Of a DNA stretch of 64,000 nucleotides, positions 1 to 64,000 are shown piece by piece. This stretch comes from Candidatus Roizmanbacteria bacterium (GTDB lineage Bacteria; Patescibacteriota; Microgenomatia; UBA1406; GWC2-37-13). The stretch covers positions 747,063 to 811,062 of the forward strand of contig CAWJTN010000001.1 of assembly GCA_963845895.1 (NCBI GenBank). Direction: 5' to 3'. The notes beneath the pieces are model-generated. The model worked only from the letters and a program-made list of their open reading frames with translations. It made no database searches and had not been told where the DNA came from. Numbering within the stretch: position 1 is the stretch's first letter; each line of letters starts with the position of its first letter. A program made the position numbers and the translations under genes.

Positions 1-105
1 AAGTCATTCACTGATGAGATTGAGATATTTTTGACAACCAAGGAGAAAATATTAAAAGATCAAGAAGATACGAATATCTGGGAGAGAGTGGAGATAGAAG
101 CATAA
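1..105 (+). CDS. 3' end of an ORF entering from upstream of the window (unknown product)
   Basis: Frame 1 is open from base 1 to TAA at 103-105 (..KSFTDEIEIFLTTKEKILKDQEDTNIWERVEIEA*). A hairpin follows. No family recognised. Confidence 0.3.
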   Translation, partial: KSFTDEIEIFLTTKEKILKDQEDTNIWERVEIEA

Positions 106-109
106 AAAA

Positions 110-145
110 ACCGCAAGCGAGAGAGGTTAATCTCCCGCCTGCGGT
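110..145. terminator. Hairpin between convergent genes, likely intrinsic terminator for the minus-strand DUF2958 gene
   Basis: ACCGCAAGCGAGAGAGG-TTAA-TCTCCCGCCTGCGGT gives about 13 of 15 stem pairs. An A7 run at 104-110 becomes a U-run after the hairpin on the minus strand. Confidence 0.45.
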
Positions 146-152
146 ATTAGAA

Positions 153-596
153 TTACTTTGCCATAACCTCGGACAGCCGGCATGGCTTGAAAAAGAGATC
201 CCGTTCAATTGGTAACCCTAGCTTACCCCTGTTTGCCAGAAGTTCCGATAAGGTAAAATACCCTAGTTCCGGAAAGTCTCCGACTACATACCCGTAAAAC
301 GTGTCCTTACCATCAAACTCAATGGCATACCAGGTCCAGCCAAAGTCCGGGTAAAAGAACTTACAGATTACCATCGGATCTTTAACTTCCTCTTGAGAAT
401 AGAGAGGTGGTAATTTATCCAGCACCTCTTTTGTTAGTATTTTCATAGATTGCTCCTTTCTATAACCGGAGAGGATTTTTTGGCCTTTCCGGCTGTCAAA
501 ACTTATAAACTCTAACTTTTTACCGTAAATGGCGACCCTAAACTCCCTAAGCCGTTCATCTACGGTATAACCTTTGTAGGTCGGTAGTACATACAT
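153..596 (-). CDS. DUF2958 domain protein (family typical of conjugative plasmids/ICEs)
   Basis: LPPLYSQEEVKDPMVICKFFYPDFGWTWYAIEFDG...FYGYVVGDFPELGYFTLSELL...LPIERDLFFKP matches my memory of the DUF2958 pattern. A strong SD (GGAGGTG) lies 7 nt upstream of the ATG. Confidence 0.75.
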   Translation of the reverse strand: MYVLPTYKGYTVDERLREFRVAIYGKKLEFISFDSRKGQKILSGYRKEQSMKILTKEVLDKLPPLYSQEEVKDPMVICKFFYPDFGWTWYAIEFDGKDTFYGYVVGDFPELGYFTLSELLANRGKLGLPIERDLFFKPCRLSEVMAK

Positions 597-815
597 ATGT
601 TTTCACCTCCAATCGGCATAAAAAAATAAATAAGCTGGACAGAAGTTTTTTGTCCTGTCCATCAAAAAAGGGGCATGGGGTGAAAAACAGATGTCAAAAG
701 TTTTTCTGAAGTAAAGCGAAGAAAAAGGATTTTAACGCCTGTCAGAAAAATGCGGACCTTAAATGATAAGTTTTATTTTTATTTGCATTTTTCTACAGGC
801 TTAAACACCCACCTT

Positions 816-843
816 TTGATAGCTGGTTTGAACCCCATATAAT
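816..843 (+). promoter_or_regulatory. Near-consensus sigma70-type promoter (TTGATA-N16-TATAAT), copy 1 of a duplicated module
   Basis: TTGATA at 816-821 and TATAAT at 838-843. About 65 nt aligns with 5446-5512. Confidence 0.5.
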
Positions 844-1146
844 GAGAAAGCAGGACAGGACAAAACGTAGGTGTATTAAGTTGTGAAATAAAAAATAATG
901 AATCTGTTATTTTCTTAAACCTTTTTACGGAGAGGGTTTTGTCTATTTTGTTATCACTTTTATATCTTTAAGTAAAATATGTGTAGCCATAATCCCTGAT
1001 TTAAGATAATTAGGAATTATGAAAATGGCTTATAGTCGTTGTATTTTATCAAATTAATGCTATACTCAACATCTAAATACTATTATAAATAATAACCATA
1101 GTTTAGCTGCCCGACAGCCAACGGAGGGTTAAAGAAACTGCCCGCA

Positions 1147-3249
1147 ATGGTCGGGTTTTTATATGAAGAAAAAATGAATATAAAGAAAATAAGCATAGTA
1201 ATTCCTACACTAAATAATCGTGTGCAAATCAATGAGTTGTCTCACGGGTTAAATACCGTGCTGAATGGAGCCGGAATAGACCATAAGATTACCTGTTTTG
1301 ACAGAGGATCTACTGATGGAACGGTTGAATATCTTTTGTCTCTTTCCCGAGAGTTCCCAATTGAAACTGAAAGACTAGTCCCAGGGCAAAAACTTACCAA
1401 TGCACTTGCAAATTATTCAGCCATAAGCGAAACAGATTACATTGTAATAATAGACCCGGATTACTCATCAGCTGCCATAGTCTGTAATGAGCTTCTTGGA
1501 AACATAACTGAACAAGACGTTCTGTCCCCATCTTTTTTTAAAAATGGTACTACGCAACATCTAAATCCCGGTGTGACAATAATAAAACCGAGGGTTCTTA
1601 CTCATCTACTGCAAGCTAGTAATCATAAAGAGCAAATATTACAATGGAGTCTTATTCAGCATGCCAAGTATTTAGGCTACAATGTGGCTCATCAAGCTAC
1701 CAGTGAGATTGCTCCTTTTAAGAAAGTCTCTTGGTTAACAATGCTATGGCCAAAGATAAAATTAGCATTTACTGATTTCCCCCCTTATCATCTACCTCCG
1801 GAAAACAAAGAGACTATGAATTGGGCTGGGATTCACTACCATAAGGCTCGTTTTATTACCCATACGACTATCCGCAGTCAACACAGTGCACTCACTACTC
1901 TTACAAGTTCTCAAAAGCTTATCCTTTTTAGTTTCGGAGTTATTTTATTAGCTAGCTTTATACTTAATTGGCATTTAACACTACTTTTTTCATTTTCATC
2001 AATTGTCCTTCTCTATTTTTTAGATTTATTATTTAATGTTTTTATTATCTTTCGCAGTCTTTTTATCAATCCGGAAATTGTAATAACGGACGAAGACATC
2101 CAAGGCTTGGAAGAGGAAAAACTGCCAGTTATTACCATCCTCTGTCCTCTGTATAAAGAAGAATCTATTCTTCCACAATTTATTGAGGCTATGTCCTCGT
2201 TTGATTATCCAAAAGAAAAACTTCAGGTACTCCTTCTCTTGGAAGAAGATGACAAAGGAACAATTGATGTAGCAAATAAAATAGCCCCGCCATTTATCCA
2301 AACCTTGCTTGTTCCTAACTCGTTTCCAAGAACCAAACCCAAAGCTCTCAATTGGGGTCTAGGTCATGCAAAAGGGGAATATATTGTTATATATGATGCC
2401 GAGGATATACCTGAGAAAGATCAATTAAAAAAAGCGGTTATTGCTTTCAACAGGGTAGGGAACGATGTCTTCTGTATGCAGGCAAAACTTAACTTTTATA
2501 ATCCCAAACAGAATTTACTTACCCGTCTATTTACAGCCGAATATTCACTTTGGTTTGACCTGATCCTTACTGGTCTATATTCCATATCAGCACCCATTCC
2601 CCTTGGGGGCACATCCAACTTCTTTAGAACAAAAGACATTATTAAAGTAGAGGGCTGGGATGCCTTTAATGTTTGCGAGGACTGCGATCTAGGTCTTCGG
2701 CTGTACAAGCGGGGAAACAAAACGGCGCTTTTTAACAGTACAACCTTCGAGGAAGCAAATAGTAATTTAAACAGTTGGATAAAACAACGCTCTCACTGGA
2801 TAAAAGGTTATATTCAAGGTTTTTTTGTTCATATCCGTTCACCGAGAGGATTTACGCGCTCTATCCGAGAACCCCATTTTCTCACTTTTTTATTAGTGGT
2901 AGGAGGAAAAACACTTTCCGTCTTTATCAATCCTTTTCTGTGGATTATCACCATATCGTATTTTCTATTCCGGCCATATATTGGTCATTTGATTGAATCG
3001 TTTTACCCTGCCCCTATTTTTTATCTGGGATTATTTACCTTGATGGTCGGCAATTTAATCTATCTTTACAACTACATGCTCGGTTGTGCCAAGAGGGGGT
3101 ATTGGAACCTTGTGGAACTGGGTTTTCTTGTACCCTTTTACTGGTTATTGATGAGTTTCGCTGCCTGGAAAGCGCTCTACCAAATATTGGTAAAACCATA
3201 TTATTGGGAAAAAACGCCTCATGGATTACATCTTAGTCAGAATGTATAA
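1147..3249 (+). CDS. Two-domain family-2 glycosyltransferase, membrane-embedded processive-synthase type
   Basis: The N-terminal GT2 domain has ISIVIPTLNN..DRGSTDGT. TM helices follow, then a second GT2 domain (ITILCPLYKEE, YDAED) and KQRSHWIKG at the Q(Q/R)xRW position, then C-terminal TM helices. The start could instead be ATG 1174 (MNIKKISIVIPT). Confidence 0.85.
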   Translation: MVGFLYEEKMNIKKISIVIPTLNNRVQINELSHGLNTVLNGAGIDHKITCFDRGSTDGTVEYLLSLSREFPIETERLVPGQKLTNALANYSAISETDYIVIIDPDYSSAAIVCNELLGNITEQDVLSPSFFKNGTTQHLNPGVTIIKPRVLTHLLQASNHKEQILQWSLIQHAKYLGYNVAHQATSEIAPFKKVSWLTMLWPKIKLAFTDFPPYHLPPENKETMNWAGIHYHKARFITHTTIRSQHSALTTLTSSQKLILFSFGVILLASFILNWHLTLLFSFSSIVLLYFLDLLFNVFIIFRSLFINPEIVITDEDIQGLEEEKLPVITILCPLYKEESILPQFIEAMSSFDYPKEKLQVLLLLEEDDKGTIDVANKIAPPFIQTLLVPNSFPRTKPKALNWGLGHAKGEYIVIYDAEDIPEKDQLKKAVIAFNRVGNDVFCMQAKLNFYNPKQNLLTRLFTAEYSLWFDLILTGLYSISAPIPLGGTSNFFRTKDIIKVEGWDAFNVCEDCDLGLRLYKRGNKTALFNSTTFEEANSNLNSWIKQRSHWIKGYIQGFFVHIRSPRGFTRSIREPHFLTFLLVVGGKTLSVFINPFLWIITISYFLFRPYIGHLIESFYPAPIFYLGLFTLMVGNLIYLYNYMLGCAKRGYWNLVELGFLVPFYWLLMSFAAWKALYQILVKPYYWEKTPHGLHLSQNV

Positions 3250-3251
3250 GT

Positions 3252-5027
3252 ATGAAAAAATTTAATTCTTTCTTAGATAGACGATTGATTGTACTGATTA
3301 CTTCCACAGCGTTAAGTCTATTTATGGGAATGTTCATTTTTTATCATTCTCAAAACACCAATCTTCTCTACGGTGACGGAAAGAGCCGTCTTCTGATCGC
3401 TAGAAGGGTATTTGACTCGATGACGCCTGGGTTTACCCAATTGGGTGGCGTATGGCCCCCCTTCCCCCAGTTATTGTTTTTACCCACTGCATGGAACGAC
3501 ACCCTTTTTTATTCTGGAATATCGGGATTCATAAGCTCTTTAATCTTTGGAGTTATAGCTGTATGTTTTTTAGCAAAGCTCGTCTTCGGAATGACCAAGT
3601 CCAAAATTGCAGTAATTGCCTCTATTACAGCATTTTTACTTAACCCCTCTCTCCTTTATATGGTGACAACCCCAATGACAGAGCTAGTTTATATTGGATT
3701 ATTAATTACAACTGCGTACTACATATGGAAATGGTCAGTAACTGAGAAATTTTTGTATTTACCACTTGCAGGAATTTCTGTTGTTGCGGCAAGCCTGACA
3801 AGATACGATGGCTGGTTTCTGGCGGTGTTCTCATCTTTGATAATTGTGCTTACAACGTTGTTCAAACACAAACCTTTGTCCGAAATAAAAGGATCATTTA
3901 TTCTTTTTGCTACTGTAGCCTTTTCAGGCGTAGTAGGATGGCTTGTTTACAACCTCCTGATTTATGGAAATTTGTTTCGTTTTGCTTTTGGGGAAGGTTC
4001 AGCTGCTAGCCAGGCAGTGGGTGGTATTTCTGTAAGTTTAAGCAAAGGACATATCGTTTACTCTACTCTTGAATATTTGTCGGCGGCAAATCTAAATGTT
4101 GGTATTATCTCTCTGCTAATTATCCTAACCGCCTTACTGCTGATTATCTCTGTACGGAAATTTAGACTTTTAATACCCTTTATGATTTTAAGTACCCCAT
4201 TTTTGTTTAATATAACTTCACTTTTTATTGGACAATCAGAATTACTTACTAAAAATTTACCTCCGTTCAGCTTATTTAATACAAGATTCGGACTCCCTGT
4301 TATTCCCCTCGTAGCTTTGAGCTATGGAATACTAATTGGATTACTGCGCCGTTTCAAATATCTAGTTATTCTCATTTTTCTTATCGCACTATTGCAGTTT
4401 TCCCTCTTACTACAAAGTACTCCAATCGTTCTCAAAGAGGCTATTATTGGTGAGTCTTCCCCTAAATCACTAGAACGACAAAAACTTTCATTATGGCTTA
4501 AAGGCAACCCCGTAGGTGGCTTAACCATGATCAGTGGTTTGGAGAATGATGTACTTATATTTGACGCTCAACTACCCTTAAAAAGGGTGATTTATGAAGG
4601 AAGCGGAAAATACTGGAAAATGGCTGAAAATAACCCTAGTTCAATAGCGGAAAGAATAATAGTTTCCCCTGAAGATCGGGATTCTATTTGGAAAATGAGT
4701 CAGGAAAATAAGAACTTTTTCAATAGTTATACACTTGTATCCTCAGGAGAATCTTTCCGTGTATATGACCTAACGAAGAACAATAAACTGGAAGCGGTGC
4801 AATCTGTTCCGACTGTGGAGACTGTAGAAAAACCTCCAGTGGTAATACCACCAGTGGAAACATCTTGTGACTATACGATTCAGATAGGAGACTCGCTTTG
4901 GAGAATAGCAAAAAACAAACTTGGAAAAGGAAGTTACTTTACAAAAATTATTAAACTTAATAAGGATACTTACTTTGATTTACCCACTATTCACCCGGGC
5001 AAAAAAATAATAATCCCTTGCACTTAA
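3252..5027 (+). CDS. Polytopic membrane protein (GT-C-like) with C-terminal LysM domain
   Basis: More than 10 hydrophobic helices. The C-terminal YTIQIGDSLWRIAKNKLGKGSYFTKIIKLNKD..IHPGKKIIIP is LysM-like. It lies 2 nt after the GT2 stop. Confidence 0.7.
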   Translation: MKKFNSFLDRRLIVLITSTALSLFMGMFIFYHSQNTNLLYGDGKSRLLIARRVFDSMTPGFTQLGGVWPPFPQLLFLPTAWNDTLFYSGISGFISSLIFGVIAVCFLAKLVFGMTKSKIAVIASITAFLLNPSLLYMVTTPMTELVYIGLLITTAYYIWKWSVTEKFLYLPLAGISVVAASLTRYDGWFLAVFSSLIIVLTTLFKHKPLSEIKGSFILFATVAFSGVVGWLVYNLLIYGNLFRFAFGEGSAASQAVGGISVSLSKGHIVYSTLEYLSAANLNVGIISLLIILTALLLIISVRKFRLLIPFMILSTPFLFNITSLFIGQSELLTKNLPPFSLFNTRFGLPVIPLVALSYGILIGLLRRFKYLVILIFLIALLQFSLLLQSTPIVLKEAIIGESSPKSLERQKLSLWLKGNPVGGLTMISGLENDVLIFDAQLPLKRVIYEGSGKYWKMAENNPSSIAERIIVSPEDRDSIWKMSQENKNFFNSYTLVSSGESFRVYDLTKNNKLEAVQSVPTVETVEKPPVVIPPVETSCDYTIQIGDSLWRIAKNKLGKGSYFTKIIKLNKDTYFDLPTIHPGKKIIIPCT

Positions 5028-5212
5028 TTATTTACGTTTTCCATTCCACACTTCTAATACCCGCTTTTTCGAAAACGGAGTTACCACTAGCGACGGTTCG
5101 GGTACTTTCTCAAGTACATTTTCCGAGTAATTAAATATTCGACTTTGGAAAAGTTTAAACAACTTATCGGCTCCCGCCGGTGGGTTGTTTTTGTATAATA
5201 TGTTAAATCTAT

Positions 5213-5431
5213 ATGAACGATCAACAGATGCTCAAAATACTGGGAAATAATATCAGGAAGATACGGAAAAAAAGAAAAATATCCCAGCAAAGATTTTCTA
5301 AAACTATAGGGATTGACAGAAGTTATTTTGTAAAAATTGAAAATGGGAAAAAGAATCCTACAGTTGGAATGTTAAAAAAGATAGCGAAAGGACTAGATAC
5401 AAGTGTCAATAAGTTGTGTAAAGATATTTAA
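5213..5431 (+). CDS. XRE-family helix-turn-helix regulator
   Basis: LGNNIRKIRKKRKISQQRFSKTIGIDRSYFVKIENGKKNPTVGMLKKIAKGL is a classic HTH_3 pattern. Confidence 0.85.
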   Translation: MNDQQMLKILGNNIRKIRKKRKISQQRFSKTIGIDRSYFVKIENGKKNPTVGMLKKIAKGLDTSVNKLCKDI

Positions 5432-5460
5432 ACAGGTTATTTAAGCTAAAAACCCACATT

Positions 5461-5488
5461 TTGACAGATACTTTAAACTCCATATAAT
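5461..5488 (+). promoter_or_regulatory. Consensus sigma70-type promoter (TTGACA-N16-TATAAT), copy 2 of a duplicated module
   Basis: TTGACA at 5461-5466 and TATAAT at 5483-5488, about 145 nt upstream of the methyltransferase ATG. Confidence 0.55.
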
Positions 5489-5633
5489 GAGAAAGAAAGG
5501 ACAGGACAAATATTTGAGGATTTGCTAGTAAGATTATTGTAAGAAAAATGTTAAAATAGTGCTTATATGGCCGATATAGACGAGGCGCAAATACTTGACG
5601 AGCGCAGAAGAGGGTTAGAAAGCAGAAATAATT

Positions 5634-6677
5634 ATGGCTAGAGAAGCATCAGTCAAAAATCTTACAAATGCGAAACGGGCAAAAAACGATGAGTTTTATA
5701 CCCAATATGGCGATATTCAGAAAGAAATTGAAAAGTATCTTGATTACAACCCTAATACGTTCCGAACTAAAGTTGTGTATTGCAACTGTGACGATCCGTA
5801 TGAGAGCAATTTCTTTCGCTATTTTGTACTTAACTTCAACAAGCTTGGATTAAAACAGCTTATAACCACAAGTTACAAACCTTCGCCTGTAGCCAACACT
5901 CAGCTACAATTGTTTGGCAATGACAAGACACTCTCGAAATCAAAAGGTCGTCCCAAGATAACCGCCAACAAATTTATTATTAACGAAGTGCACGACATAG
6001 ATGACGATGGCGAATTCAACTTGAAGGATGTTGCCAAGCAGTTAAAAGCAAATAAACACAACGAATGGACGCCGCTAGACGGCGACGGCGACTTCCGTAG
6101 CGATGAATGTATAAGTCTGCTTAAACAATCCGATATTGTCATTACGAATCCGCCTTTCAGTTTGTTTCGAGAATATGTTAAGCAACTTTTTGATTATAAA
6201 AAAAAGTTTTTGATTATCGGCAATATTAATTGCATAACTTACAAAGAGGTATTTCAAAAAATTAAAAATAATGAAATTTGGCTTGGTAATGGTATGGGAA
6301 GGTGGATTTCAGGATTTATTGTACCTGAATCCTATGACTTGTATGGGACAGAGGCTCGAATAGATGAAGATGGAAATAGAATTGTTGCTACCAATAATTG
6401 TTTATGGCTTACCAATCTTGACCATGGACGACGCCATCAACCAATACCACTTATGACAATGGAGGAAAATTTGAAATATAGCAGACACAAAGAAATTAAA
6501 GGCAAAAAAGCTTATGAAAAATATGATAATTATGAAGCGATAGAAGTATCTTTTACCGATGCGATTCCAAGTGATTATAAAGGTATAATGGGGGTGCCGA
6601 TTAGTTTTTTGGATAAGTACAATCCTGAACAATTTGAGATATTAGGAATGCGACGATCACAGGATGCAGTATCCTAA
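5634..6677 (+). CDS. N6-adenine DNA methyltransferase (EcoRI-methylase-like family), C-terminus apparently frameshifted
   Basis: Has NDEFYTQ..VVYCNCDDP and the catalytic ITNPPFS (NPPF) motif. The expected C-terminal tail continues in another frame at 6672-6752. Confidence 0.8.
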   Translation: MAREASVKNLTNAKRAKNDEFYTQYGDIQKEIEKYLDYNPNTFRTKVVYCNCDDPYESNFFRYFVLNFNKLGLKQLITTSYKPSPVANTQLQLFGNDKTLSKSKGRPKITANKFIINEVHDIDDDGEFNLKDVAKQLKANKHNEWTPLDGDGDFRSDECISLLKQSDIVITNPPFSLFREYVKQLFDYKKKFLIIGNINCITYKEVFQKIKNNEIWLGNGMGRWISGFIVPESYDLYGTEARIDEDGNRIVATNNCLWLTNLDHGRRHQPIPLMTMEENLKYSRHKEIKGKKAYEKYDNYEAIEVSFTDAIPSDYKGIMGVPISFLDKYNPEQFEILGMRRSQDAVS

Positions 6678-6754
6678 TTGGAGAGGCAGAGGCCCTGATT
6701 TGAATGGAAGGTCTATTTTTAGAAGAGTTATTCTAAGGCATAAGAAAAAATAAT

Positions 6755-7918
6755 ATGAAACCAATTTTAAAAACCAACATTACTGTTAAAGAAATCTGTG
6801 ACGGATTTGTCTATAACGAACTTGAAGGTAAAGGTCTGTTTGGCTTATCTGGTAAATTGACTATTCAACCCGAATATCAGCGTAATTATATCTACGCTGA
6901 AGAAAACAGAGAAGCAGGTGTAATCGAGTCCGTTCTGAAAGAATATCCAATTGGCTTGATTTATTTCAATAAAATTGGCAAAGACACATTCGAAGTTTTA
7001 GATGGGCAACAGCGCATAACTAGTCTCGGACGATTTATCACCAACAAGTTTGCTTTCAAAGATGAAAATGGGATGCCGCAGATTTTTGGCAACATGGCAA
7101 AGGACAAGCAAATAAAGATTCTAGAAACAAAACTGCTAATTTATGAATGTGAAGGAACGGAGAGTCAGATAAAAGAATGGTTCAAAACCATAAATATTGC
7201 AGGCGTTCCACTGAATAATCAGGAACTACTCAATGCTGTATATTCTGGCCAATTCGTAACAAAAGCCAAAGAGGAATTCAGTAATAGCAAAAACGCCAAT
7301 ATCCAAAAATGGAGTGCGTATGTATCAGGTAGTGCCAACAGGCAGGACTTTTTGGAATGTGCTCTGGATTGGGTAAGTAAAAGCAATATTGGTGATTACA
7401 TGAGCAAACACCGCCAAGACAAAAATATAGATGAGTTGAAAAAATATTTCAACACAGTCATTAATTGGGTATCTAGTGTATTTATCGATGTTGAAGCAGA
7501 AATGCGTGGGCTTGAATGGGGACGACTTTATGAGGAGTATCACAAAAAATCATATAACCCCACCAAAGTATCAGCCGAGGTACACAAGTTCTATGGTGAC
7601 TTTTTTGTTAAAGATAAAAAAGGAATTTTTGAATATATTTTGGGAAGTAATAACGACACAAAATTGCTTAATATTCGTATTTTTGATGAACCAACCAAAA
7701 GAGCTGTTTATGAAAAACAGACACGAGAAGCTATAACTAAAAAGAAATCAAATTGTTCACTTTGTGCAGTTGGGCATGACGCTAACAAGAGTAAAATTTG
7801 GAGTTTTGGTGAAATGGACGCTGATCACGTATCAGCTTGGAGTAAAGGTGGTGCAACAGAGGTTAGTAACTGTGAGATGTTATGCAAAAACCACAATCGA
7901 GCAAAAGGTAACCGTTAA
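6755..7918 (+). CDS. DUF262 (ParB/GmrS-like) protein with C-terminal HNH nuclease
   Basis: IQPEYQRNYIY and DGQQRITSL are DUF262 motifs. The C-terminal CSLC..DADHVSAWSKGGATEVSNCEMLCKNHNRAKGN is an HNH motif. Confidence 0.85.
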   Translation: MKPILKTNITVKEICDGFVYNELEGKGLFGLSGKLTIQPEYQRNYIYAEENREAGVIESVLKEYPIGLIYFNKIGKDTFEVLDGQQRITSLGRFITNKFAFKDENGMPQIFGNMAKDKQIKILETKLLIYECEGTESQIKEWFKTINIAGVPLNNQELLNAVYSGQFVTKAKEEFSNSKNANIQKWSAYVSGSANRQDFLECALDWVSKSNIGDYMSKHRQDKNIDELKKYFNTVINWVSSVFIDVEAEMRGLEWGRLYEEYHKKSYNPTKVSAEVHKFYGDFFVKDKKGIFEYILGSNNDTKLLNIRIFDEPTKRAVYEKQTREAITKKKSNCSLCAVGHDANKSKIWSFGEMDADHVSAWSKGGATEVSNCEMLCKNHNRAKGNR

Positions 7919-7975
7919 GTTAATGAGGTTCTTTGAGAGATTTCTTAATATTTCTAATGAATAAAGAAAATAATT

Positions 7976-9232
7976 ATGAAGAAAATTAAAGTATCAATCC
8001 AAGATGAAAATACGTTAGTACTATTAGAAGATGCCCAAAAGGGTGACACAATTGACCTCAAATCAATACACGAAGCGGATATTGATAAAACATCAATCGT
8101 CAACCTTATAAAATCAATCAAAAATGATGAATTTAACGCAGAGTTAGAAGCGGCAAAACGTACCATAGAAAAAGAAAAAGGTCTTGAGGCTGAACTCAAA
8201 GAGAAGGATATTATCAATAGAGCGAAAGAAGCGCTTACAAAAAAAGACCAAGAAATAACAGTCTTAAATACCAAAGTTGAAAACATAGCTAAACAGGTTG
8301 AGTCGGATGTCAAACTTATAGCATTGGAAGAAAAACAATCTTTAGAAGATGGGTATCGACAAAAGTTAACCGATAAGGATGTAGAAATTCAAGAGGTTAA
8401 ACATCAAAAAGAGCTAAGCGAGCAAAAATTTCAAGATCAGATCAAAGCTAGTGAAACTGCTTTAGTATCTCTAAAAGAGATGCGTTCAAGGATGAGCACT
8501 AAGATGATCGGTGAATCATTAGAGGTTCACTGTGAAAACGAGTTTAACAAATTTCGACCATTTGCTTTCCCTAAAGCTCAGTTTGGCAAAGATAACCAAG
8601 TATCAACTTCAGGCTCAAAGGGAGACTACATTTATCGAGAATACGATGATGACGGTAATGAAATCTTATCCATTATGTTTGAAATGAAGAATGAGGACGA
8701 TGAAACGTCAACTAAACATAAAAACAAAGACTTTTTTAAAGAATTAGATAAAGATCGTAAAGAGAAAAACTGCGAATATGCTGTTCTAGTTAGTTTGTTG
8801 GAAAAAGACAATGAATTTTATGATGATATTGTTACGGCGCAGGATTATCCAAATATGTACGCAATAAGACCTCAACATTTTATTACCATCATTGGATTTT
8901 TGCGTCAAGGTAATTTGAAATCACAAGAATTACGACGAACCATCTTAGCTCTTAAAAATCAAAACATCGATGTTACTAACTTTGAAGCTAATATGAGTGC
9001 CTTCAAAGATTCTTTTTCTAGAAATTACAGCTTAGCCGCTGAACAATTTAGTAAAGCTATCGAAGAGATAGATAAAACAATTGATCACCTTAATAAGGTT
9101 AAGGAAAATCTACTAAGATCAGACAACAATTTGAGGATAGCAAACAACAAAGCTTCTGAACTAACAATAAAAAGGTTGACAGCTAATAGTCCGAGTGTTG
9201 CCAAGGCTTTTGAGGAAAACACTAGCCAATAA
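7976..9232 (+). CDS. DUF2130-like coiled-coil protein with PD-(D/E)xK-like core
   Basis: About 170 aa of Glu/Lys-rich coiled coil, then GDYIYREYDDDGNEILSIMFEMKNE..CEYAVLVS (a D..E.K arrangement). The DUF2130 assignment is from memory. Confidence 0.65.
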   Translation: MKKIKVSIQDENTLVLLEDAQKGDTIDLKSIHEADIDKTSIVNLIKSIKNDEFNAELEAAKRTIEKEKGLEAELKEKDIINRAKEALTKKDQEITVLNTKVENIAKQVESDVKLIALEEKQSLEDGYRQKLTDKDVEIQEVKHQKELSEQKFQDQIKASETALVSLKEMRSRMSTKMIGESLEVHCENEFNKFRPFAFPKAQFGKDNQVSTSGSKGDYIYREYDDDGNEILSIMFEMKNEDDETSTKHKNKDFFKELDKDRKEKNCEYAVLVSLLEKDNEFYDDIVTAQDYPNMYAIRPQHFITIIGFLRQGNLKSQELRRTILALKNQNIDVTNFEANMSAFKDSFSRNYSLAAEQFSKAIEEIDKTIDHLNKVKENLLRSDNNLRIANNKASELTIKRLTANSPSVAKAFEENTSQ

Positions 9233-9268
9233 AAATTATGAAGCAAACCTCATTAATGCAAAAATCAT

Positions 9269-9946
9269 TTAGGGTAGGAAGTCTGTCCTAATTTGTTTCG
9301 CTGGGTTTTTGTCCAAAACCAATACGTAAAAGAGTGGTATTTTGAAAAAGTCCAGTATCCAAATGGATTGGAATGTCTGCGGGACATAGTTTACCCAGTA
9401 AGCAAAAGTGTCTTCTTTAATAACATTCCATTTCGGTGTCTTTGCCATCTCATCTAGATTTAATTCGTGCTCCACCTTTGGAGTGATCCATATGATTTTT
9501 ACTATCCAATTTTCGGGCAACGTGCGGTCGAACTCATGGAAAAATAAGCCCTTAATTATCTTGTTAACAACCCTGTTAATTCTTACTTTATCGGTATCGC
9601 TTATGGTGTACATGGTCATTTTTCCTTTATACAATCCCGACTTGGTGTAAGCGTCCACAAGCTTCATCTGGTTAAACATCTGATGACCAAGAGCAGGTGT
9701 TCTTGTGATGGAGCGTGACACTTCACCATCCATGAGCTTTTTCGCTTCGGGAGATCGCTCCATGAGCATAGAAACGTAGAACTGTCTAAAAAAGCCCTCA
9801 TCCTTCTGGAACCCAGCATTACACTCATTACAGGACGGAACCGTAATGAGGGGTTTATCGGGAATACCCTTGAAAAACTGCTTTGCAGGAATATGTTCTC
9901 TCGTGTCTGCAACCCGTCCACAGAATATACAATCGTTAGTAGTCAT
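9269..9946 (-). CDS. Hypothetical protein with N-terminal HNH/zinc-ribbon-like motif
   Basis: CIFCG..TREHIPAKQFF....VPSCNECN is a CxxC..EH..CxxCN arrangement as in HNH_5-type nucleases. The remaining ~170 aa are unassigned. Confidence 0.5.
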   Translation of the reverse strand: MTTNDCIFCGRVADTREHIPAKQFFKGIPDKPLITVPSCNECNAGFQKDEGFFRQFYVSMLMERSPEAKKLMDGEVSRSITRTPALGHQMFNQMKLVDAYTKSGLYKGKMTMYTISDTDKVRINRVVNKIIKGLFFHEFDRTLPENWIVKIIWITPKVEHELNLDEMAKTPKWNVIKEDTFAYWVNYVPQTFQSIWILDFFKIPLFYVLVLDKNPAKQIRTDFLP

Positions 9947-10145
9947 TGGTTTGATTATTTTTTACTTTTTTCAAAACTTGATCCAGCGAATCGGCGTTGA
10001 GCTTATCTTTCAGTGTACCGAGTTTCATTCGCGGGTTAAATTTTTCTAGAACCGGATAGTCTTTTGCTAAATTACCTACCAAAGAATCGCTCCTCTCCTG
10101 TCGGATTCTACCTTTTTCGGTTTTTGTATGCTTTCCTAGCGCCAT
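9936..10145 (-). CDS. Small hypothetical protein (69 aa)
   Basis: ORF in an operon-like position between the DUF3892 and HNH-like genes. It overlaps the downstream gene by 11 nt. No family recognised. Confidence 0.4.
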   Translation of the reverse strand: MALGKHTKTEKGRIRQERSDSLVGNLAKDYPVLEKFNPRMKLGTLKDKLNADSLDQVLKKVKNNQTNDY

Positions 10146-10177
10146 AAATTATTCACCCCCTCAAACTGGCCTAATTT

Positions 10178-10456
10178 TTAAAGTGGGCATTCATTAAGAG
10201 ATAAAAGATTGTTTGGACTATAACCATCGGCTGTGGTTTTTAAATATTTCCTGCCGTCGTGTACGGCAATAACCACATCAACACTCCTGCCATTTACTAA
10301 AACATAGAAGCTATTGGTACCAGACTCGATTTGTCCGATTACTTCATTTTCACTTAGATGCCATCGCCTTCCATTATGTAAACCACCGAGGCTGAGTATC
10401 CGCTCATGAGGATTGTGATGTTCTCTTTTGTTTATACAGCTGACTTCTACATGCAT
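10178..10456 (-). CDS. DUF3892 domain protein
   Basis: ILSLGG..W.LSENEVIGQIESGTNSFYV..NGRSVDVVIAV..GRKYLKTTADGYSPNNLLSLNECP matches my memory of DUF3892. A strong SD (GGGAGGAGGTG) lies upstream. Confidence 0.65.
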   Translation of the reverse strand: MHVEVSCINKREHHNPHERILSLGGLHNGRRWHLSENEVIGQIESGTNSFYVLVNGRSVDVVIAVHDGRKYLKTTADGYSPNNLLSLNECPL

Positions 10457-10458
10457 TT

Positions 10459-11100
10459 TTACACACCTCCTCCCTGCAAATTTAATTCTGGTTTAAAAAC
10501 GCCAATTGCGACTCCATCTATATTGAATGCTTCATTGACTTGATTTTTTTTAAACACGAAGGGTTCATATTTAGGGTTATACGGTTTAAGAATATATTCA
10601 CTTTCCGTTTCTCTGAAAATTTTCACTGTAAATCCTTCGGCGACGCGGGCGACCACAATGTTGCCAGCCTGGGGCGCCTGATTTTCCTCCATAATAATGA
10701 GATCGCCATCGTCAATTTTTGGAACCATACTGTCTCCAACCGCTTTTACCAGATACAATTGTTTTTTAGAATTGCGTCCGAGGATTCGTAACGGAACAGG
10801 GATCATTTGGATGATATGATCCTCAACGATCTCATTAAGTGGTTGTCCGCAGTGTGCATTTCCCAAGAGTGGCAAAAAAGCAATTGCGGAGCTAGCATCA
10901 GGAGAGTTAACTCGACTGACTTTTCCATCATGACCACGAACGATGAAGCCGTCTTGTTCCAATTTCCGGATATGGTACAAGATAGTATTGGCAGCAAGAC
11001 CGAATTCTTCCCCTAAATCGCGAAGAGAGATCGCCTCACCAGATTCAATTGAAATCTTCAGCCTTTCTAGTATTTTCCGTTGAGTATCGTTCAGTGCCAT
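10459..11100 (-). CDS. LexA/CI-like repressor (winged HTH + S24 autopeptidase)
   Basis: The N-terminal wHTH has LRDLGEEFGLAANTILYHIRKLEQDGFI. AHCGQP sits at the usual AAG cleavage position. GDSMVP carries the catalytic Ser and GFTVKIF the catalytic Lys. Confidence 0.85.
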   Translation of the reverse strand: MALNDTQRKILERLKISIESGEAISLRDLGEEFGLAANTILYHIRKLEQDGFIVRGHDGKVSRVNSPDASSAIAFLPLLGNAHCGQPLNEIVEDHIIQMIPVPLRILGRNSKKQLYLVKAVGDSMVPKIDDGDLIIMEENQAPQAGNIVVARVAEGFTVKIFRETESEYILKPYNPKYEPFVFKKNQVNEAFNIDGVAIGVFKPELNLQGGGV

Positions 11101-11174
11101 TAGTACAGATTATCTAACACATGAAGCGAAAAGTCAAATGAATTCTGAAACCCCATAACGAGGTCAACACAAGG

Positions 11175-11414
11175 ATGTTATACTATCCCTATATGCCCAA
11201 CAAGCAAGACGATAAACCCAAAAAAGATCCAATGTCATTTGGCCTAACCGATCTATTGGATAAATTTAAAGGTACATTTGTAGCTTTAAAGGATGATGAA
11301 AGGACAGTAATTTGTACGGGTGATTCCGCAACTTTCGTAAAGAAGAAGGCTTTAGAAATGGGCTATAAAAACCCGATTATAACCTGTTTAGTAGAAGATC
11401 CTCCGAAAACCTAA
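11175..11414 (+). CDS. Small hypothetical protein, divergent from the repressor
   Basis: 79-aa ORF, or 71 aa from ATG 11199, which lies 8 nt after a TATACT box. No confident family. Confidence 0.45.
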   Translation: MLYYPYMPNKQDDKPKKDPMSFGLTDLLDKFKGTFVALKDDERTVICTGDSATFVKKKALEMGYKNPIITCLVEDPPKT

Positions 11415-11696
11415 AATAAACTTTCGAAATAAATAGTATAGATTAATTTCCTAAGTTAACTTCTTTATCCCCCACTTAGTGAGTCGATCGTTAACAATAA
11501 TGATCTTATAGGATTTTCAAAATAACTCTTAATATTCATCTTTGGACTATTGTAACTTGCAGTATCTCTTGATTTATGTAACTAACTAATGTAATATAGC
11601 ATTCATTATAAGTTAGTATTCAAATACTGCCATGCTGGCGGTATTTTTATTTTCTTTTAAGAAAACGATTTTTCTTAAAGAAGGGGGGTGGAATAT

Positions 11697-12047
11697 ATGA
11701 AAAAGATTACTGCGATTAACGTATTTTTAACTCTCGCCTTTTTTGTCTTTGCTGGTCCCGCGTTTGCCGATACCGCCGGAGTTTCTCAAATCCAAACATT
11801 TATCCAAGGCGTCATTGCAGTTTTAGTAACACTCTCTGGTTTAGTTGCCGCCGGATTTTTTGTATTAGGGGGTGTTGGATACATCACGAGTTCTGGCAAT
11901 CCGGAAGCCTTAGATAAATCTAAGAAAACAATTTTCTATTCGGCAATTGGCCTAGCTATAGTTTTGGGAGCATTCGTTCTCACAAACATTGTTAGTCAAC
12001 TTGCAGGGACGGCTTTTGGGACCAGTACTAATGCGGTGGCTCACTAA
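11697..12047 (+). CDS. TrbC/VirB2-like T4SS pilin
   Basis: Signal peptide (..FAGPAFA/DT), then two hydrophobic helices flanking GYITSSGNPEALDKSKKTI. SD AGGGGGGTGG lies 7 nt before ATG 11697 (the ORF track starts at GTG 11688). Confidence 0.7.
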   Translation: MKKITAINVFLTLAFFVFAGPAFADTAGVSQIQTFIQGVIAVLVTLSGLVAAGFFVLGGVGYITSSGNPEALDKSKKTIFYSAIGLAIVLGAFVLTNIVSQLAGTAFGTSTNAVAH

Positions 12048-12072
12048 TTTAATAGATCTGACTTTTTAACAT

Positions 12073-13374
12073 ATGATGAAAAAGTTGGCTTTTAGCTCTT
12101 TGTGGCTATTTCTTCTTTCAATATTCTTCGTTCATCCTGTTTTGGCCGTAACTACTAGCTCCGAAATTACTCAGTACACCAGTGACACCTTAAGTATCTT
12201 AACGCTCATTGCCTCGGCTGCCGCTGTTTTCTTTCTTATTAAAGGTGGATACGGCTATATGAGTTCAACTGGTAAGCCGGAAGCAATCGAACAAGCCAAA
12301 AAGACAATTAAGAATGCCCTGATTGGTCTGGTTATAGTTCTTGCTGCTGGTTTTATTATCTCTTTCTTTAATGGTGCCTTAACTGGCACAACATCCGGAG
12401 GTGGTGCACCACCCGTCTCTCTCTCCCAGATTGAGTCAGTTAAACCCAGTGACGGGTTGACCCAGGTCTTAATCGATGCAGTGTCATCTTTTATGCAAAA
12501 CATCATCCAGTCAGCCACCAAGCCGATTGTGGACGGGATCATTGGGTTTTTAACGACAACCCCAACGCTCTTGGATAACCAGGTAATTTTCAATTTCTGG
12601 TTAGTGATACTTGGTATTACCGATTCCCTGTTTGCGGTCATCGTTGCCCTGTTAGGTCTCCACTTCATGAGTGCCTCCTCCTTGGGCTATGACGACGTGG
12701 AGTTATCGAAACTGTTACCAAAGATCGGACTAGCCTTCCTGGGAGCCAATGTTTCCTTGTTTTTGGCCAACTATGTCATTCTGACTGCTAATGCTTTGGT
12801 TAAAACCGTCATCTCCTCAACAGGGGGACTAAGTGAAGCTTGGGTGGTCAACGCCATTAATCTTCCGGCTCTCGCCTCCGGCAATATGCCCTTAATTACC
12901 CTGATATTTTTAATTTTGTTTCTCATTTTAGCTGTTGTCCTTCTATTTATGTACATTACCCGTTTGATTATGATTTCCCTGGGCGCGGTGTTATCTCCTT
13001 TGATTTTCCTCCTCTCGATCGTACCAAAGTTTTCCGACTTTGCCGAAATTGCCGTCAAAAGCTATTTTGTCACTGTCTTTATTGTTTTCGTCCACGTGGT
13101 TATTATCCAGTTAGCTTCGTCCTACTTAACTTTCCCTGGACAAACCAACAATTCCCTAATCTCAATTGTGGTTGCGATCGGCCTCTTTTTTACTCTTCTT
13201 AAAATCCCTGGACTTCTTATGCAGATGGTTTTTTATAACTCGGCCAATGGTTTTGTTAGGCATATTGGCCATCAGATCATGAATATGATGAGTACCGATA
13301 ATAGCGCAACCGCAAGCAGGGAAGCAGCCAAGAACGCAGCGGTCAAAACTCCCAGAAAGGTGGTCGCCGCATGA
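12073..13374 (+). CDS. Pilin-like N-terminal module fused to a VirB6/TrbL-like polytopic membrane domain
   Basis: Residues ~1-100 repeat the pilin layout, including GYGYMSSTGKPEAIEQAKKTI. At least 6 further TM helices follow. Confidence 0.6.
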   Translation: MMKKLAFSSLWLFLLSIFFVHPVLAVTTSSEITQYTSDTLSILTLIASAAAVFFLIKGGYGYMSSTGKPEAIEQAKKTIKNALIGLVIVLAAGFIISFFNGALTGTTSGGGAPPVSLSQIESVKPSDGLTQVLIDAVSSFMQNIIQSATKPIVDGIIGFLTTTPTLLDNQVIFNFWLVILGITDSLFAVIVALLGLHFMSASSLGYDDVELSKLLPKIGLAFLGANVSLFLANYVILTANALVKTVISSTGGLSEAWVVNAINLPALASGNMPLITLIFLILFLILAVVLLFMYITRLIMISLGAVLSPLIFLLSIVPKFSDFAEIAVKSYFVTVFIVFVHVVIIQLASSYLTFPGQTNNSLISIVVAIGLFFTLLKIPGLLMQMVFYNSANGFVRHIGHQIMNMMSTDNSATASREAAKNAAVKTPRKVVAA

Positions 13375-13814
13375 GAACGACTGTTATTCCCGCCCAGATC
13401 ACAACTGTTGAGGATAAGATTGCCGGAAGCCTTAACTTAACTCAGATTATGATTCTCATGGTTCCTGTTTTTTGGACTACCGCTGTCTATACAATCTTTT
13501 CTCCCGCCATGCATTTAGCCTGGTACAAGATACCTGTAATTTTAATTGTTCTGTTTGCCTGCCTAATCCTCTCCCTTCGCATCAAAGGTAAGGTGCTCGT
13601 TGAGTGGTTACTGGTTCTTGCCAAATACTATGGCCGACCAAAATATTATCTTTTCAACAAAAACGATTCCTATCTTCGTAGCCTTGATCTTCCAGTGTTT
13701 GAGAAAAAAACAATAACGTTTCCAAAATTAAACCCAGTAAGAAATGAAGTTAAAAAGACTAGTTCCTGCATCAAGCATCGCGGATTTTGTCAAATTGGAA
13801 AATATTATTGGTAA
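13371..13814 (+). CDS. PrgI/VirB3-like small membrane protein
   Basis: IPAQITTVEDKIAGSLNLTQIMILMVPVF followed by two TM helices. An ATGA start/stop overlap links it to the upstream gene. Confidence 0.55.
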   Translation: MRTTVIPAQITTVEDKIAGSLNLTQIMILMVPVFWTTAVYTIFSPAMHLAWYKIPVILIVLFACLILSLRIKGKVLVEWLLVLAKYYGRPKYYLFNKNDSYLRSLDLPVFEKKTITFPKLNPVRNEVKKTSSCIKHRGFCQIGKYYW

Positions 13815-13861
13815 TTCCAAATACAGCGTGAGTTTTAAATCAGAAAAGAAAGGAGGCATCA

Positions 13862-14482
13862 ATGTGGCTTTTGAACAGGTCAAGAAATAGCGTAAGTTCC
13901 CGGCGTCAGATCCAGATAAAGGAGGTCAAAGACTCTATTCTTATTCTCCCCAACAACCAATACCGGATTATTCTGGAGACTTCTTCAATCAATTTTGAGT
14001 TGAAAAGTGAGGAGGAACAAGACGTTTTAATAGATTCCTTCCAAAACTTTTTAAATTCGCTACCGTGTCAGCTACAGATAGCAATCAAGGTCCGCGAAGT
14101 TGACATTGACCGGTATCTGGAACAAATCGGACAAACCGCCACTCATGAGAAAGAAACGGTCTATAAGGATCAGATCGTAAACTACTGCCAATTTATTAAA
14201 TCTATGGTCTCAGGCAACAAAATCTTATCACGCCGGTTTTACGTTGTTATTCCTTATCACCATACCGAACGAAAAACCGATTTTCAGCTTATTAAAGAAC
14301 AAATCAACCTCAATAGGGATATCGTCATGCGGGGATTGGAGAAACTAGGGATGAAAGCCAGACAACTGGACAGTTTGGAAATTTTGGATCTTTTCTACAG
14401 TTTCTACAATTCAAGCCAAGTTAAAACCCAGGAGTTGAAGGGCCAAACTATTCAGATGCTTTTACAAAACAACTATGTTTAA
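13862..14482 (+). CDS. VirB4-family ATPase, N-terminal domain encoded as a separate ORF
   Basis: IQIKEVKDSILILPNNQYRIILETSSINFELKSEEEQDVLIDSFQNFLNSL is the usual start of Gram-positive-type VirB4/TraE proteins. SD AAAGGAGG lies 5 nt upstream. Confidence 0.7.
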   Translation: MWLLNRSRNSVSSRRQIQIKEVKDSILILPNNQYRIILETSSINFELKSEEEQDVLIDSFQNFLNSLPCQLQIAIKVREVDIDRYLEQIGQTATHEKETVYKDQIVNYCQFIKSMVSGNKILSRRFYVVIPYHHTERKTDFQLIKEQINLNRDIVMRGLEKLGMKARQLDSLEILDLFYSFYNSSQVKTQELKGQTIQMLLQNNYV

Positions 14483-16304
14483 TTTAGAAAATATTAAAAA
14501 TCGTTTGTATCATAAAAAATCAAAAAAGCGAAGAACTTCCAACAAGGAAGTTCTTAAAAAGCCTTTGCAGTTTAATTATGGTGAACAGGACCAGGTTGAT
14601 ATGATCTCCTACTCCGGCATACACGAAGATGCTTCATATCTTCAAATGGGTGACAAGTTTGTGAGAACTCTTTTTATCTCCGGTTACCCCTATGTCGCCT
14701 CAACCGGCTGGCTTAATATGCTTATAAACTTTAACCATAATGTAGACATTTCCTATCACATCGAGCAAGTGGACCCACTCATGGCTCTCCCTAAACTCAA
14801 TAGGAAAATAACCGAGCTTGAGTCAACCAAACGAACGATGCTTAAAGCTGGCAAAGTCATCGGCTCGGAAATCACTGATCCTCTTGAATCTGCGATGGAG
14901 CTAAAAGACAAAATACAACGAGGACAGGAGAAATTGTTTCAAGTCTCCATTTATATAACCATAACAAGCGATAACCTTACAGACTTAAATAAACTAACTA
15001 CCGTTTTGGAAACCCTCATGTCAACCCGTCTTTTTTACATTAAAACCGCCACTTTTCAACAATTGGAAGCTCTCCAATCGACGTTACCCCGAGCTGAGAA
15101 TCTTCTGGCTCAGAAACGGAATTTAGACAGCTCCTCAGCTGCCTTAACCTTCCCCTTTGTTTCCTCAGAACTGGTCCAGGAATCCGGGATTTTATACGGA
15201 ATCAACAAATCGAATAATTCTTTGGTTATGGTCGACAGATTCAGTTTGAACAATGCCAACAGTATTATTTTCGCCCAATCAGGAAGCGGTAAAAGCTATA
15301 CTGCCAAAGTCGAGATACTTCGCCAGCTCATGCAGGGAACAAAAGTAATCGTAATCGATCCAGAACGGGAATATAAACAATTAACTTCATCAGTCAATGG
15401 TACCTATATCAAACTTTCCGTCAAATCCAAAGAAAAAATCAACCCCTTTGATTTTTCCATCAGTTCCTATTCAGACGAAAACGATTTAGCAGAACACATT
15501 CAGGACTTAACCGAAATTGTCTCTCTTATGGTCGGCGGATTAAGTACCGAGGAGAGAGCGGTCATCGATAAGGCCCTTCTTCAAACCTATAAAGACCATG
15601 GTTGGACGATGTATTACTCCTATACTCCTAAAGTTAATCGAGATCCGAGAGGCCGAAAGTTAAGACCAAAATCTTATCCTTTGCTTAAAGACTTTTACCA
15701 GACCTTAAGGAAGATGAAACAAAAAGACTTGTGTAACCGTTTGGAACGGTTTGTCAAAGGTTCCCTCTCGACTGTTTTTGACTCGCAAACAAATATCGAG
15801 CTCAATAACCGTTTAGTTATCTTTGACATTAAAGATCTAAACGAATCCTTGAGACAAATTATGATGTTAGTTATTGCCAATTTTGTCCATTCGCAGGTCA
15901 AGACCAAACCGCAAAAGCGAATCCTTCTTATTGATGAGGGTTGGATGCTTCTTCAAGAGGAGGAAAGCGCTCGGTTTATCTCAGGGTTAGTCAGACGTGC
16001 CAGAAAATATTATCTCGGAGTCACTATCATTTCCCAACAGGCCAATGATTTCTTAAACCAGGAATATGGACGGGCCATAGCTTCCCAGTCATCACTTCGC
16101 ATCCTAATGAAGCAGGACACAACAACTATTAAAAAAGTCACCCAAGAGTTTAATTTAAGTGAATACGAACAGCATTATTTATTAACCTGTGATCGAGGAG
16201 AAGCCTTGATTATTGCCGATCAAAACCATGTGGCTCTAAAGGTGGTTGCCTCTGAAAAAGAACATCCGCTTTTAACTACCGATCCTAGGGAAATTTACCT
16301 GTAA
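14475..16304 (+). CDS. VirB4-family T4SS ATPase (middle + ATPase domains)
   Basis: Has GDKFVRTLFISGYPYVASTGWL, Walker A AQSGSGKSYT and Walker B ILLIDEGW. An 8-nt overlap (ATGTTTAA) links it to the N-terminal ORF. Confidence 0.85.
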   Translation: MFNLENIKNRLYHKKSKKRRTSNKEVLKKPLQFNYGEQDQVDMISYSGIHEDASYLQMGDKFVRTLFISGYPYVASTGWLNMLINFNHNVDISYHIEQVDPLMALPKLNRKITELESTKRTMLKAGKVIGSEITDPLESAMELKDKIQRGQEKLFQVSIYITITSDNLTDLNKLTTVLETLMSTRLFYIKTATFQQLEALQSTLPRAENLLAQKRNLDSSSAALTFPFVSSELVQESGILYGINKSNNSLVMVDRFSLNNANSIIFAQSGSGKSYTAKVEILRQLMQGTKVIVIDPEREYKQLTSSVNGTYIKLSVKSKEKINPFDFSISSYSDENDLAEHIQDLTEIVSLMVGGLSTEERAVIDKALLQTYKDHGWTMYYSYTPKVNRDPRGRKLRPKSYPLLKDFYQTLRKMKQKDLCNRLERFVKGSLSTVFDSQTNIELNNRLVIFDIKDLNESLRQIMMLVIANFVHSQVKTKPQKRILLIDEGWMLLQEEESARFISGLVRRARKYYLGVTIISQQANDFLNQEYGRAIASQSSLRILMKQDTTTIKKVTQEFNLSEYEQHYLLTCDRGEALIIADQNHVALKVVASEKEHPLLTTDPREIYL

Positions 16305-16311
16305 TACATGA

Positions 16312-16929
16312 ATGAATCCGAAAATTATCATTACTCTGTGGTCCTTCCGGCGTGAGCTGAAGTACGTTTTGTTAGCTTTCCTTATTCTTCTTTCCCTCCC
16401 AGTAATTGCCGTCGTTATCCTCATGAACGCTGGATTTAATGTGGTTTCGGATAAGTTGGTAACTGTTAACACCAATACTCAAAGCGTTCAACTTCGTGAT
16501 CCCAAAGACGGTTCAGTGATCAAAGAAATTAAACCCATTGTTTCCTGGCCCGTAGCCGGGGTTGTAACACTGGAATTCGGACAAATTGACCTACCGTATC
16601 AACCTTTTCATACCGGTATTGATATTGCCAATCCCCAGGGACAAATTGGTGATCCGATTCATCCATTCATGAACGGAACTGTAATTTATGCCGGGGAAAT
16701 CTTCTGGGGGTTTGGGAAACACGTCTTAATTGATAATGGTAACAATATTACGTCCATTTATGCTCATTTGGATAAAATCTATGTTTATCCGGGTGAAAAG
16801 GTAACTATAAACGATGTTATTGGGAAGGAAGGAGAGACCGGTTGGGCGACAGGACCCCATCTTCATTTTCAGATTGATGTTTTTGGGATACCGGTTAATC
16901 CAAGGACGTTTTTAGGAGAAGGAAATTAA
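16312..16929 (+). CDS. M23 (LytM-type) peptidoglycan hydrolase
   Basis: HTGIDIA, SIYAHLDKIYVYPGEKV and GETGWATGPHLHFQI motifs, with an N-terminal TM anchor. Confidence 0.9.
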   Translation: MNPKIIITLWSFRRELKYVLLAFLILLSLPVIAVVILMNAGFNVVSDKLVTVNTNTQSVQLRDPKDGSVIKEIKPIVSWPVAGVVTLEFGQIDLPYQPFHTGIDIANPQGQIGDPIHPFMNGTVIYAGEIFWGFGKHVLIDNGNNITSIYAHLDKIYVYPGEKVTINDVIGKEGETGWATGPHLHFQIDVFGIPVNPRTFLGEGN

Positions 16930-16996
16930 ATTAAAGATCGAAAAATATTTCTGAAAGTTTTTTGGCCAGACGGATCAATTCTGTTATACTATTGGT

Positions 16997-17203
16997 ATGG
17001 GCGATAACAACGGCAGAAAAAAACTTAAAAAAGCTAGAAAAAGTTTGGGCTTAAAACAAGCCGAAGTCGCTGAAAAAGTTGGTATTACCTCAAATTACTA
17101 TTCGATGATTGAGAGAGGCGAAGTAGACAACCCCGGATCAAAATTTATGGTAAAAATCGCAAAGATATTGAAACTAGAGCTTTCAGACATCCTTCCTTTT
17201 TAA
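16997..17203 (+). CDS. XRE-family helix-turn-helix regulator
   Basis: LKKARKSLGLKQAEVAEKVGITSNYYSMIERGEVDNP. Confidence 0.85.
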   Translation: MGDNNGRKKLKKARKSLGLKQAEVAEKVGITSNYYSMIERGEVDNPGSKFMVKIAKILKLELSDILPF

Positions 17204-17379
17204 TTTGGCAAGTTCTTTTTATCCGACTCTTCAACTAGTTCTTTTAATGCTTTGCTTATGTCACCGGCAACTCCTGGCAAAAGCTTTAATACCTTTATGG
17301 CTCTTTCCCTTGTTGCTTCTTCCGGTTTAATCTTCCTGATTTTTTCGATCATTGCCCGAATTTGTTTTTCGGTTGGCAT
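17200..17379 (-). CDS. Possible small ORF (59 aa) downstream of the PLD-like gene
   Basis: My hand translation gives MPTEKQIRAMIEKIRKIKPEEATRERAIKVLKLLPGVAGDISKALKELVEESDKKNLPN*. It is below the ORF-track cutoff and co-oriented with the upstream gene. Confidence 0.3.
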   Translation of the reverse strand: MPTEKQIRAMIEKIRKIKPEEATRERAIKVLKLLPGVAGDISKALKELVEESDKKNLPN

Positions 17380-17415
17380 AATTTTATTTCCTTACTACTT
17401 GGAGTATATCAAAAT

Positions 17416-17856
17416 TTATAAAAACTTGTCTAACTTAAGAAAATCGAACATTTCTTTTGATATCCTCTCATCATCTATTCTTCTCATTATTTCACGACTA
17501 TGTGATTGGGATAAAATATTTAAACTTCCTTCATAAAGAATTCTTCGATCAAGTATTGCCAGTTTCCGGTGGTGATTACCAAGACAGAGCAAAACTTGGA
17601 TTCCAACAGTTTCACACCATCTAATCGCATCTTCTGATTGAGGCTCCATAAACTCATCATGTTCTTTAGGATTGCGGGTAAAGATATAAATTTTTACGTT
17701 TCTTTGAAGTAATTTTTGAAAAATACGATCAAACGTTCCCATCCGTTCACTAGTAATGAATGGAGATTCAATGATTACTTCACTTTGGCAGTGGTCCACA
17801 TCATGCAAGAACGTTTGATAAAACGTCTTTTCATCAAATAAAGAGGACTTATCCAT
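17416..17856 (-). CDS. Phospholipase-D-superfamily (Nuc-like) nuclease
   Basis: NHHRKLAILDRRILYEGSLNILSQ is an HxK(x)4D(x)6GSxN motif. The ~146-aa single-domain size matches Nuc. SD GAGGAGG precedes ATG 17856. Confidence 0.75.
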   Translation of the reverse strand: MDKSSLFDEKTFYQTFLHDVDHCQSEVIIESPFITSERMGTFDRIFQKLLQRNVKIYIFTRNPKEHDEFMEPQSEDAIRWCETVGIQVLLCLGNHHRKLAILDRRILYEGSLNILSQSHSREIMRRIDDERISKEMFDFLKLDKFL

Positions 17857-18126
17857 TGTAGTCCTCCTCGCTGCTTTCAATTATGCCAACTTTTCCATTA
17901 TAATAGGTGAAGCCGAGCTTAGTGAGTTTGTGGTAGGTGAGGATTAAAGAGTCAAATATTGTTTTCCACCTATCCCCGCTATGGCTCACATAAGCCTTAA
18001 ATCTTCAAGAACGAATCAAATTCTTTCCATAACTGAAGCCAATAATATTCCAGTCCCTTTGAGTGTATTTATTGATAGTAATACCTCTAGTGATGTTAAA
18101 GTGATTGTATTATAATAACAGCCTAA

Positions 18127-18888
18127 ATGGAGAATTTAGAAGTAAAACCAGTAAATATAGAACATTGTTTGGGAAAGGAATTATATCCTTTATTGAAAAA
18201 ACCAATTTCTTACCTTAATTTTCCGTCCTCGATCGGTGTTGGCCATACCCCGTTTTTTGATTGGCTGCAACAATTCCGTAATGCGGTAAAAAGTGTCCAC
18301 GGTTTGAATGAATTCTCTCAGGTATTATATTGGCATGGAGACGAAATATATTCGGGTAAGTTGAACGAATGGTGTGTTAATTCCGCCGAAATTGATCAGA
18401 AAAGTTCAAAATATTCAGGCGATGCTACTATTGCCTACAATCATGATCATGAGGATAAAAATACATTCAGTTTTATTGACGTTTACCGCATGTTGGTTAA
18501 CGGCATTTTGGTGACATTGGCAACGGCAAAAACCGGCTACCACATGAGTATTTTAAGTAACGAAGGTATGCAGTCATCCGCTGTTAAGCTGTATAAAGCA
18601 CAAGCCCCATGCACTTCATATGATGGAGAGCGTATGATGGCTCCAATATGGAAACAATTAATGGTGCAATTCGGCAAGAAAATAGATCCCTATATTGATA
18701 AACATTATTGGTATGGAAAACACCCTTATCCTGAAGACGCAAACGAGGCCGGTAAATCTTTGCTGGAATCAATGATGGGTATAAAATTTCTTAAATTAAC
18801 TCAGTTACCTTTATATTTTTGTCGATATGGCGAAGATGAATTTCATTTGGTTACCGATATCGGACAAATATATACTGATTTACAGTAA
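18127..18888 (+). CDS. Hypothetical protein (253 aa)
   Basis: Long unopposed ORF. No motif recognised. Confidence 0.5.
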   Translation: MENLEVKPVNIEHCLGKELYPLLKKPISYLNFPSSIGVGHTPFFDWLQQFRNAVKSVHGLNEFSQVLYWHGDEIYSGKLNEWCVNSAEIDQKSSKYSGDATIAYNHDHEDKNTFSFIDVYRMLVNGILVTLATAKTGYHMSILSNEGMQSSAVKLYKAQAPCTSYDGERMMAPIWKQLMVQFGKKIDPYIDKHYWYGKHPYPEDANEAGKSLLESMMGIKFLKLTQLPLYFCRYGEDEFHLVTDIGQIYTDLQ

Positions 18889-19199
18889 TAGTCAATAACT
18901 TGGAATCATAGATTAAACTGAAATTGATAGTTGCCTAAAAGTCTGATAAACCCGATACATGTAAGCTTCCAAAGAGTTCCATTCTGAGAGTAGGGGGCTC
19001 ACTCGACTAATTTGGCTTCTACGTAAGCTGCTATAATATAGCTATACCCTTTTGCTTTCAAATTACAAGGTATAATACCTAACGGAGCTTTGATTTTAAG
19101 TGATGGTTTAGACTATATTATTAATATGAACTTTCATTTGAAAGCTACGGTAGGTATATACCGCTTTTTCGTAAAATCAAAGCAGAGTGGTATACAAAT

Positions 19200-19655
19200 A
19201 TGAACTCGAAGGTCATTTCCAAATATATTATTCTTTACGAATCCCTAACGGGCGGGATAGAGTTATTGCTTGGTTTGGGAATGTTTGTCTTCGGTCAAAA
19301 AATATATCTTTTATACCAACATTTAAAAAATCTTGGCTTTGTGGTTAATTCTCACGGCATATTAGCGATTTTTGTAAGAGGATTGTTACCATTCGTTGTC
19401 CAATATCGAGTTGCGATAGGTTTATTTTTACTGGCGTCCGGTTTAGTTAAAATCATAGGCTCTGTAGGAATTTTCTTCAAAAAAAAGTGGGGAGGCTATA
19501 TTTTAATTATTTCGCTTCTAATTTTGGCACCTTTTGATATTGTCGCAATAATAAGAAGGCCAACTGCGATAAAATTAGTCTACTTAATTATAAATATCAG
19601 CATAATAATCTATCTTTTACCCAAAAAGATTAAAAAGGAATTTGGTAAAATTTGA
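19200..19655 (+). CDS. Small integral membrane protein (possibly DUF2127-like)
   Basis: Four hydrophobic helices. The family guess is from memory only. Confidence 0.55.
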   Translation: MNSKVISKYIILYESLTGGIELLLGLGMFVFGQKIYLLYQHLKNLGFVVNSHGILAIFVRGLLPFVVQYRVAIGLFLLASGLVKIIGSVGIFFKKKWGGYILIISLLILAPFDIVAIIRRPTAIKLVYLIINISIIIYLLPKKIKKEFGKI

Positions 19656-19657
19656 AG

Positions 19658-21037
19658 ATGCATCCTCAAAATTTTACTCTAAAAAACGGTCTTCGGGTAA
19701 TTCTAATAGATACTAAAGCCTTTCCAACAATGACTACGATACTTCTTATTGGGGCAGGATCCAGATATGAGAATGAAAAAAACAATGGGGTTGCCCACTT
19801 TTTTGAACATATGGCCTTTAAGGGTTCGAAAAAATATCCTAACTTTTTTATAATCTCTTCCATACTGGAAGGGATGGGAGCTTATCATAACGCCTTTACC
19901 TCAAAAGATCATACAGGTTACTGGGTAAAGGCCCCGACAGTTCACTTCGAAAAAATAATAGATGTTCTATCTGATATGGTTTTAAACCCTTTACTTAAGC
20001 AAGAAGAGATTGAAAAAGAAAGAAATGTGATTGTTGAAGAGATGAATATGCGTGAAGATAATCCGCAAGGAAGGGTTGGCGAGTACTTTGAGGAGTTACT
20101 TTATAAAGGTAATCCTTTAGGCTTCGATGTTATAGGTTCAAAAGAAACTGTTGCAGGCTTTAAGAGACAAACCTTTGTTGACTATATGAATAGTCTTTAT
20201 AACCCGAAAAATGCGGTTTTAGTTGTTGCCGGCGGATTAGCTGATGCTGATAAAGCTCGTTACCGTGTTTCTCACTTTAATAGGAACACCCCTTCAAAAA
20301 TCATCGGCTCCTTAAAAAGTTCGAAACAGGTATCTTCGCTTTATAATTATTATTTTAAAATCATTGAGAAAAAATTTGCTAATTGGTCTCGTGTAGGGAC
20401 GACTCTTGGGTCGCCCTTTCAGAAGGTCGTCGAAAGACAAAATAAACCCCAGTTATTTATTAAATACAAAAAGACCGAGCAGACACATTTTATTTTAGGT
20501 TTTAGGACTTTTTCTTTTTTTGATCCAAGAAGGTATGCTCTTGCGGTTTTAACTACAATATTGGGCGGCGGTGCTTCTTCAAAATTGTTTATCGAAGTAA
20601 GAGAAAAAAGAGGACTTTGCTACTATATTTATAGCGGACGTGAACTTTATCAAGATGTAGGTTACATCAGTTCCCAGGCAGGCGTTACTAACAACTTAGA
20701 TAAGATAAAAGAGGCCATAACAACAATAATGGTTGAACATAAGAAATTGGCAAAGGGTGAGTTGAACAAAAGCGATCTGTCTCGGGCCAAAGAGATTCTA
20801 AAAGGAAGAACTCTTTTGTCTATGGAAGACTCTTCAAATATTGCGTCTTTTTATGGAACCAAACAGTTGCTTGAGAATAAAATTGAGGGAGTAGGTGAGG
20901 TAATAAAAAAAATCGAGGCTGTAAAAGGAGACGAAGTTGTAGATCTGGCAAAGGAGATATTTAGAGCTGAAAGGTTAAATTTTGCTTTGATTGGGCCTTT
21001 TGAGGAAGAAAACTTTAAGAATATAATTAATTTTTGA
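19658..21037 (+). CDS. M16 (pitrilysin/insulinase) family zinc peptidase
   Basis: GVAHFFEHMAFKGS is an HxxEH zinc motif, and the protein has the two-lobed M16 length. ATG 19658 is preferred over TTG 19652. The gene contains a repeat-derived in-frame insert. Confidence 0.9.
   Translation: MHPQNFTLKNGLRVILIDTKAFPTMTTILLIGAGSRYENEKNNGVAHFFEHMAFKGSKKYPNFFIISSILEGMGAYHNAFTSKDHTGYWVKAPTVHFEKIIDVLSDMVLNPLLKQEEIEKERNVIVEEMNMREDNPQGRVGEYFEELLYKGNPLGFDVIGSKETVAGFKRQTFVDYMNSLYNPKNAVLVVAGGLADADKARYRVSHFNRNTPSKIIGSLKSSKQVSSLYNYYFKIIEKKFANWSRVGTTLGSPFQKVVERQNKPQLFIKYKKTEQTHFILGFRTFSFFDPRRYALAVLTTILGGGASSKLFIEVREKRGLCYYIYSGRELYQDVGYISSQAGVTNNLDKIKEAITTIMVEHKKLAKGELNKSDLSRAKEILKGRTLLSMEDSSNIASFYGTKQLLENKIEGVGEVIKKIEAVKGDEVVDLAKEIFRAERLNFALIGPFEEENFKNIINF
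20261..20342 (+). repeat. In-frame copy of a repeat segment inside the M16 peptidase gene
   Basis: TACCGTGTTTCTCACTTTAATAGGAACACCCC..GGCTCCTTAAAAAGTTCGAAACAGGTATCTTCGCTTT aligns with intergenic 21105-21178. Confidence 0.6.
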
Positions 21038-21039
21038 TA

Positions 21040-21216
21040 GGTGGCGAGAAGAAAGGGATCCCTTTCAGGGTGAACCCGACAGCGCGCATGAAGGGAAAGT
21101 TTGATACCGTTTTTCTCGCTTAATAGGAACACCCCCTATTCGGGCTCCTTAAAAGCTCGAAAAAGGTATCTGCTCTTTCCTGAAGAGCACTGGCGGGAAT
21201 GAATTCGAGGCAGAAT
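21040..21216 (-). repeat. GC-rich palindromic element, long form (inner element with expanded loop)
   Basis: The reverse complement starts ATTCTG..TCCCGCCAGTGCTC and ends GCGCGCTGTCGGG..CCACC, like 22061-22135. About 100 extra nt lie between the stem arms. Confidence 0.6.
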
Positions 21217-21235
21217 CTATCAAAAATTTAAAATT

Positions 21236-22021
21236 ATGCTTTATATATTTTTATTTATCTTAGGTTTAGCAATAGGTTCATTTCTTAACGTTTTAATCGA
21301 TCGTTTGCCAAAAGAAGAATCGATTACCGGACGTTCGCACTGTGACTATTGTAAAAAAAAACTGACGTGGTTGGATCTTATCCCCATCTTATCTTTCCTT
21401 TACCTGGGAGGTAGATGTCGCTATTGCGGAAAAAAATTATCTTACTTTTACCCATTTGTTGAGTTAGTTACAGGTATTTCGTTTGTTCTAATTGGGTTAT
21501 ATCTTGGGAACAAGGGAAGTATAGAAAATCAAGCTCTTCAACTTGTTGCACTGCTTGGGATAGTTTCTTGTTCTATTGTTGTTTTCTTTTCAGATTTTAA
21601 ATATCAGATTATCCCAGACAGCATTCAGATAGGATTGTTTATTTTTTCGGCGATTGAGAAAATAACGGTTATAAAAGTTATAACAGTTATAAATGTTATA
21701 GAGGTCCTCAAAGAAGGTCTCAGTGGGGGACTAGTCGTCATGTTACCGATCCTTTTGCTTTTTTTAGTTACAAAGACTAAGGGTATGGGTTTTGGTGATG
21801 TCAAACTTGCCTTTACGATAGGATTTTTATTGGGATTCTTAAATGGTTTTGCGGCTTTATACATTGGATTTATTATTGGGGCTGTAGTTGGACTATGTCT
21901 TATTTTACTTGGAAGGAAAAAGATGAAAAGCAAAATTGCGTTCGGACCTTTTCTGGTTTTAGGCCTATTAATTATGCTAATCTGGGGAGATCAGGTGTTT
22001 TCTCTAATTGATAAAATTTAA
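21236..22021 (+). CDS. Prepilin peptidase (A24 family, PilD/ComC-type)
   Basis: GSFLNVLIDRLP..GRSHCDYCKKKL..DLIPILSF..GRCRYCGKKL and GFGDVKL motifs. Confidence 0.9.
   Translation: MLYIFLFILGLAIGSFLNVLIDRLPKEESITGRSHCDYCKKKLTWLDLIPILSFLYLGGRCRYCGKKLSYFYPFVELVTGISFVLIGLYLGNKGSIENQALQLVALLGIVSCSIVVFFSDFKYQIIPDSIQIGLFIFSAIEKITVIKVITVINVIEVLKEGLSGGLVVMLPILLLFLVTKTKGMGFGDVKLAFTIGFLLGFLNGFAALYIGFIIGAVVGLCLILLGRKKMKSKIAFGPFLVLGLLIMLIWGDQVFSLIDKI
21668..21703 (+). repeat. 4 x 9-nt in-frame tandem repeat (GTTATAANN)
   Basis: gttataaaa gttataaca gttataaat gttatagag encodes VIK VIT VIN VIE. Confidence 0.8.
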
Positions 22022-22031
22022 CCCTTCTAGA

Positions 22032-22163
22032 GGTTATTTCAAAACCTCTGATCTTGTCAGATTCTGTTGCGATTTTCCCTCCCGCCAGTGCTCACTTCGT
22101 TGCGCGCTGTCGGGATCCCTTCTAATCGCACCACCTGTCATTAATAGAAGTAGGTTTTGAAAT
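22032..22163 (+). repeat. Nested palindromic element: outer element with 12-nt terminal inverted repeats, enclosing the 75-nt GC-rich inner element (22061-22135)
   Basis: ATTTCAAAACCT (22036-22047) is the reverse complement of AGGTTTTGAAAT (22152-22163). The same ends recur at 45224-45306. Confidence 0.65.
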
Positions 22164-22481
22164 TAGTTCTAGTTTTTACTACAGGTTAATAACAGAAAAG
22201 TAAAATTCTAAATCTTCCCAAAAGTTTGGGGCTTCTTTTAGGAAAAAATTAACCAATATTTAACGGACTTCTATATAAGGCCTTTTTATTTAAGGCTTAA
22301 GAGCAATATATTTAACCTGCCTATAATTTACCCCTTGACAAATATGGGATAACCTATCTATAAATAGATATAGACTATATTACAGTTATATATATTGGTA
22401 AGAACTTGTAAATTTATTAGTAAATACTGTTAAAAATTTGTAAAAATGGGTTTTAGGGGAGCCCAAATATGAAAAATCCCA

Positions 22482-24401
22482 ATGAGTCAGACATATACGG
22501 TTAAAGAGGTCGCAGAGATGCTGGAATACTCGACAAACAGCATCTACTCTTTCTTAAAGGAGGGAAGGATTAAAGGGATTAGGGTAGGAAAGGGAAGATT
22601 TAGAATTTCTCAAGAAGAGATTGATCGTTTGCTTCAAACCAATAAGATTAAAGAAGAACCTCTATCTGTCGATTCACCTAGAGGAAATTATTTAAACCAA
22701 TCAGTCAATTCTTTAGCTGTGGATCTACCGGTTGAGGAAGTTTCCAGTTCTCTGCCCAAACTTAAAAAAACGGTTGAGCAGGTTAAGGTTAAAGTGCCAA
22801 GTCTTTTTGATTGGTTTATAGGTTTAGGCTCAATCATTTTTGGCATTACCGCGATTTTATTTGTAGGTCACACCAATGAATTAGGAATAAAAGATTATAC
22901 CTCTTTTATATTTCCTATCAAAATAACGATGATAGTTGGAGGTGTAGGTATCCTTTTAGCAGACATCATAGGGAAAGCTGGTATAAGGTGGCATAAGATT
23001 TTTTTCTTCATACTTGGGCTTGCTTACTGCAGTTTTACAGCTATCTATATTTCAGGTGGAGACCTTGAAGGAGCGGCTCTTTTTGGATTGACAACCTTGG
23101 TTATGTTTCTTCATATCATCTGGGAAATAGAAACTATAGCCAGCTTCATTTTATATGTTGGAGGGATTATTCTACTCATTCCTTTTGCTATTCTTATAAA
23201 ACCGTCCATATCCTTAGGTTTTCAACCAGCTTTACTAACATATTTTTCTCCACAAATGAATATGGTCATTTGGGGAGTTCTTTCAGCGATCGTTGCGCTC
23301 GTTTTAAGCTTAAGTTACACGAGATCCAACTTTGTTTTTAAGTTTGCCGTAATTCTAGTTACAGTTGACCTAGCGGTTTTATCTTATCTTTATGGTATTA
23401 ATCTTTTTTGGGGAAGATCTCTTTTTTTTCTTTTAGCAGCTTTACTCTGCATGTTTATCCCTCTCTGGCGGACTTTTCATTTCTTGAACAAATCAGATCG
23501 AAGGATAATTTTTGCCACTTTTGGAGCTATTTTTTTAATTTTTATTTTAATAATTTCTGTTTTATTGGTAATTCAGATAAATCTGAAGGTTTATGTTGGT
23601 TCGGAGTTAATTGATAAAACTAATTATGGTAAGAGTTTTCTAGATTCAGTGCTGACCACATCACAAGCAACTTTAGACAATCTTGATCAAAATCCTTTAC
23701 TTCAAGAGGCAATTGTTAAAAAAGATTCTAATACTTTCGATGATTTGGCAAGAGCGATCTTAGATGCAACTCCAAACTTTAGACGAATAGTAGTTTTTTC
23801 CTCAAATGGCGATAGTCTATTTATCTATCCTCATGGAGTCTTGACAGAGCCAAATATTTCTTTCCGTGACTACTTTAAAAAAGCAGTTACAGAAAAACAG
23901 AGCAACATTACGGATTCGTTTGAAACTAGGATAGATGGAGTGACAAGGAGCGTGGTTGCAGTTGCAACACCAATTCTGGATAGTAAAAATGATGTTGTTG
24001 GAGTTCTGGTAGGTTCACTGGATTTAGATTCGATCGGAAACAGAATTGGGAAAATGGCAAACGAAAGTAAAAAAGAATATTTTACGATCGTTGATCGAAC
24101 CGGGAAAGTCCTAATGGAATCTAACCAAAAATTAGTAAGCACGCAGTGGCCGCTTTATTCTTCAACAGTTGCAAAGAGATCGAGTGGTGAATTAGTAAGT
24201 CAGGATCCAAGTCCAAATGGCGATATTATTATTCACGCATACAGCGTTTTGGACAAAAATGGCTGGGGAGTTGATGTTGCTCAACCACTATCAGCTGCCT
24301 TAAGTATCACTGATAATGGAGCTTTTGTAGTTATTTCCTTAGTTCTTTTTTCTGGTCTAACCATAATTCAGTTTTTATCTTTTTTAAAGAAGCGTGATTA
24401 G
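22482..24401 (+). CDS. Membrane protein: N-terminal excisionase/MerR-type HTH, ~9 TM helices, extracytoplasmic Cache-like sensor domain, C-terminal TM
   Basis: YTVKEVAEMLEYSTNSIYSFLKEGRIKGIRVGKGRFRISQEEIDRLL is an HTH_17-like pattern. FRDYFKKAV..VVAVATPILDSKNDVVGVLVGSLDLDSI is Cache-like. Confidence 0.7.
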   Translation: MSQTYTVKEVAEMLEYSTNSIYSFLKEGRIKGIRVGKGRFRISQEEIDRLLQTNKIKEEPLSVDSPRGNYLNQSVNSLAVDLPVEEVSSSLPKLKKTVEQVKVKVPSLFDWFIGLGSIIFGITAILFVGHTNELGIKDYTSFIFPIKITMIVGGVGILLADIIGKAGIRWHKIFFFILGLAYCSFTAIYISGGDLEGAALFGLTTLVMFLHIIWEIETIASFILYVGGIILLIPFAILIKPSISLGFQPALLTYFSPQMNMVIWGVLSAIVALVLSLSYTRSNFVFKFAVILVTVDLAVLSYLYGINLFWGRSLFFLLAALLCMFIPLWRTFHFLNKSDRRIIFATFGAIFLIFILIISVLLVIQINLKVYVGSELIDKTNYGKSFLDSVLTTSQATLDNLDQNPLLQEAIVKKDSNTFDDLARAILDATPNFRRIVVFSSNGDSLFIYPHGVLTEPNISFRDYFKKAVTEKQSNITDSFETRIDGVTRSVVAVATPILDSKNDVVGVLVGSLDLDSIGNRIGKMANESKKEYFTIVDRTGKVLMESNQKLVSTQWPLYSSTVAKRSSGELVSQDPSPNGDIIIHAYSVLDKNGWGVDVAQPLSAALSITDNGAFVVISLVLFSGLTIIQFLSFLKKRD

Positions 24402-24405
24402 CCAA

Positions 24406-24480
24406 TTTTACAAGTTTTTACAAGTTTGTAACAACGATTGAAGATTATTTGAGGCTATTTTTATATTAATTTACAAGTAA
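24406..24480 (+). promoter_or_regulatory. Upstream region of the collagen-like gene with three TTTACAAGT direct repeats and a candidate promoter
   Basis: TTTTACAAGT occurs twice in tandem (24406-24425). TTGAAG-N17-TTATAT lies at 24438-24466. ATTTACAAGTAA at 24469-24480 abuts the ATG. Confidence 0.4.
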
Positions 24481-32295
<7,815 letters not shown>

Positions 32296-32297
32296 CT

Positions 32298-33926
32298 TCA
32301 TTTTGTTAGTTCAACCTTGACAAAAGTAAGATCATAAGGATATTTCTTGTTTAATTTTACAGGTTTAAAGTCAAACAGTTTATTTACGGTTTCGCACTCC
32401 TGAGGAAATTGTTTACATTCAGGCGGAGGAGGAAGTGAGTAGACAGGAATACCTTTTTTTAAAGAATTGACTACAAAGTCTTGGGTAGTTTTATCATTTA
32501 AAAAAGTAGATAAAAAAGTAGTAGATCGATCTTTCATGAGAGTATAGGCCGTAATATTGTTTATAATGATCGAGTTTGAAGGTGTGTTGGGGATAATATA
32601 GTTGGCTAAAAAGTCGTGATTGACCACCGGTACAATCTCAACTAAATTGAAGTAGGCTGAGGTCGAGATCATCGATCTATATTTAATTATTGTTGGTATT
32701 AGAGTTAAAAAAATTAATATGAGTAATAATCTATAGGGCCACTTCTTTTTCTGGACCACTTCTTTTAAGGACATACCGGAAAGAATTAACAGAGGAGGAA
32801 TAAGAATTAAAAAAAATCTCCCGTAGGATCCTGAGAATTCCAAAGTAAAAAACATACCAGCATAGTATGAAGAGTAGACTATAAAAAAAACAACAAGCCA
32901 GATAGCTAAAAGTAAGATCTTTCTATTTTCCATTTTGACCAGAGAAATGAGTGCAAGAAGAGAAATAAAGAAAGGAAACTCTCTCCTATTAAATAAGTTA
33001 AAAATATTTGGTAACAGATTCCTGATAAAATAACTTGGATAAAATGCTTCAAGTGGAAGGGCCTCTGCGCAGCACCATTGTTTACCAATTACAGAAATTG
33101 AAGCTAGAGCTCGAACCGAAATTGATATTAGAAGAATAAAGCCGAAAATAAAATCTAGTCGATTCAATTTTATTCGGAAGTTTCCTGGTTTTTTATTTTC
33201 GTTTCGAAGCGAAATGAAAATTAAGCCAAAGATTGGTAGAAATAAAAAAGCCTCGAGTCTGACACAGAGGAGCAAAAAAATAGAGGAGATAAGTAAGATA
33301 CCACTTTTAACGTCCGGATGTTTTGCATACCAGCAGGTTGCCACGACGGCTAAAAGAGCAAATGTGAGGAAGTAAGAATCAAGTCCTAGAGAGGTAGCAA
33401 AGAAAACAGGAGTGGGCAAAAAGGCCATACCGAAAGCAGAAAATAGGGCGATAAAATAATCTTGAAAAAAAAGCCAACAGAAGATAAAGATAAAAACTAT
33501 CTGAAGACTGCTTATAAGCTTTGCAGCGACAAAAAGATTATACTCATTGTAGCCGAAGAGTTTGAAATTCCAGGCATTAATTATAGGAACAGTTAACCTA
33601 ACCGTTTGATCGGGAAATCCCTCAATCAATTTCTTGCTTGTAGCCGTCAAGATAGACTTGGCTTCACCGAAGCGGGCAAAGGTGACAGAATAGGTCAGGT
33701 ATCTGTCTTCGTCATAATAGATTCGATGGGTAAATGGAGTCCAGAAATATCTTACAAGCACTCCTGCAAGGATGAAAGCTGCGAGTAACAGCGTGACTCG
33801 TTTAGGAAGTTTAAAAAAGGAAAAAATTAGTTGCGGAAGTATTAATAAAGATACGAGGATAGTTATGATCAGGGCAATGGTTATAAGCCAAGGCAAAAAA
33901 ACGGCCAAAAAATATTCGGCAGACAT
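32298..33926 (-). CDS. GT-C-like polytopic membrane glycosyltransferase (ArnT/PMT-like)
   Basis: More than 10 TM helices. The first loop, RIYYDEDRYLTY, resembles the DExRY loop of ArnT-type enzymes. Confidence 0.6.
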   Translation of the reverse strand: MSAEYFLAVFLPWLITIALIITILVSLLILPQLIFSFFKLPKRVTLLLAAFILAGVLVRYFWTPFTHRIYYDEDRYLTYSVTFARFGEAKSILTATSKKLIEGFPDQTVRLTVPIINAWNFKLFGYNEYNLFVAAKLISSLQIVFIFIFCWLFFQDYFIALFSAFGMAFLPTPVFFATSLGLDSYFLTFALLAVVATCWYAKHPDVKSGILLISSIFLLLCVRLEAFLFLPIFGLIFISLRNENKKPGNFRIKLNRLDFIFGFILLISISVRALASISVIGKQWCCAEALPLEAFYPSYFIRNLLPNIFNLFNRREFPFFISLLALISLVKMENRKILLLAIWLVVFFIVYSSYYAGMFFTLEFSGSYGRFFLILIPPLLILSGMSLKEVVQKKKWPYRLLLILIFLTLIPTIIKYRSMISTSAYFNLVEIVPVVNHDFLANYIIPNTPSNSIIINNITAYTLMKDRSTTFLSTFLNDKTTQDFVVNSLKKGIPVYSLPPPPECKQFPQECETVNKLFDFKPVKLNKKYPYDLTFVKVELTK

Positions 33927-33928
33927 AT

Positions 33929-35899
33929 CTATTGATCTAACTTTATATCAAATTTATCCATAAGCTCACGGACGAATTCATGTTCGCTGGATGTGATGGG
34001 AAAAGAGCTGTACCTTTGAAAATAATGTTTAGCTTTTTCCTTATCGTTTAGGCAGCTCGCATAGAGAACGGCCAGATCTAAGACTGCGCGAGAGTAGTTT
34101 TGTTCATACCTTTGTTTGAGAGCGTCAAGAAAGTATTCTTCCGCTGAAAAACACAGACCTTGGGCTGCTTTTATTCTCCCCATCTCGGTATAAACAATAA
34201 AGTTCCATCTATTTTTTGGAATTTTATCTAAAGTTTGTTCTGCCAAGTCGTATCGATTCTGAATCCGGTAGATTGAGGCCAGTTCTCCCTTTGCTAAGAC
34301 ACTTTCTGGGTAACGGACGATGAAACTTTCAAGTTGTTTCGCGGTTTCATTCGCTTTCTTTGAGTCAAATCCCAGATTCTGGGAAATATCGATGTAATCT
34401 AAGGCATATTTGTCAAGAAAACTTGCTGGCACAGAATCTTTTTTGACATACAAAAAGCCACTATAGTCAAAATACAAAAGTGACCACTGATCTTTAAGAT
34501 CGTTAAGAGGAGAAACCAGACCACCGGTATCTTTTGCCGCTAAGATAGTTTTAATGTTATTTTTTTGAATAAGATTATTCAAGCTATTCTTATCCAGCGG
34601 AAGAACGTAGGTGTAAAGATTTATGGTGTCGTTTTCGTCGAAAAGGTCATCCTGTGCGTCTAGCCAAGTCCTGTCGGGATAGTTTTTATAGTAAAGATAA
34701 CCGGTGATATCAAAAGAAGACAAGATATTGTCTGGAAGATTATATTTTTTGATAACTTCCAATTGTTTAACTGGAGGATCAAATTGGGGATAGTTGGGAG
34801 GACTGATAAACAAAAAAAGTAGAGTTAAAAAAAGAATAGTTATGAAAGCAAGATCAAAATACTTTATTTTTTTAGATAAAAAAGTGACGAGTATGGCAAA
34901 AAGAGGAGCCGTCACAAAGACAACCATTGGGACCAGCCTAACCGATTTTATAGCAAAAAGAAAAAAAAGCAGGAAAGGAATCTGATCAAAAAAAAGCTTC
35001 AAGAATTTCTTCCTTTCCCTAACCAGCAGTATAATTAGCAAAGAAAAAATAAAGAACAGATAAACAACAAAAAAAACATAAAGAGTAGAAGGAATAGACT
35101 GTTTCAGATAGTTTTGGTTGATAAGTTTTAGGGCCCCTGGTAGCTGGCTAAAGAACTTACCAGGATATGAGGTAACTACAAGATAAGTTAAAAAATAGAC
35201 CCAGATACGCTCGAAATTGGGGTTTAAAAGTGTGGCTAAAAAAGATACGAACGTTAAGGCAATTAATTGCAAGAGTTTGTTCCAGCTTATTTTAGTAAAA
35301 AGTATGTTTACCACCTCAATCAGATTAATAAGAATATAAAGAAAAACAGGAATAAAGATGAAACCGCCAGCAAAATTTGCAAAAAGGATAAATAAAAAAG
35401 GCAGATAAAAAAGACTGTTGCCGTAGCTTTTCTTCCAAGAAAAATAGACGTATAACATAAGAAGCAGTATAGGAATGGCAAAAATGAACGGATGGAGTTT
35501 AAAAAAAACAGGCGCCAGAAGTAGGGCTATAGACATGGTAAAAAAACGCATAAAAGTAGTTGTTTCAAGCTCATTTAAGATTTTAAAAAGTATAAAACAA
35601 GAGAGCAAAAGCATCAGAGAAACTAAAAAAATTGATGCCAGTGTGCCGGTTCGTCCTACTAGATAAATTACAATATCTGAAGCCCAACTGTGGTCAATAA
35701 ATTCAAGTGAAGGCTGTGTTTGCTTATAAGAAACGTCAGAGTGTGAGGGTATCTTTTTGTTATCGATGATAAACCTGCCAACTCCCATATGAAGATAAGA
35801 GTCGTTAGATAAAGGGTTTTTAATAATCAATTGAAGGCCAAAAGCAACAGACAAAATGAAGATGATTACAGATAAAAGGAGAGTTAAATTTTTTTTCAT
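33929..35899 (-). CDS. Polytopic membrane protein with C-terminal TPR repeats (GT-C-like)
   Basis: About 12 TM helices followed by a TPR-like segment (..LASIYRIQNRYDLAEQTLDKI..AAQGLCFSAEEYFLDAL..). Confidence 0.55.
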   Translation of the reverse strand: MKKNLTLLLSVIIFILSVAFGLQLIIKNPLSNDSYLHMGVGRFIIDNKKIPSHSDVSYKQTQPSLEFIDHSWASDIVIYLVGRTGTLASIFLVSLMLLLSCFILFKILNELETTTFMRFFTMSIALLLAPVFFKLHPFIFAIPILLLMLYVYFSWKKSYGNSLFYLPFLFILFANFAGGFIFIPVFLYILINLIEVVNILFTKISWNKLLQLIALTFVSFLATLLNPNFERIWVYFLTYLVVTSYPGKFFSQLPGALKLINQNYLKQSIPSTLYVFFVVYLFFIFSLLIILLVRERKKFLKLFFDQIPFLLFFLFAIKSVRLVPMVVFVTAPLFAILVTFLSKKIKYFDLAFITILFLTLLFLFISPPNYPQFDPPVKQLEVIKKYNLPDNILSSFDITGYLYYKNYPDRTWLDAQDDLFDENDTINLYTYVLPLDKNSLNNLIQKNNIKTILAAKDTGGLVSPLNDLKDQWSLLYFDYSGFLYVKKDSVPASFLDKYALDYIDISQNLGFDSKKANETAKQLESFIVRYPESVLAKGELASIYRIQNRYDLAEQTLDKIPKNRWNFIVYTEMGRIKAAQGLCFSAEEYFLDALKQRYEQNYSRAVLDLAVLYASCLNDKEKAKHYFQRYSSFPITSSEHEFVRELMDKFDIKLDQ

Positions 35900-36834
35900 T
35901 GCTGATTATAATTTAAGACGTAGTCATAAACCATTGTCGACACGCTTTCCATCTCATTCCGAGCGGAGGTCTCGATGTTTCGACTCATGAGACAAAGTAT
36001 ATAAGGTCTTTTAGGGAGATAAACAATGCCACAGTCGGTATAGATTGAGCTATTTGGACTGTCCGGGTTGTAAACGCCAATTTTGTGAGCCACCTTTACA
36101 TCTTTGCCTACTCCAGCCACCAACTTGTCATTAAAGGAAGATTGGGTTAAAAGATCAAGAATTTCGTTAGAGTATTTTTCATCTAGATAGGATGAAAGAT
36201 AGAGGCTTCTTAAAATTGATGAGTAGTTTTTTGGAGTCACAACGGTATTTTCTTCCTCTCGATCCTTTAGAATATCGAGAGAATCAAATACATCTTCCAA
36301 AGAACCCGCTGGTAAAGCATCAAACAAAACGTTAGCTGCCGTATTGTCTGATTTTGTCAGAGCCAGATCTATTGCATCTTTTACTCTTATTTTCGCGCCG
36401 GCTCCCTTCTTCCAGAAGTCGCCGAAATTTTTGTCAATAGTTTCGTCTTTCACCGTCAAGACATCGTTCATAGACATCTGATTTTTTTCAATATATTTGT
36501 AAACTGCCATAACTAAAGGTACCTTTAAAAGGCTGGCAAGCACGTAGGATTTTGCCCCATTTACACCAATGGAAACGCCAGAAGGTAAATACTCAAAATA
36601 GATTCCCAGGTCAGATTTGTCTTTTCCATAGTTCGTCAGATTATTTCTAAGAGCGACAAAATTGATAAGAATGTCATTTTGATTTTCAGCAAATATTCGT
36701 GGGGACAGGTAAAGAAAGTCTGTATTCGATAACCTATTTTCTTTTGATAAAGGAGGCTTGTTGATAATAAAAAAGATGAGAGCAAAGTTTAATACTAAAC
36801 TAGCAATTAAAAAAACCAGACCTATCCTAGACAT
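35896..36834 (-). CDS. Beta-lactamase-fold (class A-like) serine hydrolase, membrane anchored
   Basis: SLLK (SxxK), SDNTAAN (SDN) and HKIG (KTG-like) motifs occur in the canonical order. An N-terminal TM helix is present. Confidence 0.65.
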   Translation of the reverse strand: MSRIGLVFLIASLVLNFALIFFIINKPPLSKENRLSNTDFLYLSPRIFAENQNDILINFVALRNNLTNYGKDKSDLGIYFEYLPSGVSIGVNGAKSYVLASLLKVPLVMAVYKYIEKNQMSMNDVLTVKDETIDKNFGDFWKKGAGAKIRVKDAIDLALTKSDNTAANVLFDALPAGSLEDVFDSLDILKDREEENTVVTPKNYSSILRSLYLSSYLDEKYSNEILDLLTQSSFNDKLVAGVGKDVKVAHKIGVYNPDSPNSSIYTDCGIVYLPKRPYILCLMSRNIETSARNEMESVSTMVYDYVLNYNQQ

Positions 36835-36872
36835 AACTCATATTATAGAGTATTCATGTTAGAATTTAAGGT

Positions 36873-38765
36873 ATGCTCATTCTTCTTTTACCATTATCAT
36901 GGCTACTAATATTTGTCAATTTTAACTTTCTATTCAATAAAAGGAAAAAAGACTATCCGGAATTGGAAGCGGTATTGATTGCAAGTATTTTTTGGCTGCT
37001 GATTCTTGTTTTTGTTACGGAGCTATTGTCACTATTTAACAGTCTAAATACTTTCTCCGTTGGCATAGCTTGGTTGTTGATTTCTCTAAGTTCAATTTTA
37101 TTACTGCTAATAAATAGAAGAAGAGGTTTTAAGTCGACTTTTAACTTTTCTTTTTATAAAGACCTGAATAATTTTTATAAACTTTTAGCTATCTTACTGG
37201 TCTTCATTTTGGCCGTCACTTTTATTTTAGGTTTGATATTTCCTCCAAACAATCCAGACGCGATGGCTTATCACTTGGCTAGGGTAATGCACTGGATACA
37301 AAATCAATCGGTAGCATTTTATCCGACTCATATCTTAAGACAAGATGTCTATCCGCCAGGAGCAGAGTATATCGCCTTACATGTTCTACTTTTGACAAGA
37401 TATGATTCTTTTGTCAATCTGATCCAATGGTTTAGTATGATAGGCAGCCTTGTAGCTGTGTATCTCATGGCCAGGCTGATTGGAGTTGGACGCAAAGGCC
37501 AGTTCTTGGCAGTATTATTTGCCGCCACTCTTCCAATAGGTGTTTTAGAATCGAATAGTGCCCAAAACGACTATGTTGCTGCCTTTTGGTTCATAACTTT
37601 TGTCTATTTTTTCTCTAAAGCACTACTAAAAAATTACTCATTTACCACTATCTTTTTAGGAGCTGCTGCACTAGGGTTAAGTATTTTTACTAAATCTTCA
37701 ACTTACTTTTTTGGAGCGGCGTTTCTAATCGTATTTTTCTTTATGTTGCTGAAAAAAAATGTAAAACAAACGTTCCTATATTTTGGTTTAACACTATTAA
37801 TAGTACTTTTAATCAATGCTCCTTTCTATATAAGAAATCTACTTTTATTTGGAAAACCATTGGGAGAGATATCAAGCATAAATGTAGCGAATACAGATTT
37901 ATCTTTCAGCAGAACTATTATCAATATTTTCAGCGAGTTTATGTACCAACTTTTCTCACCTTTAAAATTTCTAAACGTAATTATTAAGCTCGTATATTAT
38001 TTTATTGTTTCTTCGATATTTTCCGGCAATTTTTCCAATCCGACGATAAAAGATTTTATGGGGTTAGGATTTTTTATTAATGATGATTCAATGGTAAACA
38101 CACTTCATTTTTTGGCAATAATTGGAATATTATTTTATATGATTTTTACCTTTGGAAAAAAAATTTTTTTGAAATTATATTTTTTGGCTGCCGGCCTGGG
38201 CTTTTTATTTTTAAATTTTTTTATTGTTTGGACAAATTTTAATACAAGATACTATATATCTCTTTTCTTGGCTCTTTCTCCTTTAGCTGGGTTATGTCTA
38301 GAGAAGATCATTGACAGGAAATTTACTAAAATTTATTTTATTTCGATCATCAGCGTCGCTTTCTTTTACCTAATTTTTAATCAGGATAATTCGCTATTTA
38401 AAAAATTCGATAGAGAACAGGAGTATTTCAGTGGTTATTCCGATCCTCTCTATGTAGTGAGCAATAAGAAGTTGGCCGATGAGATAAAAAAGAGAAACTA
38501 TAGAAACATCGGACTAAACTTTGAGGAATTTTATTTTGAGTATCCTTTATGGGTATACCTAAAAGATAGGGGAGTTAAGGATTTTAGAATAGAGCATGTT
38601 GACGTTAGAAATAAGACATCAGAGGCAAAAATGAGTCAGTTTAAACCAGATGTAGTAATCATGTGTGATTCCTGTTTTAAAGATGCTCCAAAATATTATG
38701 CCATATATTCCAAATGGGCCAATGTGCGTATAAAAGTTACTTACTTTACCTTATACGGCAAATAA
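36873..38765 (+). CDS. GT-C-like polytopic membrane glycosyltransferase, paralogue A
   Basis: Multi-TM. PPNNPDAMAYHLARVMHWIQNQSVAFYPTHILRQDVYPPGAEYI is paralogous to the 39692-41557 product. Confidence 0.65.
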   Translation: MLILLLPLSWLLIFVNFNFLFNKRKKDYPELEAVLIASIFWLLILVFVTELLSLFNSLNTFSVGIAWLLISLSSILLLLINRRRGFKSTFNFSFYKDLNNFYKLLAILLVFILAVTFILGLIFPPNNPDAMAYHLARVMHWIQNQSVAFYPTHILRQDVYPPGAEYIALHVLLLTRYDSFVNLIQWFSMIGSLVAVYLMARLIGVGRKGQFLAVLFAATLPIGVLESNSAQNDYVAAFWFITFVYFFSKALLKNYSFTTIFLGAAALGLSIFTKSSTYFFGAAFLIVFFFMLLKKNVKQTFLYFGLTLLIVLLINAPFYIRNLLLFGKPLGEISSINVANTDLSFSRTIINIFSEFMYQLFSPLKFLNVIIKLVYYFIVSSIFSGNFSNPTIKDFMGLGFFINDDSMVNTLHFLAIIGILFYMIFTFGKKIFLKLYFLAAGLGFLFLNFFIVWTNFNTRYYISLFLALSPLAGLCLEKIIDRKFTKIYFISIISVAFFYLIFNQDNSLFKKFDREQEYFSGYSDPLYVVSNKKLADEIKKRNYRNIGLNFEEFYFEYPLWVYLKDRGVKDFRIEHVDVRNKTSEAKMSQFKPDVVIMCDSCFKDAPKYYAIYSKWANVRIKVTYFTLYGK

Positions 38766-38789
38766 CGGGTAAATAGGTGTAAAAAACAC

Positions 38790-38818
38790 TTGACTTTTTA
38801 TTTTCAAAAGATTATACA
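38790..38818 (+). promoter_or_regulatory. Candidate sigma70-type promoter (TTGACT-N17-TATACA)
   Basis: TTGACT at 38790-38795 and TATACA at 38813-38818, upstream of the pentapeptide-repeat reading frame. Confidence 0.4.
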
Positions 38819-39045
38819 ATTTATATACGAGAAAATTTTTTCCTGTAATAATTGCATTTCTTAGCGGGATTTTCATAGCTCAAATTGTTACTTCTGTAGT
38901 TGCTCAAATAGGAGATGCTAATCTGATTCATTCATGTGTAAAAAATAATAATGGCTCTATTCGTATTGTATCGTCTAGTGGGGATTGTTCTAGCAGTGAA
39001 ACTCCTTTAGCTTGGAATAAGCAAGGTGCTCCAGGTTTAGGGGTA

Positions 39046-39690
39046 TTGATTGACGATTTAACAAACGCAGATTTGTCTAATTCGGATTTCCGATTCAGAA
39101 ATTTGGATGAAAGAAATTTTACCGACAGCAACTTTACAGGAGCAAGCTTTGATAAAACTTCGATTAAAAATACAAACTTTTCGAACGCTATTTTCCCAGC
39201 GAGTCACATTGTTAATACAGATTTTACGACGGCTATTCTTAATGGTACAAGTTTTGGAGGGACCGTTCGATATTCCAATTTCTCCAACAAAGACCTCTCA
39301 TCTGTGCACATCGACCAAACAGATTTTACGTATTCAAATTTATCTAACGTAATATTACCGACAAGTATTAATAGTGTCACCTTTGACAACGCGAATTTAT
39401 CTGGAGTGAACTTTACATCAATAACAACACCATTAAATACGAGTTCCTTTGGGGGGACTAATCTTTCAAATACAAATTTCAGTAATGTAGATTTAAGTAA
39501 TAATATTCATTTTGATAATGCCAATTTTACTAATGCAAACTTAACTAATGTGAATTTCACAAATACAAATCTTATTTACGCAATTTTCACCAATTCAATA
39601 AGAACAGGAATCATTTGGTCAAATACAACATGTCCTGATGGAACGAATAGTAATAATAACGGGAATACTTGTGAAGGACATTTGACATAA
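39046..39690 (+). CDS. Pentapeptide-repeat protein (probably secreted; true start uncertain)
   Basis: A(D/N)LxX-type repeats run throughout (ADLSNSDFRFRNLDERNFTDSNFTGASF..). The frame is open back to 38794 and there encodes a signal-peptide-like segment, but with no ATG/GTG/TTG. Confidence 0.8.
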   Translation: MIDDLTNADLSNSDFRFRNLDERNFTDSNFTGASFDKTSIKNTNFSNAIFPASHIVNTDFTTAILNGTSFGGTVRYSNFSNKDLSSVHIDQTDFTYSNLSNVILPTSINSVTFDNANLSGVNFTSITTPLNTSSFGGTNLSNTNFSNVDLSNNIHFDNANFTNANLTNVNFTNTNLIYAIFTNSIRTGIIWSNTTCPDGTNSNNNGNTCEGHLT

Positions 39691-39691
39691 G

Positions 39692-41557
39692 TTAGTTTAA
39701 TACTATTAAAGGGACTTTCAGAATATTAGAGTATTTGGTTATTATCTTCTTATCACTCCCAATATAAAGGATTACATCAGGTGTGAATTTTTTTCTTATT
39801 AGAGTAGAAGATTTATTTGTTACTTCAAGATGCTCTATCCTAAATTTGTAATTCGAATTCCTTAGCAAGGCAATAAAGGGATACTCGACTCGAAATTCAT
39901 CATCGACAATAAAGCCAATATTTGCATATTCATGACTCATTATTGCGTTAACAGTCCGAGAAGCATAAAAATATTCGGGAAATCTTCCGTTAAAATATTG
40001 GACATCTCGGGGAATATTTATAATAGATCTGTCTGATGAAATAATTGGTTTCAAATTATTGAAAAAAAGATAGTATAAAGACGTAATTAACAATAAATAT
40101 ATCACTATCATTGTAATTTTTTGATTAATATTGTTCCAAAAAAAAGCGACAGGCACTGACCAGATGATGAACAAGGGGAGATGATACCTAGAGTTCCATA
40201 TTGACCAGCGTAATAATAAAGAAAATAAAAATAAAGCCGAGATTAAACTTAAAATAAATCCTCTTGAAAGTTTAAGTCTCTTGATTAGATAAAAGAACAA
40301 GGTAATAAAGATAATAAATAAATGAAGAGGGTTGATGGCGATATTTTCGTCTGGTATTATGGAAAAGAAAGAAAAGCGAGCATTGTACCAGTTTAATGAC
40401 GGGTCATTTACACTTATGCCCAAAATTTTATGAATTTTAATTACCAGATCATAAAAAAAAGTATTTACAACAGTACTTGGTAGCCAAAAATGCATGCTGG
40501 TATTTTTTATCATATTTGACAGGCCAGCAATTAATGAAATATTGGAATTTAGATGATTATAAGAGCTGCCTATCGGAACTCCATAAAAATTTATATTACG
40601 AAGATAATAACCTAAATTAAGTAAAATGACTGATAAAAAAATTGTTAAACAATAAATTATCAAACTTTTTTTATTCTTTCGAAACAAAACAAACAGGAAC
40701 CAAATAAGAAAAGGTAAAGCAAAAGTATAAGCGGTCCCTTTGGTAAGAAGAGCTAATCCTAATGAAAGAGAGGAAAATATATAATGGTAAATTTTTTCTG
40801 TTTTAGCTGACAAGAGACCGAAATAAATAAAACAGACCAACCAAAGCGAGACAACCAAATCATTTTGGGCGCTAGAGGCTTGTAAGATACCCATAGGGAT
40901 AGTTACTGTAAAGATTATTGAAAAAATCTGGGTAAGATAGTTACCACCCATAATTTTTGTAATTAAACTTATCCCTAAGATGACACCGATAAGAGACATC
41001 CACTGTACTGCATTCGATAATCTATCTCCACCACTAAAAATTCGGAATTGGGCAACAATAAACTCTGCGCCGGGAGCCATATAGTTTTGCCTGACAATAT
41101 TTGTTGGGTAAAAGGCAACAGTTTGATTTTGTATCCAGTGTTCAATTCTTGCCAAGTGATAACTCATGGCATCAGGATTGTTTGGAGCAGTAAAAAGGGC
41201 TAATAATCCTGCAAGCAAAATTATCCCGAAAACAGGTAGCAGAAGTTTATTAGCTAAATCGGAAAAATTTTGAAAATTTAAAATAATTGGGTGAAGGTTG
41301 ATATATTCAATCCTTGAAATCAAAAAAATGACCATGACCAAAATACAGATAACAATAGTCCAAATAAAAAGAAGACTTTGGAAATTATAATAATTAAAAT
41401 AACTCAACACTTCTGTGAAAATTATTACGAGTGTTCCCCAGACTATGACGCTTAAGAGGATTCGTTCCCTGATGTCAGATTTTTTTAATATTGGTAGATC
41501 TTTTAGAGTAAAGATAAAAATAAGAAACCATGCTAAAATAGGAACAAAGACAAACAT
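39692..41557 (-). CDS. GT-C-like polytopic membrane glycosyltransferase, paralogue B
   Basis: APNNPDAMSYHLARIEHWIQNQTVAFYPTNIVRQNYMAPGAEFI. The architecture matches 36873-38765. Confidence 0.65.
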   Translation of the reverse strand: MFVFVPILAWFLIFIFTLKDLPILKKSDIRERILLSVIVWGTLVIIFTEVLSYFNYYNFQSLLFIWTIVICILVMVIFLISRIEYINLHPIILNFQNFSDLANKLLLPVFGIILLAGLLALFTAPNNPDAMSYHLARIEHWIQNQTVAFYPTNIVRQNYMAPGAEFIVAQFRIFSGGDRLSNAVQWMSLIGVILGISLITKIMGGNYLTQIFSIIFTVTIPMGILQASSAQNDLVVSLWLVCFIYFGLLSAKTEKIYHYIFSSLSLGLALLTKGTAYTFALPFLIWFLFVLFRKNKKSLIIYCLTIFLSVILLNLGYYLRNINFYGVPIGSSYNHLNSNISLIAGLSNMIKNTSMHFWLPSTVVNTFFYDLVIKIHKILGISVNDPSLNWYNARFSFFSIIPDENIAINPLHLFIIFITLFFYLIKRLKLSRGFILSLISALFLFSLLLRWSIWNSRYHLPLFIIWSVPVAFFWNNINQKITMIVIYLLLITSLYYLFFNNLKPIISSDRSIINIPRDVQYFNGRFPEYFYASRTVNAIMSHEYANIGFIVDDEFRVEYPFIALLRNSNYKFRIEHLEVTNKSSTLIRKKFTPDVILYIGSDKKIITKYSNILKVPLIVLN

Positions 41558-41565
41558 TTTTTAAA

Positions 41566-42678
41566 TTATAGTCGATCATGACAGAAATAACAATTTTTTG
41601 TATAAGTCACATACATTTGAGACTCTGGAGGTAAAATTTTTAACAGATGGTTAATTGGTGAAACATTGTTAAGTGACTTATGAACTCGTTTAGTATTGTA
41701 CCAGACCAAATAATCCATTAAACGGGAATTAAATTCGTCTATCCCGTCAAGTGCATATTCTTCATGACCATTAATAAATTCTTCTTGTAGGGTTCTGTTG
41801 GCGCGTTCAACAAAACCATTGATTTTTGGGCATCTCGGATAGATAAATAAATGTTTAATGTTTTTTCTTTTAAGATAATCATCAAAGTCTCCCATAAACT
41901 CAAGACCGTTATCTGTTTGAATTGTATGTATCTTGTTTAGGATAGGATAAACTAACTCAAGCTTCCTCATAAAATCTAAGCTGTTTTGGCTGTTGAGTCT
42001 GATGTAGCCGTAGGAGAATTGGAATTTGAGGTTAACGTCAACGGCATTTAGGATGTATAGCTTAATGCCATGGATAAACTTAACAATTGTATCAATCTCA
42101 ATGTAACCAACTCCTATCGGTTTAGGAGATTTCTTAACCTTTAGTTTGTATGATAGCCTCGCTTTAGAATGACGATGAAGCGGGTTATGGTAAATTCTTC
42201 TTGATTTGGAATAGAGATTATGGCGCTTAATAACTTTTCCAATAGTTGACTCTGAGATTGACTTAATATTTTCTTTTAGGCAATATTCTTCAAGTAGTGG
42301 TTTAATCTTTTCTTTGCCTAGATGGCCATATTGTTCCCGAAGTGATTTGATAAATTCGATAATCTTAAAGTTAGTATTCATGACCCTTTTTCTTTTAGGA
42401 GACCTCGAAGCTGGTACTAGACTTTCAAGTCTACCCAAATTATCTTTAAGTGTTTTCTTCCATCGGTATATTGTTGGCTTGGAGATCTCAAAGGCTTCAA
42501 CGGTTGCCCTTGTTCCATACTTACCATGAAACTCGATAATCTTTAACCTAGTCTCAGCCATTTGAGACTTGCTGAAAAACAAAACAGAGCGTATTGATCT
42601 TCTCATTCGCCCATTATACAGAGGCGTGTCCATAAACAAATCCTGATACGAAGTTGAGACTCCTAGAGACCCTTTCAT
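41566..42678 (-). CDS. IS481-family DDE transposase (HTH + rve integrase core)
   Basis: HTIQTDNGLEFMG..YPRCPKINGFVERANRTLQEEF..YLVWYNTKRVHKSL. The likely real start is an internal Met (MAETRLKII.., ATG 42561). The 3' end runs through the left IR. Confidence 0.85.
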   Translation of the reverse strand: MKGSLGVSTSYQDLFMDTPLYNGRMRRSIRSVLFFSKSQMAETRLKIIEFHGKYGTRATVEAFEISKPTIYRWKKTLKDNLGRLESLVPASRSPKRKRVMNTNFKIIEFIKSLREQYGHLGKEKIKPLLEEYCLKENIKSISESTIGKVIKRHNLYSKSRRIYHNPLHRHSKARLSYKLKVKKSPKPIGVGYIEIDTIVKFIHGIKLYILNAVDVNLKFQFSYGYIRLNSQNSLDFMRKLELVYPILNKIHTIQTDNGLEFMGDFDDYLKRKNIKHLFIYPRCPKINGFVERANRTLQEEFINGHEEYALDGIDEFNSRLMDYLVWYNTKRVHKSLNNVSPINHLLKILPPESQMYVTYTKNCYFCHDRL

Positions 42679-42733
42679 AGAGATTAAATGAAATTCCCAA
42701 AAGTCTCATATGTATCGTAACTTTTTCATTTTT
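41599..42733 (-). mobile_element. IS481-family insertion sequence (~1.13 kb)
   Basis: Imperfect terminal inverted repeats: TAAGTCACATACATTTGAGACTCTGG (41603-41628) against the reverse complement of 42707-42733 (AAGTTACGATACATATGAGACTTTTGG). A single DDE transposase ORF lies inside. Confidence 0.65.
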
Positions 42734-42748
42734 ACTTAGGAAGGTTAA

Positions 42749-43471
42749 CTATCGATGGTTTAACAGATTTTTGAGATAGATTTTAAGCAGTATGAAGAAA
42801 TTCCAGATGACAAATAAAAAAGACTGGACAAAATTTACAGACGTGTGCGGTTTGTTGTAGTAACAACGAACGGGAACCTCGCCAATTTTTAGATTGTGGT
42901 TAAGACATTGAATGATTATTTCCAAGCTGAAATAAAATTCATTGCTCATTTTATCCAATGGAAGAGTTTTTACTAATTTTTTACTATAAATTCTAAATCC
43001 GTCATTGAAATCAGTTAAGGGGACGCCAATGATAAGACGGTCTAAATGACTTAAGATGACGTTGGCAATAAATCTGTGTAAAGGCATCCCATCTTTTAAA
43101 GCTTGATTCGGAGTAATGAATCGAGATCCTGACAAGAGATCCAGTCCCTTTTCCTGCATAATCTTTACTTTTTCAGATATTTTTGAAATTTCGTATTGGC
43201 CATCTCCATGTATTTCTACCATATAGTCTGCTCCAAGTTTTAGGGCTTTTTTTAAGCCATATTTGAGATTACCACCATAACCTAAGTGTGAGTGCGAATA
43301 AACTTTCAATCCTAATTTTTTTACTATTTCAACAGAGTTATCGGTGGAGCCGTCGTCTACAACAATAATCTTATAGAAAGATTTCTTAGGAAGTAATTTA
43401 AACAATTTAGGAACAAATTTACCATCGTTGTGTATCATGATAATGCCGATTATTTTATTTTGCTTTTTCAT
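42749..43471 (-). CDS. Family-2 glycosyltransferase (Dpm1/GtrB-like)
   Basis: IGIIMIHNDG..IIVVDDGSTDNS..DYMVEIHGDGQY. ATG 43471 is preferred over TTG 43489. Confidence 0.85.
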   Translation of the reverse strand: MKKQNKIIGIIMIHNDGKFVPKLFKLLPKKSFYKIIVVDDGSTDNSVEIVKKLGLKVYSHSHLGYGGNLKYGLKKALKLGADYMVEIHGDGQYEISKISEKVKIMQEKGLDLLSGSRFITPNQALKDGMPLHRFIANVILSHLDRLIIGVPLTDFNDGFRIYSKKLVKTLPLDKMSNEFYFSLEIIIQCLNHNLKIGEVPVRCYYNKPHTSVNFVQSFLFVIWNFFILLKIYLKNLLNHR

Positions 43472-43472
43472 T

Positions 43473-44255
43473 CTAAAAATTTTTACCAATGACGATTTCC
43501 CTTAAAAGATAATAGATAAATTTTAAGCCGGTGGGAATTGCAGATGCTCCGCTCTTACCTCCAATTCTTTGTCCTTCAACTGTTGGGATTTCAGCGATTT
43601 TTAATCCTAATTTTAAAGCACGGATCGTCATCTGGTACTCGATGGCAAAACCCTCCGCATCAAGATGGAGTTTGTTGAAGGAACTTTTTTTAATTGCACG
43701 GTAACCATTTATAGAATCGGTAATTGAACTTTTTGCTAGATTCTGTCCCGAGTTTCCCTCCCGCCAGTGCTCACTTCGTTGCGCGCTGTCGGGAGCCCTT
43801 CCACTCGTGCCACCTAGCAAAAAATTATTCCACAAGATATTTGCTAGCAACGTAAATCCCTGGTTTGCCCATTTGCGAAACTTCAAAAGCTTGTGATCCT
43901 CTTCGTTTTTTGATCCTTTTTTAAAACGCGAAGCGATTGCCAAATCATAACCTTTAGTCAAAATATTAATCAATTTTGGAATATCAGCTGGGTTTTCATT
44001 GCCGTCTGGACTAAAAAAAATTAGAATGTCTCCTTTTGCTTTTTTTGCACCAATTCTAAAAGCTTCCGCACGTCCGGGTTTTTTTTGTTTAACAATGGGT
44101 ATCTTATTTTTTTTAAAAAATTCAACGGTTCCGTCGGTTGAGTTGTAGTCTACAGCAAAATATTCATCAACGCTAGAGAAAGGGATTTTTTTTATGAGTT
44201 TTTTGAGACCAGAGATTTCATTGCGGGTTAAGATAATGAGAGTTGATTTAATCAT
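43473..44255 (-). CDS. Family-2 glycosyltransferase carrying an in-frame repeat-element insertion
   Basis: LIILTRNE..AVDYNSTDGT..ILIFFSPDGNE. The GC-rich segment translated as GGTSGRAPDSAQRSEHWREGNSGQN interrupts the conserved region before ITDSINGYRAI. ATG 44255 is preferred. Confidence 0.8.
   Translation of the reverse strand: MIKSTLIILTRNEISGLKKLIKKIPFSSVDEYFAVDYNSTDGTVEFFKKNKIPIVKQKKPGRAEAFRIGAKKAKGDILIFFSPDGNENPADIPKLINILTKGYDLAIASRFKKGSKNEEDHKLLKFRKWANQGFTLLANILWNNFLLGGTSGRAPDSAQRSEHWREGNSGQNLAKSSITDSINGYRAIKKSSFNKLHLDAEGFAIEYQMTIRALKLGLKIAEIPTVEGQRIGGKSGASAIPTGLKFIYYLLREIVIGKNF
43740..43814 (+). repeat. 75-nt GC-rich palindromic inner element inserted inside a GT2 coding sequence
   Basis: ATTCTGTCCCGAGTTTCCCTCCCGCCAGTGCTCACTTCGTTGCGCGCTGTCGGGAGCCCTTCCACTCGTGCCACC has the same length and core as 22061-22135. 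It is flanked by TAG on both sides. Confidence 0.7.
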
Positions 44256-45216
44256 AATTTTCTTTATACCACTCAATGGTTTTTTGTAAGCCAAAATTGA
44301 GCGGAGTTCTTGCTATAAAACCAATTTTTTCTTTGGCTTTTTTTGTAGAGATTATTCTTCTTGGGTGTCCGTCAGGTTTGCTTTTGTCGAATAAAACTTT
44401 AGTTTTTTTACCTGACAATTTTACTATCATTTTTGCAAGATTAGCGATCGTTATTTTTTCGTCTGATGCTAAATTTATCGGTTCGGCAAAAAAATATTTT
44501 TCAACTGCTTTTAGTAATCCTTCGGTCAAATCTTCAACGAAGATAAAGGATCTGATTTGTTTTCCTGAACCCCAGACCCTCAAAGGACTTTCATTATTAA
44601 AAACTCTTCTAATTAAAGATGGAATTACATGGGATATTCTAGGATCAAATTTATCATTTGGACCGTAAACATTTGTCGGACGAACTACTGCAATTTTCAT
44701 GCCAAATTGATCTGAATATGTTTTGGCCATAATTTCAGTAACTCTTTTAGCCCAACCATAGCCGAAGTTTGTTTTTTCCGGCTGACCTACAAATCCATAT
44801 TCTTCTTCTATTGGAGTAGTGCAGTCTTCAGAATAAACACAGACAGAGCTCATCAGCAAAAGTCGTTCAACATGATTAATTCTTGCAGCTTCAAGCATGT
44901 TTTCAGTTATTTCTAGATTGTCTTTGAGCATCGTACCTGAATGTTTTAAATTATATTGGATGCCAGCAACATGAGCCGCTAGATTTAGGACAATTTCTTT
45001 ATTTTTTGTTACCGAAACAGCATTCGTAAAGTTGGAAAGATCAGTTTTAACTATTCTTAAATCCTTTTTTAGGGATAAAATATTCTTGAGGTTGCCTCGG
45101 AACGTTGTAATTGTTACGTCCGCCCCTTTTTTTAAAAGAAGTCTGGCAAGGTTTGACCCAATGAATCCTGTACCACCTGTAAGAAGTACCTTTTTTCCTT
45201 TCCAAAAGTTAAACAT
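44248..45216 (-). CDS. NAD(P)-dependent sugar epimerase/reductase (extended SDR; GDP-fucose/colitose-synthase-like)
   Basis: LLTGGTGFIGSNL is the Rossmann motif and YGWAK is the YxxxK motif. Confidence 0.85.
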   Translation of the reverse strand: MFNFWKGKKVLLTGGTGFIGSNLARLLLKKGADVTITTFRGNLKNILSLKKDLRIVKTDLSNFTNAVSVTKNKEIVLNLAAHVAGIQYNLKHSGTMLKDNLEITENMLEAARINHVERLLLMSSVCVYSEDCTTPIEEEYGFVGQPEKTNFGYGWAKRVTEIMAKTYSDQFGMKIAVVRPTNVYGPNDKFDPRISHVIPSLIRRVFNNESPLRVWGSGKQIRSFIFVEDLTEGLLKAVEKYFFAEPINLASDEKITIANLAKMIVKLSGKKTKVLFDKSKPDGHPRRIISTKKAKEKIGFIARTPLNFGLQKTIEWYKENYD

Positions 45217-45223
45217 ATTTAAA

Positions 45224-45306
45224 GGTTATTTCAAAACCTCTGATCTTGTTAGATTCTGTCCCCGCTGAGCGGGGCCACCTGTCATAAATAGAAGTAGGTT
45301 TTGAAT
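45224..45306 (+). repeat. Short form of the nested palindromic element (outer ends + 27-nt minimal hairpin)
   Basis: GGTTATTTCAAAACCTCTGATCTTGTTAG-ATTCTGTCCCCGCTGAGCGGGGCCACC-TGTCATAAATAGAAGTAGGTTTTGAA. Confidence 0.6.
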
Positions 45307-45352
45307 CAGTTTTAATTTGAGAAGATAATAGCAGATTTTTTAGCTGTTTTCA

Positions 45353-46531
45353 CTAAGTAAAAACCTTAAGAATTTCTTTTATTTCTTTAGATGTCAGTTC
45401 TGGATTATTTCCAAAATAAAGACCTTGTTCATGGATAAGCTTAGCATTAGAATTGCCTAAAACATCTTGATATTTCTTCATGTATTTTTCAAAAAAGGGT
45501 TGCTTGGTCATATCTCCTCCAACGATCGGTCTGATCTCAATTTTCCAGTTGCATCTTTTGACAAGATCGCTTTTGATTTTCTTGGAACGGCAGATTATAG
45601 GTATTGAAAAGCTTGAAAGAAAATCCATGTGTTTATACTTTATCGGATAATATTTATTGGTTTTTTTGTAAATTTTACTAGCTAAGATTAAAAAATTTCT
45701 ATTTCTTTTTTTAACTATCTCGTCAATATATTTCAGTTGAACATTCCCTAAAAATCCAGCAACTTCAGTCGGTCGAAAGTTGTAGCCGAGATCATAAAAG
45801 GTATAGCGGGAGTAAAAAGAGGAGTTGATCTGAAATTTTTTTCTTAGATTTTTTTGTTTGGCAAGATTGAGATTCCTGTCCCAACCGTGGGCTCTGACTA
45901 TCCGAAGCATGGTGGTGATCTGGTCGTCATCCGTTGTAACAGCTCCACCTTCTATGGTTGATAGGTGATGGCCAACATAGAAAGAAAAAGTGCTTGCCAG
46001 ACCAAAGTTTCCCAGCTTTCTTCCTTTATAAATAGAACCTAGTGCTTCACAGTTGTCTTCGATTAAAATAACATTTTTTTTATTGCATATATCCTGGATC
46101 TTATCTATATCATCACATAGGCCAAGTAAATTTGTCAGAAAAACCATTTTGAGCGGATATTTTGAAAGTATCTTTTTTAAAGTTCGGCTTGAGACGTTTA
46201 ACGTTTCCAGCTCAACATCGATTGGTACAGCTTGAAGACCGAGTTGAATCAGAGGCATCACATTAGTTGACCAGGTGACTGCCGAGAAACCTACAAAGTC
46301 TCCCTTTTTTATTTTTCCCAGATTCAGAAGCGCCTGAATTATTGCCAGATTTGCCGAACTTCCGCTGTTTAAAAATACACAGTTTTTTCTTCCCTGATAT
46401 CCGGAGAAATTTTTTTCAAAAAGTTCACATCGTTGACCGAAGCTTAGTTGATTTGCCGATTTTATAAACTCAACAATAGCTTTTTTTGTCTCTAATTCTT
46501 TATAGAAGGTTGATTTGACAAGTTTTATCAT
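45353..46531 (-). CDS. DegT/DnrJ/EryC1 fold enzyme of the sugar 3-dehydratase type (ColD/E1-like)
   Basis: Has the DegT family layout. In FSFYVGHHLSTIEGG a His occupies the position of the PLP-binding Lys. Confidence 0.75.
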   Translation of the reverse strand: MIKLVKSTFYKELETKKAIVEFIKSANQLSFGQRCELFEKNFSGYQGRKNCVFLNSGSSANLAIIQALLNLGKIKKGDFVGFSAVTWSTNVMPLIQLGLQAVPIDVELETLNVSSRTLKKILSKYPLKMVFLTNLLGLCDDIDKIQDICNKKNVILIEDNCEALGSIYKGRKLGNFGLASTFSFYVGHHLSTIEGGAVTTDDDQITTMLRIVRAHGWDRNLNLAKQKNLRKKFQINSSFYSRYTFYDLGYNFRPTEVAGFLGNVQLKYIDEIVKKRNRNFLILASKIYKKTNKYYPIKYKHMDFLSSFSIPIICRSKKIKSDLVKRCNWKIEIRPIVGGDMTKQPFFEKYMKKYQDVLGNSNAKLIHEQGLYFGNNPELTSKEIKEILKVFT

Positions 46532-46576
46532 GATTTTCTTGACTTAATTATAGTATAGTCATTATAATTATAAGGC

Positions 46577-47284
46577 ATGAAGTTGCAAACTGTTAAAAAA
46601 AAGATATTAAAAAAAAGGCCGGTTATTATTCTCTCATTGATAATCTTAGTTATACTGGTTTCTTTGTCCTCAACAATTTATTTTTATCAAAAATATCAGT
46701 CTGCAAAAAAATTACTACAGAATCCGCAAGAAACAACTAAAGCCGAGGTGAAAATCTTGGTAAGTGCCGTTGGTAAGTTGATGGAACTTCCGAAGGACGA
46801 AGATCCCACTCCTCTTACCGTAACAGACAAAAATAGACTAAAAAGTCAGCCATTTTTTGCTAATGCAGAGAACGGCGATAAGGTCTTAATATATGAAAAG
46901 AACAGGATGGCCATTTTATATCGACCAAGCACAAATAAAATAATTGAAGTTTCTCCGATTAGTGTCAATAACAGTAATGTTTCACCTTCTCCTTCCATGA
47001 GTCAACAGCCAAAAAAAATTAAAGTTGCCATTTATAATGGAACAAAAATAGCTGATTTGGCAGGGAAAACGGCAAGCGAAATCAGTGGAAATGTTACCAA
47101 CGTTGAAATTGCTGAAATAGGTAACACATATAAAAACTATAAAGAAACATTAGTTATTGATCTTACTGGAAATAATAAGAGTGTAGTGGATCAGGTGGCA
47201 ACTCTTTTAAAAGGAAAAAGTTCTACTCTTCCCGATGGAGAAAAGAAACCTCAAGCAGATATCCTCGTTGTAGTTGGTCAATAA
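46577..47284 (+). CDS. Membrane-anchored protein with C-terminal LytR_C-like domain
   Basis: N-terminal TM helix. KIKVAIYNGTKIADLAGKTASEI..ETLVIDLTGNNKSVVDQVATLL..ADILVVVG is LytR_C-like. Confidence 0.6.
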   Translation: MKLQTVKKKILKKRPVIILSLIILVILVSLSSTIYFYQKYQSAKKLLQNPQETTKAEVKILVSAVGKLMELPKDEDPTPLTVTDKNRLKSQPFFANAENGDKVLIYEKNRMAILYRPSTNKIIEVSPISVNNSNVSPSPSMSQQPKKIKVAIYNGTKIADLAGKTASEISGNVTNVEIAEIGNTYKNYKETLVIDLTGNNKSVVDQVATLLKGKSSTLPDGEKKPQADILVVVGQ

Positions 47285-47328
47285 ATTTAGTTTAAAATCA
47301 GAAGTTACGCAGTTAATTATTGTTTAGA

Positions 47329-47414
47329 CTGTCATTGCGAGCGGAACGAAGTGAAGCGAAGCAATCTCTTTAATGATGAGATTACTTCGTCGCTTCGCTC
47401 CTCGTAATGACAAA
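47329..47414. repeat. Long imperfect hairpin repeat of the GTCATTGCGAG..GCGAAGCAATCTC type
   Basis: The arm GTCATTGCGAGCGGAACGAAGTGAAGCGAAGCAATCTC pairs with GAGATTACTTCGTCGCTTCGCTCCTCGTAATGAC. Confidence 0.6.
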
Positions 47415-47440
47415 GTACGTAAGTCCTGTAAAATATTAAG

Positions 47441-47830
47441 ATGAGAAAGATTAATAAAAAAACTATTTATTTAGGTTTGACGATTTTGGTTTTAGTTATT
47501 TTATCGATTGGCTTATATTTTTATATTCAGTATAAGAGATTGCAGGCTGAGATAGTCATACCTTCAACGACATCCAACCAAAAACCTCTTTTGCAAAGAG
47601 TTTCTGATCTGACAAATTTGCCTCAAGGAGAAGAGCCCGAATATGTTAGAATTACCGATATTAACAAAGCCAAAAACCAACCGTTTTTGGTTGGGGCTAA
47701 AAACGGAGACATAATTTTGTTGTACAAAAAAGCAAAGTTGGCAGTCCTCTACGATCCTGTTGCGAACAGAATAATTCAAACCGGTCCATTGGTTTTAGCG
47801 ACAGGAGCAGCAAATTTAAATTCAAAATAA
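47441..47830 (+). CDS. Truncated paralogue of the 46577-47284 product (lacks the LytR_C part)
   Basis: Compare LTNLPQGEEPEYVRITDINKAKNQPFLVGAKNGDIILLYKKAKLAVLYDPVANRIIQTGP with LMELPKDEDPTPLTVTDKNRLKSQPFFANAENGDKVLIYEKNRMAILYRPSTNKIIEVSP. Confidence 0.6.
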   Translation: MRKINKKTIYLGLTILVLVILSIGLYFYIQYKRLQAEIVIPSTTSNQKPLLQRVSDLTNLPQGEEPEYVRITDINKAKNQPFLVGAKNGDIILLYKKAKLAVLYDPVANRIIQTGPLVLATGAANLNSK

Positions 47831-48007
47831 GGAAAGCTCGATACAGTTTTTCTCGCTTTCTCTGCTTGAGTGCGTCTTTTTTGTTACCTGCCAATGCGAG
47901 AAAGTTGGGTAGCATTGCACGAACATTATCGCGCAAGTGGCCGAACAAAAAATCCGCACTCTTCGCATAGTAGAATTCTTAAATCGTTAGCAGTAGTTAC
48001 GCACTTT

Positions 48008-48134
48008 GTCATCGCGAGGACCCCGAGTATTCGGGGGACGAAGCGATCTCTTTGTTATTGAGATTACTTCGCGGAGTTTATTCTGAGATTGCTTCGCTTC
48101 GCTCGCAATGACATCGAAGGACTTGCAATGACAG
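48008..48134. repeat. Composite copy of the same hairpin repeat family
   Basis: GTCATCGCGAGGA[CCCCGAGTATTCGGGG]GACGAAGCGATCTC .. GAGATTACTTCGCGG .. GAGATTGCTTCGCTTCGCTCGCAATGAC .. GCAATGACAG. Confidence 0.55.
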
Positions 48135-48209
48135 TTTAAAATCTAAATTGCTATGTAGGTTCTGTCGTTAACTCTTGAATTTATTAACATTGTAAATTAT
48201 AGTTAACAT

Positions 48210-48788
48210 ATGGAAAAAACTTTGGTTGTCCTAAAGCCGGATGCGGTTTCCCGGGGACTTATGGGTGAGGTTATTAGGCGATTTGAGGCAACCGGACTTA
48301 AAATAGTTGCTGCAAAGTTTGTCAAGGTTAATGAAGAGTTTGCCGGAAAACATTATCCGGCAGATCGGGAGTCTTTCTTAAGGGGGATGGGGGAGAAGAC
48401 TTTGGAGAACTATAAAAAGTTTGGAGCTGATCCTAAGAAGTTGTTGGGAACTACGGATACATTGGAGATTGGAAAGATGATTAGAGGCTGGTTGGTTAAA
48501 TATATTACTTCTAGTCCTGTTTTGGCTATGGTTTTGGAAGGACCACATGCAGTTGATCTGGTGCGAAAACTCTGCGGCCACACCTTACCGTCACAGTCAG
48601 CCCCAGGGACGATCAGGGGAGACCTGGCTTTTGATTCATCCTACCTGGCAAACACCGGAAAAAGAGCAATCAAAAATCTTGTCCATGCTTCCGGTTCGTT
48701 AGAAGAAGCAGAATACGAAGTCCCCTTATGGTTTAAACCTTCCGAGATCTTCGAGTATGAAAGAGCAGAGGAAAAGGCGATGAGGTGA
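48210..48788 (+). CDS. ndk: Nucleoside-diphosphate kinase (long form with internal insertion)
   Basis: Has KTLVVLKPDAVSRGLMGEVIRRFE..GLKIVAAKF and NLVHASGS, which carries the catalytic His. It is about 40 aa longer than canonical NDKs. Confidence 0.85.
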   Translation: MEKTLVVLKPDAVSRGLMGEVIRRFEATGLKIVAAKFVKVNEEFAGKHYPADRESFLRGMGEKTLENYKKFGADPKKLLGTTDTLEIGKMIRGWLVKYITSSPVLAMVLEGPHAVDLVRKLCGHTLPSQSAPGTIRGDLAFDSSYLANTGKRAIKNLVHASGSLEEAEYEVPLWFKPSEIFEYERAEEKAMR

Positions 48789-48798
48789 ATACATCATT

Positions 48799-48834
48799 CG
48801 AATAAATTCGAATCTTTTCCGAATAATTGCGAAT
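48799..48834 (+). promoter_or_regulatory. Four CGAAT motifs phased at 10-11 bp, just upstream of the -35 box
   Basis: CGAAT at 48799, 48809, 48820 and 48830. Confidence 0.35.
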
Positions 48835-48842
48835 GTGCTAAT

Positions 48843-48871
48843 TTGATTATTTCTTCGATTACTGCTAGAGT
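48843..48871 (+). promoter_or_regulatory. Promoter TTGATT-N17-TAGAGT, 7 nt before the ATG (leaderless layout)
   Basis: -35 at 48843-48848, -10 at 48866-48871, ATG at 48879. No SD. Confidence 0.5.
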
Positions 48872-48878
48872 GAATCTA

Positions 48879-51800
48879 ATGATGAGATATTTTATCTTTC
48901 CTATATCTTTATTCATTATTCTCTCTTTACTATTAACTGTTTATGCTCAATCTCCAACCATATCAATAGGTAATGGTGATGCCAATGGGGATGGAGTAGT
49001 AAATTCAAAAGATTTACTTACTGTTTTTCAAAACTACAACAAATCATTAGGATCACCAACCGACCAATATAAGGATGGACTAATAAATATGCTAGATCTT
49101 TCAGTTGTCATCTCCTCAATTCTCAATCCCTCTCCAACCTCCACCTCGACTCCAACTCCCACTCCCTCTGGTCCCACTCCGACTCCAGCTCCTGCTGCTT
49201 TTGAATGGGGAACTGTGGCTCATGATGCCCAAAGAACTAGCGCTTCACCAGAAGAAGTAGCCTTAGATGTCAACAATAACGGTAAAGTTATTTGGTATCG
49301 TCCCATCGAAGCCTATATTCCTCAGAACTCCCAAGTGATTGCGGCCAACAATACTCTCTATGTTTCAACAGCCAAAGGCTTGTATGCTTTTAATCCCAGT
49401 ACCGGTGACGTCAAATGGAGATTTGATACGGAAATGCCTCTTGGTAACTCTCCAACGGTAGTTAACAAAGTTGTCTATGTTGGGGGGATGGACAGGAGGC
49501 TTTATGCCTTAAACGCTGATACCGGAACCAAAATCTGGTCTTATGACGGGGCCGGAGCCGGGTACTCAACCAATCCTTTAGTCTTAACCAATACTAGTAA
49601 ACCTATCATCTATATCGGTAACCGTGACGGCAAGTTCTATGCCATTCAAGATAACGGTTCCTCCCCGCAACTGCTTTGGTCCTATCCCACTCAAGGACCT
49701 ATTAATCTCTCAGCCGCCGCTTCTAAAGATAACTCGATAATTTATTTTGCTTCTAATGATAACTACGCCTACGCGCTGAACGCTTCCAGTGGAACCCTGA
49801 AATGGAAATCTTCAAAACTTCCCAGTGCCGGCTTTGATTCCTATTGGCCAGTGGTTTATACCGATTCTGCCAGTGGGAAAGACTACGTAATTTTCGCAGG
49901 GGCCACCGCTTACAATAATGGGAGCAAACCAGGGACCCAATCGGTCATTACCAACCCGGCAACTGGAGCTGTGGCCGACACTTACACCGATGTTGAACTA
50001 CAGGATTTAACCAATAATTATGGCTGGACAACCTTGCCAACCACGACCGCTTTGGGGGGAGATCCCTGGGCTAGCGGCAAAACCATCCTTGATGCCACGT
50101 CTTTTGTGAATTACTTTCAAGCAAAACCCTACCGCCGCACGACTTTCATTCTCAATGCCGCTGATGGAACCGAATACGCCGGTCAGTACGCTCCTTTTGC
50201 TTTTCTGGGAACGCGTTCCGGAAACCGCTATCCACCTGTCGTTGGTCCAGACAGTGTCAGTTCTGCCGGCAACACAATCTATATTAACAACGCTTATACT
50301 CTGTCGGGTGCCCAAGGTTTGGAAATGGGCTGGAAATTCGGCACTCCCTATTTTAGCCTTCAAGGCTTAGGCCAAGCTGTGGATGAACCAGCATCTTACT
50401 CCATGGGCGGAAACATCATTTATCATAACAACTGCTGTGATCGCGTCGCGGATTGGGTAAATGTACTTACGAAAGCTGGCGGAACGTTGTGGACCTATAG
50501 TAACACTCTCTTTCCGGATCCTTCCATCGGTCGAGTAGGTCAAGCTCCCGGCTATGACGAAATGTGGTACAACACAACTGCAGGACTTGACCGTCTCGAC
50601 GCATGGTATGGTGGCTCTAATCAATATGTCTATAACCGAAGCGGGGTATACCATAACCATGGTGACGGCCATCCGATTGTTCCTTATCAAGGAAAATTGT
50701 TTAGCCATCAAAGCAACGCTATTATTGCTTATGGCTCCAGTTCATCAACGGCCTATGGCAATAAAGGAGCTCTACGAATAAATGCGGTTACTGACAGTTC
50801 TATTCCTATCCCTTCAGATTTAACCACCCGGTTGGAAAATGAACTGAAGAAAATGATAGCAGCAGGAGATTTGAAAATTGGCTACTATAACAACGGCCAG
50901 GCTGCTTTGAATGAGATGAAGTTTTACTTTGAAAATCCCGGAGACACTCTTTACACCTTGACCATGGCTTACCCGTTTGTGTTTAATTCCGACCCGACCG
51001 CAAAAGGTCAGCTCTTGAATTACATAAAAGCCGAGTTTGCCGATTACTTTAACCCCACAATGTATTCTTCGCGAGGATGGGATAACACAGTTGGGCTGTC
51101 GGGTAGAGTACGAGCAGCCAGAGAAGCTTTTCCCATTCCCCCTGAAGTTCAAGCTAACATGAATGCTGATCCCAAACGAACACAGGGCTACTATGCCGAT
51201 GACAGTTGGGGCGCCTATACTGGTAGCCTTTATCCTCAGTTTAATTTTTACCCTTTGTGGAAATATGCCCAGTTGGTTCCGACAGACGCCTTAACCGCTT
51301 ACAACTTAGCAAAAGGTAAACTGGATACTCCCGCCAGCAACGGCACTGTTGGAGGGGCGTCCGACCAAATGCTTATGACCTTTCCCTGGCGGCTTAACAA
51401 CTATATTGCCGGATTTATCGGCTTTTTGAATCTCCAAAAACTGGCCGGGAAAGATATGACCGATGTTACCTTAAGAACTTTGGTCACAAACTCTTTAAAC
51501 CATCTGGAAAGTTTAAGGATACAAAGCTTAGCTGTTTTCAACACGACAAGTTTAACTAATCCCAATAATTGCGCTGACTACTTTCCTAACACTGGTTACA
51601 CTAGCCACTGTCGAGAATTCAATATCGGCCGTAACTTTTATTATCTTGTTCCCGAGCTGGGAGACTATCTTAATCAAAATGCTCTGGCAGCTTCTCAAAA
51701 CACCGTTACAGAGCTAACTTATGTTGCTCCTTATTGGTTCCAGGAAGGATTTAACTCGGTTCATGAGGAAGGAATTAAAGAAAATCTTTATGATGTCGAT

Positions 51801-51935
51801 AACTTATTAGCTAAAGCTTACATCCTTAAACAGCCCTACTCCGAAATTGCCAAGTATATTGATGCTCCAAATTTTGCCGTTGGTGATCTTTTATACATGA
51901 ATAATTTAATCGCTGCTCTTCAAGCCTCACCGTAA
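48879..51935 (+). CDS. Secreted protein: signal peptide, dockerin-like module, Pro/Thr linker, PQQ-type beta-propeller repeats, large unassigned C-terminal domain
   Basis: SP ..LLTVYA/QSPT. GDANGDGVVNSKDLL..DQYKDGLINMLDLSVV is a duplicated EF-hand-like dockerin. Propeller blades include LYAFNPSTGDVKWRF, LYALNADTGTKIWSY and AYALNASSGTLKWKS. Confidence 0.85.
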   Translation: MMRYFIFPISLFIILSLLLTVYAQSPTISIGNGDANGDGVVNSKDLLTVFQNYNKSLGSPTDQYKDGLINMLDLSVVISSILNPSPTSTSTPTPTPSGPTPTPAPAAFEWGTVAHDAQRTSASPEEVALDVNNNGKVIWYRPIEAYIPQNSQVIAANNTLYVSTAKGLYAFNPSTGDVKWRFDTEMPLGNSPTVVNKVVYVGGMDRRLYALNADTGTKIWSYDGAGAGYSTNPLVLTNTSKPIIYIGNRDGKFYAIQDNGSSPQLLWSYPTQGPINLSAAASKDNSIIYFASNDNYAYALNASSGTLKWKSSKLPSAGFDSYWPVVYTDSASGKDYVIFAGATAYNNGSKPGTQSVITNPATGAVADTYTDVELQDLTNNYGWTTLPTTTALGGDPWASGKTILDATSFVNYFQAKPYRRTTFILNAADGTEYAGQYAPFAFLGTRSGNRYPPVVGPDSVSSAGNTIYINNAYTLSGAQGLEMGWKFGTPYFSLQGLGQAVDEPASYSMGGNIIYHNNCCDRVADWVNVLTKAGGTLWTYSNTLFPDPSIGRVGQAPGYDEMWYNTTAGLDRLDAWYGGSNQYVYNRSGVYHNHGDGHPIVPYQGKLFSHQSNAIIAYGSSSSTAYGNKGALRINAVTDSSIPIPSDLTTRLENELKKMIAAGDLKIGYYNNGQAALNEMKFYFENPGDTLYTLTMAYPFVFNSDPTAKGQLLNYIKAEFADYFNPTMYSSRGWDNTVGLSGRVRAAREAFPIPPEVQANMNADPKRTQGYYADDSWGAYTGSLYPQFNFYPLWKYAQLVPTDALTAYNLAKGKLDTPASNGTVGGASDQMLMTFPWRLNNYIAGFIGFLNLQKLAGKDMTDVTLRTLVTNSLNHLESLRIQSLAVFNTTSLTNPNNCADYFPNTGYTSHCREFNIGRNFYYLVPELGDYLNQNALAASQNTVTELTYVAPYWFQEGFNSVHEEGIKENLYDVDNLLAKAYILKQPYSEIAKYIDAPNFAVGDLLYMNNLIAALQASP

Positions 51936-51984
51936 AAACATTTAATGTGTAATATTTCTTTCATGGCTCCGAATCGTTTGATAC

Positions 51985-52013
51985 TTGATACTTACTTCTC
52001 TTATTGTTAGATT
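51985..52013 (+). promoter_or_regulatory. Promoter TTGATA-N17-TAGATT, 7 nt before the ATG
   Basis: -35 at 51985-51990, -10 at 52008-52013, ATG at 52021. Confidence 0.5.
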
Positions 52014-52020
52014 ATTATTA

Positions 52021-54087
52021 ATGGTCAGGTTTCTTTTAAAGTTGTCAGCCATTGGTTTGGTTAGTTTTTTTATTATCTCCAATGTTTATGCTCAATCTCC
52101 AACCTCTCAAACTTTAATTAATATCGGTGAAACCAATATTTTAACAGGAGATGATTCTGGAAATGGCAACCTGGTCATTGCCCAAAAAGTTTCCTTGACT
52201 CAGACTGCGACTTTACAAAGCTTAAGCTTCTATGTAAGTGTAGCTAGTGGCCGTTTACAGCTGGGTATCTATAATGATTTAGGAGGTAATCCCAATTCTT
52301 TACTGGCGTCAACTGCAATATTTACTCCAACAGTCGGCTGGAACACCCAAAACGTGACAACTCCGATTCTCCTATCCCCGGGCGATTATTGGCTGGCTTA
52401 TTTTCCGGAGAGTAATAGTTTGGGATTTAAAGCTGATTTTAGCTCAGGTATATGTAAATGGTACAGTACTCCATTTGGTTCAATACCATCAACTTTTTCC
52501 TCTTCTCCTAACAGTTGTGTAACACACTGGTCTTTCTATGCTACTTTGACGACTCAAACCGTCACTCTTTCTCCGACTTCCGTCCCAATCGGTAACAGTG
52601 ATACCAATGGGGATGGTAAGGTGACAACAGCTGATCTTTTACCCATATTTTCAAACTATGGAAAGAATCAAGGATTACCGGTTGATCAATACCAGGATGG
52701 ATACATCAATATGCTGGATGCTCAAGTCGTCATCAATTTCCTGACTGCTCCGACACCGATTCCAACTCGGACTCCCACTCCTATTCCATCTACTTCGACT
52801 CCTTATCCGACACCTTCCGGCAGTCCTGTCTATCCTCTCAAAGCTAGTGCTAACAAACGCTATCTGGTTGATCAGAACAATGTGCCGTTTCTCATGGTGG
52901 GCGATTCACCGCAGGCGATGATTGCCAATTTATCACTGGTTGACGCCGAGATATTTTTAGCAAACCGTCAAAAAGCAGGATTTAATACCATGTGGGTCAA
53001 TTTGTTATGCACGTCTTATACTGGCTGCCCTTATGGTGGTAACACCTATGACGGTATTGCTCCTTTCACCACTCCTGGTGATTTATCCACTCCCAACGAA
53101 GCCTACTTTGCTCGGGCCGATGCCATGATGAATCTGGCAGCCAAATACGGTATGGCGGTGATATTGGATCCAATCGAAACAGGAGGTTGGCTGGGAGTTC
53201 TGCAAAGCAACGGGACGACTAAGGATTACAACTACGGCGTATACCTTGGTAACCGCTACAAGAACTTTCCCAACATCGTCTGGATGAGTGGGAATGATTA
53301 CGCTATAAACTCAAGTAATGATGTGTATGTAAGTGCGGTGGCAAACGGTATCAAGTCCGTCGATGCTAACCACATTCATACTATTGAGTTTGGCGGCGGT
53401 GATACATCTTTGGACGATAGTACTTGGGTGCCAATCGTCTCTCTCAATTCGGCTTATAGCTATAACCCAACCTATGCGGTAGTGCTGCATGGCTACAATC
53501 AGTCCACCATGCCGGTTTTTATGGTCGAAGCCAATTATGAATTTGAGAATAACACGGGAAACGATTACGGAAGCCCATTGCTTTTACGAATGCAGGAATA
53601 TTGGTCGGCTTTGAGCGGCGAGACCGGGCAGCTCTATGGGAACCACTACACATGGCAATTCCTTGGCTCTTGGAAAAGCAATCTGGACACGCCGGGTTCG
53701 CAGCAATTCGGTTATGTGACAAATTTGCTTGCGCCGCGACAGTGGGTGAATCTCGTCCCAGACCAGAACCATACCGTGGTAACAGCAGGGTACGGCACTT
53801 TTTCATCGACGGGCGCAGTGCATACCAATGACTACTTGACCACCGCCAGAACTCCTGATGGAAAGTTAGTTATCGCCTATATGCCTACCAGTAGGACGAT
53901 TACGGTGAATATGGTCCAAATGACAGGGGGGACTTCAGTTACGGCCCGATGGTATGACCCCACCAATGGAACCTACTCAACAATTTCAGGATCTCCCTTT
54001 GGGAATACCGGCTCACGGCAGTTTACTCCTCTGGGCAACAACAGTGGGGGAGACGGTGATTGGGTGTTAGTACTGGAGGCAAATTAG
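52021..54087 (+). CDS. Secreted protein: unassigned beta-sandwich-like N-domain, dockerin-like module, Pro/Thr linker, DUF4038 (GH140-like) domain + 'putative collagen-binding' C-terminal domain
   Basis: SP ..SNVYA/QSPT, then GNSDTNGDGKVTTADLL..DQYQDGYINMLDAQVV. YPLKASANKRYLVDQNNVPFLMVGDSPQAM and ARWYDPTNGTYSTISGSPF..DGDWVLVLEA match my memory of DUF4038 and Collagen_bind_2. Confidence 0.75.
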   Translation: MVRFLLKLSAIGLVSFFIISNVYAQSPTSQTLINIGETNILTGDDSGNGNLVIAQKVSLTQTATLQSLSFYVSVASGRLQLGIYNDLGGNPNSLLASTAIFTPTVGWNTQNVTTPILLSPGDYWLAYFPESNSLGFKADFSSGICKWYSTPFGSIPSTFSSSPNSCVTHWSFYATLTTQTVTLSPTSVPIGNSDTNGDGKVTTADLLPIFSNYGKNQGLPVDQYQDGYINMLDAQVVINFLTAPTPIPTRTPTPIPSTSTPYPTPSGSPVYPLKASANKRYLVDQNNVPFLMVGDSPQAMIANLSLVDAEIFLANRQKAGFNTMWVNLLCTSYTGCPYGGNTYDGIAPFTTPGDLSTPNEAYFARADAMMNLAAKYGMAVILDPIETGGWLGVLQSNGTTKDYNYGVYLGNRYKNFPNIVWMSGNDYAINSSNDVYVSAVANGIKSVDANHIHTIEFGGGDTSLDDSTWVPIVSLNSAYSYNPTYAVVLHGYNQSTMPVFMVEANYEFENNTGNDYGSPLLLRMQEYWSALSGETGQLYGNHYTWQFLGSWKSNLDTPGSQQFGYVTNLLAPRQWVNLVPDQNHTVVTAGYGTFSSTGAVHTNDYLTTARTPDGKLVIAYMPTSRTITVNMVQMTGGTSVTARWYDPTNGTYSTISGSPFGNTGSRQFTPLGNNSGGDGDWVLVLEAN

Positions 54088-54088
54088 T

Positions 54089-54117
54089 TTGATTTTATCT
54101 GTTAATTATCATTTAAT
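54089..54117 (+). promoter_or_regulatory. Promoter TTGATT-N17-TTTAAT, 7 nt before the ATG
   Basis: The -35 at 54089-54094 starts 1 nt after the upstream stop codon. -10 at 54112-54117, ATG at 54125. Confidence 0.45.
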
Positions 54118-54124
54118 TATTTTA

Positions 54125-56242
54125 ATGATCAAGAAATTTATTTTTCTTTTTTCATTCTTTTTTATTCTTTATTCATCTGTTCACGCCCAATCCCCCACAC
54201 CTTATACAGGTTCTCCCTTCAACGGTCCCCATAATATTCCAGGAACAATTCAGATTGAAGACTATGATAATGGTGGAGAAGGGGTAGCATATCATGATCT
54301 AGACTCAACCAATCAGGGAGGACAATACAGGACCAATGAAGGAGTGGATATTGAGGCAACGGGAGATACGGAAGGAGGATATGATGTGGGATGGATTCAA
54401 GCAGGGGAATGGTTAAAGTATACGGTTAATGTTACTCAAACTGGTACCTATACCCTCGATCTTCGGGTAGCCAATACCAATAGTGGAGGAGTAATGCATA
54501 TGGAGGTTGACGGAGTAAATGTAACTAGTAACCTATCCATTCCCCAAACTGGAGGCTGGCAGACCTGGACTACCATTACCTCTCCCTCTTTTTCCCTTTC
54601 CCAAGGTCCTCATATCTTAAAGCTCTCGTTTGACACTAATTCCTCAAATGGTTATGTAGGAAACGTAAACTATTTCACCTTCACTCTTTCTGGTCCCTCT
54701 CCAACTCCAACCATTCCCATAGGCAATGGTGATGCTAACCTTGACGGTAAGGTAGATACCCAAGATCTTATGATAGTTCTTAAAAACTATGGAGCATCAG
54801 CAAGTTCGGTAGGAGGAGCAAACCAGTATGGAGATAATATTGTTAATATGTTTGACTTTAATGTTGTTCTTAATGCTATTCAAAATCCCTCTCCCACCCC
54901 AACTCGTACTCCAACCCCCACCACTCAACCACCGACCTCAACTCCTTTCCCAACACCAAGCGGTGGTCCGGTCTACCCACTGAAAGCCAGCTCAAACAAA
55001 CGTTTTTTAGTCGACCAGAATAATACACCGTTTTTAATTGCCGGTGATTCCGCTCATGAGCTCATTACTAATGTCTCTGAGACTGATGTGGATACCTATC
55101 TGGCTTCACGAGAGGCTGCGGGTATCAATTCTATTTGGGTACAGCTTCTTTGTACTTGGTCCGGACGATCTAACGGTAGTACTTATGACGGAATTGTCCC
55201 TTTCACCACAACAGGAGATTTATCAACGCCAAACGAAGCCTATTTTAAACGTGTCGATGACATTCTTAACTTAGCGGCAAAACACCACATCACGGTTTTT
55301 CTTGATCCCACAGAAACTGCAGACTGGTTAGATACTTTTAAGACTAATGGCACTACCAAGGATTTTAATTACGGTGTTTATCTGGGAAACCGCTATAAAA
55401 ATTTTCCCAATATTGTCTGGCAGAACGGCAATGATTTTCAAACCTGGAGCAATGCAAGCGACGATGCTGTAGTTTTAGCTGTGGCTAACGGGATTAAATC
55501 TGTTGACACTAATCATATTCAAACTATAGAACTGGATTACCCAACCAGCGCTTCATTAAACGATTCCTCTTGGGCTCCGATTGTCAGTCTAGATTCTGCT
55601 TACAGCTACTACTCTACCTATGACCAGGTATTGCGGGAATACAATCGCTCGAGTTTTATCCCGGTTTATTTTATTGAAGGAGTCTATGAATATCAGGGAT
55701 ACATGGGAGGCTACACTGGACCCCGTGAACTGCGGGCTCAAGAATACTGGACCCAACTATCAGGAAGTACGGGGCAACTCTATGGTAATGCTAATTTGTT
55801 TCCCTTTCCGAGCGGTTGGAACTCCCCCGGTTGGGATACAACTCCTGGCTTTATCCAGTTTACCTACTGGAATAATTTCTTTAAAAACAGCGCTTGGTAC
55901 AATTTAGTTCCAGACCAAAATCACACTGTAGTTACAGCAGGTTATGGCACGTATCAGTCTATTACTGCTCAAGTATTAGGCAACACGAGTGACTACGCAA
56001 CCACAGCCAGAACAACTGATGGAACCTTGATTGTTTCCTACATGCCAACTTCAAGGACGATTACAGTTGACATGACTAAACTCTCAGGAAGTGCTGCTGC
56101 CAGATGGTATGATCCAACAAATGGTACGTACACGACAATTTCTGGATCACCTTTTGCCAATACCGGATCAAGACAATTTACTCCTCCTGGTAATAACAGT
56201 GGGGGAGACAGTGATTGGGTATTGGTATTGCAGATAGATTAG
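54125..56242 (+). CDS. Secreted protein: CBM6-like module, dockerin-like module, Pro/Thr linker, DUF4038 (GH140-like) + 'putative collagen-binding' domain
   Basis: SP ..SSVHA/QSPT. IQIEDYDNGGEGVAYHD..GWIQAGEWLKYTVNV..GGWQTWTT is CBM6/35-like. The C-terminal two-thirds is paralogous to 52021-54087. Confidence 0.8.
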   Translation: MIKKFIFLFSFFFILYSSVHAQSPTPYTGSPFNGPHNIPGTIQIEDYDNGGEGVAYHDLDSTNQGGQYRTNEGVDIEATGDTEGGYDVGWIQAGEWLKYTVNVTQTGTYTLDLRVANTNSGGVMHMEVDGVNVTSNLSIPQTGGWQTWTTITSPSFSLSQGPHILKLSFDTNSSNGYVGNVNYFTFTLSGPSPTPTIPIGNGDANLDGKVDTQDLMIVLKNYGASASSVGGANQYGDNIVNMFDFNVVLNAIQNPSPTPTRTPTPTTQPPTSTPFPTPSGGPVYPLKASSNKRFLVDQNNTPFLIAGDSAHELITNVSETDVDTYLASREAAGINSIWVQLLCTWSGRSNGSTYDGIVPFTTTGDLSTPNEAYFKRVDDILNLAAKHHITVFLDPTETADWLDTFKTNGTTKDFNYGVYLGNRYKNFPNIVWQNGNDFQTWSNASDDAVVLAVANGIKSVDTNHIQTIELDYPTSASLNDSSWAPIVSLDSAYSYYSTYDQVLREYNRSSFIPVYFIEGVYEYQGYMGGYTGPRELRAQEYWTQLSGSTGQLYGNANLFPFPSGWNSPGWDTTPGFIQFTYWNNFFKNSAWYNLVPDQNHTVVTAGYGTYQSITAQVLGNTSDYATTARTTDGTLIVSYMPTSRTITVDMTKLSGSAAARWYDPTNGTYTTISGSPFANTGSRQFTPPGNNSGGDSDWVLVLQID

Positions 56243-56243
56243 T

Positions 56244-56271
56244 TTGACTTAATCTATAGATGTAGTTTAAT
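56244..56271 (+). promoter_or_regulatory. Promoter TTGACT-N16-TTTAAT, 7 nt before the ATG
   Basis: -35 at 56244-56249, directly after the upstream stop. -10 at 56266-56271, ATG at 56279. Confidence 0.45.
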
Positions 56272-56278
56272 TATATTA

Positions 56279-59272
56279 ATGATCAAGAAAGTTATTTTTC
56301 TTTTCTCTTTATTAGTTATTCTAACTTCTAGTTTCTTTTTTCTATCTTCTGTTCACGCCCAATCTCCAACAATATCAATCGGTAACGGTGATGCCAACGG
56401 AGATGGAGTAGTAAATTCAAAAGATTTACTTGCTGTTTTTCAAAACTACAACAAATCATTAGGAGTACCAACTGACCAATACAAGGATGGACTAATAAAT
56501 ATGTTAGATCTTTCAGTTGTCATCTCCTCAATCCTTAATCCTTCTCCAACCCCTTTACCTCCAACAGTAACTAACATCCCAACCCCAACAGGTCCAACAG
56601 CAACTCCAGCTCCTATTGGAAGTGACTGGCCAATGGGCGGAGCCAATCCCCAGAGGACTTCTCATAACTCTGTTGAAGTATCGGGAAATCTTTCGGTTGA
56701 GTGGTATCACGTCATTGATCCCTACATCGATAACAAGACTCAGGTTATTGCTACAGGAGGAAAATTATACCTTTCTACTTCTAAGGGACTGTATGCCTTT
56801 GATGCCACGAATGGTAACCAATTATGGGTTTGTGGAACAGAGTTACCGTTAAGTAACTCTCCAACGGTTGCCACCATCAACGGCAAAAGCGTTGCCTATG
56901 CGGGTGGTTTAGACCACCGTATCCATGCGGTTGACACAAGTTCCGGTACAAACCTTTCAGGATACACATCTTATGAAGCCGGAGGGGGTTTTGAAGTTAA
57001 CCCTCTGATTGTCAATAATGTTATCTATGCCGGCAACCGTGACGGCTACTTCTATGCTTTGGATGCGGTAACCGGCAACCTGAAATGGAAATATCAGACC
57101 GAAGGGCCAATCAGATTCTCGGCGGCCATGTCCAATGACAACTCTACCGTCTATTTTGCCTCCAATGATTCCTATGCCTATGCCCTAAATACATCCAATG
57201 GCACTCTGAAGTGGAAATCGCAAAAACTTCCCGGGGCAGGCTTTGACCAATATTGGCCGGTCGTTTACACCGATCAGAGTTCGGGTAAGGATTATGTTAT
57301 CTTCTCGGGTTCAAAGAAAGCTGCCTGGATTTGGTGGGATGATTTCATGCCCTATCCAAATATGTACCATGAAGAGAATTATCAAATTAATGACCAATAC
57401 GGAAGCATCTGTACGGCAATCAGTGGTGATAATCTCGACTGTGCACACACGTCCAGCTACTTTGCCGGCAAACCCTACAAACGCCATTTCTTTGTGTTAA
57501 ATGCTGCTACCGGTCAGGAGTTTACTAACCCTTATCCGCCGATTAACTGGGGCATTGTCACCAAAAACGGCAACAAACACCCTCCGGTTGTTGGTGCAGA
57601 CAATCAGTTATATACAGGTATTGCTTATAACTATGGGGGTAATTCTGGCGCTAACGGTGGTATGGCTGCCTGGAAGTTTGGCACAAGCCAAATTACAAAA
57701 TTAAGTAACTTTGCTGGGGCGGCTGATGAACCTTATGCCTTTTCTTCAGGAGGCAACTACATTTATTTTTTTGAAGGGGTCAATGGGGATGGAGGATACG
57801 CTGGCACGTTAGATATTACCAAAACTTCGGGGAGCAATTATTCCGGCTGGCAGGATCCCAGAAGTGTGCCCAATGCTAGTGCTAAGTACACTAGCCTTAA
57901 CCTGGCAGGAAAATTCGGCGGAAATAATGGAGTCTATCTTTATTTTGACGGTATCACCAATCAAACCCCCGTTCCCTACAACAATAAAATATATCTGATC
58001 AACGGTAACGTCCTTTTTGCTTTGAGTACTGCTGGAGGGGCCAAACAACTTCCGACCGCTACAGCACAAAACGCTCCGGCAGCCACGATCGATGTAACGG
58101 TTGCGGACTTACAGCAAAAACTGGCAACAGAAGTGCAAAAGATATTGTCAGCCGGACACCTGCGGCCGGGATTTATGGATTCGGGACTGGTGGGGGCATC
58201 TTTCGATAATCATAATTCCCCACTTATCCCCGGCAATCACCTGAATGAATATTTCGCCACTCCCGGGGAAACACTCTCGACACTGGCTTCGACACTTCCT
58301 TACTTATCATCGTCTCTTCAGACTCAAGTGAAACAATATTTACAAAGCGAAGAAACAAATTATCCGGTGGAAACCGACGCTCACATCGGTTGGAGGAACG
58401 GGGCCCAGCGGGAAGTTTATGATGACCCCCCGGAGATTTCCTCCGTGGCCAACAGGACTTTTGGCGACGGAAACGGGATTATCAATGGTATCTCCGTCAA
58501 CGGTGACAATCTTTGGGTCGCCAGTGACCCCAGAACCACAATTGTTCACTTCAGTAACTTAAACATCGGTTCATTCCTCCCCGACGCTTCCTATGGCGCC
58601 TGGAAATACGCGGTTGCCGAAGGATTTAACCAATCTCAAGTCCTGGCGCTATTTAACAACATGAAGGGCAAACTCCAGAAAGCCGGCTCCGGAAATGATA
58701 TGACCGATGCCAACCTGATTGCTTATCCGTATATCCTGGATCAATACATTAATGGGTATCGTGGTTATCTGGAACTTGAGAAATTAGCTGGAGTAACAGC
58801 CGATATTACTCAAAGCAGTCAGTGGTGTGAGTTTGCTCGGTTGGTCTCTCTCAAGCTTAATAATTTCAACGAAAACACTCCTTTAGACAATAGTTGGAAT
58901 AATAACAATGTATTGAACGTGGCTAGAAATTTTATGTACATGACTCCGGAGTTGGCAAGTCTTATGATTAACGGATTCTCGACCAGCACCGGTTGCAACT
59001 ATTCAGCCCCTTCTGTTTTAAGTAAGGTGCAAACAGCCATATCTAACTATCAGATTCTTGAGCCATTCTGGTTTGTCAGCAAATACGACCGCACCTATGA
59101 TGAGGGAATATTTCAACCTCTTTATGATATTCCGGCTTTATTCCAGACAAGGGCTTATGTTTTGCAACAACCGTTTTCTGAATTGGTCAAGTACCTTGAT
59201 GAGCCCGCATTTTACCGAGGTGACCTCTTCTATATCCAAAATCTGGTAGCAGCTCTTCAAGCACCACAGTAG
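56279..59272 (+). CDS. Secreted dockerin-like + PQQ-type beta-propeller protein, paralogue 2
   Basis: SP ..SSVHA/QSPT and the same dockerin cassette. LYAFDATNGNQLWV, FYALDAVTGNLKWKY and AYALNTSNGTLKWKS are propeller blades. The C-terminal domain ends ..FYIQNLVAALQAPQ. Confidence 0.85.
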   Translation: MIKKVIFLFSLLVILTSSFFFLSSVHAQSPTISIGNGDANGDGVVNSKDLLAVFQNYNKSLGVPTDQYKDGLINMLDLSVVISSILNPSPTPLPPTVTNIPTPTGPTATPAPIGSDWPMGGANPQRTSHNSVEVSGNLSVEWYHVIDPYIDNKTQVIATGGKLYLSTSKGLYAFDATNGNQLWVCGTELPLSNSPTVATINGKSVAYAGGLDHRIHAVDTSSGTNLSGYTSYEAGGGFEVNPLIVNNVIYAGNRDGYFYALDAVTGNLKWKYQTEGPIRFSAAMSNDNSTVYFASNDSYAYALNTSNGTLKWKSQKLPGAGFDQYWPVVYTDQSSGKDYVIFSGSKKAAWIWWDDFMPYPNMYHEENYQINDQYGSICTAISGDNLDCAHTSSYFAGKPYKRHFFVLNAATGQEFTNPYPPINWGIVTKNGNKHPPVVGADNQLYTGIAYNYGGNSGANGGMAAWKFGTSQITKLSNFAGAADEPYAFSSGGNYIYFFEGVNGDGGYAGTLDITKTSGSNYSGWQDPRSVPNASAKYTSLNLAGKFGGNNGVYLYFDGITNQTPVPYNNKIYLINGNVLFALSTAGGAKQLPTATAQNAPAATIDVTVADLQQKLATEVQKILSAGHLRPGFMDSGLVGASFDNHNSPLIPGNHLNEYFATPGETLSTLASTLPYLSSSLQTQVKQYLQSEETNYPVETDAHIGWRNGAQREVYDDPPEISSVANRTFGDGNGIINGISVNGDNLWVASDPRTTIVHFSNLNIGSFLPDASYGAWKYAVAEGFNQSQVLALFNNMKGKLQKAGSGNDMTDANLIAYPYILDQYINGYRGYLELEKLAGVTADITQSSQWCEFARLVSLKLNNFNENTPLDNSWNNNNVLNVARNFMYMTPELASLMINGFSTSTGCNYSAPSVLSKVQTAISNYQILEPFWFVSKYDRTYDEGIFQPLYDIPALFQTRAYVLQQPFSELVKYLDEPAFYRGDLFYIQNLVAALQAPQ

Positions 59273-59282
59273 ATACATTATG

Positions 59283-59324
59283 CGAATAAATGCGAATCAA
59301 CAAACACAGCGAATCATTGCGAAT
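59283..59324 (+). promoter_or_regulatory. Four CGAAT motifs (spacing 10, 17, 10 bp), the last overlapping the -35 box
   Basis: CGAAT at 59283, 59293, 59310 and 59320. Confidence 0.35.
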
Positions 59325-59345
59325 CTGTAAACTTAGTTTTATACT
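59317..59345 (+). promoter_or_regulatory. Promoter TTGCGA-N17-TATACT, 8 nt before the ATG
   Basis: -35 at 59317-59322, -10 at 59340-59345, ATG at 59354. Confidence 0.45.
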
Positions 59346-59353
59346 CTTTATTA

Positions 59354-62302
59354 ATGAAGAAATTTATTTTTCTTTTTTCATTCTTTATTATTCTTTCTTC
59401 ACTATTAACTGTTTCTGCTCAAAGTCCAACTATAGTCATAGGTAACGGTGATGCCAATGGAGATGGAGTAGTAAATTCAAAAGATTTACTTGCTGTTTTT
59501 CAAAATTACAACAAATCATTAGGATTACCAACTGATCAATACGGAGATGGATTAGTTAATATGGTTGATCTTGGAGTTGTCATAAATTCAATCCTTAATC
59601 CTTCTCCAACGCCAACCAACATACCAACACCAACAGGACCAACACCAACACCAGGACCAGTTGGCAGTGACTGGTCCATGGCTGCTGCTAATCCCCAAAG
59701 GACATCTCATAACTCTGTTGAGGTGTCAGGCAATCTTTCAGTTGAGTGGTACCGTCCGTTTGGTCCATACATCGACCAAAAAACACAAGTAATAGCCACA
59801 AATGGACAAATTTTTGTGTCAACCTCTAAAGGTCTTTATGCCATTAATGCTTCAACTGGGACGCAACAATGGGTCTTTGGAACCGATATGCCTCTCGGCA
59901 ACGCTCCAACAATTGCAACGGTAAATGGAAAATTAGTTGCTTATGTCGGGGGAATGGACCATAGACTCTATGCAGTTGATGTTGCAGCGAGTAATACGGC
60001 CGGTTCAGGCGTGCTCTTAGCAGGATTCACCCCTTATGAAGCCGGTGTTGGATATGAAACCAACCCCTTAGTAATTAATGATTCATTTACTAGTAATCAA
60101 CCGGTGGTTTTTATTGGCAACCGTGACAGCAATTTCTACGCTTTTAATGCGACAACCGGAGCCAAAATTTGGAGTTACACAACCGGTGGACCGATCAGAT
60201 TTTCTGCTGCCTATAAAAATGGCGTTGTTTATTTCGGTGCCGATGACAATGTCGCCTATGCCTTAAACGTCACCGACGGCTCACTGAAATGGAAAACACC
60301 AACACCGGGGACAACCGGAGCCCTGCCCGGAGTGGGGTTCTCCACTTATTGGCCGGTTATCTATAACAATCCTGGAGACGGAAAGGACTACGTCATGTTT
60401 AGCGGATCAAAAAAGGCAACTTGGCTCTGGTTTGAGGACACAAACTACTCTGTTAACTACAATTACGAAACATATTCAGACCCAAACAACATGTTCAACG
60501 GCAACAACGGATGCTCACTGGTAAGTGGTAATACGTATAACTGTGCGATTATCTCGAACTATTTTGCCAACAAAAAAGATCAGCGGCATTTTTTCGTTTT
60601 TGACGCTTCAACCGGGTCAGAAATGAGTAATCCTTATCCGCCGGTCAATTGGGCTGGGGTGACCAGAGGAGGGAATAAGTTTCCGCCGATCGTTAGTGGA
60701 GATAACAAAGTCTACACGTTCATTGGTTTTAATAATGCCGGACCAAACTCGACGACCGGAACGCAGGGGTGGATTTCTGGATGGAATTTCGGAACAACTC
60801 AAACGACCAGAATTTACAATCCTTCGAGTGGCGCAGGGGATGAACCAGTCGCTTTTACTAGTGGCGGGAATTTAATTTATTGGGGCGAAGGCATTAATGC
60901 CGACACTTTCGGTACTGTGGACATTACTAAACCAGTGGGGTCTAATAGGTATACCTGGGATCCGCGAAGCGTGTCGAGCATTGATTTAAGTTCGTTATTT
61001 GGTGGCGCTAATGGGGTCTATAGTTACTTAGACGGAACGGGAAATTTTAGCCCGATCCCATATAGTGGCCGTTTATATATCATTGTTGGTAATACCTTGG
61101 TAGCTTTGAGTAGCAACGGTGGAGCAAGAAATGCTGGAACAAGCGCTGTTCCTTCGAGTCAGCAAACTCAACCAATTTCGATCACAACTTCTGATCTGCA
61201 GACAAAGTTGGGGACAGAAATTCAAAAAATAATCAGTGCTGGACATCTTCGCCCGGGCTTTATGGATTCGGGTATTCTGGCGGGGGATATGGATGACCAC
61301 CATGACGGAAACATTTTGCCCGGCAATCAGCTGGAACAATATTTCACTGCTCCTGGTCAAACATTGGCCACTTTGGCGTCGGCAATGCCGTATCTTTCGG
61401 CCAGTTTGCAGAGTCAACTGAAAACTTATTTACAGACAGAAGAGACAAATTATCCTGTGGAAACAATCACCGATATTGGTTGGAGAAATGGAGCCAAACG
61501 GGAAATTTATGATGATACTTCAGAAATCACCGCCTACCTGACTTGGTCTGACAGCGTGAATTATCCAACCGCGACAACCCCAAGAAATTATTACCGCAAC
61601 TACAACAATCTAGCCGTTATACCGGTCAATAATTCTAATGTTCTTCTCCCGGATGCATTTTACGGAGCATGGAAATATGCCGTGGCTGAGGGATTTACTG
61701 CTGCTCAGGCGAAAGCGCTTTTTGACAAGATGAGCGGTAAATTACCAGTCGCGGGGACGAATAATGACATGACTAACGCTAATTTGATTACCTATCCTTA
61801 CATTCTGAATGAATATATTGACGGGTATAGAGGTTACGTTGAGCTGGAAAAGTTATCCGGCTATACAACAGACATCTCTCAAAGTTCTAAATACGCAGAA
61901 TATACCAGGTTGGTTAATTTAAGAATTAATAACTTTAGCGAAGCTTCAAATTTTGGGACGGGTTGGGATTATAACCATGCCATGAATGTCTCTCGGAATT
62001 TTATGTACATGACACCGGAGTTGGCAGCAATTCTTCGGACAAATAAACTTTCAGCCGTTCAGACAGCGATAAACGATTATCAGGTTTTGGAACCTTATTG
62101 GTTTGTTTCAAAATATGACCGAACTTATGGAGAAGCTGTATTTCAACCGCTTTATGATCACGCTGCACTTTTTCAAGCGATGGCCTATGTTCTCCAGCAG
62201 CCGCAAAGTACCCTGGTGAAGTATCTTGACGAACCGGCTTTCTATCAAGGTGACCTCTTCTACATTCAAAATCTGGTGGCTGCTCTTCAAGCACCACAGT
62301 AG
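59354..62302 (+). CDS. Secreted dockerin-like + PQQ-type beta-propeller protein, paralogue 3
   Basis: SP ..LTVSA/QSPT and the dockerin cassette. LYAINASTGTQQWVF, FYAFNATTGAKIWSY and AYALNVTDGSLKWKT are propeller blades. The C-terminus is near-identical to paralogue 2 (..FYIQNLVAALQAPQ). Confidence 0.85.
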   Translation: MKKFIFLFSFFIILSSLLTVSAQSPTIVIGNGDANGDGVVNSKDLLAVFQNYNKSLGLPTDQYGDGLVNMVDLGVVINSILNPSPTPTNIPTPTGPTPTPGPVGSDWSMAAANPQRTSHNSVEVSGNLSVEWYRPFGPYIDQKTQVIATNGQIFVSTSKGLYAINASTGTQQWVFGTDMPLGNAPTIATVNGKLVAYVGGMDHRLYAVDVAASNTAGSGVLLAGFTPYEAGVGYETNPLVINDSFTSNQPVVFIGNRDSNFYAFNATTGAKIWSYTTGGPIRFSAAYKNGVVYFGADDNVAYALNVTDGSLKWKTPTPGTTGALPGVGFSTYWPVIYNNPGDGKDYVMFSGSKKATWLWFEDTNYSVNYNYETYSDPNNMFNGNNGCSLVSGNTYNCAIISNYFANKKDQRHFFVFDASTGSEMSNPYPPVNWAGVTRGGNKFPPIVSGDNKVYTFIGFNNAGPNSTTGTQGWISGWNFGTTQTTRIYNPSSGAGDEPVAFTSGGNLIYWGEGINADTFGTVDITKPVGSNRYTWDPRSVSSIDLSSLFGGANGVYSYLDGTGNFSPIPYSGRLYIIVGNTLVALSSNGGARNAGTSAVPSSQQTQPISITTSDLQTKLGTEIQKIISAGHLRPGFMDSGILAGDMDDHHDGNILPGNQLEQYFTAPGQTLATLASAMPYLSASLQSQLKTYLQTEETNYPVETITDIGWRNGAKREIYDDTSEITAYLTWSDSVNYPTATTPRNYYRNYNNLAVIPVNNSNVLLPDAFYGAWKYAVAEGFTAAQAKALFDKMSGKLPVAGTNNDMTNANLITYPYILNEYIDGYRGYVELEKLSGYTTDISQSSKYAEYTRLVNLRINNFSEASNFGTGWDYNHAMNVSRNFMYMTPELAAILRTNKLSAVQTAINDYQVLEPYWFVSKYDRTYGEAVFQPLYDHAALFQAMAYVLQQPQSTLVKYLDEPAFYQGDLFYIQNLVAALQAPQ

Positions 62303-62312
62303 ATGCATTATG

Positions 62313-62362
62313 CGAATAATCGCGAATCAGAATACCATTCGAATTTTTACGAATTCGCGAAT
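62313..62362 (+). promoter_or_regulatory. Five CGAAT motifs (spacing 10, 17, 10, 8 bp) abutting the -35 box
   Basis: CGAAT at 62313, 62323, 62340, 62350 and 62358. Confidence 0.35.
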
Positions 62363-62391
62363 TTGACTACTTACTAAATTATTGCTAGATT
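62363..62391 (+). promoter_or_regulatory. Promoter TTGACT-N17-TAGATT, 7 nt before the ATG
   Basis: -35 at 62363-62368, -10 at 62386-62391, ATG at 62399. Confidence 0.5.
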
Positions 62392-62398
62392 TAGAGTA

Positions 62399-64000
62399 AT
62401 GAAAAAGTTTGTCTTTTTTGTTCTCTTCTTTTTCATAATTATCTATCCTTTATTTTTTATTAATCATACTTCTTCTGTTTCTGCTCAATCTCCAACAATT
62501 GCCATTGGTAACGGTGATGCCAACTCTGATGGGAAGGTAGACGCAAAAGACATCCTTACCGAGATCCTAAACTATGGTAAAACAAATCAAACACTACCTC
62601 TTGATCAGTATGGAGATGGACTAATTAACATGGTTGATGTTGGAGAGGTTATTTATCGAATTTTTGCTCCTGCCGCCACTCCCACGCCAACCAATGCTCC
62701 AACACCAACGACGATTACACCCCCGCCGGCCAATACTTATAGTATCGGAGCACCCGACAGCAAGCTTTTTTATGGATCGTTTGAAGGCTTTGGAGCCGAG
62801 TTTGATCCATTTGTCTGGAATCCAAATGTCAATCCCGGAGTAACCCAAGCCGACTGGAATTTGATCACCGGTCGAATCCAAGAGATGCAGCTGCCCTTTG
62901 TCAGGATATGGATCCAGCTTTACTGGATGCTTAAATCGGCAGATCTTACACAGTGGGACTACAACAATGCTCGTATGCAGTCAGTCTATAAATATCTTGA
63001 TTTTGCTTGTCAAAACAATATCGACGTCATCTTAAACGACTGGAATTGGTCTTTCTGGCCAAGCTATGGTTTCTACAACGGTAACTCGGCCGATTCACGC
63101 TATACGCAAGGTATTGCCGATTACTTAAAATATTTAATTCAGACTAAAGGCTACAGCTGTATTAAATATTTTATCCTTGGCAATGAGAGTGATAATGAAT
63201 TTATCGGGTCGGGCAAGTCATTTAATGATTTTGTTATCATGCAGCAAAATATGGATCAAGCCTTGAGAAATGATGGCATCCGTGACCAAATCAAGTTTAT
63301 CGGTCCAGATCCTGCTTGTTGTTCAGGTCTGTACACGCAAACTCTGCAAAGCTCCCTCCACTCGACTTTTGACGGTTATGACGTACATATTTATCAGGAT
63401 CCAAGCCTAATAGCATCAGGTGATCTTTGGTGGAGGATTGAACAGTACAGAGACGATTACACAAGAAATTATTCACCAGATCCGGCAACTGATATGAGTA
63501 AACCACATTTTGTCACTGAGGCAGGGAGGACCACTGGAGTTTCTGATGCTTTTGACGGGGCTTTAGATATGGCTGATTATGGAACCATAGCTCTTTCAAC
63601 AAAAGTCCAGGGAGTGAGCGAATGGAATATGTTCGATGAATATTATGATCAGGAACATAGCGATACGGAGAGTCATACTACGATACCCTGGGGTTTGTGG
63701 AAATATAAAGATTCTAACTGGTCGCTTCGACCGTGGAGTCATACCTGGGGATTACTTGTGCGGTTTGCTCCGAAAGGCAGCATCCGTGCACCGGTTGTTT
63801 ACCCAGGACAATCCAAAGCTACGCCAAATACTGATACGGATTCAGGTCATCCGCCAACCGGTTCACTAAGATTGGCTGCCTTAAAACGACCAGACGGTAA
63901 ATGGAGTATATTTATCGTTAATAGAAATTCGTCAGCCACCACAATCACTATTAGATTGCCTGATTCAAGTACACACCAGTTTACTAAATATTTGGCAACA
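62399..64000 (+). CDS. Secreted dockerin-like + Pro/Thr linker + clan-A (GH5/GH30-like) glycoside hydrolase, 3' end beyond the window
   Basis: Not in the ORF track because no stop lies in the window. My hand translation is open from ATG 62399 to 64000: MKKFVFFVLFF..SVSAQSPTIAIGNGDANSDGKVDAKDIL..DQYGDGLINMVDVGEV. FILGNESDNEF is NE acid/base-like and HFVTEAGR is TE nucleophile-like. Confidence 0.8.
   Translation, partial: MKKFVFFVLFFFIIIYPLFFINHTSSVSAQSPTIAIGNGDANSDGKVDAKDILTEILNYGKTNQTLPLDQYGDGLINMVDVGEVIYRIFAPAATPTPTNAPTPTTITPPPANTYSIGAPDSKLFYGSFEGFGAEFDPFVWNPNVNPGVTQADWNLITGRIQEMQLPFVRIWIQLYWMLKSADLTQWDYNNARMQSVYKYLDFACQNNIDVILNDWNWSFWPSYGFYNGNSADSRYTQGIADYLKYLIQTKGYSCIKYFILGNESDNEFIGSGKSFNDFVIMQQNMDQALRNDGIRDQIKFIGPDPACCSGLYTQTLQSSLHSTFDGYDVHIYQDPSLIASGDLWWRIEQYRDDYTRNYSPDPATDMSKPHFVTEAGRTTGVSDAFDGALDMADYGTIALSTKVQGVSEWNMFDEYYDQEHSDTESHTTIPWGLWKYKDSNWSLRPWSHTWGLLVRFAPKGSIRAPVVYPGQSKATPNTDTDSGHPPTGSLRLAALKRPDGKWSIFIVNRNSSATTITIRLPDSSTHQFTKYLAT

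Follow-up and report, generated by a model that had tools for sequence, protein, structure and literature searches.

Six consecutive genes of Candidatus Roizmanbacteria (CPR/Patescibacteria, ~35% GC) are each preceded by a sigma-70-type promoter sequence that ends 7-8 nt from the ATG. It is well supported by the sequence that these six sites are promoters with leaderless-type geometry, and that the transcripts are predicted to start at the ATG. We consider it probable that they are ordinary promoters yielding leaderless mRNAs, and that this layout would be the default for first genes in Roizmanbacteria and not a device for secretion. The best hits with a named organism for NDK of the window are likewise Candidatus Roizmanbacteria. 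The six genes (g1-g6) lie in tandem at the end of the window, the whole stretch of 64,000 nucleotides that was analysed. Pfam and, for g1, also the translation gave the following features.

48879..51935 (+), g1, 1018 aa: signal peptide, N-terminal type I dockerin, PQQ-like beta-propeller and ~600 aa without a Pfam family
52021..54087 (+), g2, 688 aa: signal peptide, internal dockerin, apiosidase-like glycoside hydrolase domain (PF13204) and Collagen_bind_2
54125..56242 (+), g3, 705 aa: signal peptide, CBM6/35, weak dockerin, apiosidase-like glycoside hydrolase domain and Collagen_bind_2
56279..59272 (+), g4, 997 aa: signal peptide, dockerin, PQQ-like propeller protein
59354..62302 (+), g5, 982 aa: signal peptide, dockerin, PQQ-like propeller protein
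62399..64000 (+), g6, truncated by the end of the window: signal peptide, weak dockerin, GH30-C-like protein

Dockerin_1 (PF00404) scores were above the Pfam cut-off of 22.9 bits for g1 (31.6), g2 (26.4), g4 (28.0) and g5 (26.5), and below it for g3 (19.9) and g6 (19.2). Each ATG is followed by a signal peptide that runs from a K/R-rich part through a hydrophobic part to AQSPT. A public protein, P0001 (1018 aa), is 100% identical to g1 and begins at the same ATG, 48879. Clostridial cellulosome clusters are largely operons of SD-led genes (SD, Shine-Dalgarno) whose products carry C-terminal dockerins. The array resembles them as a tandem, co-directional set of secreted type I dockerin enzymes, with glycoside hydrolases and CBMs among them. 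It differs in that the dockerin is N-terminal or internal, each gene appears to have its own promoter, and Pfam found no cohesin domain in the window proteins scanned; cohesin PF00963 is present in one distant homologue, P0064.

The start codon is ATG in all six genes, and TTGnnn stands as a -35 box 16-17 nt from the -10 hexamer in 6/6. The six strings had been listed from the letters alone, and all of them read in the sequence as they had been given.

48843..48881 (+), g1 promoter and start: -35 TTGATT 48843-48848, N17, -10 TAGAGT 48866-48871, N7, ATG 48879
51985..52023 (+), g2 promoter and start: -35 TTGATA 51985-51990, N17, -10 TAGATT 52008-52013, N7, ATG 52021
54089..54127 (+), g3 promoter-like site and start: -35 TTGATT 54089-54094, N17, TTTAAT 54112-54117, N7, ATG 54125
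56244..56281 (+), g4 promoter-like site and start: -35 TTGACT 56244-56249, N16, TTTAAT 56266-56271, N7, ATG 56279
59317..59356 (+), g5 promoter and start: -35 TTGCGA 59317-59322, N17, -10 TATACT 59340-59345, N8, ATG 59354
62363..62401 (+), g6 promoter and start: -35 TTGACT 62363-62368, N17, -10 TAGATT 62386-62391, N7, ATG 62399

TANNNT at 6-8 nt from the start codon is found at g1, g2, g5 and g6. An extended -10 (TGn) can be read at g1 (TGc, with TG at 48863-48864), g2 (TGt) and g6 (TGc), and those of g2 and g6 were also flagged by the promoter scan. None of the six ATGs has GGAG, GAGG, AGGA or AAGGA within 25 nt, in agreement with the sequence-only reading, and the strong SD sequences that it had placed elsewhere are present: ggaggtg before the gene at 153-596 (-), aaaggagg before 13862, and gaggagg before the ATG at 17856 (-). 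Its proposal of a leaderless signature is likewise favoured by the sequence. In 6/6 cases the -10 of a sigma-70-type promoter lies 7-8 nt from an SD-less ATG, and a related array, L004, and a lineage-wide peak of TTG at 17 nt agree with it. RNA polymerase would start at, or one base before, the A of each ATG, and the mRNAs would then have neither a 5' UTR nor an SD. Translation would take the leaderless route, in which the ribosome and initiator tRNA bind the 5'-terminal AUG directly. It is from the geometry that we infer the actual transcription start sites and translation mode of the array genes. Classical leaderless mRNAs, such as lambda cI from PRM and Tn1721 tetR, start at the A of the AUG, have no SD and require a 5'-terminal AUG. 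The array genes share with them the predicted start at the AUG and the lack of an SD; those are isolated cases in SD-using genomes, whereas here the arrangement is common.

It is extremely improbable that the matches are chance products of AT-rich intergenic DNA. The full promoter was defined as at least 4/6 matches to TTGACA, a distance of 16-18 nt, at least 4/6 matches to TATAAT ending in T, and 6-8 nt to the ATG. It was found at 6/6 array genes and at 1.6% of 1430 internal ATGs. Mononucleotide shuffles of each array upstream region gave it in 3-7% of cases (product ~1e-8); since the upstream regions are paralogous (g3 with g4; g1 with g5 and g6), the six promoters do not count as independent samples. 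The lineage-wide spacer peak (p ~1e-39, below) also speaks against chance. What favours chance is that the number of consensus promoter matches in 46-64 kb, 52, hardly exceeds that in shuffles (39.2 +/- 5.8). In this AT-rich DNA, the information is the position relative to the ATG, not the consensus promoter matches.

The paralogy also bears on the origin of the promoters. The -35 begins one base after the stop codon of the preceding gene at g3 (g2 stop TAG, 54085-54087) and at g4 (g3 stop TAG, 56240-56242), the two cases from which it had been concluded that the promoter was duplicated together with its gene. The two junctions are indeed homologous, g2 and g3, the genes before them, being paralogues. 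The duplicated unit has to be redrawn: it started in the 3' end of the glycoside hydrolase gene, took in the promoter and reached into the signal peptide that follows. The array promoters were thus presumably copied along with segmental duplications of the genes.

The same geometry is not confined to the array. Other window genes with a -10-like hexamer 6-8 nt from the ATG encode cytoplasmic and membrane proteins, namely NDK, a LexA-like repressor, a beta-lactamase-family protein, two PMT_2 glycosyltransferases and LytR_C, and TANNNT in this position was found at 9/36 other genes of the window. Two sites serve for comparison.

48175..48212 (+), promoter of the cytoplasmic NDK: TTGAAT-N17-TATAGT-N6-ATG 48210
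36835..36872, divergent intergenic region of 38 nt: TATAAT-N7-ATG for the beta-lactamase-family gene 35896-36834 (-) and TAGAAT-N7-ATG for PMT_2 at 36873 (+)

We also surveyed the lineage. Among 73 called genes, which are the non-dockerin genes of the window and of three Roizmanbacteria loci, TANNNT at 6-8 nt was found at 30 (41%), compared with 5.8% of 1126 internal ATGs, and the spacer histogram peaks at 6 and 7 (12 and 14 genes vs ~3 elsewhere). A motif-blind start rule, the first ATG of ORFs of at least 120 aa, was applied to 318 kb of Roizmanbacteria-like contigs. It gave TANNNT at 6-8 nt in 36% of 247 ORFs vs 7.0% of all ATG trinucleotides (p ~1e-39), with 39 ORFs at spacer 6 and 31 at spacer 7 over a background of ~8-10. 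The genes with this spacing include non-secreted ones (NDK, LexA-like, LeuRS, MreB, NUDIX, NIF3, glyoxalase, radical SAM and others). About one third of the genes of the lineage, housekeeping genes included, share the layout, suggesting that it is the normal style of the organism and not a mode for secreted proteins. The sequence-only reading had proposed a leaderless mode dedicated to one functional class, here the secreted dockerin-bearing proteins, and had suggested surveying -10-to-ATG distances genome-wide at signal-peptide/dockerin genes and others. This survey, in the window and related contigs, found that the spacing is not class-specific. The full promoter was found at 6/6 array genes and at 13/73 other genes (Fisher p ~1e-4), which is in favour of a dedicated mode; this indicates that the array promoters are better formed than those of the average gene, in a comparison set that includes operon-internal genes. 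Together with the homologous array L010 and the homologue L011, which are not leaderless (below), the frequency of the spacing at other genes makes a dedicated mode very improbable, and the idea of a special expression mode for secreted proteins should be dropped. The leaderless layout would rather be the default for expression of the first gene of a transcription unit in Candidatus Roizmanbacteria. The array would stand out only in that its co-directional tandem genes are not joined in an operon, each having retained a full -35/-10 promoter.

It could be argued that the TA-rich hexamer is not a promoter but a non-SD ribosome-binding signal, as in GeneMarkS-2 group B (e.g. Bacteroidetes). SD motifs are not enriched at ORF starts (6% vs 8.4% background in the 247 ORFs of the 318 kb contigs), so some other translational signal must serve operon-internal genes, and the hexamer also occurs at three tightly spaced same-strand genes. 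In the lineage, TTG upstream of the hexamers peaks at exactly 17 nt (9/36 vs 0-2 at other spacings), which indicates promoters rather than AT-rich ribosome sites. The consensus of the hexamers resembles TATAAT and ends in T. The motif was found at 12/22 divergent genes, 19/41 gapped same-strand genes and 3/15 operon-internal genes. Furthermore, the divergent region at 36835-36872 has only 38 nt, too short for a promoter plus a leader, and thus leaves no room for a leader on either side. A ribosome-binding signal is therefore quite improbable.

The geometry was also compared among homologues. L004, with 65% protein identity, has TTGCTT-N17-TAGAGT-N7-ATG twice. Of 31 distinct upstream regions of NDK orthologues in the clade, 16 carry TANNNT at 6-8 nt and a further 9 carry it at 9-12 nt, and several show TTGCAA-N17. 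The geometry is kept in L004 and the NDK orthologues although the spacer sequences differ. In contrast, the overlapping genes of L010, a more distantly related array from Patescibacteria, form an operon, and in L011, a homologue from Anaerolineae, an aggag SD stands 6 nt before the ATG. The NDK genes of sister clades have a 22-27-nt leader that contains AAGGA, or else aaaggagg shortly before the ATG. Judged from these comparisons, the leaderless-type layout is a trait of the lineage and not of the gene family.

Another explanation is that one or a few leadered polycistronic transcripts cover the array, and that internal genes are translated independently of an SD on AT-rich unstructured RNA (bS1-assisted or by re-initiation), the hexamers being incidental. 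The terminator-hairpin scan found no intrinsic terminator between any of the six genes, so read-through polycistronic transcripts likely coexist with the predicted leaderless ones. The gaps between g2 and g3 and between g3 and g4 are 36-37 nt, and TTTAAT at g3 and g4, which matches TATAAT in 5/6 positions, has no A at position 2 (-11), where this base is nearly essential; this counts against promoters at these two genes. Clearly operon-internal genes of the window, such as those at 3252, 16312 and 32298 (-), also have no SD. The TTGnnn boxes in 6/6, the extended -10 in three genes, the 17-nt phasing of TTG and depletion of the motif at operon-internal genes in the lineage, and the geometry conserved in L004 and the NDK orthologues despite differing spacers all argue against incidental hexamers. 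Transcription of the whole array in this way thus seems unlikely. It may apply to g3 and g4 alone, the other array genes being leaderless: the g3 site is a weaker promoter candidate and g3 may be co-transcribed with g2, and both g3 and g4 may be read from the g2 promoter in addition to, or instead of, their own sites.

Two features are peculiar to the array: its tandem genes have one promoter each, and a repeated CGAAT motif precedes three of these promoters.

48796..48834 (+), before g1: two CGAAT-N5-CGAAT pairs at a distance of 21 nt; the repeats stop 8 nt short of the g1 -35
59283..59324 (+), before g5: two pairs, 27 nt apart, overlapping the g5 -35
62313..62362 (+), before g6: two pairs and a fifth copy, abutting the g6 -35

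The pair was matched seven times in the window, where 0.07 matches are expected, and all are upstream of g1, g5 and g6; the g5 -35, TTGCGA, lies inside the last repeat. The repeats are absent from 92 related loci. Pho-box-type sites are direct repeats of the OmpR/PhoB family with a 10-11-bp period that abut or replace the -35. As a lead only, the CGAAT pairs are similar to such activator sites in that they repeat directly with a 10-nt period and, at g1, g5 and g6, come up to the -35 or overlap it; the CGAAT sequence is unrelated to known boxes, and the likeness is one of repeat architecture alone. A dedicated regulator of a dockerin/glycoside-hydrolase regulon could have its operators in these arrays.

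At the level of sequence, the pattern matches the known group C signature in a low-GC lineage for which it is unreported. In GeneMarkS-2 group C, the first genes of operons have a Pribnow box, TANNNT, at 6-8 nt from their start codons, and 25-50% of transcripts are predicted to be leaderless; examples are Mycobacterium tuberculosis, Deinococcus deserti and most Actinobacteria and Deinococcus-Thermus (PMC6028130). Similarly, 34-41% of Roizmanbacteria genes are positive, and their spacers peak at 6-7. The MetaGeneMark-2 preprint reports that nearly all group C genomes using genetic code 11 are high-GC; the Roizmanbacteria lineage has 35-40% GC and belongs to the CPR. The remaining genes of group C use SD, whereas the sampled Roizmanbacteria contigs show no SD enrichment. 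Low-GC group C Mycoplasma (genetic code 4), with 30-60% predicted leaderless transcripts (MetaGeneMark-2 preprint), are similar in their small, AT-rich, reduced genomes but belong to another phylum with a different code; the long ORFs of the window are uninterrupted under code 11. Our literature search found no paper linking leaderless genes to CPR/Patescibacteria.

The SD leaders kept by NDK in sister clades would imply that the mode of initiation was switched during evolution within the CPR. The comparison offers a concrete case in which such a switch can be tested: in one CPR clade roughly a third of the genes show the leaderless-type layout and SD is not enriched, and sister clades have an SD at the same gene, NDK. 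CPR ribosomes are reduced, with a short bS1 and loss of uL30 and bL9 (PMC9297842), and the switch is possibly linked to this. We give about an even chance to a joint reading, in which leaderless initiation would be the main mode in low-GC, code-11 Roizmanbacteria (perhaps in wider Microgenomates), SD would be nearly unused natively, the switch would have occurred inside the CPR, and the CGAAT repeats would be operators. SD-led genes exist in the genome nonetheless. There is also a practical consequence for metagenome-assembled genomes of Roizmanbacteria, in which gene finders built to expect an SD will put starts in the wrong place. In-frame TTGs upstream of the array ATGs are the -35 boxes themselves; in this lineage such a TTG stands in frame 36 nt before the ATG, so that naive ORF callers lengthen g1, g2 and g3 by choosing it as a false start.

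The sequence-only reading claimed that each of the six consecutive secreted-protein genes of the dockerin array (g1-g6) has a private promoter that would give a leaderless mRNA. Reading the junctions directly, we found each of its six -35/-10/ATG strings at the coordinates claimed. All are on the forward strand:

g1: -35 TTGATT at 48843, N17, -10 TAGAGT, N7, ATG 48879
g2: -35 TTGATA at 51985, N17, -10 TAGATT, N7, ATG 52021
g3: -35 TTGATT at 54089, N17, -10 TTTAAT, N7, ATG 54125
g4: -35 TTGACT at 56244, N16, -10 TTTAAT, N7, ATG 56279
g5: -35 TTGCGA at 59317, N17, -10 TATACT, N8, ATG 59354
g6: -35 TTGACT at 62363, N17, -10 TAGATT, N7, ATG 62399

At all six ATG starts of the array, a complete promoter-like site thus stands at the distance expected for leaderless mRNAs. 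None of these starts (0/6) has GGAG, GAGG or AGGA within 25 nt of the ATG, and the three strong Shine-Dalgarno (SD) sequences that the reading cited at non-array genes are real. TA-ATG is common to all six starts, leaving a conserved A just before the ATG. An extended -10 (TGn) is also present in g1, g2 and g6; in g3 and g4 the -10 is TTTAAT, without the -11 A. Because 6+17+6+7 is 36 nt, the -35 TTG is in frame with the ATG (48843, 51985, 54089), and mechanical ORF lists place the starts of g1, g2 and g3 12 codons too early, at a false TTG. Under a strict rule (a -35 with at least 4/6 matches to TTGACA, a spacer of 16-18 nt, a -10 that ends in T and has at least 4/6 matches to TATAAT, and 6-8 nt to the ATG), sites were found at 6/6 array genes, 13/73 other genes and 1.6% of internal ATGs (n=1430), and in 3-7% of shuffles of each array upstream region. 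Promoter matches irrespective of position are hardly enriched in the AT-rich DNA at 46-64 kb (52 vs 39 expected). What departs from chance is where they sit with respect to the ATG. Specific to the array is that none of its genes, all co-directional and in tandem, lacks a full -35/-10 promoter of its own.

The reading further regarded this layout as a dedicated mode for secreted, dockerin-bearing proteins. By its own criterion, the occurrence of the same -10/ATG spacing outside this class, the restriction is refuted, as the spacing is widespread at unrelated genes. In the window, they include:

10459-11100 (-): LexA-like repressor, -10-like hexamer at 6-8 nt from the ATG
35896-36834 (-): beta-lactamase-family gene, TATAAT-N7
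ATG 36873: PMT_2 glycosyltransferase, TAGAAT-N7
39692-41557 (-): PMT_2 glycosyltransferase, TATAAT-N7
ATG 46577: LytR_C gene, TTGACT-N18-TATAAT-N8
ATG 47441: ORF, TAAAAT-N6
ATG 48210: NDK (neighbour of the array), cytoplasmic, TTGAAT-N17-TATAGT-N6

The divergent region 36835-36872 (38 nt) has hexamer-N7-ATG on both strands, and a leader would not fit. Back-to-back promoters are present there and in a second very short divergent region, 46532-46576 (45 nt); in gaps of this size, each -35 must fall within or beside the first codons of the opposite gene. At 45353-46531 (-), TATAAT lies 15 nt from the ATG, which implies a short leader. NDK orthologues led us to three further Roizmanbacteria loci: L005 (part of the complete genome CP066689.1), L008 and L009. 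TATAAT-like boxes 6-8 nt from the start were found there at the genes for LeuRS, NUDIX, NDK, MreB, NIF3, glyoxalase, radical SAM, M16 peptidase and A24 peptidase, among others. TANNNT at this spacing (hereafter, a positive gene) precedes 30 of the 73 non-dockerin called genes (41%) vs 5.8% of internal ATGs (n=1126), and the spacer histogram of the 73 genes peaks at 6 and 7 nt (12 and 14 genes) with about 3 elsewhere.

Another 80 loci came from scanning metagenomes with NDK. To keep start assignment blind to upstream motifs, each ORF of 120 aa or more was taken to begin at its first ATG. The Roizmanbacteria-like set (loci whose NDK has 61% identity or more) comprises 318 kb and 247 ORFs. Here too, spacers 6 and 7 are the peaks (39 and 31 ORFs vs a background of about 8-10); 36% of the ORFs are positive vs 7.0% of all ATG trinucleotides (p ~1e-39). 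The signature is thus lineage-wide. SD tetramers occur at 6% of the 247 starts vs 8.4% background, and SD use is not detectable in these loci. The first-ATG rule could produce an artefact if in-frame stops mimic TANNNT. This was rejected because the spacer histogram has no 3-nt periodicity, and the out-of-frame spacer 7 is enriched as much as spacer 6.

It is conceivable that the hexamer is not a promoter but an AT-rich ribosome site or translational enhancer. However, TTG lies exactly 17 nt upstream of the hexamer in 9/36 positive genes, vs 0-2 genes at any of the other spacings between 10 and 25 nt. The hexamer also varies with context: it precedes 12/22 divergent genes, 19/41 same-strand genes whose gap is 25 nt or more, and only 3/15 tightly packed internal genes. 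The -35 phasing and the context bias are predicted by a bipartite sigma-70 promoter, not by a translational enhancer. The hexamers are thus most probably part of bipartite sigma-70 promoters. The start codon is ATG in 35/36 positive genes.

NDK starts can be aligned among relatives (MEQ/K-TL-V/I-V). Among 31 distinct Roizmanbacteria-like NDK upstream regions, TANNNT is found at 6-8 nt in 16 and at 9-12 nt in 9 more, and an SD-like tetramer in 2. Several orthologues have TTGCAA-N17-hexamer-N7-ATG despite divergent spacer sequence. In a sister clade (NDK 51-53% identical), usage is reversed, with SD at 36% and TANNNT at 16%. NDK relatives that are 51-58% identical have either AAGGA in a leader of 22-27 nt or aaaggagg directly before the ATG. 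At the sister-clade loci L041, L044-L046 and L057-L060, TATAAT or TAGAAT is followed by such an AAGGA leader, or aaaggagg precedes the ATG. The SD-bearing sister-clade genes suggest a gain or loss of the leaderless layout inside this part of CPR. As for the array family, the closest foreign dockerin array (L004, 65% identity) has TTGCTT-N17-TAGAGT-N7-ATG twice. In a more distant member of Patescibacteria (L010, 1-17088), at least five PQQ-propeller/dockerin genes form an operon with stop/start overlaps (ATGA). Dockerins in this operon version of the gene family are C-terminal, and GGGG(T/G)AA precedes the overlaps. A homologue from Anaerolineae (L011), like its neighbours, is SD-led, with aggag at 6 nt from the ATG. 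Judged from these upstream regions, the leaderless geometry tracks the host lineage, not the gene family.

Leaderless expression of g1-g6 is plausible, and is strengthened by the geometry, the lineage signature and the -35 phasing. RNA polymerase would start at the first base of the ATG or at the conserved A that directly precedes it, the mRNA leader would be 0-1 nt, and array mRNAs would be translated via the leaderless route. A scan found no terminators in the intergenic gaps of the array. It therefore gives no argument for monocistronic units, and read-through transcripts probably coexist with individual transcripts; g3 and g4 may depend on them.

The pattern is the signature of GeneMarkS-2 group C, in which a TANNNT Pribnow box lies 6-8 nt from first-gene starts and 25-50% of transcripts are leaderless; this group is frequent in Actinobacteria and Deinococcus-Thermus (PMC6028130). 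According to the MetaGeneMark-2 preprint, group C genomes with code 11 are almost all high-GC, and low-GC ones are of the Mycoplasma type with code 4. The Roizmanbacteria lineage, at 35-40% GC, is unlike these mostly high-GC code-11 genomes. A survey of CPR ribosomes reported anti-SD loss in some Parcubacteria only and a short bS1 across CPR, and is silent on leaderless mRNAs (PMC9297842). Our literature search turned up no paper that links leaderless genes to CPR/Patescibacteria. The mechanism itself is ordinary; in the literature searched, it is not described for this lineage.

The reading also proposed that the promoter was duplicated together with the gene. In g3 and g4, one base does separate the TAG of the previous gene from the -35. 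This junction homology arises because g2 and g3 are paralogous with similar 3' ends, so that the likeness is traced to the preceding genes. Upstream regions of g1, g5 and g6 are likewise homologous to one another, and both sets suggest that array promoters spread by segmental duplication. All seven CGAAT-N5-CGAAT direct repeats (10-nt period) of the window, vs 0.07 expected, lie in these three intergenic regions, with two pairs per site:

48796-48834: CGAAT repeat array before g1
59283-59324: CGAAT repeat array before g5
62313-62362: CGAAT repeat array before g6

The pairs are 21 or 27 nt apart, and the arrays end at, abut or overlap the -35. This architecture is like that of activator sites built from 10-bp-period direct repeats, and the repeats may be regulator-binding arrays. 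The motif had 0 matches in 92 related loci, giving no comparative support.

In the paralogues g1, g4 and g5 (~1000 aa), the type I dockerin is N-terminal and accompanied by a signal peptide and a PQQ-like beta-propeller; the long C-terminal part matches no Pfam family. In g2 and g3 a dockerin is combined with an apiosidase-like glycoside hydrolase domain, and g3 has an additional CBM6/35; g6, truncated at the end of the window, has a GH30-C-like match beside a weak dockerin. Every array signal peptide ends in AQSPT. The public protein P0001 (1018 aa) is identical to g1 with the same ATG, and P0003 and P0004 are further paralogues. Dockerin modules of g1, g4 and g5 (48945-49130, 56357-56542, 59417-59602) share 83-92% DNA identity vs 66-67% in the rest of the genes, which suggests homogenisation (gene conversion) or a strong constraint imposed by a single cohesin partner. 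A scan of genome contigs with the PQQ-dockerin alignment, using dockerin peptides as patterns, gave only three dockerin matches, all irrelevant. The array genes have 43-45% GC in an organism of ~35%, 8-10 points above the flanks, and their homologues are mostly from Anaerolineae (~44% identity). This suggests that the array was acquired by transfer. We found no paper tying dockerin arrays to CPR.

The best named relatives of the window NDK are Candidatus Roizmanbacteria, and the host is a Roizmanbacteria bacterium (Microgenomates, CPR/Patescibacteria). The window also has typical CPR content: T4SS pilins, PrgI, a VirB4/TraG-like ATPase and a prepilin peptidase. Rfam and tRNA scans of the window gave no match. 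A giant ORF at 24481-32295 (+), 2604 aa, has a 56% GC core at 26-30 kb in the 35% GC genome. This block is not rRNA, and Rfam gave no match; it is built of collagen triple-helix (G-X-Y) repeats (Pfam Collagen, E = 3.6e-173). All strong GGAGG SDs of the window are in 150-18000, where GC is slightly higher (0.39-0.42). This region contains an EcoRI-like methylase, GmrSD, DUF2130, a LexA/S24-like repressor, DUF3892, two T4SS pilins, PrgI, the VirB4/TraG-like ATPase, an M23 peptidase and a PLD nuclease. Possible identities are an integrated conjugative-type element and the CPR T4SS locus, with an initiation style unlike that of native genes. In L005, L008 and L009, the M16 peptidase, A24 prepilin peptidase and NDK genes are contiguous or nearly so, with sortase, PEGA and MreB next in L005 and L008. 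By contrast, ~26 kb separates A24 from NDK in the window (19652-22021 and 48210-48788), and the dockerin array follows NDK. The ~26 kb carry the collagen-like giant, a TPR protein, PMT_2 genes, an rve transposase (41566-42678) and sugar-modification genes. By this comparison of gene order, this stretch and the dockerin array are variable islands.
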